Shown here piece by piece: positions 1-64,000 of a stretch of DNA of 64,000 bases; position 1 is the first letter of the stretch, and the number at the start of each line of letters is the position of its first letter. A program made the translations under genes and the position numbers. The notes below the pieces were generated by a model, which had not been told where the DNA came from, did no database searches, and was given only the letters and a program-made list of their open reading frames with translations. The DNA lies in NCBI GenBank assembly GCA_038087875.1, contig CM075999.1:3844001-3908000 (forward strand), in the 5' to 3' direction. Origin of the DNA: Malacoraja senta. Taxonomy: Eukaryota.

Positions 1-829
1 TAGACAGCAAGACTTAACCTGTTGGGGTCATGAGGACCAGTGGGTGTATTGTCCAACCAAGGAGTTGTTCTGAAGTCCTGACCTCCCTTTCTTTTGCAGC
101 AGGTGACTCAAATCCCACCCAACCTTTCAAAGGTCATTGTAAAAGCCACTAATAAAGAGCCGTGATCTTGTATATTGGTCTCTTTTTATTTTGTGTCTCT
201 GGAATTCTTGACTCTCAACACATCTCACCAAAGCTAAGAAATCTGGTTATTGTGTAACTGGGGCACAGGCACTGAATCCTGCCAAGGTGAAACAAGAATT
301 TGGCTTCCTTTTGGGGGTGGGGGGGAGATGGAGCATGAATTTACAGTAAACCCTTGCTGTAGTGAACCACACTGGGCAGGCGGGGGGGAGGGTTGAGAGG
401 GGGGAGGGAGGTGGTACCTGTTATTGCTAATGTTCTGCTACAACCAAATAAGGGGCTTAATATGTACAGTACCCTTGGAAAAAACAGCAAATAAGCATAC
501 AATAAATAAACAGTAAAGGGCACAAAATATACCATGTCTTGTGGGGTGGCCCAGCGGTACTGCAGTAGAGGAATGTTTATGATTTAAATTCTTGATTCTC
601 TGCAAAACGAGCTGTGGTGAGAATTACGGCTCATCCTCTTCAGTCCCATTGCGCCCCCAACCCCCTCCCTTCATCTCCCCACCCCCCCCCCCACACACAC
701 ACTACCGTGTCCACTGAGTGCACCTCACACCCTGCCTCTGTCCAAAAAAACTTATTTTAAGAACTGCGGAAAAGAGCTACGACCTTTGTTTTACAAAGAA
801 ATGTCGTTAATCAACAATTTCAGCCTTTC

Positions 830-1095
830 CAGCCCAGTGTGTGTCAGGATTGAATCTGAGGATAGACACTTGGTCCAGGACGTTTCGGAGTGGCTGCATG
901 ACGGCCTCAGTGTGGAGGGGGAGCAGCCAGAAGTCGTCGTGCTTGTTGGCGCAAATGACATCGGTAGGAGAAGGAAGGAGGTTCTGCAATATGGCTACAG
1001 GGAGTTAGGTAAATATCTTAAACACAGGACCTCCAGGGTAGTGATCTCAGGATTACTTCAGTCCTAAGTTCTAGTGAGGGTAGGAACAGGATGCT
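830..1095 (+). mobile_element. CR1-type LINE ORF1 (SGNH esterase-like) fragment, degenerate
   Basis: Translation EQPEVVVLVGANDIGRRRKEVLQYGYRELGKYLKHRTSRVVISGLL matches the GxND / VVISGLL esterase motifs of CR1 ORF1. Confidence 0.75.
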
Positions 1096-3864
1096 GTAAA
1101 CGATATCCCTTGTATAGAGGTCCGTTAAAACAGCTCTATGTTCCAGGGTAAATGCTAAAGTCATCATTGGTTTCCAACGTGATAAATTTCAAAATCACTC
1201 TAAAGGAAATGAAAAAATAAGAATTAATGTAGGTTGAATGTTAGAACAAAATGAATATTTTTGAAACTCTTCTCGGTTGGTAAAATAATTGATTAAAGGA
1301 TCTTTGCCTCAAGGCAGTGTTCTAGTTTTCAGGTTTCAAACTCCATTTCATTGATACCTGGAGCAGCTGCCTCCAACAACCGTGCATGGTACGGATGTGC
1401 ATCCATCAATGCTCAATGTGGGACTCTGGGGAGCATCATTAATCAGAAATATACATTATTAAATATACATTATCATGGGTCTGCAGTCACATTTATCTAA
1501 ATAGAAGTCGTTCTGTGGAACAGAAATATTTTCCACAAATTTATTTGACAATTCAAGAAAGCCTGCTGAATTCATCGCAGCAAAACACAAATGTGCTGGA
1601 GGACCTCAGCAGGTCAGGCAGCATCGATGGTGGGAATGTGAGAGCCAGTAGCTACAACAGGCCAGAAGGCACCATATTTCAGCTACATGGAGTAAACATA
1701 GAAACCACTAGGTCTATTTGAAAAGAGATCATTGGAGTTAGGTAATTACAATTTCTATCCACTGGTTTCCTTGTTGTCACTTGTACAGAGATAGTGTTGG
1801 ATGGTTTTATGCAAATTAAAATTATAGGTTATATTATAGACTCTAGTCACTTAAACATTGGCAAATGGAAAACAACTGTATTAAAAAATCAATGAGTTCT
1901 GGCCGAGTTCTGAAATGCTTTTTTTTAAATTAGCAAAGTATTTCACAAATGGGCCAAACACCAGGTTGTTATAACATTACACAAGACACTGTGGGGCTGC
2001 AGTAAAAATAAATCCCTACAAAGAGTTTGAATAGTGCTTTTGTAAATGAAACATGAATTTCCCAGCTTGGCTGTTATCATCATCAGTTACCAGCTTCACT
2101 GTTATCAACCTTTCTCTATTCAACAGGTCCTTGTTGATATTTGAACTCGTCTAAGTGCTTGGAATTTCAATGAGGTAAATAATGTCCTATTCCTCCCCTT
2201 GTTAATTCAAGGCTACACATCCACTCAGAAAATGTAATTTTGTTCTCCGGCTGTAGATATTCAACAAAGTCATGAGACTGATCAAAAAGCTCAGATCAAC
2301 TTGTCCTTCTGAAGAGATGTTGATTAATACATGGTTAGTGTTCCTCCATCTGCAGGCTGTGAGCAATTCTCACAAAATGCTTCCTTCAAGTACCAAGTCT
2401 TCTAGCCCATTAAAACTTTAACATTCACGGTCTGTAAAAGGCATTTTCCACAACTGGAGGAGTAAAGTAATAAATGTTAGATCAGATGCAAATCTTGCGT
2501 TCCAGTATCTTGTCTCTGAATCCATGCTGCAACATCAAGGATACAGTGGTATATGGCAGACAAACTGCTACTGTAAATATTTCTCTCATGTCAAAGTCAT
2601 ACATCAGAGAAACAGGTCTTTGAGCCCAACAAACCCATTCCATCACGCCCAGTAACATCAATCCCATTTTATTCTGCCCACATTCCCATAAACTCCGTCT
2701 CAAGAAGGGTCCCGACCCGAAACGTCACCTGCCCCTTTTCTCCAGAGATGCTGCCTGACCTGCTGAGTTACTTCAGCTTTTTGTGTCTTTTCTTCCCATG
2801 AACTCACCTAGATTCAACCATTTACTTACACAGTGGTGGCAGTGACCAATAAACCGAAAACTTGAGCATTTTCATAGAACGTAGGAGGAAACAGGAGCAC
2901 CTGAAGGAAATTATAGCGTCACAGGGCGAACATGCAAATTCCACGCAGACAGAGCCAGGAGTGAGAATCGAACCTGGGCCTCTGGAGCTGAGAGGCAGCA
3001 GCTCTGATGGTGATGCCACTGTGCTGTACACTAAGGATTGAAAGCTTATATTGAATCTAATAAAAACACAGACACCGTTGTCTTGATTTGTGCCCCAGAG
3101 GTTTTATTGTATAGTCAACAACAGTAAATGAGGAAGTAGGTAAACACTAGATGACTGATCTAATAAAACATTTTAGATGGCAAGTATATTCATTTTCAGT
3201 TAGGACTGCAGCGTTTTCATCAATTTACTCTGCCTCCTTCCTGGTATTGTCACAGAATTTGTGGAAGAGTTTTGAAGAAATACATTTTGGTTTAAATCAC
3301 AAAGCATAAATAATTTAAGCATTTGTCCAATAATTTCATTAACTGTGGTTGAAGGAACATTGATCTTGAAGGAACGGTGAACAGTTTACCTGTCTTTGAA
3401 AATCAACACTAAATCAATGAACGTTGGAGGTTAAGGGCAGACCTGACAGAAATATATAAAATTATGAGGGGCAGAAATAGAGTAGTCAGACAGAACCTTA
3501 TCCCAAGGTGGAAATATTAAAGACTAGAGGGCACAGCTTTAAGATGGAAGGGGAGAAGTTTAAAGGCGATGAGCGGGGCAGTGAGTGGTGAGTTCCTGCA
3601 ACACGCTGCTAGGAGTGGTGGTGGCAGGTTTCAGTCGCATTTAAGAGGCTTTTGGATAGACACATGGAGTTGCATGGAATGGAGGAATATTGATCACGTG
3701 CAGGCAGAGATTAATTTATCTTGTTATCATGTTTGGCACCAACATTGTGGGCCAGAAGGTCTGTACTGTTCCATGTCCTATGGTCCAGTGAGATTGAATG
3801 TGAGGTTATTTACATCCAGAACCATTTGATGTTTGTGTAGAGGACCGACATTGATGACTCTTCA

Positions 3865-3877
3865 GTTAATGATTAGA
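3865..3877 (+). promoter_or_regulatory. HNF1-like site in the fabp10 proximal promoter
   Basis: GTTAATGATTAGA matches 11/13 of GTTAATNATTAAC and lies ~125 bp upstream of the ATG of a liver-type gene. Confidence 0.55.
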
Positions 3878-4000
3878 TGTGAACCTTCAAACCAATTCTG
3901 CAGTCAGGTTATCAACCAACCCGACTGTTCCTGTGCTCAGTGTTAGGTATATGTGCCGCTCCTCTGTGTGAGACGTTCCCCAGACCAGACTGCAGCAAGG

Positions 4001-7000
4001 ATGGCATTCACCGGGACATGGCAGGTCTACGCTCAGGAGAACATTGAGAACTTCATGCGGGCTCTCTGTAAGTGATAGCGACTCCCTGGGGAATCCAGGA
4101 AATGCAGCAGGAGTTTCAGTTGTTGGTTAGTTCACTGTTTGGGATTGTGGCATAGCGCTTATACCCTGCATGGCACAAACTCCAGAATGGTGTTCAAGAG
4201 TTCATCAAGACTTGTGGAGTTCTTGGTGAACTCAAGAACTCAACTGTTTAGGGGGGGGGGGGGACTGCAGATGCTGGTTTACACCAAAGATAGTCACAAA
4301 ATGCTGGAGAAACTCAGCGGGACAGGCTGGAGAGAAGGAATAGGTGACATTTCGGGTCGAGACCTTTCTTCAAACCTCAAGATCTCGACTGTCTAGTTGG
4401 AGCTAGAACACCGGGTGAAGATCAAGCTGTCCGTGACCAACGACTTCAAGAACAGCTTCTTCTCAGCAACCAACGTCTCGTCAACACTGCACAACACTAA
4501 CCTCAGCAACTATGGTCAGATTACCTAAGTCCTTAGTGCAAGAAAAGCCCCAGTGTCTTTAGTTGCATTACGGACTTCAGTTTTGCACTGTTATCGTTAC
4601 CTAGCATCACTGTTAATAATTTATTTGCATTATTAATTGTTATATATTTATCTGTGTGTTATTGAGTTTACGGACCTGTAACGCTGCAGCAAGTAAGAAT
4701 TTCATTGTTCCGTTGTCAGTACATATAACATTGAAATACTCTTGAATCTTGAACCAAGATTTAGACTCAATGAGTGATATATTTCCAAGTCAGTGTGGCA
4801 TGTGGCGTGCACCTGCTGTCCTGGTACCTAGCAGAAGTCATGGGTTTGAGAATGGATAGGTGACGATTCGGGTCGGGACCCTACTGGCCAGCCTTTGTCC
4901 TGTCCCCACCTCTCTTTTCCAACTTTCTCCCCCCACTGTGTTAGTCTGAAGAAGGGTCCTGACCTGAAACGTTGCTTGTCCATTCCCTCCACAGATGCTG
5001 CCCGACCCGCTGTTCCTCCAGCATTTTGTGTTTTGCTCAATAATGTTTCAGAATACTTTTTGAGTTCAGATAATTTGATAGTTCCAATATCCAGATAGAT
5101 AATTGTCAGGAATCATTTACAGCTATCGGCATTCATTAATATAGGGATAGGGCTTGTCCTTCCCTCTTTTAGAGTTAGCAAGGAGAAAATATTTAGAAAG
5201 GAGATGAGGAGGAATATTATTTAATCAGAGGGTGGTGAATCAGTGGAATTCACTGCCACATGGCTGAAGAGGTATTGGGTTATTGTTATTGGGTATTTTT
5301 AAAGTGGAGAATCACAGATTTTTGATTAGTAAGGGTATCAAAGATTATGGGGATGAAGGCAGCAGAATGGCTTTGAGAGAGAAAGATAGATCAGCCATGA
5401 TTGAATGGCGGAGGAGACTTGATGGACCGAATCAGATTCAGATTCAGATTCAGAAAACTTTATTGTCTGTCGGAACAGAAAATCTTCTTTGGCGTGGCTC
5501 AACATACAAACAGGACAATGTACTGATAAGCAGTCATACAACACAGATTTCTGCGAGCACACACCGTGTGTATAGATCTTAAAAGCAAGTATAAGGATTA
5601 AAAACTGTAAAAATAGACAAGATGAAAGTTGTGGATACGTGTAAAGTGACAGTGCGTCAGGGTTAATTTGTCCATTGTTCATTTTTTATTTAAGCTGTTT
5701 ATGGCAATGGGTATGAATTAGTTTTTGTGGATGTTTTTCTTAGATAGGGGGATTTTATATCGGCGGCCTGATGGCAGAAGTTGGAAGGACTTGTGCAGGG
5801 GGTGGGTGGGAACCTGTGTAATGAGGTTGGCTTTCCTTTTAACTGCCTGGGTGTGAAGTACTGATAATTGAATGGCCTAATTGAATGGCCTAATTCTGCT
5901 CCTATGACATAAACTGATGACAAGACGGGCTGGTCATACATTCCCAGCTCAGGACGTGTGCAGTGTTCCTGGCACTTGCTGCCAAGTGGATTTGGGAGTA
6001 GATGTTGAAGAAGGCTTGGTGGATAGTGCAGTGCGGTTTGTAGATGGTCTGTATGATCATAGAGTCATACACAAAGAGCCTGGCCCTTCGGCCCAACTCG
6101 TCCGTGCTGACCAAGTGCCAATTGCGCATTTTGAGGAGAAGACGAAGGGGATTGATGAAGGTCGGCATTGAAGGTAGTGAGGGAGTGCAGTCATGGTTAG
6201 CTGTTGGTGGACAGTGGATACGTCTAAACAATCACCATCACTGCCTCACGCCTTATCTTAATTCTCAAACATTACACACACAAATCTATTGCTTTGTGAA
6301 TGCCTAACAAAACAATGGTCTATGTGTAGGAATGAACTGCAGATGCCGGCTTACATCGAAGACAGACACAAAATGCTAGAGTAACTCAGCGGGTCAGGCA
6401 GCATCGCTGGAGAAAATGAATAGGTGACGCTTTGGGTCAAGACCCTGATTCAGGGGAGAGGGGAACTAGAGATGTGAAACGGTTCAGAACAAATCAGAGC
6501 TGGCTAAGGAAAGGTGGAGTCCACACTGGTCCATTGACCAGGGCCAAGATCTGGCATCACCTGAACCATGAATTTTACCTGACCCGGACCGATTTAAAAG
6601 TCTCCCCTCAGCAACACCCTGCAAACTTCAATCCCTGTGCTTAATGTTCAAGGTACAATTGTAAAGATGATATTGCACTCCAGTTACAAGTGTGTGACTT
6701 GTATAATTGCACAGCGCTTCCAGAAGATGTAATAAAGATTGGGAAAGACATCAAGCCAGTCATTGAAATCAAACAAACCGGAGACAACTTTGTCATCACG
6801 ACCAAAACTCCCCGTCAGTCGGTGACCAATGAATTCACCATCGGGAAAGAAGCCGATATCACCAGCATGGATGGCAAAAAGATGAAGGTAATTTAATCTG
6901 ATGCCTAGTTGTTCTATCATTGTATAATCATGTATTGCCTCAATCATGTATCGTCTTTCCGCTGACTGCTTAGCATGCAACAAAAGCTTTTCACTGTACC

Positions 7001-8623
7001 TCGGTACATGTGACAATAAACTAAACTCAAAATGACTGTTGACACAGACCAAGTCACGGTACATCAAGCATGTTTGTAAATGTTGGGCGAGTCACTGCTT
7101 TCTTCAACAGCTCATCCATCTGCAAACCCGAACCTTGCCTGCCAGTCATGGGGCTCTTTCATTCTGCATATATATATATATATACATACACACGAGACCA
7201 AGTGGGACCCGTTGCGCCCCGTCCCCCAACGCGGCGGGGGTTGGGCGCGGCGTCGGCGCTCACCTCGGAGACATGCACCCCCCCCCCCCCCGGAGCCAAT
7301 CACCCCCCAGAAGGAAAATTGTGGAATTTATGGAGGCAATTAATCGTCCCCGCGTTGAGGGGGGATGGATCCAGAATGGAGGGCAGGAAATGTTGCACAC
7401 ATTTACAATGATCTTTTCTTCTGCACAGTGCATGGTTCAGATGGAGGATGGGAAGCTAATCTGCAAGTTAAAGAACTTCCTGCATGTACAGGAGGTGCAG
7501 GGATCCGAAATGATTGAAGTAAGTTCATGGAATTGTAGACCAGGGACATGATGGCCCAGATGGAGATCACTGAGTCCAAGTCCATGCCAGATCATGAGCT
7601 TCCTCTTCAAACTCTGCACATTGTACAGCTTTCAGCAAACATCGGTCAATGCCTAAACCTCAGGAGAGATATTGTCATGGAATGATGCAGTACAGAAACA
7701 GGCCCTTCAGCCCACCAAGTCCGTGCTGACCATATACACCGATTCCATGTTCATCTTGTTGTATCCTCCCCATATTCCCACCATCTCCCTCCAACCCACT
7801 GGGAACAGGCTACCACCGCCAACTAAACCAGAGTCCCGCACATGTTTGGGACAAGGCAGGGTGCCGGAGCACCCGGATGGGACAGGGATAGGGGAATAAG
7901 AGGATTAAATTTGAAATATAGGACATGGGGATGGAGAGGGTGAGCATGCGGAGGTGGGGAATGGAGCAGGGTGCCTGGTGGGGTGGGAGATGGTGGGGGA
8001 CATTTAGACACGTCAGAATGGTGGGTGGGGAGAGGGGGGGTGGCAATAAAGCCACCCACACAACGGACACCCCAGCCACTACTCTGAGCACCCACTCTGT
8101 CCATCAATGCGCGTTGGAATGCAAGGACCCTTTGTTCACCAGCACTAAGACGTCGAGGTACCAAAGGCTCCCAGCTCTTCTTCTTATCGAGTCCACATCA
8201 CAAGATGAGAAATTGTTCAGCCAGAGCTGAACACACTTCTCGACATCTGCATACAATGGCTTCTTGTGCGTGGTGGTGGAAAGATTGGTGGAAACAGGGC
8301 CGCGATCGGCGTGAACGCTCTTTCCTTGACCCCTACTCCCACTTGATTGGGGTCATTGCTTCTCAGGGCATTAATACATGAGGCCACACAGCAGGCTGGA
8401 TTTTTCCTCACTGCATCACCTGATATTGTGATCTCGCCAGCTCCCACCCTCCCCACTCACTCCCACCCTCTCACTCTCACCCTCCCCCACTCACTCTGTC
8501 CTGCTTTGACTTCAGATTGATGACGTTACCACTCGTTCCGACTCATTTCAGCTCCTACATTTTTTTTTACAGAAACTTACAGCAGGAACTGCCACCATGA
8601 CCAGGAAAAGTCGTCGAATCTAA
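4001..8623 (+). CDS. fabp10: Liver basic fatty-acid-binding protein (Lb-FABP/FABP10), 126 aa; exons 4001-4067, 6715-6887, 7429-7518, 8573-8623
   Basis: Spliced protein: [126 protein letters not shown]. All introns are GT-AG. Exon sizes 67/173/90/51 fit FABP gene structure. AATAAA at 8649-8654. Confidence 0.95.
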
Positions 8624-8775
8624 ACACACCCCGCTGGTCCTGTATTGAAATAAAAGGATTTCAATCCTGCTATTCGTGTGTATATTTATACATATTTATG
8701 CATATATATCTATCATGTTTATATTTTGGTTATGGTAGTTTCACAAGACGTTGGTGAGGCCACATTTGGAGTATT

Positions 8776-9030
8776 ATAGACAATAGACAATAGGTGCAGG
8801 AGTAGGCCATTCAGCCCTTCGAGCCAGCACCGCCATTTAATGTGATCATGGCTGATCATCCCCAATCAGTACCCCGTTCCTGTCTTCTCCCCATATCCCC
8901 TGACTCCGCTATTTTTAAGAGCCCTAATTAGCTCTCTCTTGAAAGTATCCAGAGAACCGGCCTCCACCGCCCTCTGAGGCAGAGTATTCCACAGACTCAC
9001 AACTCTTTGTAAGAAAAAGTGTTTCCTCGT
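8776..9030 (-). mobile_element. CR1 LINE 3' fragment nested in an older + strand CR1 fragment (8745-8775 / 9261-9560)
   Basis: Has the CR1 3' tail (cctattgtctattgtcta on -). The host frame KTLVRPHLEY... continues after 9261. Confidence 0.75.
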
Positions 9031-9039
9031 ATTGTTGAG

Positions 9040-9256
9040 GAAGGAACTACAGATGCAGGTTTACACCGAAGATAGACACAAAATGCTGGAGTAATTCAGC
9101 GGGACAGGCAGTATCTGGAGAGAAAGAATGGGTGGCATTTGGGGTCAAGACCCTTCTACAGTTTGGAGACGAGTCTCAACTCAAACCGTCACTCATTCCT
9201 GCTCTCCAGAGATGCTGCCTGTTCCGCAGAGTTACTTCAGCATTTGTGTCTATCTC
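9040..9256. mobile_element. Palindromic non-autonomous element made of two inverted Penelope-like terminal repeats
   Basis: Left arm agacacaaaatgctggagtaattcagcgggacaggcag...gacccttct is the reverse complement of right arm ...gatgctgcctgttccgcagagttacttcagcatttgtgtct. Confidence 0.75.
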
Positions 9257-10221
9257 TGTAGTATTGTGCTCAGAATTAGTCAGCCTACTGTAGGACAGAT
9301 GCCATTAGGCTGGAAAGGGTGTAGAGAAGATTTACAAGGATGTTGCCAGGACCCATGGGCCTGAACTATAGGGAGAACTTGGGCAGCCTAGGGCCTTATT
9401 CCTTGGAGCGCACGAGGCTAAGGGGTGATCTTACAGAATATTTTACCAAGGGTAAGGGAATCAAGAACTAGCGTTCATAGGTTTAAAGTGAAAGGGGCAA
9501 GATTGGTTAGGACCTTGAGGGGCAAATTGTTCACACACAGATGGTGGGTATATGGAAGGAGTCTAGGACATTGACAGAACTCAAAGTGCTGGAGGAACTC
9601 AGCAGGTCAGGCAGCATATGTGGAGGGAATGGAGAGGCAATGTTTTGTGTCGGGACTGAAGAAGAGTCCTGACCTGGAACATCATCTGTTAAGATTGCTC
9701 AGGATAGAGTCATAGATTCATAGAGTGATACAGTGTTGAAACAGGCCCTTCGGCTCAACTTGCCCACACCGGCCAATATGTCCCAGCTACACTAGTCCCA
9801 CCTGCCTGTGTTTGGTCCATATCCTTCCAAACCTGTCCTATCCATGTATCGCAGCATTCCATGGATTCCAGTGTCTGTAGGCATCTGGAGTCCAGTATAT
9901 TGATGTAGAGGTATGGTTCTTGGGGTCTGGCTGTTTCAGGCTGGGGTTGACTCACTCTGGGATAGCCATCCCAACTGTAAAGAGGGCTACGCATTGTGGA
10001 CACCATTCTGTTACCCAGACAGAAGCCATTGTGCTGAAACACTTTGCCACCAATCTAGACTTTGGACCATAACTCAGTGAAGCCAAACATGAATAAAAGA
10101 AATAGGTTATTTCATGCAACTTTTTTACTGAAGATAATGGAAATATTTCCCCCAAAAGTTCAGCATTTCTCTCTCTGATTCACCGTGAGTTAATTTCTGA
10201 GGAAGGAGGGTCTGGTATTTT

Positions 10222-10911
10222 CTACCTCTTGGACTTTGTATCGTTTTCTACTGCGGGGAAACAAGAAGTTCCACACTGAATAATGGAATATTTTACAACC
10301 AAGAAGCAAAGCTCAGACACATTCAACAAGATGCACAATGCTGAGATCACCAACATAAACACAGTGCAGATAGTTTTCTCGGTGGGCCTGGAAATGAAGC
10401 AGTCTACAGTGTTGGGGCAGGGGTATTCACTGCACTTCACAAGCCGCACCATCTGGTACCCCTCGTAGATCCAGTAAAACAAGTACATAAAGGTCGCTTC
10501 AAATAGCATCTTGAAGACAAGACTGACCAGGTAAGTCCGTAGAAGAGGGGCATCGATCTTTATTTTCTGTTTAGCTGCATTCAGGTGAAAGATTTTGATG
10601 TTCTTCTTGCTTTTTTTCCTTTGGGAGACGTGCATGCCGATGAGAAAGGAGGGGACGGACACAAAGAGTAGCTGGAAGACCCACAGCCGGATGTGGGAGA
10701 TGGGGAAGAAGCGGTCGTAGCAGACGTTCCTGCAGCCGGGCTGTTGGGTGTTGCAGACAAAATCGCTCTGCTCGTCTCCCCACACCGTCTCGGCCGCCAC
10801 CACCAAGACCATCACGCGGAAAACGAAAATCACCGAGAGCCACACCTTGCCCAGCGACGTGGAGTACTTGTTCATCTCGCCAAGCAACTCTTGAAGGGTG
10901 TCCCAATCCAT
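10222..10911 (-). CDS. Beta-connexin (GJB2/GJB6/GJB1-like), copy A, 229 aa, single coding exon
   Basis: Motifs [33 protein letters not shown] and [20 protein letters not shown]; six extracellular Cys; four TM segments. Splice acceptor tttattcctag lies 11 nt before the ATG. Confidence 0.95.
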
Positions 10912-12889
10912 CTTGGATTACCCTAGGAATAAACAGCACGAGTTATGTTGTGTGCAGGAAGGAACTCCAGTTGCTGGTTGAAACCGAAGATAGACACAAA
11001 AACCTGGAGTAAACTCAGCGGGACAGGCAGCGTCTCTGGAGAGAAGGAATGGGTGACGCTTTGGGTCTGAACAAGGGTCTCGACCCAAAACGTCACCCAT
11101 CAGTTATGTTGTTACAGCTGAGAATCAATGTTAACGTAATAAATTATTATTAGTAGTAAGAAACCAAGGTGAATGAATGAATGTATGAATGAATAAATGA
11201 ATGAATACTTTATTGTCACACGCCCTGAAGAAGGGTCTCGACCCAAAACGGCACATATTCCTTCTCTCCGGAGATGCTTCCTGTCCCGCTTACACGGCAT
11301 TTTGTGTCTATCCAAGGACTCTCCAGTTTCATCGCTTTTGGTGGTAGCTCAAAAAACAGCGGCATAAATCTAGTGCTTAAAAGTTCATCAAAGCCAGTGA
11401 ATATATCTACTCAATTTTGGAAACTATTAAAGATGCAAAGTGGATCAAAGAAACTGCAGATGCAAGAAGGCTGAAATAAACATATGAAATGATGGAGTTG
11501 TCTGCAGATCAGGTAGCAACTGTGGGAAATGAAACAGAGTTAACATTTCAGGTCAAAGTTCTTTCATCAGAAGGTATGGATATAGCGAGCACCAGCTCAT
11601 CCCCTCAGAGTCCTTGAGTCTGTTCCGACATTAAAAGGGATCATTCCTAATAGTCGCACTTATTCACTTGCTCTAAATGCTTTAGAGACATAAGGAACTG
11701 CAGATGCAAATCACAAAGTGCTGGGTGAACTCGGCGGGTCAGGCAGCATCTGTGGAGAGAATGGGCAGACGACGTTTCGGGTTGTGTCCACTCTTCACTC
11801 ACTTCCTTCCAGAGAGGCTGTCTAACCTTCTTAGTTCACCCAGCATCGTCTTTGTCTTCCCCCCTATTCCTTTGATTATCATATGATCCAAATCTCTGCC
11901 AATCTCCCCCTTGAATCTTGTCAACGACATTGATCACCCTGGAGTCAGAGAGTTGTGAAGATTCATAGTCCTCTGATTTATGCAGTTTCTGCCCATCTCT
12001 GTACCTCGTGACCCTGGTAATGAGAAGTATTCCATTTGTGGCCAAATAGTAAAAACAATTCAGAACATTCCATTGGAGGAACAAGTAAGTACAGATGCTG
12101 GAATATTGAGTGAAACACAAAGTGCTGGAAGAACTCGGCAGGTCAGGCAGCGGCTTCAATGAAGACCTTGCTCTCAATATTCCAGCTCCACATTTTGTTT
12201 CTGTTCCTATAATTGTCAAATTCACACACGATCAGACACAGAGTTTAGTTCAAATGTAAACCGTTTATTGCTGCGTGAAAACATGATTGGTGTAGTGGGG
12301 GCAATGTTGTAAATCAAGAGAGTCCATGCACTCCCACTCCCCCAACAGGCAAGCCAAGTGCCAGGCAATCTCACCCAGAGGACCAGCTCCCTGTGCCAAC
12401 ACCCTCAGGACAGGACCAAGCACGGGCTGAGGACAGTAGACCGCACACTCCACAGGAACATTGACCATGCGTGGAATCTGTCTCCCCGTGATCATGCCCA
12501 CCACCAAACGTTGTCCTTGTTTGGTGGCTCATCCGTCAGTATCATTACCATTTATTGGGGCGTAAGGCAATGCACAGGAGCAGCCTGGCACAGTTGGAGA
12601 CGGGGGTCACATCACTTCCCAATGCCACCTCCAACATGTCTGCAGCAATCTCACCATCAGAAGCCCAAGCAAACAGAGGAGCTGTGCTTGGGGGATTGCA
12701 TGCCAATGTGTACCTGGATTACCAGATGTTGGTGTGTCACTTGCCAGCTGTGCAGATGGCTGGGCTCAGCGTGCAAGAACATTGACAATAGCATCACAGG
12801 GTGTATAATGAACTGGAGTTTGCCGTATACTAAAGCTACTGGGTTCTGAATGAGGTTGATAGATCTTTCATAACAAGCTTCACTCGTTT

Positions 12890-13187
12890 CGTTTAGTGTG
12901 ATATACAGTGTAGAAACAAGCCATTCGGCCCACTAAGTCCACGCCGACCAGCTATCCTCGCACACTAACACTATCCTACACACACTAGGGACAATTTACA
13001 ATTTTACCAAGCCAATTAGCCTACAAACCTGTACGTCTTTGGAGTGTGGGAGGAAACCGGAGCACCCGGAGAAAACCCACGAGGTCACAGGGAGAATGTA
13101 CAAACGCCACACAGAGAGCACCCGTAATCAGGATCGAACCTGGGTCTCTGTGAGGCAGCAGCTCTGCCCGCTGCACCGCCGTGCCGC
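12890..13187 (-). mobile_element. tRNA-derived V-SINE (HE1-like)
   Basis: Pol III A/B boxes plus the V-domain core (gtgggttttctccgggtgctccggtttcctcccac) on the - strand. Confidence 0.8.
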
Positions 13188-13852
13188 CCCACCTATACAT
13201 GAACTGGAACACTTCTACAAACATAAGCTGTATCCTAGTCTGATGGGTCATATGTTACAATCAAACTGCACAGTTCAACAATATTCAGTGGGGTGCATAC
13301 TGCTAAAATCACTAATATAGATAGAGTAATAGTTATGTTCTGATGGACAGGAAATAAACACATCAATGTTATTCGGAAAAGGACATTTGCTGTTCCCTAC
13401 TCCAATAACTTTCACGTGTCATTTTGTTCTCTACAATATTTGATCTAATAATTTATCTAATAATTCTCTTAGGTCCTAACATTAATCATCTATTCAATAC
13501 CTAGAATTTAAAGTATAGAAGTTCCAATCTGCATCAACTTCCCTATCAGATGTACCTATTAGTTACGCATAAATAATTTATCTTATAATCCTCTTGCTGA
13601 ATATTTTTCATGGGTGGTGACATTCCTGAAGGTTTGCTGAAGGTCACAACGATGCAATAATACCTTCCACTGAAGTGTCAAATATGGGTGCAACATATAA
13701 CTAAAAATAAAGAGAACACAAGTGAGGAAGGGTTTGACAATTCTCCTCTCCCATCACCCTGGTAACCACTGTAGCAGTCATACAAAGATTGTGTTGGTTG
13801 TGAGCTGTGTGTGTGCATTGAATGATCATAACTGTGGCACCCATTAGTGGAC

Positions 13853-14136
13853 AGCACGGTGGCGCAGCGGTAGAGTTGCTGCCTCACAGCGCCAGAAACA
13901 TGGGTTCGATCCTGACAACAGGTGCTGTCTGTACAGAGTTTATACATTCTCCCTGTGACCTGCGTGGGTTTTCTCCGGGTGCTCCGGTTACCTCCCGAAC
14001 TCCAAAGACCTTCAGATTTGTAGGTTAATTGGCTTTGGTAAAATTGTAAATTGTCCCTAGTGTGTAGGATAGTGTTGGTGTGCGGGGATCGCTGGACGAA
14101 GGACCTATTGATGCGCTGCAATTCTAAAGTCTAAAT
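13853..14136 (+). mobile_element. tRNA-derived V-SINE (HE1-like)
   Basis: A-box gtggcgcagcgg, B-box ggttcgatcc and the V core. Further copies near 2830, 15865, 22960, 24055, 26945, 55490, 55705, 57341 and 59305. Confidence 0.85.
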
Positions 14137-14155
14137 TCATAAAGTGTGCGTTTTT

Positions 14156-14932
14156 TTAACAGACAGAGGAGTGTTCTGACTGGCTGTCTTGTTCAATATC
14201 CATGTCCGCCGTTGTCTTGTCAGCGGAGGTGATAGCCGCCGTTAATCTTCTGTCTTTTTCGTTGTTTTCTGCTGCAGAAAACATAGTTTGCTTCCAATGC
14301 ATAAAACAATATCTAATGATCAAAAAGCAGAGCTCGACCACATTCAACAAGATGCACAATGCCGAAATCACCAGCATGAAAATGGTAAAAATAGTTTTCT
14401 CGGTGGGCCTGGAAATGAAGCAGTCTACAGTGTTGGGGCAGGGGTATTCACTGCACTTCACAAGCCGCACCATCTGGTACCCCTCGTAGATCCAGTAAAA
14501 CAAGTACATAAAGCTGGCTTCAAATAGCATCTTGAAGACAAGACTGACCAGGTAAGTCCGTAGAAGAGGGGTGTCGATTTTTATTTTCAGTTTAGCTGCA
14601 TTCAGGTGAAAGATTTTGATGTTCTTCTTGCTTTTTTTCCTTTGGGAGACGTGCATGCCGATGAGTAATGAGGGGACGGACACAAAGAGTAGCTGGAAGA
14701 CCCACAGCCGGATGTGGGAGATGGGGAAGAAGCGGTCGTAGCAGACGTTCCTGCAGCCGGGCTGTTGGGTGTTGCAGACAAAATCGCTCTGCTCGTCTCC
14801 CCACACCGTCTCGGCCGCCACCACCAAGACCAACACGCGGAAAATGAAAATCACCGAGAGCCACACCTTGCCCAGCGACGTGGAGTACTTGTTGACCCCA
14901 TTTAGCAGAGAATGGAGGATATACCATCCCAT
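14156..14932 (-). CDS. Beta-connexin (GJB2/GJB6/GJB1-like), copy B, 258 aa, single coding exon
   Basis: Same connexin motifs as copy A, with a longer C-tail. Homologous acceptor tttaatcctag lies 11 nt before the ATG. Confidence 0.95.
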
Positions 14933-17379
14933 TGTTGTTCACTCTAGGATTAAACAGCATCAGTTACTTCACTGATCAAGAAGCGTCTTTACAAATCATT
15001 ACTAAAATCTTGAAGATGCGTGCCTTTCCCATGTACCTGACAACAATGGCTTCTACCTATGTTTCTACGTCAGAGAGTCGTACAGCACAAAAACAAGTCC
15101 TGTGGACCAACTCATCCATGTTGACCAAGATGGTACCCTTGTAACCTATAACCACCTGCCCACGTTTGGCCCATATCCCTCTGACCTATGCTTGTATCTG
15201 ACCTAATGCCTTGTACATATTTTAATTCCTCAACTACCTCTGTGGCAGCTGTTCCATACACACACTATCCTCTGTGTGAAGTGCCTGCTCCTCAAGTCTG
15301 CTTTAAATCTTTCCTCTCTCAACGAACCTTTCTTGCCCATTTTCACGAAAATAAGACTGTCTTTGCTTCTGATTGCAAAAACATGAAATATGTTGTTCTT
15401 TGCCACTCGATTGCTCTGGAAAGTGATGTTTTTTTACTGGAAACGAATCTCTAGGCAATCCTAACTTAGCCTTTCATCATTCCCCTTGTGAGGAGGCCTT
15501 GCATTGTACATGCGTGCATGGGTGCAGGGTACTCTTAAGGTCATAAGTGATAGGAGCAGTATTAGGCCATTCGGCCCATCAAGTCTGTACCACCATTCAA
15601 TCATGGCTGATCTATCTCTCCCTCCTAACACCATTCTCCTGCCTTCTCCCCATAACCCCTGACACCCATACTAATCATGAATCTATCTATCTCTGCTTTA
15701 AAGATATCCAATGACTTGGCCTCCACACCCTTCTGTGGCAAAGAATCCCACAGATTCACCAGACCCACCAGATTTGTGCAATCAGATACAGTACAAGACA
15801 CTAACACTTCTGTGGGATGCCACCATTACATTCAAGAGACAAGTAAAAAGACACTTGCAATGTAGTGGTACAGCTGTCAGAGCCGCTGCCTCACAATGCC
15901 AGGGTCCCGGGTACGTTGCTGACCTCAGGTGCTGTCTGTGCGGAGTTTGTATGTTCTCCCTGTGACCACGTGGGTTTCCTCAGAGTGCTCCAGTTTCCTC
16001 CCACATCAGGAAGACGTGCAGGTTTGTAGGTTGATCGACCTCTGTCAATTGCCCCTGTCGTCTATGGAGTGGATGAGAAAATAGGATAATATCAAACTAA
16101 TATGAACGTGTAATCAATGGTTGGCAGGGACTCAGTGGGCCGAAGGGCCTGATTCCATGCTGTATCTCTAAACAAGATGTTTGATCTTGCAGCATTCAGC
16201 CTGATGCTTCCTACTTCAAAGAATGACTCATGGTGATAAACCTACATCAATGAAATGATTAAGAAGGAACTGCTGGAAAAATCGAAGGTAGACAAAAATG
16301 CTGGAGAAACTCAGCAGGGTGAGGCAGCATCTATGGAGCGAAGGAATGGGTGACGTTTCCGGTCGAGACCCTTCTTCAGAGGGTCTGCACCCTGTGTCTG
16401 CACCCAATATACAAACAATTGCTATTGAAGACACTTTACACTTTTGGAAGCTGTTGCTACCAGGTGTTAAAACCTCATAATGCAACAATCGCAGTTGATC
16501 ATTTTTGTCACGGACGTGGATATGTTTTGAGTTACTCCAGCACACTGTGCCTTTTCTTGTAAACCAGCATCTGCAATTCCTTTTGTCTATATTTATATTT
16601 TACGGTTTCACTGGGAAATCTCCTCAAGGTATACCTAGTTCTCCTCCTCTCTCTGACTGGAGTTGTGTGATGCCCTCTCTCACTGCCCCCCCTGTGTGAT
16701 TCCTGCTGCACTCTTGCTCCTTTGTTCTCTCGTCAGGGTTTGTCTGGCTCCCACCTCTCTTCCATCTTTCTTCACCCTCGTACAATCAGTCCCAAGACGA
16801 GTTCCAACCTGAAACATCACCTATCCATTTGTTCCAGGGATGCTGGACCCACTAAGTTACCTGATATTGAACTCAATGGGTTTTTAACAGCGACATGATA
16901 ATTTAACGGGCAATAATACTCATTTTTTATCCCAAAGTTTCTACCCATATAATGGAAAGATTAGAAAAAGAGAAATTAACAAATACCTAAAAGCAAAAAC
17001 AAATTAAATAAACTCCAAAAAAGGCAGATGACCACTAACAATCATATATAGCAAATATTTAAGCATCTTCCATTTTTTTATATGGTAAAAATATAAGAAA
17101 TAGGAATGTCAGGAGAGCATTTGATGTTTTGAGCTTGCTCTTTGTTCATTGAGATCATGTTTCACCCACCTGAGCACCATTTTCCTGTATTATCCTAATT
17201 AATATTCCATTAATATTCAAAGGTGTCAAGTGCAGGAAAAAGCCAGTAATCCACTGCCCGGGGATTTAGATCTGACTCAGCAGGGTCGGACCCCAGTGCC
17301 TCACTGCCTTGTAGAGACAGGGAACTGCAGATGTTGGTTGTGGACAATAAAGTTCATTGCAGGTCAATTTAACTGAGTT

Positions 17380-17790
17380 TGATGAAGGATCCCGACGTAA
17401 AACATCACCTATCCATGTTCTCCAGAGATGCTACCTGACCCGCTAAGTTATTCCAGCACTCTGAAACGTCACCTATCCATGTTCTCCACATATGCTGCCT
17501 GATCTGCTGAGTTACTCCAGCACTCTGTGAAACGTCACCTATCCACGTTCTCCACATATGCTGCCTGATCTGCTGAGTTACTCCAGCACTCTGTGAAATG
17601 TCACCTATCCATGTTCCCCACAGATGCTGCCTGACCCGCTGAGTTACTCCAGCACTCTGTGAAACGTCACCTATCCATGTTCTCCACATATGCTGCCTGA
17701 TCTGCTGAGTTACTCCAGCACTCTGTGAAACGTCACCTATCCATGTTCTCCACAGATACTGCCTGACCCGTTGAGTTACCATAACACTCT
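17380..17790 (+). repeat. Minisatellite, ~6 x 66 bp, derived from the Penelope terminal repeat
   Basis: gaaa(c/t)gtcacctatcc recurs at 17463, 17529, 17595, 17661 and 17727, a period of 66. Confidence 0.9.
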
Positions 17791-19214
17791 AATTCTTCCT
17801 TCACTGCCTTCCCCACTCACTGGAGACCCAGCACCACATCTGCCTCCCCACTCACCAGTGTTCTGGTCCCTGCACTCCCTTTACACTCACTGTGACCCAG
17901 ACATCCAATAGTCCAGAAACTCTCCGAGTTCGGCACCACCAGTCCCAAGTCTATCTTCCCTAAACCCCACAGTTTTGGGCTAAACATCTTTCAACATTTT
18001 GTGCTGGAGTAACTCAGCGGGTCAGGCAGCATCTCTTGAGGGATTGGGTAGGCGACTTTTCACGATGTTTCTTCTAAAGAGTGCCGATCCAAAATGTCCA
18101 TTCCTTCACAGATGCTGCCTGACCCACTTAATTCCTCGAGCACTCAGCATTGTACTCAACATTCCAGCATCTACAGTTCCTCGTGTCTCCATCTTTCAAC
18201 ATTTTCTTTCACAATCTCCAAGCCCTTGCTTTGATTGATGTCACAAAGGGCTCTGTTTCTCAGCTGTCACTGTTGCCCCAAGCTGTAAAACCATTCTACA
18301 CTAATTCCTATATCACGCATCCTCAAAAATGATTCATTGCCCTCCTATGCTGACTCATGTTCTTCTGATGTCATGAAATGGTGGAATTCTTTGAATCCCT
18401 CAGTCATTCCTTTCTCCTATATTCATTTTTTTTAAACAAGCAAACCTGCGGTCTCATTTTGTGAAGACATCTCCGTCTCATGAAACACAGTAGTGTGTTG
18501 GCTTCCTCCCAAGGGGTCTATGTCACTACTCGTGCTCCAATTACTCCTTCTCCTCATTGAGATCATTTACCATATACCATTAAATGTGAGACAGGTCGCC
18601 TCCAGATTCAGGGACAGTTTCTTCCCAGCTGTCATCAGGCAACTCAGCCATCCTATCACCAACTAGACAGTGGTCCTGACCTACCATCTACCTCATTGGA
18701 GAACCTCGAACTATATATTCAATCCGACTTTATCTTGCACTAAACGTTATTCCATTTATCCTGTATCTGTACACGGTGAGACGGTTTGATTGTAATCATG
18801 TATAGCCTTTTCACTAACTGGATAGCACACACCAAAAAATTGTCATTGTTCCTCAGTACAGGTGACAATAATAAACTCAGCTGTACTAGCTTCTCACTAA
18901 AATAATATTCTCCTTGATTCCTTATAGAAAATAAGTAGGCCATTCGGCCCTTTGAGCCAGCACCACCATTCAATGTGATCATGGCTGATCATCCACAATC
19001 AGTACCCCATTCCTGCCTTCTCTCCATATCCCTTGATTCCGCTAGCCCTAAGAGCTCTATCTAACTCTCTTTTGAATGCATCCAGTGAATCGGCCTCCAC
19101 TGCCTTCTGAGGCAGAGATTCACAACTTTCTGGATCTTTGTGAACACTTCGGATCCACTTTCCCAATGACTATGCTTTCAGAGTCATCAATACCTCAATC
19201 AGTCTTTTATTTAA

Positions 19215-19485
19215 AGAGAGACACAAATCGCTGGAGTGACTCCGGGTCAGGCAGCATCTCTGGAGGAAAAGGATAGGTGATGTTTTGGGTTGAGACCTTT
19301 CTTCAGTCTGAAAGTAGAGGGGGGAGAGTGCAGAGGCGGAGGCGAAAAAATGGTCAAAGAAGGGTTCCGACCCGAAACATCACCTATCCTTTTTCTCCAG
19401 AGATGCTGCCTGACCCACTAAGTAACTCCAGTACTTTGTGTCTATCTTTGGTATAAACCAGCACCTGTAGTTCTTGTTTCTACAT
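19215..19485. mobile_element. Inverted pair of Penelope-like terminal repeats (MITE-like)
   Basis: Arms at ~19215-19310 and ~19355-19485 are reverse complements around a purine-rich spacer. Confidence 0.7.
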
Positions 19486-22400
19486 TTAGTCTTTTATCTA
19501 GACTGATTGTTCAATGTTTTCCAATAATTATAACATCTCAGTTATGGCATCTTGTGATTTGTTTTAAAAAGATGATTAAAGGTTAAAAATGACATTGGAG
19601 AAATATCTCCTTCTGTAATCAGACGAGTATTTGAGTACACAAAGGCCGGTCCACCCCTTGAGAGTCAAGTGTCAAATATGTCCTGAAACGGAACAATGAA
19701 ATGCTTGCCTTTTCCATCACTTATTAAAATCATGGCTGAGATAATATCATAACCTCAACTCTACATTCCCATCTGTTTGAATAAACTTTCACTCCCTTAC
19801 TTGTCAAGAATGTGTTTGCCGCTGTCTTAAAAAATATTCAAAGCCTCTATTTGCAACATTCTTTAAGAGAAAGAGATCCAAGACTCACAACACTCTCTAG
19901 TGAAAGGGCAATCCTTGTTCTTGATTCTTTCACAAGAAGCCATGTCTGCTCCACAATCATCCTGTCGTGATCGTCAGGATTTTAAACGTTTCAATTCCAC
20001 TCTCACTCTTCAAATCCACAGTGGATACAAACTCATACTGTCAAGTCTTTCCTCATTAGACAACCCACCCATCCCATACAGTCATCCCCTGACTGTCTGA
20101 AGACGGGTCTCAACCCGAAACATCACCTATTCCTTTTCTTCAGAGATGCGGTCTGACCCGCTGAGTTACTCCAGCATTTTGTGTACCTGACTGCAGGTAA
20201 TTCTTCTCCACCAATCAATTAACACCTTATATATTTTTAACTGTAAGCATCGGAAATATGATCTTGGCTTACCTTGGATAAAACGAGGAATTATTTTTCG
20301 TATCGCATAAAGCATTAGGTGAGCTCTGACGGGAATCTCCTAGGCTGACATCCAGCCTAGACAGCTTTGCCCATTGTCTGATAACCAGGAGCAGAATCAG
20401 ATGGAAATAAACAACTGAAACATAATTAAATAAATGAAGAATGTGGATGGACCTGCTGCAGAGAATGACATTCAAAACATCTATAATACGTCCCGTATGG
20501 ATTATATAAAAGCAACCAAGCACGTATTGACCGGGGTTAAGGAAAGAGCGTTCACGTCGCGGCCCTGTGTCCACCAATCTTTCCACCACCACGCACAAGA
20601 AGCGCAGACGGCCAAGATGCCATTGTAGGAAGTGTGTTCAGCTCTGGCTGAACAATTTCTAATCTTGTGAAAAAGAGTTAAAGAAGGAACTGCAGATGCT
20701 GGAAAAGATATACCTTGTGTACCTTCTAATCTTGTGATGTGGACTCGATAAGAAGAAGACTTATTGACTTAGTTGTAGCTAGCTTAGAAGGGCTGAACAT
20801 TGTTTTAGTGAAGAATGGTGGGTGGGGTTGGTGTCATGAGATATTTCTTGACACCTTTTAGGAGTGGCATAGAATCACAAACTTGTTGATTGGAGAGTGT
20901 TTTTAATTCATTTACAATTTACAGGTATCAATGGCAAATGGGACTAGACCAGTCAACTTGTTTGGCTTGGACAAGGTGGGCCAAAGGTCCTGTTTCCGTG
21001 CTGTACAGCTCTATAATTCCATGAGTCTAAAGGCAAAGCAGGTATTAATGGTTCATCCACATTGGCCTTGAGAAGAGATGGTGCACTGCCTTCATGAAAG
21101 CAGTAGCTCTTTTGGTAAAAGTGCTCCTGAATGCAGTCTGGGAGGGAGTTCCAGGATTTAGAAGGATACAGGATTGGTGTTGTATTTCCAGGTCAGGATG
21201 GTTGCAACTTGTTGTCCCATGCACCTGCTGTCCTCTGCCCTTTGTGATGGTTGAGGTGGTGTGGGAGATAAGGAACTGGAGTGTCCATCTCTTGTACATC
21301 AATGGTGGCGGACGATAACGTTGATGTGTGTTGGTCAAGTGGGTTGCTCTGTCCCGGGTGGCATCTAGTTGCTGTGATCAGTTGTTGGTGCTGCGCTCAT
21401 CCAGGCAAGTGGACAACATTCCATCACACTTAACACATGGCAATGTTAATGATGCAAGACATTGGGGTGTTAGAAAAAGAGTCATTCGCTGCAACATATC
21501 GGCCTCGGACTTGCTCGTAGTCACAGTATTTATATGGCAGATCCAGTCCAGATACTATCAACTACCCCCACAAAGGTAAGAGATTTGGTAATGATAACGC
21601 CACTAAATGTCAAGGCTAGGTGGTTCCATTCACTCCTGTTGGAGATGATCAGTTCGGTTGATTAGTGCGGGTGTCAGAGGTTATGGGGAGAAGGCAGAAG
21701 AATGGGGTTAGGAGGGAGAGATAGATCAGCCATGATTGAATGGCGGAGTAGACTTAATGGGCCGAATGGCCTAATTCTGCTCCTATCATATATGAGCTTA
21801 TGATATTTTAGATCACCTGACACCTTTGTGATGCAAATATTACACGCCACCTTTCATGTCCTCCCACATGTGGTTAAAGTGCACATTGTCAGATTTTAAT
21901 AAAAGCAAATTTTAGACATTTTGGTTTCACCATGGTGGCACAATTTGCAGAGGGGTCGGACTTCCTGATTGTGTTATTTGTCGCCATCTGCTGTGGCTAC
22001 TGCACATCAGTGACAGTGGGAAATAATGTTGACCGGTGTCAAATGGGCTGCTTCGTTCCGTTGGCACCCAGCGTCTTGAGACTTGCTGGTGCTGCAATCA
22101 TCTTTACTATTTTGGAACGTACTGTAGTTTATTGCAAAGAAATTATATTCTAGTAAACTTTAATTCCACGTACACACGGCTGAGACAGTCTAGTTTTTTG
22201 TTGTAAGGGTTTTCAGAAACCGGCGGGAAAGTGCAGCGTAGGCACAAATCAAAATCAATCATGAAGCTGCAGAAGGTACAGTATGTGGAGCTAAGTTGTC
22301 CATTGTTACTCTTATCCAGGGAGACAAAAATGCTGGAGACACTCAGCGGGTGAGGCAGCATCTATGGAGCGAAGGAAATAGGCGACGTCTCGGGTCGAGA

Positions 22401-23054
22401 CCAAGGACTATTTTTTTCAGAAATAAATAAGTGCACAAATAATTGAAGTGCAAAATATACAAGCTAAATCCCACTAAAAGCAGCCGTGAGCGGATAATGT
22501 GTGCATAGTGCAAGAATACAAATAATAATACATCACTGAGATCAGCACACGTGATGCTCCAAATTGCTCCGATGCCATTCAAATATGCACTCAAGTAAGA
22601 CCTGTACAACTTGTTAAACAAGAAAATAGCACAGGTTACATGTGCGTAATCAAAGTACTTCTAAAATATTTTTAAATACTTCTAAAATAAAAATATTTTC
22701 TCATCTGCACAACAGAAAATAATTTGTCATCGTCAACTTTCCGCAGCTTCAGATATGGAGGCTTTTCCATTTTGGCAGAGATGCTTTTTGTAAATACTGT
22801 ACTAATAACCAGGGCAAAGAATCTGGATGTAAAATAACTAAGAGTGGAAAAACCTGACCCAAACATCACCGAATAAATCAGCTTCCACAGAACACGTGAC
22901 TGCGTGAAGTATTGGAGGTATTCGTGGAATGAATGCTTTTGTAAGGCATCATTTGATTTAAAGATACAGCATTGAAAAAGGCCCTTCTACCCACCGAGTC
23001 CACGCTGACCATCGATCACCCGTTCACACCAGTTTTATGTTATCCCACTTTCTC

Positions 23055-26000
23055 ATTTATTCCCTACACACTCGGGGCAATTTACAGAGGGCCAATTACG
23101 CTACAAACCTGCACGTCTTTGGGATGTGGGAGAAGACTAGAGCACCAGGCAGACACAAACACAAGTCACAGGGAGAACGTGCAAACTCCACACAGAAAGT
23201 AGCCACAGTCAGGGTCTCTGGCACTGTACGGCAGCAACCCTACCACTGTGCCAAAAACTGGTAATATCATTGAAGAAAAATGGGGTTTGAAGAGGAAAAC
23301 CACGTGCCAGCAAAATACATAGTGAATTGTGCAGCAGTGGTCCCTTCCTTCCCATTTGCTTCTTCTTCTTGCGTGTGGTGTGCACAGCCTAAAGTTGTAG
23401 GTCAACTTGTACTATTTGATCTCAAGTCAAGTCACATTTATATAGCACATTTAAAAAACAACTCTCGTTGACCAATGTGCTTTACATTTGTTATAAGAAT
23501 AGTATAAACAAACAAACTACATACATACATACATATAGCCCTCGCTCAGAGGATGTCAAGAAAGGCTTGGGAGTATAGATAAGTTTTTAGTCTTGACTTA
23601 AAGGAGTCGATGGAGGGGGCAGTTCTGATGGGAAGGGGGATGCTGTTCCACAGTCTAGGAGCTGCAACCCCTATTTGTTTGTGCACGTCGGGTTGATTGC
23701 CTTAGTCGAAACAGGGTAGACCACGTGAAGGTTGCAATCTCCCACCCCTCCCATATGTTTGTGATACCTGGACTCAAGGTACTGGCAGATACCATCGTTG
23801 CGTCTCTGCAGAATCCTCCAGATGCACTGGAGAATAAGCAAACTAACATCAATGTCCAGAGTCAACATAATCAAAGACACAATCACGATGGAAACACTAA
23901 GCAGGTCAGGGACCATTATGTGAAAAGAGAAACAGATAAGTGTTTCAAATCCTGAGCCCAAGGTCAAGGGTGGGAAAGAAACAAAAACAAGTTAGATTTC
24001 CGGAGACAACATGAAGATTGGACTGAGCAGAGGAGCTCCCCAAAGGGTGACCCAGTGCTGCAGCTGGTAGAGCTGCCCCCCTCTCAGCATCAAAGACACA
24101 AGTTCGATCCTAACCTTGGGTGCTGTCTGTGTGGAGTTTGCACATTCTCCACGTGGGCTTCCTCTGGTGCTTCAATTTCCTCCCACATCCCCAAGACGTA
24201 CGGGTTTGTAGGTTAATCGGCCCTCTGTAAATTGCCCCTAGAGTGTAGGGAGTGGATGAGAAAATGGGATAACATAGAATTAGTGTGAATGAGTGATCAA
24301 TGGACTAGGCTTGGCGAAGGACCTGTTTCCATGCTGTATCTCTAAACCTAAGACTCTCAAAGCAGCCACCCAATCTGCATTAGTTGTCTCCAGTGTAAAG
24401 GAGACCTCACTTGGAAGAAGCAAGTGAATTGTTCTTTCACTTGGAAGGACTGTTTGATCCCCTGGATGGTGGGAAAGGAAGAGATGAAAGGCCAGCTGTG
24501 GCATCTCCTGCAGCTGCTTTGGACAAAGTTTTAAGATGGAGAGTGGTTGATGGGGGGTGGAAGAGCTGACCAGGGACGTTTGAAAGGAGTGATCTCTGTG
24601 AAATGTTGAAATTGTGTTTGGTGGTGGAATTTTTTTAGGTGCTGGCAGAAATTACAAAGGATGATCTGTTGAATGTTTAGGGTGCTGAGGTGTAAGGTAA
24701 AGACTAGAGGAACTCTGTTGGAGAAACAATGAACTGCACCTGCTGCTTTACAAAAAGAATGATAAAGTGCTGAAGTAACTCCACAGGTCAGGCAGCATCT
24801 CTGGAGAACGTGGATAGGTGACGTTTTGTGTCGGGGACCTTCTTCAGTCCAGAAACTGCAGTTATTTGTTTCTACATTTCAGAGTCTGAACCAGGGTGCG
24901 GACCCGAAACATCACCTATCCTTGTTCTCCACAGATGCTGCCTGATCCGCTGAGTTACTCTAGCACTTTGTGTCTCTCCAGGTAGAACTCTATTCTTGCT
25001 CTGTCCATAAGGAATATCTGGTCAAGAGCTCCATCCAAGGAGAAGCCATGATTCAATTATTCAGTGGTTCAATGGAGCTTTATTTTTGCATATTTACAAA
25101 TGCGGGCACCACCATGTTTTGGCGCCATTCCCAAAGTCCAAAGTCCGGTCCGCCCGCACTCTCGGTCCACAGGTAAGCCCCAGGCTCCTACAGGACCTTC
25201 CTCCATCGCCTTCGACCAGATCGGCCCGTGAACCGACGCCCCTCTCCTCTTCTGGCCAGCAGTGGTGCCTCTAATTTGGGAAGACATTTCAGGTTTCCAG
25301 TATCTGTAGATTTTTTATATGTTTTAGTCAAAAACAAAATGTTTTGGGGAAACCTATATAAATCAGTAATTACGATAGGACTGGTTGTGTTGACATTTAG
25401 CGTCCTTTGCCTGGAAGATGAGGACAAGCAGTCCTCTTTGACTGTCAGATAAATGCAAAATGCTGGAGTAACTCAGCGGGTCAGACATCATCTCTGGAGA
25501 AAAGGAATAGGTAAAGTTTCGGGTTGAGACCCATCTTCAGACTGATGTCCGGGGAGTGGGCGGTACAGAGATAAAATGTAGCTGGAGACAGTAAGACTGG
25601 TAGGAAAACTGGGAATGGGGCGGAGATGGAGAGCGAGGGAAAGCAAGGGCTACTTGAAGTTTGGGAAGTCAAATACATTAAGTACGTTTGAATACTTTAT
25701 GCTTATTCACATGTCACTGCTCTTTGCATTTCTGCCTCAGGAGATGACTCCTGAAAAAACAACTTAATTTTAAATAGTGCCTTGGCATGGGAGATTGTCA
25801 CATGGCATGACACGTGATGTAATCACAAAGATCAGCAGCCAAGCCAAAGGGAGGGTGACTGAGAACAGACAAAGGTTTCATATGACTCTCACCTGTCAAC
25901 TCATGATCAGGCACAAGGCTTTCCTCATGACCTTTTATGCTCTGTAAATTTATTCCCTACACACTCGGGGCAATATACAGAGGGCCAATTACGCTACAAA

Positions 26001-28834
26001 CCTGCACGTCTTTGGGATGTGGGAGAAGACTAGAGCACCAGGCAGACACACACACAGTCACAGGGAGAACGTGCAAACTCCACACAGAAAGTAGCCACAG
26101 TCAGGGTCTCTGGCACTGTACGGCAGCAACCGTACCACTGTGCCAAAAACTGGTAATATCATTGAAGAAAAATGGGGTTTGAAGAGGAAAACCACGTGCC
26201 AGCAAAATACATAGTGAATTGTGCAGCAGTGGTCCCTTCCTTCCCATTTGCTTCTTCTTCTTGCATGTGGTGTGCACAGCCTAAAGTTGTAGGTCAACTT
26301 GTACTATTTGATCTCAAGTCAAGTCACATTTATTTAGCACATTTAAAAAACAACTCTCGTTGACCAATGTGCTTTACATTTGTTATAAGAATAGTATAAG
26401 CAAACAAACTACATACATATATACATATAGCCCTCGCTCAGAGGATGTCAAGAAAGGCTTGGGAGTATAGATAAGTTTTTAGTCTTGACTTAAAGGAGTC
26501 GATGGAGGGGGCAGTTCTGATGGGAAGGGGGATGCTGTTCCACAGTCTAGGAGCTGCAACCCCTATTTGTTTGTGCACGTCGGGGTTGATTGCCTTAGTC
26601 GAAACAGGGTAGACCACGTGAAGGTTGCAATCTCCCACCCCTCCCATATGTTTGTGATACCTGGACTCAAGGTACTGGCAGATACCATCGTTGCGTCTCT
26701 GCAGAATCCTCCAGATGCACTGGAGAATAAGCAAACTAACATCAATGTCTAGAGTCAACATAATCAAAAACACAATCACGATGGAAACACTAAGCAGGTC
26801 AGGGACCATTATGTGAAAAGAGAAACAGATAAGTGTTTCCAATCCTGAGCCCAAGGTCAAGGGTGGGAAAGAAACAAAAACAAGTTAGATTTCCGGAGAC
26901 AACATGAAGATTGGACTGAGCAGAGGAGCTCCCCAAAGGGTGACCCAGTGCTGCAGCTGGTAGAGCTGCCCCCCTCTCAGCATCAAAGACACAAGTTCGA
27001 TCCTGACCTCGGGTGCTGTCTGTGTGGAGTTTGCACATTCTCCACGTGGGCTTCCTCTGGTGCTTCAATTTCCTCCCACATCCCCAAGACGTACGGGTTT
27101 GTAGGTTAATCGGCCCTCTGTAAATTGCCCCTAGTGTGTAGGGAGTGGATGAGAAAATGGGATAACATAGAATTAGTGTGAATGAGTGATCAATGGACTA
27201 GGCTTGGCGAAGGACCTGTTTCCATGCTGTATCTCTAAACATAAGACTCTCAAAGCAGCCACCCAATCTGCATTAGTTGTCTCCAGTGTAGAGGAGACCT
27301 CACTTGGAAGAAGCAAGTGAATTGTTCTTTCACTTGGAAGGACTGTTTGATCCCCTGGATGGTGGGAAAAGAAGAGATGAAAGGCCAGCTGTGGCATCTC
27401 CTGCAGCTGCTTTGGACAACGTTTTAAGATGGAGAGTGGTTGGTGGGGGTGGAAGAGCTGACCAGGGACGTTTGAAAGGAGTGATCTCTGTGAAATGTTG
27501 AAATTGTGTTTGGTGGTGGAATTTTTTTAGGTGCTGGCAGAAATTGCTAAGGATGATCTGTTGAATGTTTAGGGTGCTGAGGTGTAAGGTAAAGACTAGA
27601 GGAACTCTGTTGGAGAAACAACAAACTGCACCTGCTGCTTTACAAAAAGAATGATAAAGTGCTGAAGTAACTCCACAGGTCAGGCAGCATCTCTGGAGAA
27701 CGTGGATAGGTGACGTTTCGTGTCGGGAACCTTCTTCAGTCCAGAAACTGCAGTTATTTGTTTCTACATTTCAGAGTCTGAACCAGGGTGCGGACCCGAA
27801 ACATCACCTATCCTTGTTCTCCATAGATGCTGCCTGATCTGCTGAGTTACTCCAGCACTTTGTGTCTCTCCAGGTAGAACTCTATTCTTGCTCTGTCCAT
27901 AAGGAATATCTGGTCAAGAGCTCCATCCAAGGAGAAGCCATGATTCAATTATTCAGTGGTTCAATGGAGCTTTATTTTTGCATATTTACAAATGCGGGCA
28001 CCACCATGTTTTGGCGCCATTCCCAAAGTCCAAAGTCCGGTCCGCCCGCACTCTCGGTCCACAGGTAAGCCCCAGGCTCCTACAGGGCCTTCCTCCGTCG
28101 TCTTCGACCAGATCGGCCCGTGAACCGACGCCCCTCTCCTCTTCTGGCCAGCAGTGGTGCCTCTAATTTGGGAAGACATTTCAGGTTTCCAGTATCTGTA
28201 GATTTTTTATATGTTTTAGTCAAAAACAAAATGTTTTGGGGAAACCTATATAAATCAGTAATTACGATAGGACTGGTTGTGTTGACATTTAGAGTCCTTT
28301 GCCTGGAAGATGAGGACAAGCAGTCCTCTTTGACTGTCAGATAAATGCAAAATGCTGGAGTAACTGAGCGGGTCAGACAGCATCTCTGGAGAAAAGGAAT
28401 AGGTAAAGTTTCGGGTTGAGACCCTTCTTCAGACTGATGTCCGGGGAGTGGGCGGTACAGAGATAAAATGTAGCTGGAGACAGTAAGACTGGTAGGAAAA
28501 CTGGGAATGGGGCGGGTATGGAGAGAGAGGGAAAGCAAGGGTTACTTGAAGTTTGGGAAGTCAAATACATTAAGTACGTTTGAATACTTTATGCTTATTC
28601 ACATGTCACTGCTCTTTACATTTCTGCCTCAGGAGATGACTCCTGAAAAAACAACTTAATTTTAAATAGTGCCTTGGCATGGGAGATTGTCACGTGGCAT
28701 GACACGTGATGTAATCACAAAGATCAGCAGCCAAGCCAAAGGGAGGGTGACTGAGAACAGACAAAGGTTTCATATGACTCTCACCTGTCAACTCATGATC
28801 AGGCACAAGGCTTTCCTCATGACCTTTTATGCTC
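23055..28834 (+). repeat. Tandem segmental duplication, ~2.89 kb (23055-25947 and 25948-28834)
   Basis: Both copies start atttattccctacacactcgggg and end gaccttttatgctc. They are colinear, and the ORF track is duplicated with few substitutions. Confidence 0.95.
23425..23672 (-). mobile_element. L2-type LINE 3' fragment (second copy ~26315-26565)
   Basis: The - strand translation AAPRLWNSIPLPIRTAPSIDSFKSRLKTYLYSQAF is typical of an L2 ORF2 C-terminus. Confidence 0.7.
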
Positions 28835-29125
28835 CGCAAATGTTTGCTGTGTTTCCACTCACATGCTCCAATGCAGTCCGAGACCTGCAGCAAGAATGCA
28901 TGACTCATAGTGAACCAAAACAGACAAAATGGTTGGCTGAAGTTTCACTCCCAGGGAATATTTTAAAGGTATATTTCATTCATGTTTGTATTTCTTTCAT
29001 TTCTCTCATTCTGGGTTAAGGTTTATTATTGTCATATGACCAAGGTACAGTGAAAAGCTTTGTTTTGCATGCTATCCACGCAGATCAGATTATACTATCC
29101 ATAATTACCATCGTCAAACCCACGT

Positions 29126-29480
29126 GACTGGGTGATCGTTTCGCTGAATACCTTCGCTCAGCCCGCCTGGACCTACCTGAACTCCCGGTTGCCAAACACT
29201 TTAATTCCCCTTCCTAGGCCTCCTCCATCGTCAGAGTGAGGCTACTTGCAAATTGGAGGAACAGCATCTCATATTTCACTTGGGCAGCTTACAACCCAGT
29301 GGTATGAATATTGATTTCTCCAACTTCAAGTAACCCCTGCAATCCCTCTCTCCATCCCTCCCCCACCCAAGTCGCACCAGCTTCTCGTTTTCACCTAGCA
29401 AACAGCTAACAATGTCCTGTTTCCTTTATCATCACTTTTTTTGCATATCTTCCTATATCTCTCTACATCACTGTCTATAT
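29126..29480 (+). mobile_element. Penelope-like element 3' fragment (GIY-YIG end), interrupted by CR1; resumes at 32699-32800
   Basis: Translation LGDRFAEYLRSARLDLPELPVAKHFNS. The terminal repeat continues after the LINE. Confidence 0.75.
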
Positions 29481-32400
29481 ACATAGATACATAGAAAATA
29501 GGTGCAGGAGTAGGCCATTCGAGCCTGCACCGCCATTCAATATGATCATGGCTGATCATCCAACTCAGTATCCCGTACCTGCCTTCTCTTCATACCCCCT
29601 GATCCCTTTAGCCACAAGGGCCACATCTAACTCCCTCTTAAATATAGCCAATGAACTGGCCTCAACTACCCTCTGTGGCAGAGAGTTCCAGAGATTCACC
29701 ACTCTCTGTGTGAAAACGTTTTTTCTCATCTCGGTCTTAAAGGATTTCCCCCTTATCCTTAAGCTGTGACCCCTTGTCCTGGACTTCCCCAACATCGGGA
29801 ACAATCTTCCTGCATCTAGCCTGTCCAACCCCATAAGAATTTTGTACGTTTCTATAAGATCCCCTCTCAATCTCCTAAATTCTAGCGAGTATAAGCCAAG
29901 TCTATCCAGTCTTTCTTCATATGAAAGTCCTGACATCCCAGGAATCAGTCTGGTGAACATTCTCTGCACTCCCTCTATGGCTATAATATCCTTCCTCAGA
30001 TTTGGAGACCAAAACTGTACGCAATACTCCAGGTGTGGTCTCACCAAGACCCTGTACAACTGCAGTAGAACCTCCCTGCTCCTATACTCAAATCCTTTTG
30101 CTATGAAAGCTAACATACCATTCGCTTTCTTCACTGCCTGCTGCACCTGCATGCCTACTTTCAATGACTGGTGTACCATGACACCCAGGTCTCGCTGCAT
30201 CTCCCCTTTTCCTAATCGGCCACCATCTAGATAATAGTCTGCTTTCCTGTTTTTGCCACCAAAGTGGATAACCTCACATTTATCCACATTATACTGCATT
30301 TGCCCACTCACCCAGCCTATCCAAGTCACCTTGCAGTCTCCTAGCATCCTCCTCACAGCTAACACTGCCCCCCAGCTTAGTGTCATCTGCAAACTTGGAG
30401 ATGTTGCCTTCAATTCCCTCATCCAGTTCATTAATATAAATTGTAAATAGCTGGGGTCCCAGCACTGAGCCTTGCGGTACCCCACTAGTCACTGCCTGCC
30501 ATTGTGAAAAGAACCCGTTTACTCCTACTCTTTGCTTCCTGTTTGCCAGCCAGTTCTCTATCCACATCAATACTGAACCCCCAATACCATGTGCTTTAAG
30601 TTTGTATGCTAATCTCTTATGTGGGACCTTGTCGAAAGCCTTCTGAAAGTCCAGATACAACACATCCACTGGTTCTCCCTTATCCACTCTACTAGTTACA
30701 TCCTCGAAAAATTCTATAAGATTCGTCAGACATGATTTACCTTTCGTAAATCCATGCTGACTTTGTCCAATGATTTCACCACTTTCCAAATGTGCTGCTA
30801 ACCCATCTTTAATAACTGACTCTAGCAGTTTCCCCACTACCGATGTTAGACTAACTGGTCTGTAATTCCCTGTTTTCTCTCTCCCTCCCTTCTTAAAAAG
30901 TGGGGTTACGTTTGCTACCCTCCAATCCTCAGGAACTACTCCAGAATCTAAAGAGTTTTGAAAAATTATCACTAATGCATCCACTATTTCTGGAGCTACT
31001 TCCTTAAGTACTCTGGGATGCAGCCTATCTGGCCCTGGTGATTTATCGGCCTTTAATCCATTCAATTTACCCAACACCACTTCCCGACTAACCTGGATTT
31101 CACTCAGTTCCTCTATCTCCTTTGACCCGCGGTCCCCTGCTATTTCCGGCAGATTATTTATGTCTTCCTTAGTGAAGACGGAACCAAAGTAGTTATTCAA
31201 TTGGTCCGCCATATCCTTGTTCCCCATGATCAATTCACCTGTTTCTGACTGCAAGGGACCTACATTTGTTTTAACTAATCTCTTTCTCTTCACATATCTA
31301 TAAAAACTTTTGCAGTCAGTTTTTATGTTCCCTGCCAGTTTTCTTTCATAATCTATTTTCCCTTTCCTAATTAAGCCCTTTGTCCTCCTCCGCTGGTCTC
31401 TGAATTTCTCCCAGTCCTCTGGTATGCTGCTTTTTCTGGCTAATTTGTACGCATCATCTTTTGCTTTGATACCATCCCTGATTTCCCTTGTTATCCACGG
31501 ATGCACTACCTTCCCTGATTTATTCTTTTGCCAAACTGGGATGAACAATTTTTGTAGTTCATCCATGCAGTCTTTAAAAGCCTTCCATTGCATATCCACC
31601 GTCAACCCTTTTAGAACTAATTGGCAGTCAATCTTGGCCAATTCACGTCTCATACCCTCAAAGTTACCTTTCTTTAAGTTCAGAACCGTTGTTTCTGAAT
31701 TAACAATGTCACTCTCCATCCTAATGAAGAACTCAACCATATTATGGTCACTCTTGCCCAAGGGGGCACGCACAACAAGACTGCTAACTAACCGTTCCTC
31801 ATTACTCAATACCCAGTCTAGAATAGCCTGCTCTCTCGTTGGTTCCTCTACATGTTGGTTTAGATAACTATCCCGCATACATTCCAAGAAATCCTCTTCC
31901 TCAGCACCCCTGCCAATTGGATTCACCCAATCTATATGTAGATTGAAGTCACCCATTATAACTGTTTTGCCTTTGTTGCACGCATTTCTAATTTCCTGTT
32001 CGATGCCATCCCCAACTTCACTACTACTGCTAGGTGGCCTGTACACAACACCCACCAGCGTTTTCTGCCCCTTAGTGTTTCGCAGCTCTACCCATACCGA
32101 TTCCACATCCTCCAAGCTAATGTCCTTCCTTTCCACTGCGTTAATCTCCTCTCTAACCAGCAACGCTACCCCACCTCCTTTTCCTTTCTCTCTATCCCTC
32201 CTGAATATTGAATATCCCTGGATGTTCAGCTCCCAGCCTTGGTCACCCTGGAGCCATGTCTCCGTGATCCCGACTATATCATAATCATTAATAGCTATCT
32301 GCACGTTCAACTCATCCACCTTATTACGAATGCTCCTTGCATTGAGACACAAAGCCTTCAGGCTTGTTTTTACAACGCTCTTACCCCTTATACAATTATG

Positions 32401-32698
32401 TTGAAAAGTGGCCCTTTTTGATTTTTGCCCTGGATTTGTCTGCCTGCCACTTTTACTTTTCACCTTGCTACCTATTGCTTCCGCCCGCATTTTACACCCC
32501 TCTGTTTCTCTGCTCACCCATTTAAGAACCCCACTACCTCTTATTCTGTTTATTATTGTTTTCTTCTTTCCCCCCTACATGTTGGGTCTGAGTGCTTTCC
32601 TTCTCTGCCTCCTGCCTCACACACTGTCTAATAGCTTTCTCTATTTGAGTCCCTCCCCCCAACCATTCTAGTTTAAAGTCTCCCCAGTAGCCTTTGCA
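29481..32698 (-). mobile_element. CR1 (HER1-like) LINE: end of ORF1, complete APE endonuclease + RT ORF2 with one frameshift, and 3' tail
   Basis: ORFs 30289-32517 ([35 protein letters not shown]) and 29565-30485 (RT C-terminus). ORF1 end AKATGETLN* at ~32669-32698. Tail ctatgtat at ~29481-29495. Confidence 0.95.
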
Positions 32699-33269
32699 GA
32701 TCTCCCCTCTCTCATTTTCCTTTCCCCTGACTAGCCTGAAGAAGTGTCTCAACCCGAAATGTCACCCATTTCTTCTCTCCAGAGATGCTGCCTGTCCCAT
32801 CTTAACCCATGGATCATATCTGCATTTTGTTTATATAACCCTCTGTCATGTATCTGAGAATGGAAAACACTGGGAGCATTATTTTGCTTCAATGCAAATT
32901 ATATTAGAACCTTTGTGTCCAGTGCTTTAGTGTTATAAATATTTTAGCTGATGATCAGCAAAATGTGATCTCACCCTCAGTGTAAAGTGTTTTTAAAGTT
33001 TCCCTGTTATGTTACTTTATTGTAAGTTCTTGTCACCCTGAGCTTTTCCAGAAGTAAACAGGATTTTCAGCATATTACAAAATAACGTTAAGATGGTCCA
33101 CTTTAATCTGCAGTTTTGCATCACATGCTGACATGAAGGGATTGAACAGACACTAACATTATTATATTTGCTACTGTAGACAAATGGTAACTGTAAACTG
33201 TACTTTGCAAATCAATATTGAACAATTGCAATAATCCAAAAATGATGCATAATTTTGAATCTTAGAGAC

Positions 33270-33905
33270 CTCATCTACTGGATTCAGTGCTCCTGATGTG
33301 GCCTCCGTTATATCAGCAAGACCAAGCATACGCTATTCGACTGTTTCACCGAACACATGCTCGGTCCGCCAAGGCCTGCTGGATCTCCCAGTTGCTAATC
33401 ATTTTAACTTCCCTTCCCATTCTAATCTTTCTGCCCTGGGTCTCCTCCCTTGCCAGAGGAGGCCACATGCAAACTGGAGGAAGCATATTCCACTTGGGTA
33501 GCTTACAACTCAACAGTAGGAACATAGAATTCTCCGATTGTAGGTAACTAACCTACAACCAACCCCCTCCCTTTTTATCCACCTCTTTTTCCTGTGCCCA
33601 ACCTGGATGTAATCTGTGCTATGTTCTCCCTTTTCCCTTCCCCCCATCCCGTTCCACCCATATTCCTTCCTCCGGCTTCACATTTCGTGACGCTTCTTTC
33701 TTTATCTCACTTTTTTTCTATTCATCTCTGACCTTTGTCCAACTATCTGCCAATCAATACCCCTACACCTGTACAGCCGAACACTTGCCAGATTTTGTCC
33801 CCATCCCCTCTCCTCCAGCTTTTTTCCCCCTACTAAAATCAGACTGAAGAAGAGTCCCGACCCAAGATGTCGCCTGATCCGCTGACTTACTACAGCACTT
33901 TGCGT
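33270..33905 (+). mobile_element. Penelope-like element 3' fragment, degenerate
   Basis: GIY-YIG remnants (...SVRQGLLDLPVANHFNFPSH) followed by the terminal repeat. Confidence 0.7.
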
Positions 33906-34807
33906 TTTGGTGAGCAAGGATCAGAACTTTGTGTACACAGGATTTTCTGACACTGAATGAAGTGTCATCAATGGATTACCCTAGAGATCTAGAATGCAAT
34001 TACTTCTTCCTCAGTTCGTAATAAAGGGATTTAAGCTTTGAGCTTCCTCATTTACACTGATGACTTTAGTTTGATATTCCAGTCAGAGACATGAATTCCC
34101 TGCTGATTTCTTGTAAGTTTTATACTCTCCCCCAGATATCTTTCTGTGTTTATTCTAACATTTCATAATTTTAGGCCCCTGAAGTACTTTTCATGTTTCA
34201 GATGCAATAATGATGCAGGATAATGGAGATTTTCTACCTTGAAAGGAAAAATTAAAAAGTTAAATATTACTTAAATGGAGTTAGAGTACTTAATGAGATA
34301 CAAGGAACTGCAGATACTTGTTCCAAAACCAGCATCAGAAGATGATTGGGGTTGATTTCTGTGGCCTAGCATTGATTGTGGCCTGACACTGCTCAAGTCC
34401 CAAGGATGCAAGGTTGGAGAACTTTAAACTGTAGCATGTCTTTGGGATGTGGGAGGATTTGTTACAACTTTGCAGGACACTTTGCGACATTCGCAGTACT
34501 GCCTGCAGTTTTAGTCCCCTCGTTTAATGAAGTAGATCTTTGCTTTGGAGATCATGGAGTTATACAGCATGGAAACAGGCCCTTTGGCCGAGTTTAGCAG
34601 AGAAGGCTCACTAATTCAATTCTTGCAACAAAATGACACAAAGTGCTGGAATAACTCAGCAGGTCAGGCAGCATCTCTGGAGAACATACTGTAGATAGAT
34701 GACGTTTCGGGTCAAGACCCTTTTTCAGAATGATTAAGTTGAGGTTGGGGTCTACTTTCATTGGAGTTTACAAGAATGAGAGGTGAATTAGGTAGGGTTC
34801 TGAGTGA

Positions 34808-35680
34808 GACAATAGACAATAGGTGCAGGAGTAGGCCATTCGGCCCTTCGAGCCAACACCGCCATTCACTGTGATCACGGCTGATCATCCACAATCAGTA
34901 CCCCGTTCCTGCCTTCCCCCCATATCCCTTGACTCTGCTATCTTTAAGAGCTCTATTTAACTCTTGAAAGCATCAAGAAAATTGGCCTCCACTGCCTTCT
35001 GAGGCAGAGAATTCCACAGATTCACAACTCTTGGTGAAAAAGTTTCTCCTCATCTCTGTTCTAAATGACCTACCCCTTATTCTTAAACTGTGGCCCCTGG
35101 TTCTGGACTCCCCCAACATCAGGAATATGTTTCCTGCCTCTAGCATGTCCAATCCCTTAATAATCTTACATGTTTCAATAAGATCCCCTCTCATCCTAAA
35201 TTCCAGTGTATACAAGCCCAGCCGCTCCATTCTCTCAACATAGGACAGTCCCGCCATCCGGGAATTAACCTCGTGAACTGGCACGGCACCCCCCCCCCCC
35301 CCCCCAACAACAAGAATGTCCTTCCTCAAATTTGGAGACCAAAATTGCACACAATACTCCAGGTGTTGACACCTGGAGTAGGGCCTGTACAAATGCAGAA
35401 AGACCTCTTTGTTCCTCTCAACTCCTCTTGTTATGAAGGCCAACATGCTATTAGCTTTCTTCACTGCCTGCTGTACCTGCATGCTTATTTTCAGTGACTG
35501 ATGAACAATGACACCCAGATCTCGTTGTACTTTCACTTTTCCTAACTTGACACCATTCAGATAATAATCTGCCTTTCTGTTTTTGCCACCAAAGTGGATA
35601 ACCTCACATTTATCCACATTAAACTACATCTGCCATGCATCTACCCACTCACCCAACCTGTCCAAGTCATCCTGCATCCT
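34808..35680 (-). mobile_element. CR1 LINE 3' fragment
   Basis: ORF 34973-35617 is homologous to the RT C-terminus of the CR1 at 29.5-32.7 kb and carries the 3' tail. Confidence 0.9.
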
Positions 35681-36470
35681 CATGGGGAGAGAGCGCAACC
35701 CTGCCTGACTCCAGACCTGACGGGGAAGCTGTCTGATTCCACCCATTGATTTGGACTGCACTACAGATATCAGTGGAGAGCAGTTGGATCCAATTTCTGA
35801 TTCCCTCCCCAAAGCCCAATTTGGAGAGCACGTTCCTCATGTACATAGAAACATAGCAAATAGGTGCAGGAGGAGGCCATTCGGCCCTTCGAGCCAGCAT
35901 CGCCATTCATTGTGATCCAGGCTGATCGTCCCCAATCAATAACCCGTGCCTGCCTTCTCCCCATATCCCTTGATTCCACTAGCCCCTAGAGCTCTATCTA
36001 ACTCTCTCTTAAATCCATTCAGTGACTTGGCCTCCAATGCCCTCTGTGGCAGGGAATTCCACAAATTCACAATTCTCTGGGTGAAAAGTTTTTTCTCACC
36101 TCAGAAAAAGGCCTCCCCTTTATTTTAAGACTGTAGCCCCTGGTTCTGGACTCGCCCAACATTGGGAACATTTTTCCTGCATCTAGCTTGTCCAGTCCTT
36201 TTATAATTGTTTATGTTTCTCCGTGTGCGATATCCTGTGGAAGTCCTTCTCCTGGTCCAAGCTGACTAGGCAGGCATCTACCCGTCTGTCCTGCACGTAG
36301 GCAATGGTATCTCAGACTCACTCAGCAGCGCCAGGCTGTCTGAGATTTTCCTGCCAGGTACAGCACAGGTTTGGTCCGGGTGGATCACCTGTCCCAGAGC
36401 AGACTTGACCCGGTTGGCGATGGCCTTAGACAGGATCTTGTCCAGCCCTGTGTGTGTGTCCTTCGCTGTC
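35681..36470 (-). mobile_element. Tx1/L1-clade RT fragment, split by a CR1 3' fragment (~35843-36220)
   Basis: KILSKAIANRVKSALGQVIHPDQTCAVPGRKISDSLALL...SLDQEK...RISHT|YMRNVLSKLGFGEGIRNWIQLL...SGVRQGCALSP. Confidence 0.8.
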
Positions 36471-36877
36471 AGCCAGTCCCTGGTGTCCAAAGATACAACA
36501 GCAAGATCTTTGGTCCCTGGTGTCTGCGAGCTTTTAAAGACCTCTGTTCGTGACACTGCACGGTGACGTGCGCTGGCGAGGCCGCGGGCTGTAAATAGGC
36601 GGCGAGGGGAGCGGGAGGAGCGGCAGTGGCGTTTCGGCGCCGGCAACAACAGCAGCAGCGGGAGCGGACAACCGGCGTCTCCATCTCCTCACCAAATGGC
36701 GGCCGTGCCGAGCCTCACCTCCTGCACCAAGATGGCGGCGGCCACCCGCCCGCAAGCCGCGCTCCCATTTGTCGGCGCGCCGCTGTGACGCGCCTTCTAG
36801 TGGGTTCCATGCGGCGGGAGGGCTGAGGCGCGTGCGCACTGACCCCCTGTCCCGTCCCGCTCGGTGCCGCCGCCGCC

Positions 36878-48418
<11,541 letters not shown>

Positions 48419-51400
48419 AGCAGTGGAATGGCATCCATTTTCAGCTTCCATTTGTGCTTCTTTCTTTCTTTTTTTTTCTCTCTTGGGTTGGGGAGGGGGG
48501 GGGGGGGGTCTTGTAGATGTTAAGAGAAGGTGGGTACTGTTTTATGACTACAAGAAAATCTAGCGTGAAAGACTAATTTGTTGATGGTGCTTGAAAGATT
48601 TCAGCCACGATTTTAAACCGAATGGTGCAGTAACTACAACTAGTTAATTAAAGTCCCGTTAACATTGATATTATTCATTAGTTCATTCACATTTTTGCTT
48701 TTAGGCAAATTTAGAGTTTGATCTATGATTATGCTGTGTTACTGTTAAAAAAAAATTTATAAAGCAGTGCCCTCTATACTGTGCAACGAAACATACTAAA
48801 TTGTTTTTGCAGTTAATATTCAATTGGATTAATAAGACTGCTGGTACAAATCAAACTCTGTGAATTCGAAATTTGTAAAGGCTGTTAACAAGTCACGAAC
48901 AGTGCTGTATTCATTAACATAATGAGAATTTTATTATATCTTTCAGTTTGTTGCCTGAAGTTCAATTTCAGGAATCACTTTGCTTGACTGATCACTTTAA
49001 GCACAATCAGAAAGTTCCAGCAATTTGCTGTCCAGACTCTTGTTCCGTTTGTGTGCATTGATGCAATGCAGTGATCGGGCATGCTTCCTGTAATATTGAT
49101 TTGTGTATTTTGCATGACTGCTTTGTTTCATTCTTGGCTGTAAAGATAATTTGCTAACATTGTTGCAGAAACTACATTTATTTGAATGTAAGAAAAATAC
49201 AGAAACTGGAGAATTTAGGCTTACTGAACAGCTGAGAAAGTGATCAAAAAACTTATTTTCTTTCATGTAGAAGCTTGTAAAAAAAGGGATTTTTATACTG
49301 TCTTTTTAATAAAAGCCGTTTGTAACAGTTCATCTATAGTATAAAAGTTTTCAGTTAAGCTTTAAGATACCAAGTTGTGTAGCTTTGTGCATGGATAGAA
49401 AGATGTGACATTTTAAATGGTATTGATCATTCAGGGCGTTGTTGCTTTGAAGTACAAGTAACAGTCGTATAATCTAAAGAATTCGCATTTGGGGCCCGAG
49501 AAGTCACATTTTACCCATTCACATTGGGAGAAACAAAACTGGGTGAAATTTGGCGTAAGTGGCCTGATCAGCTGCCGTAACTTGCAGATGGATCAAGTCG
49601 GGGCTCTACAACTACAAGTTGCTGGTTATCCTGTCAATTTGTGCCACTTTAGGGATTCAGACTGCCTTGCCTTTTGAGGCCTGGTTTGTTTCCTGTCTTG
49701 ACTTAACCAGATTTTTGTGCTTGTGAAGGCCACAAATACAGGCTATGCTTTTCATTACTTTTTTAGAGTTTGGTTTAAGATATGCAGTACAAAAACTCTC
49801 CTTGCAAACTTAGCACAGGTTCAGAATTGAAGCTAACGACATCTTGAGTTTTGGGGACAACTTGTGTAAGTTGTACTCATTCTTTTTGTTCATAGCTGAC
49901 TGTAACTTCATTTGTAAATAAACCTCTGCTGTATAATAAAGCACCTGCAGGATCTGTTTCTTTTTTCCTCCTTTGCTGCAGCATGTTATTGCTTGTGCAG
50001 CTTAAGGCACCTAGCCGATGGAGCCTATACCAGCTCTTATCAGGACTAGTTTATTTTCTCCCAATTACATATTAGATAATTTATCTTCCACATTGTTATT
50101 CACTATCCATAATATCATCTGGTCAATGTATTTCCTGTCACAAATTTCCTATGCATGATGTCTGCTAATCTTTGTTATTATTCTGTTCTAATGCTGTTCA
50201 CTGTTCAGACAACCCCTTTCATAACCACCTCACTTTCTTTCAAGGTGAATAATCCCAAATTTCTACATTTAAATACAGTGGCGTAGGAAAGTGGTGATGC
50301 TCAATTGGAACTATTCTATAATGTTCACAGCAGGAATAGGTAAGACATCCCAGAAGTTGCTATCGGGGTTTAATATAAAGAGACTGCAGATGCATTGCGT
50401 CTTGTTGCTGTTACAAAACCATGAACTTGCAGTTTTCTAGATTGGATCCCATTTGCGACTTTGTCATCTAACCAATATTATCACTAAGAACCACCAAGTC
50501 TGTGCAGGAGTGATAATTAAGAATACAGAACAAAAAGCAGGTGGTCTAGTAAAAGCCACATTGAACCCTGCACCAAATGTCTTAAGTACTCACACTTTAC
50601 TACCTTATCATGAAGCTTTCAGCTCCTTAAATTCCATAGCGTACATCAAATACCTTGCCTGTATCAGAAATCTTACTTCCAAATATCAGCGTGCATGACC
50701 TTCCCATGCTGACAGCCATAGAATCGTAGTGTGATAGTGTGGAAACAGGCCCTTTGGTCCAACATGTCCCACCAGCCTGTGTTTGGTCCATATCCTTCCA
50801 AACCTGTCTTATCCATGTACCTGTCTAACTATTTCTTAAAAGTTGGGACAGTGCCTGCTTCAACTACTTCCTCTGGCAGCTTGTTCCATACACCCACCAC
50901 CCTTTGTGTTAGTCCTGTTAGTTATATCATCCTTTAATTTTCCCATTCCCAGAGTTAAACTGACTTTAATTTACAACTTTAACCTTTCACTCCCTTTCTG
51001 AAGAACCCAGCAACATTAGTTAAGTATTTCCCCGCTTGTATGACTTTAATCTTTGTTAAACACCTGTTTCCTAAGAATACTGCAAAGTCTGGGTTTGCTA
51101 TTTCCTCCTATGTCTGACCATTTCCTAAGAACTCTAACATTAATTGAACCCACTACTTTCTCACATTAATAATATATACATATTTTCCTCAACATTCCTT
51201 CTGGTTATGTAGTAGCCAATGTATAATTCCTCTCCAGTTTAAACCCACAAATTAACAATCTGAAAGTCCAGGAATTTCAGTTCATTCATTATCTTTATGG
51301 GGGGCTACCGGAATCAAGGGATACGGGGAGAAGGCATGATTACAATGAATGGTGGTGCTGGCTCGAAGGGCCAAATGGCCTCCTGCATCTATTTTCTATT

Positions 51401-51976
51401 ATGCATTCCTCAGTTCATTAAGCAACCCTTCAGCAGCATAACCAGGATTCTCGTGCTATCCATTAACTGATATTACTGAATAAAGGTTTTGTCTGGCCAC
51501 GTTAACAGCTAATGGTATTCCACTTATACTTATCCCCATTGATAATAGGCAGAACACAATGGTGACTAACATGCCCAACCAAATGCAATCCTATAGTGGG
51601 TTAACGTATGAAGAGTGACAGCACTGGGCCTGCACTCACTGGAGTTTAGAAGGATGAGGGAGTACCTCATTGAGACTTACTGAATAGTGAAAAGCCTGGA
51701 TAGAGGGGATGTGGAGAAGTGGGAGAGTCTAGGATCACAAGCCATAGCCTTGGAATTAACGGACGTAACTTTAGAAAGGAGATGAAACGGAATTTATTTA
51801 GTCAGGGTGGTGAATCTGGAATTCTTTCCCACAGACGGCGGAGGAGGCCAAGTCAATAGATATTTTTACGGTGGAGATTGACAGATTCTAGATTAGTACG
51901 GGTGTCGGGGGTTATGGGGAGAAGGCAGGAGAATGGGATCAAGAGGGAAAGAGATTAGCTATGATTGATTGGGATA

Positions 51977-52640
51977 GGTAGACACAAAATGCTGGAGTAA
52001 CTCAGTGGGACAAGCAGCATCTCTGGAGAGAAGGAATGGGTGACGTTTTGGGTCGAGACCCTTCAGACTGATGTCGGGAGTGGGTGGGACAGATAGAATG
52101 TAGTCGGTGACAGACGGGAGAACTGGGAAGGGAGAGGGGATGGAGAGAGGGAAAGCAAGGGCTATTTGAAGTTAGAGAAGTCAATGTTCATATCGCTGGG
52201 GTGTAAGCTACCCAAGCGAAATATGAGGTGCCGTTCATCCAATTTGCGCTGGGCCTCACTTTGACAATGGAGGAGGCCCAGGACAGAAAGGTCAGAATGG
52301 GAGGGGGAGTTGAAGTGCTGGGCCACCGGGAGATCAGGTAGGTTAAGGCGGACTGATGGAAGTGTTCAGCGAAACGATTGCCGAGCCTGCGCTTGCTCTC
52401 CCCGATGGACAGAAGTTGACACCTGGAACAGCGGATACAGCAGATGAGGTTAGAGGAGGTGCAAGTGAACCTCTGCCTCACCTGAAAAGACTGTCGGGGT
52501 CCTTGGATGGAGTCGAGGGGGGAGGAAGAAGGGTCTCGAACGTCACCCATTCCTTCTCTCCAGAGTTGCTGCCTGTCCTGAGTTACTCCAGCATTTTGTG
52601 TGTACCTTCGATTTAAACCAGCATCTGCAGTTCTTTCCTG
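51977..52640 (-). mobile_element. 5'-truncated Penelope-like element with an inverted terminal repeat at the truncation point
   Basis: FTCTSSNLICCIRCSRCQLLSIGESKRRLGNRFAEH is a Penelope GIY-YIG endonuclease. Terminal repeat at 51977-52070, inverted copy at 52525-52640. Confidence 0.85.
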
Positions 52641-52858
52641 CATATTGATTAGCATAGACTTGATGGGCCCAATTGCCTTATTCTGCTCCTATCACTTATG
52701 AACTTATACTTGGCCACTGGGTAACAAGCAAATACAGAGAGTGTGGTTTCAATTAGCACAGGAGCCACACAATGAACTAGATGGAAGCCCCAAAGTGCAA
52801 ACTCAATTATCTCTGGACCAAAAGACAAACAACCCAACTGGGGGGGAAAATGAAAATC

Positions 52859-52864
52859 TTTATT
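52859..52864 (-). terminator. Probable PNRC2 polyadenylation signal
   Basis: AATAAA on the - strand at the end of ~2 kb of repeat-poor AT-rich sequence downstream of the stop codon. Confidence 0.5.
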
Positions 52865-54847
52865 GATATATAAATCATCACACTACCATTCAATTAAATA
52901 CATATTTTAAATTCATTGACTTAATTTGGTTTCAACAGTAATTGGAATAATTCCATTATTGTATTTAACTTGTCCATCAAATCTAATTTGGGGAGATTAT
53001 AAATAAAAAAAACATGAACTTTTTTCTGGATTTTGGGCTGCTGAATTGGGACATTTGTACCCAAGTTAGTTATGATATTTTGTATTCAAATAGTAGCCCC
53101 TCTACCAGGCATTAACTGAGAGGCAACAGAATGCCCATTATTGAATAAATGTCTCTGCTTTATATAATAAAAGGCCAAATAGCAAACATGACATTCTGGG
53201 GAATTCTGAGTGCTCACTGAATTACAATTCAATCAAATGTAATTATTACAGAATGAGTTATTGAAAATTTATATCAAACCCAATTTCTAAATATTAAGGC
53301 AAAAGAAGTATCCAAGCCGCATGCGATGAATGGGCTCCATTGGTGTGTATAAATTGTTTTTGCAATCTTTTCCCGGTTCTGAGGAAACATGAAGTAATCA
53401 GCTTTGATCCACGATTTAAAAGATTAACAAAGAACATGGTACACCATTGCACAAGTGCGATCAAAAACTGAGGCATCAATCCAGGCTCATTCCAATCCTG
53501 ACATTAACAGTACAGAATCCATACTTGTGTTACATTTTGCCTACCATTGATAAAAGGATTACCAAATGCAATGTCAAATATGATCAGGTAACTACTGTAC
53601 ATTGAGAATAATGTATGACAGCTACAGGTTTGGCGCAGCAACCTCATTCTGTATTTTTTTTAAATAGGAAATGAGATATTATTTCTGCAACTTAGTTCTT
53701 TTTTTAAAAATTGCTCATTGTCACACCCGCAATCGCAGCTTTCAGGTTACATTGTGAAAAACTTAACTTTTTCTTATTCATTTGTGGGGTTTTTTAAAGA
53801 AAATTCATCTTGGGTTTACACGAAAGATGGCATTGTTTACACTGACCTATCGTACCAAAATACTTTATCTACAGGGACACCCTGTTTTAAAATATACATA
53901 TGCACATTCTTAATCCTTGTATACTGTCAGAAGTTGTAACAGTAACAAACTCATAATCCCTGTACAAGAGTTATTTTTGGCAAATGATAAAATCTAAAAC
54001 CAAATTTGGATTCCAGGTTTGCATCAAAGCAAAGGAACAGATGTTTGAAAGACCAAAGGCTTAGGAGAGGCAAGATGAAAACTTGCTCAAATGAAACCAT
54101 TTACGAAGATCTGCTTTGGTCAGCAGTGATTGGCAGGCAACATGATAGCTCAATGACTTTTCTGTGTTAATACAACTGAACAGGTAGTTTTAAGTAATTG
54201 CCTGTTCAATAAATACACTTACTCAGTTGGTTGGTAACATTAAAAATACTTTTCTCAATAAAAGTGAACAATAAAACAAGGGGGCTCTGCAAGGAGTTGA
54301 TGCTGGAGATTATGGCTGTGGCTTGTTGCCTGCCCTGTGTACAAGCCGTCTCCAACAGACAACAGTTCAATGATCAAGAGTTGCAAAAATCCCATTGAAG
54401 AATGGATGTAGTGAAACGTATGTAGCACATGAGCTACACATACAACCTGTGTTGGTTAATTGCAGCTGGACAATTGGGAAAGGAAGCAACATTAAAGCTG
54501 CCTCAGTACTTTGGACCCAAGTGGATGACACACCAACTTCATTGCACATTGGAACATGCCCAGCAATGGGAGACTGTCAGCCACAGAACTCAGCTCTTTC
54601 CTCTTTAAGGAAGAAGTGGGAAAGGCAGGCAAAGCTGGAAGATAAAACAACTTCACTTATGCAATACTAAGTCCAAGCTGCACAAAGGCGCCAAGCTGGG
54701 CCAATGTACACAAAGCAAGTAAACACCCTGGGTGGGTAATTAAAGGCAGCGGTGTGGTTGAAAATGTTAAACTCTACTGAAAGATGGAATTAAAAACAAA
54801 AACAAGAATGCCAGCCCTGGACAAACCCCCCACGTTTGAGCTACAGT

Positions 54848-55285
54848 CTATGCTTGCACTTTAAGTAAGGTCTTCAATTGAAAGGCCATGTCACTGTGAT
54901 CAGAAGGGTCCAGGGGAATATGTACCCAGTGGCTTGGTGGTTTGGGTAACACACTTGGTGATGGTGGCTCACTGAACTTTGCTCCAGCGTAGTGCTGGTC
55001 ACACTGTGACCGGAGTAGTGCACCTGAGCTGCCCACAACAGCCTCCCAGCTCTGACTATTGGTAAAGTGCATAACATTTGTTGCTTCCTTCTGCGCGACC
55101 CGATACACGTCAGACATGAACGAACAGCATCCGTGAGCCTTCTCGCCTTTCTTGTGCGCCATCTTCACGTGGTTGACGTCGTCATCTCTGCCGTTCTGGC
55201 GGTCATTGGTCAAGTGCTCATTTCTCTTGGCAGTGGCGTAGCACGGCTGTGATATTGGAATGTTCAGTCGCTCAACACCTCCCAT
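54848..55285 (-). CDS. PNRC2: Proline-rich nuclear receptor coactivator 2, 145 aa
   Basis: N-terminus [10 protein letters not shown], then [22 protein letters not shown] and NR box LKTLL. Acceptor cacacag at 55301. Confidence 0.97.
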
Positions 55286-56297
55286 CTTCCTCTAAACAAC
55301 CTGTGTGGACTGAAACAAAAAGCTTTGTTTAGATTAGAGATGAGGCTAGCACTCCGGCCCGCCGGGTCCACGCCATCCATCAATCACTTTTTAGTTTAGT
55401 TTATTGTCACGTGTACCAAGGTCCAGTGAAAAGCTTTTGTTGCGCGCTATCCAGTCAGCGGAAAGACAATTCATGATTACCACTAGCACCATCCTACACA
55501 CACTAGAGACAATTTCCAATTCTTATCGAAGCCAATTAACCTACAAACCTGCACGTCTTTGGAGTGTGGGAGGAAACCAGGGCACCCAGAGAAAACCCAC
55601 GCGGTCACGGGGAGAACGTACAAACTCCGTACAGACAGCACCCGTAGTCAGGGTCGAACCCAGGTCTCTGGCGCTGTGAGGCAGCAACTCTACCGCTGCC
55701 CCACCGTTATCCCACTTTCTCATCCACTCCGAAAACACTTGGGGCAATTTACAGAGGTCAAATAACCTACAAACCCACACGTCCTTTGAATGTGGAAAGA
55801 AACTCAAGCAACCACAAGGAGAATGTACACACTCCGCACAGACAGCAACTCTAGTCAGGATCAAAGCCAGGTCTCTGCTGCTGTGAGGCAGCAGCTCTCA
55901 CTGTCGCCCACAACTTTTTCTGCAACGCCTGAATAAACTAAGGTACACCTTAAAATGCTTGAACAACATTTTAACTTCAGCAGGGCATCTACATGTTTTG
56001 TGCATAGAAATATTACAATGTTAAAGATGAGAATTGAAGCTTTGATGCTTATGACAACACTGAGACAGCAGCAAACTCTCATTCATTGAACATCCCAACA
56101 CATAAAACTTTGCTGCCTCAAAGTAGAGCTTGGCAATTAAACCAACGCACCAATAACCCAGCGACAAGCTCACATCCCAGTTTCCCAGTCACATTAAACA
56201 TGTTTACCCAGCACAAGGGCAATACATGTTGTTGCCCACAGCCAAGCTGAATAGGTGGGGAGAATGCACACTTTCCCCAGGGCAGAATAGGTTTAAG

Positions 56298-56935
56298 GTG
56301 AGATAGGAGCAGAATCAGGCCATTCGGCCCATCAAGTTTACTCTGCCATTCAATCATGGCTGATCTATCTTCCCCTCTCAACCCATTCACCTGCCTCCTC
56401 CCCATAAACCCTGACACCCAAACTAATCAAGAATCTATCAATCTCCACCTTAAAACTATCCATTGATGGCCACAGCCTTCTGTGGCAATGAATTCCACAG
56501 ATTCACCACCTTCTGACTGAAGAAATTCCTCCTCATCTCCTTTCTAAAGGTAGGTCCATGAATTCTGAGGCTGTGCCCTCTGGTCCTAGACTCTTCAACC
56601 AATGGAAATGGAAACATATTCTCCACAACCACTCTATCCAGGCCTTTCACTATTCACTAAGTTTCAATGAGGTCCCCGCTCATCCTTCGAAACTCCAGCG
56701 AGTACAGTCTGACTGACAAATGCTTATCATAGGTTAACCTACTCATTCCTGTGATAATTCTTGTAAACCTCCTCTGGAACCTCTCCAGAGCCAGCACATC
56801 CTTCCTCAGATATGGAGCCCTAAACTGCTTACAGTACTCCAAATGTGGTCTGACCAGCGCCTTATAGAGCCTCAGCATTACATCTCTATTTTTATATTTG
56901 AGCCCTCTTGAAATAAATGTAACATTGCATTTGCC
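56298..56935 (-). mobile_element. CR1 LINE 3' fragment
   Basis: LYKALVRPHLEYC...SRTRGHSLRI...VVNLWNSLPQ. Confidence 0.85.
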
Positions 56936-57654
56936 TGAAGGGAGAAAGATGTAGTAGGAACCCGAGAGCTACTTTTTTTTCACTTGGTGGGGGGAGGGGA
57001 GGTGTGGGTTTCTGAAATGAGCTGCCAGAGGAAGTGGTTGAGGCAGGTTCAAGAACATTTAAAAGACACTTGGGCAGGTACATGGATAGGAAACGTTTCG
57101 AGGGTCACGGGGCCCAAACGTGAGGAATTAGACAGGGCATCTTGGTAGTCTTCGATGAGTTGGGCTCAAGGGCCTTTCCTTGCTGTATGACTGTAACCAG
57201 AGTTCAAGCATTGAAAATTGACTATTTGGAGGTGGAGATGGAGAGGAACTGTGTCTTCAACAAGTCTGAGTGTTTGGAAATTCATGGGAGGTGTTGAATA
57301 TATTCAGGCCAGGATTGGAGTGACCCAGAAGTGTTATGGGCGGCACGGTGGCGCAGTGGTAGAGTTGCTGCCTTCCACTGCCAGAGACCCAGGTTTGATC
57401 CTGACTACGGGTGCTTGTATGTACGTTCTCCCTGTGACTGTGTGGGTTTTCTCTGGGTGCTCTGGTTTCCTCCAACACTCCAAAGATGCACAGGTTTGAG
57501 GGGTTAAATGGCTTGGTATAATTGTAAATTGTCCCTAGTGTGTGTAGAATTGTGTTAATGTGCGGGGATTGCCAGTCGACACGGACTCGGTGGGCCGAAG
57601 GGCCTGTTTCTGCGCTGTATCTCTAAACAAAACTAAACAATCCCATTTCATTAT

Positions 57655-58335
57655 TGATGAATGGCACTGAAAGTAAGCTTGCAGGTAGAGCAGGCAGTGA
57701 AGAAAGCGAATGGCATGTTGCCCTTCATAACAAGAGGAGTTGAGTATTGGTTGTACAGGACCCTAGTGAGACCACACCTGGAGTATTGTGTGCAGTTTTG
57801 GTCTCCAAATTTGAGGAAGGACATTCTTGCTATTGAGGGAGTGTAACGTAGGTTCACGAGGTTAATTCCAGGGATGGCGGGACTGTCATATGTTGATAGA
57901 ATGGAGCAGCTGGGCTTGTATAATATGGAATTCAGAAGGATGAGAGGGTGTCTTATTAAAACATATGAATATTAAGGGTTTGGACATGCTAGAGTCAAGA
58001 AACATGTTCCCGATGTTGGGAGAGTCCAGAACCAGGGGCCATAGTTTAAGAATAAGGGGTAAGACATTTAGAACGGAGATGAGGAAAAACTTTTTCACCC
58101 AGAGAGTTGTGAATCTGTGGAATTCTCTGCCTCAGAGGGCAGTGGAGGCCAATTCTCTGGAGGCTTTCAAGAGAGAGTTAGATAGATCTCTTAAAGATAG
58201 CGGTCAGGGGATATGGGGAGAAGGCAGGAACGGGGTACTGATTGTGGATGATCGGCCACGATCACATTGAATGGCTGTGCTGGCTCAAAGGGCCGAATGG
58301 CCTAATCCTGCACCCATTGTCTATTGTCTATTGAT
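57655..58335 (+). mobile_element. CR1 LINE 3' fragment
   Basis: AVKKANGML...LVRPHLEYCVQFWSPNLRKD, with a cattgtctattgtcta tail. Confidence 0.9.
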
Positions 58336-58364
58336 AGTAATTTAAAAAAAGGGAATTTAATCAC

Positions 58365-58490
58365 CTGAATTTAAAGTTTTTAACTGCTCTGGTGGGATTT
58401 AAATTCCAAGGCCGGCATTCAATAGCGCAAGCTGCACAGTCCACAGATGGTGAGACCACAGCCCCCATACTACACACTTGCTCCCCCATT
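58365..58490 (-). other. Candidate PNRC2 5'-leader exon carrying a uORF (5' boundary uncertain)
   Basis: Unique sequence between repeats. Donor CAG|GTGATT at 58365/58364. Open frame from the ATG at 58489. Confidence 0.5.
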
Positions 58491-60039
58491 CTGAAGGCAG
58501 GTTTCTGCTACAGCGCGGTCAACCAAAGGTTTATCAGACAAACAGAAGCCGACTGTTTTCAAACTGAGAGGCCTCAAGGCCAGCTAGACCCACCGAACCT
58601 TAAAGCGGGTAGCTACCGACAATGTGGATGTGTTGATAGCTCCCACAGTATTGGAAAACAGTGAATGTAAAGGCACTATTCATGGAGAGAGGCAGGAAGA
58701 AGGAAACTGTAGGAAAATTGCTGGAATGCACGAAGGAGGTAACAGCAGGTCATTTGGAAAATCATAAAGCAACGAAGTGGAGGTAACAGTTTTATGACAT
58801 GGAAATATGGTAGTGCCGGAGTAAGATGGAGACATAACAAATGGGGAGGGGGGGGAGCGAGGATGAAGCCGGCAAATCAGAAGCTGAGGCACAAGTTCAG
58901 GGGGCTTTCCCGTTGGTGGGAATGTGCAGTCATTCCCATCGGGATCATTGGTTAACAAACAATAGGAATAAAGACGATTGAATCTGAAGATAGGTCCCGA
59001 CCTGAAATGTCGCTCATCCTCTTTCTCCAGAGATGTTGTCTGACCCTCTGAGCTACTCCAGCACTTTGTGTCTATTTTTGGTATGGACCAGCATCTGCTG
59101 TTCTGTTTCTACAATAGGGATGCAGTAATCCTTTCCTCTGCTTTCACTTGTCTACTTATCTTGCACCTTTTTGTCTCCTTTTCATCTCAATAGTCCAGTC
59201 ACCCCTTGCCGGGGGGGGGGGGGGGGTGCTGCCACAGACTCTTGCTCTTAACTTTACCCCATTGCACTCATCTGATTTAGCATGACAACTTTGTAACATT
59301 AGACGGCACGGTGGCGCAGCGGTAGAGTTGGCGTCTCACAGCGCCAGAGACCCGGGTTCAATCCTGACCTCTGGTGCTGCTCGTACAGAGTTTGTACGTT
59401 CTCCCTGGGACCTTGTGGGTTTTCTCCGGGTGCTCCGGTTTCCTCCCACACTCCAAAGACGTACAGGTTTGTAGGTTAATTGGCCTCTGTAAATTGTGCC
59501 TAGGGTGTCGGCTAGAACTAGTGTACGGAGTATCCAAGTGATTCTTGTTCGCCGTGGTCTCTTGACCAAAGGGCCTGTTTCCACATTGTATCACTCAACT
59601 AAAATTATTTGACCCTCTTAGAACATAGAACACAGTACAGCAGAAGATCAGGCCCTTCAGCCCACAATGTTTGTGCCTCATTGCTCTGTGTTTGGGAATA
59701 TTGTTTCTGACACACATCCGATGAAAGTAAATAGTTATGAACAAATGTACAAGTCAGCGCTTCACCCTGTACCCACCCCCAGTGTGTGGATAGTGAAATG
59801 GAGGGGTCCTGGTCTTTGGGCAGGGGGTTGGGGTTCAGAGAAGGGGGGGACCGGAGGGGGCTGGGGTCTGGGGGGGGAGGGGAGGGAAGAGGGTCTAGGG
59901 GGGGGTGCGGGAGCAGGGAAGGGGGTTGGTGAAGGGGTCGGTGGGGGGGAGGGGAGCAAGCGTCTGGGGTCGTGGGGGAGGGTCCGGGGGGGGGGTCAGG
60001 GAGCAGGGGACAGGCGCGGGTTGGGGTGCAGAGAAAGGG

Positions 60040-60480
60040 GGGTCTCGAGGGGACTGTGGTCCGCGGGGGGGGGGTCCGGGGTCCGGGAGCAGCCGCGGTG
60101 GGTAACTGATCCACCGTAACCCCCCCACCTACCTGGCAGCGAGGGCAGGAGCCCCGCGGAAACTCTCCCCGGCAGCTGCAGCGGGTCTCGGGCGCGGAGT
60201 GAGGCCGACATGGGCGCGCCCCTGGCGGGGAGAGAGGCACAAGGAGGCGGCGGGGACGGTGACCGCGGCCCGGGAGCGGAACGGGCGGCGCAACTTTCAA
60301 ATCAAGTCCCAACTCCGCCCCTTCCCACCCCCCCCCCCTCCGCCCGCCCAGAGACGGAGCGCTCCCTCCCCCCCACACCACACGCTCCCTCCCCCCCACA
60401 CCACACGCTCCCTCCCCCCCACATCACACGCTCCCTCCCCCCGGAGAGGGAGCGCTCCCTCCCCCCGTGAGAGTGAAAAG
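60040..60480 (-). promoter_or_regulatory. CpG island / promoter and non-coding exon 1 of PNRC2
   Basis: CpG-rich, with a strong donor CAG|GTAGGT at 60133/60132 on the - strand and G-rich flanks. Confidence 0.7.
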
Positions 60481-60609
60481 CGATCCAGACAGATCAGATA
60501 TTCTGTACATAAATACACTCAGTTCAAACTCAAGTACAATAGAAGGCAGACAAAAATGCTGGAGAATCTCAGCGGGTGAGGCAGCATCTATGGAGCGAAG
60601 GAAATAGGC

Positions 60610-60637
60610 AACGTTTCGGGCCGAAACCCTTCTTCAG
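60610..60637 (-). ncRNA. Minimal type I hammerhead-ribozyme core in a Penelope terminal repeat
   Basis: - strand reads CUGAAGA-A-GGGU(UUCG)GCCC-GAAAC-GUU. An identical copy is at 63877-63904. Confidence 0.55.
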
Positions 60638-61410
60638 ACACAATAGAGCCAGGGAAAGGGACCGTGGGAGAACAGGAGGCAGGGATTGGGGAATGGATGG
60701 CGACCGGTTTGGGAAATGCCCCCATTCCATGGGCAAGGGTCACACTAAATGTCCCATTTGAGCTCCTCTGACTTCGTCCCCTCTCATTTTCCACCAAATT
60801 CAAAATTAAGACAACAAAACACTTCATAGAGTCATCCAACATGGAAACAGGCCATTCAACCCAACTCAACCAAAATGCCTATCCAACCTAGTCCATTTGC
60901 CCATATTTGGCTCATATCCCTCTAAACCTTTCCTATCCATTAACCTGTCCAGGTGTCTTTCAAATGTTGTTATGGTATCTGCCATTGTAGAGAGTTTGGT
61001 ACACAGCAAAGAAACAGGCCCTTCAGCCCAACCTGTTCATGCAACCAAGACGTCTACCTGAACTAGTCCCAGGTATGTGGGTTCAGTCCCTTATCACTAA
61101 ACCTTTGGAGTCACAAGGAACTGCAGATGCTGTTTACCAAAAAAAGCCACAAAAGTGCTGCCCAGCGGCATTTCCAAAAACCATGAAGAGGTGAAATTTC
61201 AGGTGGGGATCCTTGACGTTGCAGAACTTTACCCAAAGGTGTTTTATGTTTTGACTCATGAAGAAGGCATCGTTTACCGAAACTGTATGTGATGGATGGT
61301 CAGAAGAATTCCCTGTCTATGATGTCATCAGTCTGAAGACACATCACCTATCCATGTTCTTTCAATCTGAAGAAGGGCCCCAACCCGAAACATCACCCAT
61401 CCTTTTTCTC

Positions 61411-61657
61411 CAGAAATGCTGCCTGACTCGCTGAGTTACTCCAGCACTTTGTGTCTTTCTTAGGAGATGCTGCCTGACCACTTAGTTACTCCAGCACTTT
61501 GTGTCTTTCTTGGGAGATGGTGTCTGACCCATGTAGTTACTTAATGCACTTTGTGTCTTTCTTGGGAGATGCTGCCTGACCACTTAGTTACACCAGCACT
61601 TGGTGTCTTTTTGGGAGATGCTGCCTGACCCATGTAGTTACTCCAGCACTCTGTGTC
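61411..61657 (+). repeat. Minisatellite, ~5 x 50 bp, Penelope-terminal-repeat derived
   Basis: ggagatg...tgacc...agttac...gcactttgtgtctt recurs at ~61463, 61513, 61565 and 61614. Confidence 0.85.
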
Positions 61658-62069
61658 CACCGAGTTCATCTTCTGACTTGGCATGTCGCAACCCTGCGGG
61701 AATAACACGGAATTCAAGAACTTCAGATAGCCAGCTTTTCCAGTTTGCCTTGGTTGGTTCTGGTGAAAGATTTACTTGGTGTTTGTTTTAGCTTATTATT
61801 ACCATGTGTACAGTGAAAAGCCTTGATTGCGTGCTATCCATTCATACTGCCATGAGTACAATCAAACCATACCAAGTACAACAGATAGTACAAAGCAAAA
61901 AATATAGAGTTACAGGGTTGTCGTGTTACAGTTACAGAGAAAAAATATGTAGGTTGGGAGATGGGGACTACACCCAAGACTATGGGAGACTCAGGAGGTG
62001 ATAACAGTGAGGAAGAAGCTGTTCCTGAATCTAGTGGCACCTGATTCAGTGCAATATTGTAGGTGATTT

Positions 62070-62632
62070 GTGAGACTACACCTGGAGTATTGTGTGCAGT
62101 TTTGGTCCCCTAATTTGAGGAAGGACATTCTTGCTATTGAGGGAGTGCAGCGTAGGTTTACGAGGTTAATTCCCAGGATGGCGGGACTGTTGTCTGCTGA
62201 GAGAATGGAGCGGCTGGGCTTGTACACCCTGCAGTTTAGAAGGATGAGAGGGATCTCTTTAAAACATATAAGATTATCAAGGGTTTGAACACGCTAGAGG
62301 CAGGAAACATGTTCCCGATGTTGGGGGAGTCCAGAACCAGGAGCCACAGTTTAAGAATAAGGGGTAAGCCATTTAGAACGGAGACGAGGAAACACTTTTT
62401 GTCACAGAGAGTTGTGAGTCTGTGGAATTCTCTGCCTCAGAGGGCGGGGGAGGCCGGTTCTCTGGATACTTTCAAGAGAGAGCCAGATAGGGCTCTTAAA
62501 GATAGCGGAGTTAGGGGATATGGGGAGAAGGCAAGAATGGGATACTGATTGTGGATGATCAGCCATGATCACATTGAATGGCGGTGCTGGCTCAAAGGGC
62601 CGAATGGCCTACTCCTGCACCTATTGTCTATG
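62070..62632 (+). mobile_element. CR1 LINE 3' fragment
   Basis: HLEYCVQFWSPNLRKD...SRTRSHSLRIRG, with 3' tail. Confidence 0.9.
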
Positions 62633-63032
62633 GTGATTATTTTATATAAAACGATTCAGATATTTCAACAAATTGAGCACAATAAAGAGCAATGAACTTC
62701 TCCTACCAGTTTGACCTTGCAGTTATCATCTTCTTGGATGCTTGAGATTCTCTCACAGTATCATTCACTGTTGATCACCTATTGTCTATTGTCTAGAACA
62801 TGGAGCAGTACAGCACAGGAACAGGCCCTTAATGGGCCGAATGGCCTAATTCTGCGCTTATAATTTATGAACTGCCTCAACCACCACCCCAGGCACCCAC
62901 TACCCTCTGCAGCAAAAACTCCAGACGCATCTCCTTTCTATTTTGCCTCTGTCGCCATGGCAACGTCTCAAGTTTACTCCGCCTAATTCTGCCTGGAATT
63001 ATTTTTTGACCAGTTTAATTTTTATTCTGCAG

Positions 63033-63317
63033 CGTACTACACAGAACCCAAGCTATTGATCGGGTTCACGCCATCTGGGTGGACATTCACATTGGTGTCC
63101 CGTTGTTACCCTGAAGCCAGTGATTGTTGGAACAGTGCAGGGAGGAAGAACATCTCCTTCCAGTCCAAGACCTGGCACCAACGAAGCGGAGATGGTCTCT
63201 ACTCGCTGCAGAGTATTCTGGCAGTCGCCAATAGCAACAGGAGCTCCAGCTACAGCTTTGAGTTAAGGAATGACGTATTACAGCAGTCGGTCTCCAGAAC
63301 ATTCAATCTCTCCGTAG
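63033..63317 (+). CDS. Isolated exon encoding a B7-family (CD276/VTCN1/HHLA2-like) IgC domain; may be a pseudogene remnant
   Basis: Acceptor tttttattctgcag and donor TAG|GTATGT. Phase 1-1, 285 nt, open frame YYTEPKLLIG...CYPEASDCW...GLYSLQSILAV...YSFELRNDVLQQSVSRTFNLSV. Confidence 0.7.
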
Positions 63318-63443
63318 GTATGTGAACTGCGTTGTCCTTTATCCCACAGGCTGAGCAGACACGTGAGAGTGGTCGGGAAAGTGTTGGAGAAAATCCTCAG
63401 TGGAATGGTTTTCTGTACATTTGGACAGTCATCAGCGATAGGC

Positions 63444-63620
63444 TGTGTGTGTGTGTGTGTGTGTGTGCGTGCGTGTGTGTCTGCATGCCCGTGTGTGTGT
63501 GTGTGTGTGTCTCTGTGCCTGTGTGTCGGTCCGTGTATGTTTGTCTGTGCATGGTCTGTGTGTGTGTGTGCTGTGCTTCTATCTGTGTGCTTGTGTGTGT
63601 CTGAGTGTATGGCTGCGTGT
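63444..63620 (+). repeat. Imperfect (TG)n microsatellite
   Basis: Direct observation. Confidence 0.95.
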
Positions 63621-63814
63621 GCATCCACGTCTGTATCTGCCTAGCGAGAGGCTGGGACACATGGGATCCAAGGTGTGCAGCAAGCTGGATCCAAACTGGC
63701 TCAGTGAGAAGGGTGACAAAGGGTGGTGGATGTATGAAACGAGCTGCCAGAGGAGGTAGTTGAGGCGGGTCTACAGCGACGTTAAAGAAGCAGTTAGACA
63801 TGTACATGGATAGT

Positions 63815-64000
63815 ACACAAAAATGCTGGAGAAACTCAGCGGGTGCAGCAGCATCTATGGAGCGAAGGAAATAGGCAACGTTTCGGGCCGAAACCCTTCT
63901 TCAGACTGATAGGGGGTGGGGAGAAGAAAGGAAAAAAGGCGGAGGAGGAGCCCGAGGGCTGGGGGGTGGGAGGAGACAACCAGATGGCTGATGAAGGGGA
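63815..64000 (-). mobile_element. Penelope-like terminal repeat, running off the window end
   Basis: Same repeat as 60545-60640, including the hammerhead core. Confidence 0.75.

Follow-up and report, generated by a model that had tools for sequence, protein, structure and literature searches.

How two neighbouring connexin genes can be nearly identical along their central 500 bp and strongly diverged at both ends is the question raised by this locus of the skate Malacoraja senta. The window analyzed, a stretch of 64,000 nucleotides from contig CM075999.1, holds both genes among its listed open reading frames:

14156..14932, minus strand: L, the long paralogue gjb11.2, an intact single-exon connexin coding sequence of 258 aa
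10222..10911, minus strand: S, the short paralogue gjb11.1, an intact single-exon connexin coding sequence of 229 aa

In a profile search both proteins matched the Pfam Connexin family (L, E 1e-82; S, E 4e-81), scoring 272.6 and 277.3 bits for PF00029, where the curated cut-off is 31.3, and covering positions 1-224 of the 225-position profile. It can be read from the translations that L and S share the E1 cysteines C53, C60 and C64 (C-x6-C-x3-C) and carry three cysteines inside a 13-residue motif in E2. The nearest solved structures are those of beta connexins, namely GJB2 chains (E ~1e-90 over residues 1-214) and GJB1 (3e-88), the alpha and delta connexin structures being far weaker matches; domain limits were set by alignment to human Cx26. 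The L protein is 97% identical to the 258-aa protein P0001 of Amblyraja radiata, and the S protein is 96% identical to that of the 229-aa A. radiata gene at L001 15220-15909. The A. radiata entries in Table S6 of PMC7914757 (chr27 923307-923998 and 928526-929162) correspond base for base to L001 10001 and 15220, as does the Pristis entry (CM019876 2120602) to L004 10001. Judged by these sequence matches, the window pair are the genes that Mikalsen et al. (2021) named gjb11.2 (L) and gjb11.1 (S), members of a connexin group restricted, as far as known, to cartilaginous fishes (PMC7914757).

The gjb11 locus sits between an FABP-like gene and SRSF10/PNRC2. The order L, S and FABP-like gene was found in Amblyraja, Heterodontus, Carcharodon and Mobula, the order L and S in Heptranchias, Stegostoma, Chiloscyllium and Mustelus, and the two-gene L-S order is common to nine species. 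Heterodontus, Hypanus, Mobula, Carcharodon, Chiloscyllium and Mustelus entered the comparison through gene order and proteins only.

Comparison of the two genes within the window divides each of them into a core and its ends, as follows:

14391..14893, minus strand: homogenised core of L, codons 14-180 (TM1, E1, TM2, cytoplasmic loop, TM3 and E2), differing from the S core at 10 of 503 bp
10370..10872, minus strand: homogenised core of S, codons 14-180, 10 differences in 503 bp from the L core
14894..14932, minus strand: L head, codons 1-13, with G2, Y4, H7 and S8; part of the channel as the N-terminal pore helix, at no time converted, with 54% identity to the S head
10873..10911, minus strand: S head, codons 1-13, with D2, D4, E8 and E12; never converted, orthologous between species
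14156..14390, minus strand: TM4 and long C-tail of L, outside the tract in skates, dS against S 1.8 to saturated
10222..10369, minus strand: TM4 and short C-tail of S, outside the tract in skates, grouping with Amblyraja S at 100/100
14933..14966, minus strand: splice acceptor with 5'UTR ahead of the L start codon, a segment particular to L and kept in sharks, rays and sawfish (80-nt upstream sequences compared)
10912..10945, minus strand: splice acceptor with 5'UTR ahead of the S start codon, a segment particular to S (upstream sequences compared)

The two cores lie in register, with a start-to-start spacing of 4021, and occupy nucleotides 40-542 of the coding sequence in both minus-strand reading frames. 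An initial annotation of this DNA had estimated about 10 differences between them and perfect runs of about 120 and 160 bp; the count is exactly 10 (4 synonymous, 6 non-synonymous), and the longest perfect runs measure 123 and 163 bp. The 163-bp run is far beyond chance, as a run of at least this length appeared in 0 of 100,000 shuffles of the 78 L/S differences in a GENECONV-type test. The homogenisation extends to synonymous sites, as had been claimed: among codons with a conserved amino acid, third positions differ at 4/153 sites in the core vs 12/30 outside it (Fisher p 5e-8). Outside the core, the divergence that had been ascribed to codons 2-13 and the C-tails is borne out by identities of 54% in codons 1-13, 76% in codons 181-208 and 52% in codons 209-229. 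The flanks, also described earlier as diverged, are indeed unalignable, save for about 35 bp around the splice acceptor ahead of each ATG.

The dS along the genes, which the initial annotation had proposed to examine, is strongly non-uniform. By the Nei-Gojobori method it is 0.038 in the core vs 1.8 or more, or saturated, outside it (codons 1-13 and 181-229 being saturated, >1.6), and with the ends saturated while core dS is 0.04, ends and core are of different age. A mosaic of this kind, in which a young-looking core is set between old ends, is demonstrated in the window skate, and the same arrangement recurs in the DNA of three further independent assemblies, those of Amblyraja, Heptranchias and Stegostoma. 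Core dS between paralogues of one species is lowest in Heptranchias (0.01), followed by the window skate (0.04), Stegostoma (0.06) and Amblyraja (0.07), and paralogue dS outside the core ranges from 0.5 to saturated. Between orthologues, core dS is 0.12-0.13 for skate-skate, 0.47-0.49 for shark-shark and 1.1-2.0 for skate-shark comparisons, and these between-species values are unchanged whether L/L, S/S or L/S pairs are compared.

The trees follow the same division, and the proposal that cores should group by species and ends by paralogue was upheld, with weak deep nodes in the case of the ends. In the tree of core DNA, L falls with S according to species (support 100/100 in Stegostoma, 100/100 in the skates and 90/95 for L and S of Amblyraja), and a clade of all L sequences is rejected at an AU (approximately unbiased) p of 8e-78. 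Conversion later than the separation of the two skates is regarded as demonstrated, although its AU test, in which the L cores of the window skate and Amblyraja were held together, is only borderline (p 0.054). A protein core tree of 19 sequences likewise follows orders, not paralogues: L and S of Heterodontus form a pair, Hypanus L falls with Mobula S, and the Orectolobiformes stand together. In the tree of the ends, the two skate L sequences come together at 98/97 and the two skate S sequences at 100/100, and a pairing of L with S of the window is rejected at an AU p of 1e-72. The deep L and S clades are not separated in this tree of 186 columns, in which forcing all L sequences into one group lowers the lnL by 5.9 (p 0.12), partly because the Heptranchias tract extends into TM4. 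The deep orthology of the ends rests, in consequence, on head site patterns, the fixed residues at position 2, tail length and synteny.

In the skate vs skate comparison, the core has 7 species-type sites to 1 of paralogue type, the head 0 to 17, and TM4 and tail 0 to 43; against Heptranchias, the head has 7 paralogue-type sites against 0-1 of species type. G2 is found in 10/10 L sequences and D2 in 7/7 S sequences, and it is by such markers that the orthology of the ends across lineages is demonstrated. Columns that are equal within each species yet different between species occur in TM2, the cytoplasmic loop, TM3, E2 and TM4. The docking loops themselves are variable at only 5/35 (E1) and 6/35 (E2) columns across 18 elasmobranch sequences and hardly different in the single-copy chimaera gene. 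Since they are near-invariant even there, conversion, which the initial annotation had credited with keeping both loops identical while the regulatory ends diversify, is not needed to explain their identity, and purifying selection alone would be sufficient. As regards composition, GC3 in skates falls from 0.88 over the core's first half to 0.51-0.55 in codons 181-229; the chimaera gene, though single-copy, shows a like gradient (0.78 vs 0.60), so the GC-rich core is no proof of GC-biased conversion.

From these observations we consider it very probable that the gene was duplicated before the shark-ray split and that the core, codons 14-180, has since undergone interlocus gene conversion recurrently. 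L and S would derive from one tandem duplication older than that split, and their central 500 bp would have been overwritten repeatedly between the copies by interlocus, non-allelic gene conversion, rather than by double crossover, a likely route being double-strand-break repair templated on the neighbouring copy 4 kb off in direct orientation. The outcome would be concerted evolution of the core inside each species, leaving outside the tract, and paralogue-specific throughout, the first 13 codons (the pore-lining N-terminal helix), TM4 or its distal part, and the C-tail. Two factors probably keep the boundaries in place: the diverged ends (about 54% and 76% identical) may be unable to support heteroduplex extension, and selection may favour two heads, S always with D2 and L always with G2, and two tails. 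The initial annotation had proposed an old duplication followed by recent conversion; the duplication and the homogenised core stand, but the conversion would not be merely recent, being recurrent and common to sharks and rays, with the 5' tract edge at codon 13/14 in 4/4 species on the difference maps.

Among the rival explanations the one that fares best, although we regard it as unlikely, is that cycles of unequal crossing-over, in which the array grows to three copies and returns, have homogenised the core instead of short-tract conversion. It draws on the sawfish (Pristis), whose reference assembly contains a single gjb11 gene. In this gene a head and 5' flank of L type are followed by a tail and 3' flank of S type, which is precisely what one product of unequal crossing-over within the core would look like; PMC7914757 likewise lists one gene only for Pristis. 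The head of this gene has a pS of 0.00 vs L, and its tail a dS of 0.30 vs S and 1.32 vs L. The corresponding regions of the window are:

15340..22956, minus strand: upstream region of L, with about a dozen conserved blocks in the same order as L004 2371-9270, the sawfish 5' flank
9936..10221, minus strand: 3'UTR and downstream segment of S, collinear with the sawfish 3' flank

With blastn, window 10945-9936 aligns to L004 9967-10956 at 77% identity, extending beyond the S stop codon, and the downstream blocks of sawfish L004 are collinear with window 10945-9936 and 8691-3427. The L-S intergenic DNA of the window gave no match to sawfish L004 beyond repeat-like hits and a connexin fragment. This arrangement points to a putative origin of the sawfish gene by unequal crossover in the shared core, and its L-head/S-tail junction, which speaks for gene conversion as well, implies that recombination does take place there. 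A trace of a third copy could likewise be seen in a decayed connexin fragment lying between L and S in both skates:

13250..13400, minus strand: decayed, frameshifted connexin fragment (E2-TM4, about codons 158-208), detected by tblastn at E 0.005-0.009 in two adjoining frames

The DNA of the window's fragment is 69-72% identical to shark and sawfish coding sequences over 135-145 bp. A single crossover, however, swaps one whole side of the array and could not make an internal 500 bp alike between ends and flanks that remain distinct. The L-S intergenic DNA is moreover in the same order in both skates, at about 90% identity, and carries no trace of turnover, and the two-gene order is constant throughout the nine species. 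A search for an S promoter or exon 1 gave no blocks conserved between skate and shark in the L-S intergenic DNA.

Far less credible is a recent independent duplication in each lineage with fast-diverging ends, which would make conversion superfluous and would account for cores that are near-identical inside each species. Core and ends with the dS contrast described above cannot be of the same age, the heads, splice-acceptor segments and tails are orthologous between sharks and rays, gene order is conserved, and the ends reject grouping by species. Contrasting dS values and orthologous ends together refute this explanation.

A shared core produced by assembly, as a collapsed or chimeric repeat, is very unlikely, given the same pattern in four independent assemblies. 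The cores differ at 10 sites, one of which, at codon 89, is paralogue-specific in Amblyraja too. Two sequencing runs of the window organism contained 0.80-0.98 of the sampled words, and for the S stretch the two runs, from two samples, contained 0.98 and 0.86, although the best-matching DNA run may be the window assembly's own sample. Probable RNA runs of related organisms contained 0.13-0.25 of the S-gene words, with no discrimination of L from S.

The idea with practically no likelihood left is that a nucleotide-level constraint, an overlapping frame or RNA structure, keeps the cores alike: both copies do have a 122-aa other-frame ORF over the GC-rich half of the core, but that frame is not conserved (open for 112 codons in the window species only, 64 in Amblyraja and 42-58 in others), and core synonymous sites are free between species (dS 0.47 among sharks, >1 for skate-shark), which refutes constraint and rejects the overlapping ORF as the cause of synonymous identity.

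If recurrent conversion of the core is accepted, the pair would show that gene conversion can act within a coding exon for hundreds of millions of years and yet spare both a 13-codon functional module and the tail, with clean bounds in four lineages. For gap-junction biology, L, S and the sawfish L-head/S-tail fusion may serve as three natural constructs with a near-identical pore scaffold and docking loops, contrasting in the N-terminal helix, the gating-polarity determinant in Cx26/Cx32. One could go further and speculate, on doubtful ground, that the homogenisation is itself selected: a single channel scaffold would bear two swappable modules (the D2/G2 head as voltage sensor, and the tail), L and S would co-assemble or dock as asymmetric, rectifying junctions, conversion would have kept the transmembrane, loop and docking surfaces in step for about 300 million years, and the fusion gene of the sawfish would amount to a module exchanged by nature. 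There is a warning for phylogenetics as well, since trees built from whole gjb11 genes would place the paralogues of a species together and give a false picture of recent duplication, which probably applies to other tandem connexins too.

The process invoked, gene conversion, is well known, and the gjb11 mosaic would be an unusually long-lived case of it. The fusion of neighbouring paralogues is familiar from haemoglobin Lepore and the red/green opsin hybrid genes, which are disease alleles. As read from one assembly, the sawfish gene would fit the Lepore-type pattern, its 5' part coming from the upstream paralogue, its 3' part from the downstream paralogue, and the DNA between the two being lost; unlike those hybrids, it is no disease allele but the only gjb11 gene in the reference assembly of a wild species.

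The paper in which gjb11.1 and gjb11.2 were named treats the same genes and gives their names and positions (PMC7914757); it makes no mention of conversion (0 occurrences), of mosaic structure or of a chimeric sawfish gene. Tandem pairs in long concerted evolution have been described, with mammalian pairs exceeding 100 My (PMC2720389; overview in PMC3966226). The gjb11 pair resembles them in that part of the sequence is nearer between paralogues than between orthologues, homogenisation reaches synonymous sites and the flanks reveal the true age, and it differs in spanning the shark-ray divergence, in having the same 5' boundary inside a coding exon in four lineages and in sparing a 13-codon functional module.

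Among connexins, a literature search for demonstrated gene conversion found nothing beyond the suggestion made for amniote GJB2/GJB6 (Cx26/Cx30), where it was put forward for unresolvable orthology (PMC6726660). Both cases concern adjoining beta-connexins, and GJB2 is the best structural homologue of the gjb11 proteins; the gjb11 pair, however, lies between an FABP-like gene and SRSF10/PNRC2 and not beside GJA3, and conversion has been tested in it, whereas in GJB2/GJB6 it is merely suspected. In Cx26 and Cx32 the first 12-13 residues lie in the pore, and the charge of residue 2 sets the polarity of voltage gating (PMC4276742). The unconverted gjb11 head comprises these same 12-13 residues, with D2 in S, as in Cx26, and a neutral residue at that position in L, as in Cx32, and by this analogy the two heads may differ in function, with S and L gating in opposite polarity.

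Two intact connexin genes, the long paralogue gjb11.2 (L) and the short paralogue gjb11.1 (S), lie co-oriented with 4021 bp between their start codons, and the 64 kb window has no other intact connexin:

14156-14932, minus strand: L, intact single-exon connexin ORF, 258 aa
10222-10911, minus strand: S, intact single-exon connexin ORF, 229 aa

The Pfam Connexin profile was matched full-length by both L (E 1e-82) and S (E 4e-81), human Cx26 is their closest solved relative (E about 1e-90) and the top database match of L is a 'gap junction beta-2 protein-like' of Amblyraja radiata (97%). The Amblyraja locus has the same L-then-S layout, and its record coordinates are those of the gjb11.2 and gjb11.1 entries in Table S6 of Mikalsen et al. 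2021 (PMC7914757), a paper that assigns gjb11 to the beta connexins, restricts it to cartilaginous fishes and does not mention gene conversion. Blocks at 3427-8691 that recur in the sawfish and in the chimaera correspond to a FABP-like (lipocalin-fold) gene downstream of S, on the opposite strand; SRSF10 and PNRC2 lie farther along the window, and MYOM3 lies past the FABP-like gene in Callorhinchus. This arrangement matches the human MYOM3-SRSF10-PNRC2 neighbourhood, which is not known to contain a connexin.

Elsewhere in the window, a tandem array of 66-bp period (17376-17788) has four to five units that are 92-95% alike and derives from the core of a dispersed SINE-like repeat with copies scattered throughout. 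At 29565-32517 (minus strand) long ORFs of 742 aa and 306 aa overlap; together they look like a LINE endonuclease and reverse-transcriptase protein, apparently split by a frameshift, and a second, broken copy of the LINE-like 3' part occupies 34973-35617.

L and S are in register from the ATG, and CDS nucleotides 40-542 (14391-14893 in L, 10370-10872 in S) form a shared core. The initial annotation had described by eye 503 bp with about 10 differences and perfect runs of about 120 and 160 bp, and this proved correct to the base: exactly 10 of the 503 positions differ (4 synonymous, 6 non-synonymous) and the longest runs are 163 and 123 bp, a run of at least 163 bp being reached in 0 of 100,000 shuffles. 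The strong divergence it reported for the head, C-tail and flanks was likewise recovered, with identity of 54% over codons 1-13, 76% over codons 181-208 and 52% over codons 209-229; beyond the coding sequence, alignment is limited to about 35 bp at the splice acceptor, and the remaining flanks share dispersed repeats only. dS, which it had proposed to follow along the genes, is far from uniform by the Nei-Gojobori method: 0.038 in the core, whereas the ends are saturated or reach at least 1.8 (synonymous third positions, core versus outside, Fisher p 5e-8).

Codon alignments were built from the window pair, the pairs of Amblyraja, Heptranchias and Stegostoma, and the single genes of Pristis and Callorhinchus.

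Core dS (codons 14-180)
Paralogues, window skate: 0.04
Paralogues, Amblyraja: 0.07
Paralogues, Heptranchias: 0.01
Paralogues, Stegostoma: 0.06
Between the two skates: 0.12-0.13
Between the two sharks: 0.47-0.49
Skate versus shark: 1.1-2.0

The between-species values are unchanged across L/L, S/S and L/S pairings. As anticipated for core and terminus trees, L and S pair by species in the core DNA tree (all-L clade rejected, AU p 8e-78), while in the tree of the ends (codons 1-13 and 181-229) skate L groups with L and S with S (grouping of the window's L and S rejected, p 1e-72). The core protein tree of 19 sequences groups by order and not by paralogue; Heterodontus L and S fall together and, within Myliobatiformes, Hypanus L groups with Mobula S. 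These patterns support gene conversion between L and S. Between the two skates, 7 core sites are shared within species versus 1 within paralogue (codon 89, phenylalanine in S and leucine in L), and the species-type to paralogue-type ratio is 0:17 in the head and 0:43 in TM4 plus tail. This indicates that conversion continued after the two skates split; the corresponding AU test is borderline (p 0.054).

GC3 of codons 14-95 (14646-14893 in L, 10625-10872 in S) is 0.88 in skates and lower in the other groups compared (chimaera 0.78, sawfish 0.72, sharks 0.65). The high skate value is compatible with GC-biased conversion; however, a matching gradient runs along the single-copy chimaera gene.

Sharks and rays both have long forms of 247-258 aa and short ones of 222-229 aa. 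L followed by S occurs in Heptranchias, Stegostoma, Chiloscyllium and Mustelus, and in Amblyraja, Heterodontus, Carcharodon and Mobula L is followed by S 3-10 kb downstream and then by the FABP-like gene on the opposite strand. All L proteins start with M-G-W and all S proteins with M-D-W, and the 35 nt preceding the ATG are also L-specific or S-specific (skates, Heptranchias, sawfish). These features, common to sharks and rays, place the duplication before the shark-ray split, which published time trees put on the order of 300 million years ago. The single Callorhinchus gene, with an L-like long tail, adjoins the FABP-like gene and MYOM3.

The L head with its 35 preceding nt (14894-14966, minus strand; likewise in Heptranchias, Stegostoma and sawfish) has a skate-shark pS of about 0.2 over roughly 8 synonymous sites, versus 0.6-0.7 for the core; this segment may be under nucleotide-level constraint, or the core may evolve faster than its surroundings, so few sites being insufficient to tell. 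The Heptranchias perlo short gene (14305-14988 of its locus) has an unbroken 227-aa ORF with a normal S-type tail. Its public model P0016 (226 aa, spanning 14305-16085) has an unrelated C-terminus in place of that tail, apparently because the end was modelled wrongly.

Cycles of unequal crossover may occur alongside conversion, as the sawfish gene and a decayed connexin fragment suggest. Pristis pectinata has one gjb11 gene (10001-10684 of its locus), with no other for 10 kb on each side. The head of this gene is L-type (pS 0.00 versus L) and its tail S-type (dS 0.30 versus S, 1.32 versus L); its 5' flank is collinear with DNA upstream of L (a dozen or so blocks, 22956-15340) and its 3' flank with DNA downstream of S (10945-9936, then 8691-3427), and the window's intergenic DNA finds no match in the sawfish locus except repeat-like hits and the connexin fragment described below. 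With L head and flank joined to S tail and flank and the intergenic DNA absent, the assembled gene is the chimera expected from unequal crossover between the two homogenised cores, although it could also reflect collapse of its assembly. The decayed fragment lies about 750-900 bp 3' of the L stop codon:

13250-13400, minus strand: decayed, frameshifted connexin fragment by connexin similarity, E2 to TM4, about codons 158-208

It is present in Amblyraja too, the L-S interval of the two sharks yielded no counterpart, and it may be a relic of a third copy. Unequal crossover cycles cannot, however, homogenise an internal segment with both ends left in place.

A shared core created by misassembly is very unlikely, since the two cores differ at 10 sites, the mosaic recurs in four assemblies and two sequencing runs from two samples contain 0.86-0.98 of the S-gene words. 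Nucleotide-level constraint is ruled out as the keeper of alike cores, because the core diverges freely at synonymous sites between species and an alternative reading frame over its GC-rich half is not conserved:

10571-10939, minus strand: 122-aa ORF in the other frame
14592-14960, minus strand: 122-aa ORF in the other frame

That frame is open over 122 aa in the window species only and most likely arises incidentally from base composition. The saturated synonymous divergence of the ends, together with their orthology, rules out independent recent duplications in each lineage.

Difference maps place the 5' edge of the tract at codon 13/14 in 4/4 species and the 3' edge near codon 180 in skates and Stegostoma and at about codons 196-209 in Heptranchias. 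By alignment to Cx26 and its known topology, the tract spans TM1, E1, TM2, the cytoplasmic loop, TM3 and E2, leaving outside the N-terminal helix, TM4 and the C-tail. The first dozen residues of Cx26 and Cx32 are located in the pore, and the charge of residue 2 sets transjunctional voltage gating polarity (PMC4276742). Given D2 in 7/7 S sequences (with D4, E8 and E12 in skate S) and G2 in 10/10 L sequences, L and S may have opposite gating polarities, and a junction of L with S may be asymmetric. The docking loops vary little across 18 elasmobranch sequences (variable columns: E1 5/35, E2 6/35) and are nearly unchanged in the single-copy chimaera gene, so that conversion, which the initial annotation had cast as the keeper of their identity, is not needed for it. 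Columns that change jointly in the two paralogues fall within TM2, the cytoplasmic loop, TM3, E2 and TM4.

Overall, the observation is confirmed and the earlier proposal of an old duplication followed by recent conversion is supported. It can be extended to recurrent concerted evolution among elasmobranchs, with a 5' boundary that stays in place and a natural fusion gene in the sawfish. No published description of gjb11 core conversion was found in the searched literature; already known are the gjb11 genes themselves and gene conversion between tandem duplicates as a type of event.
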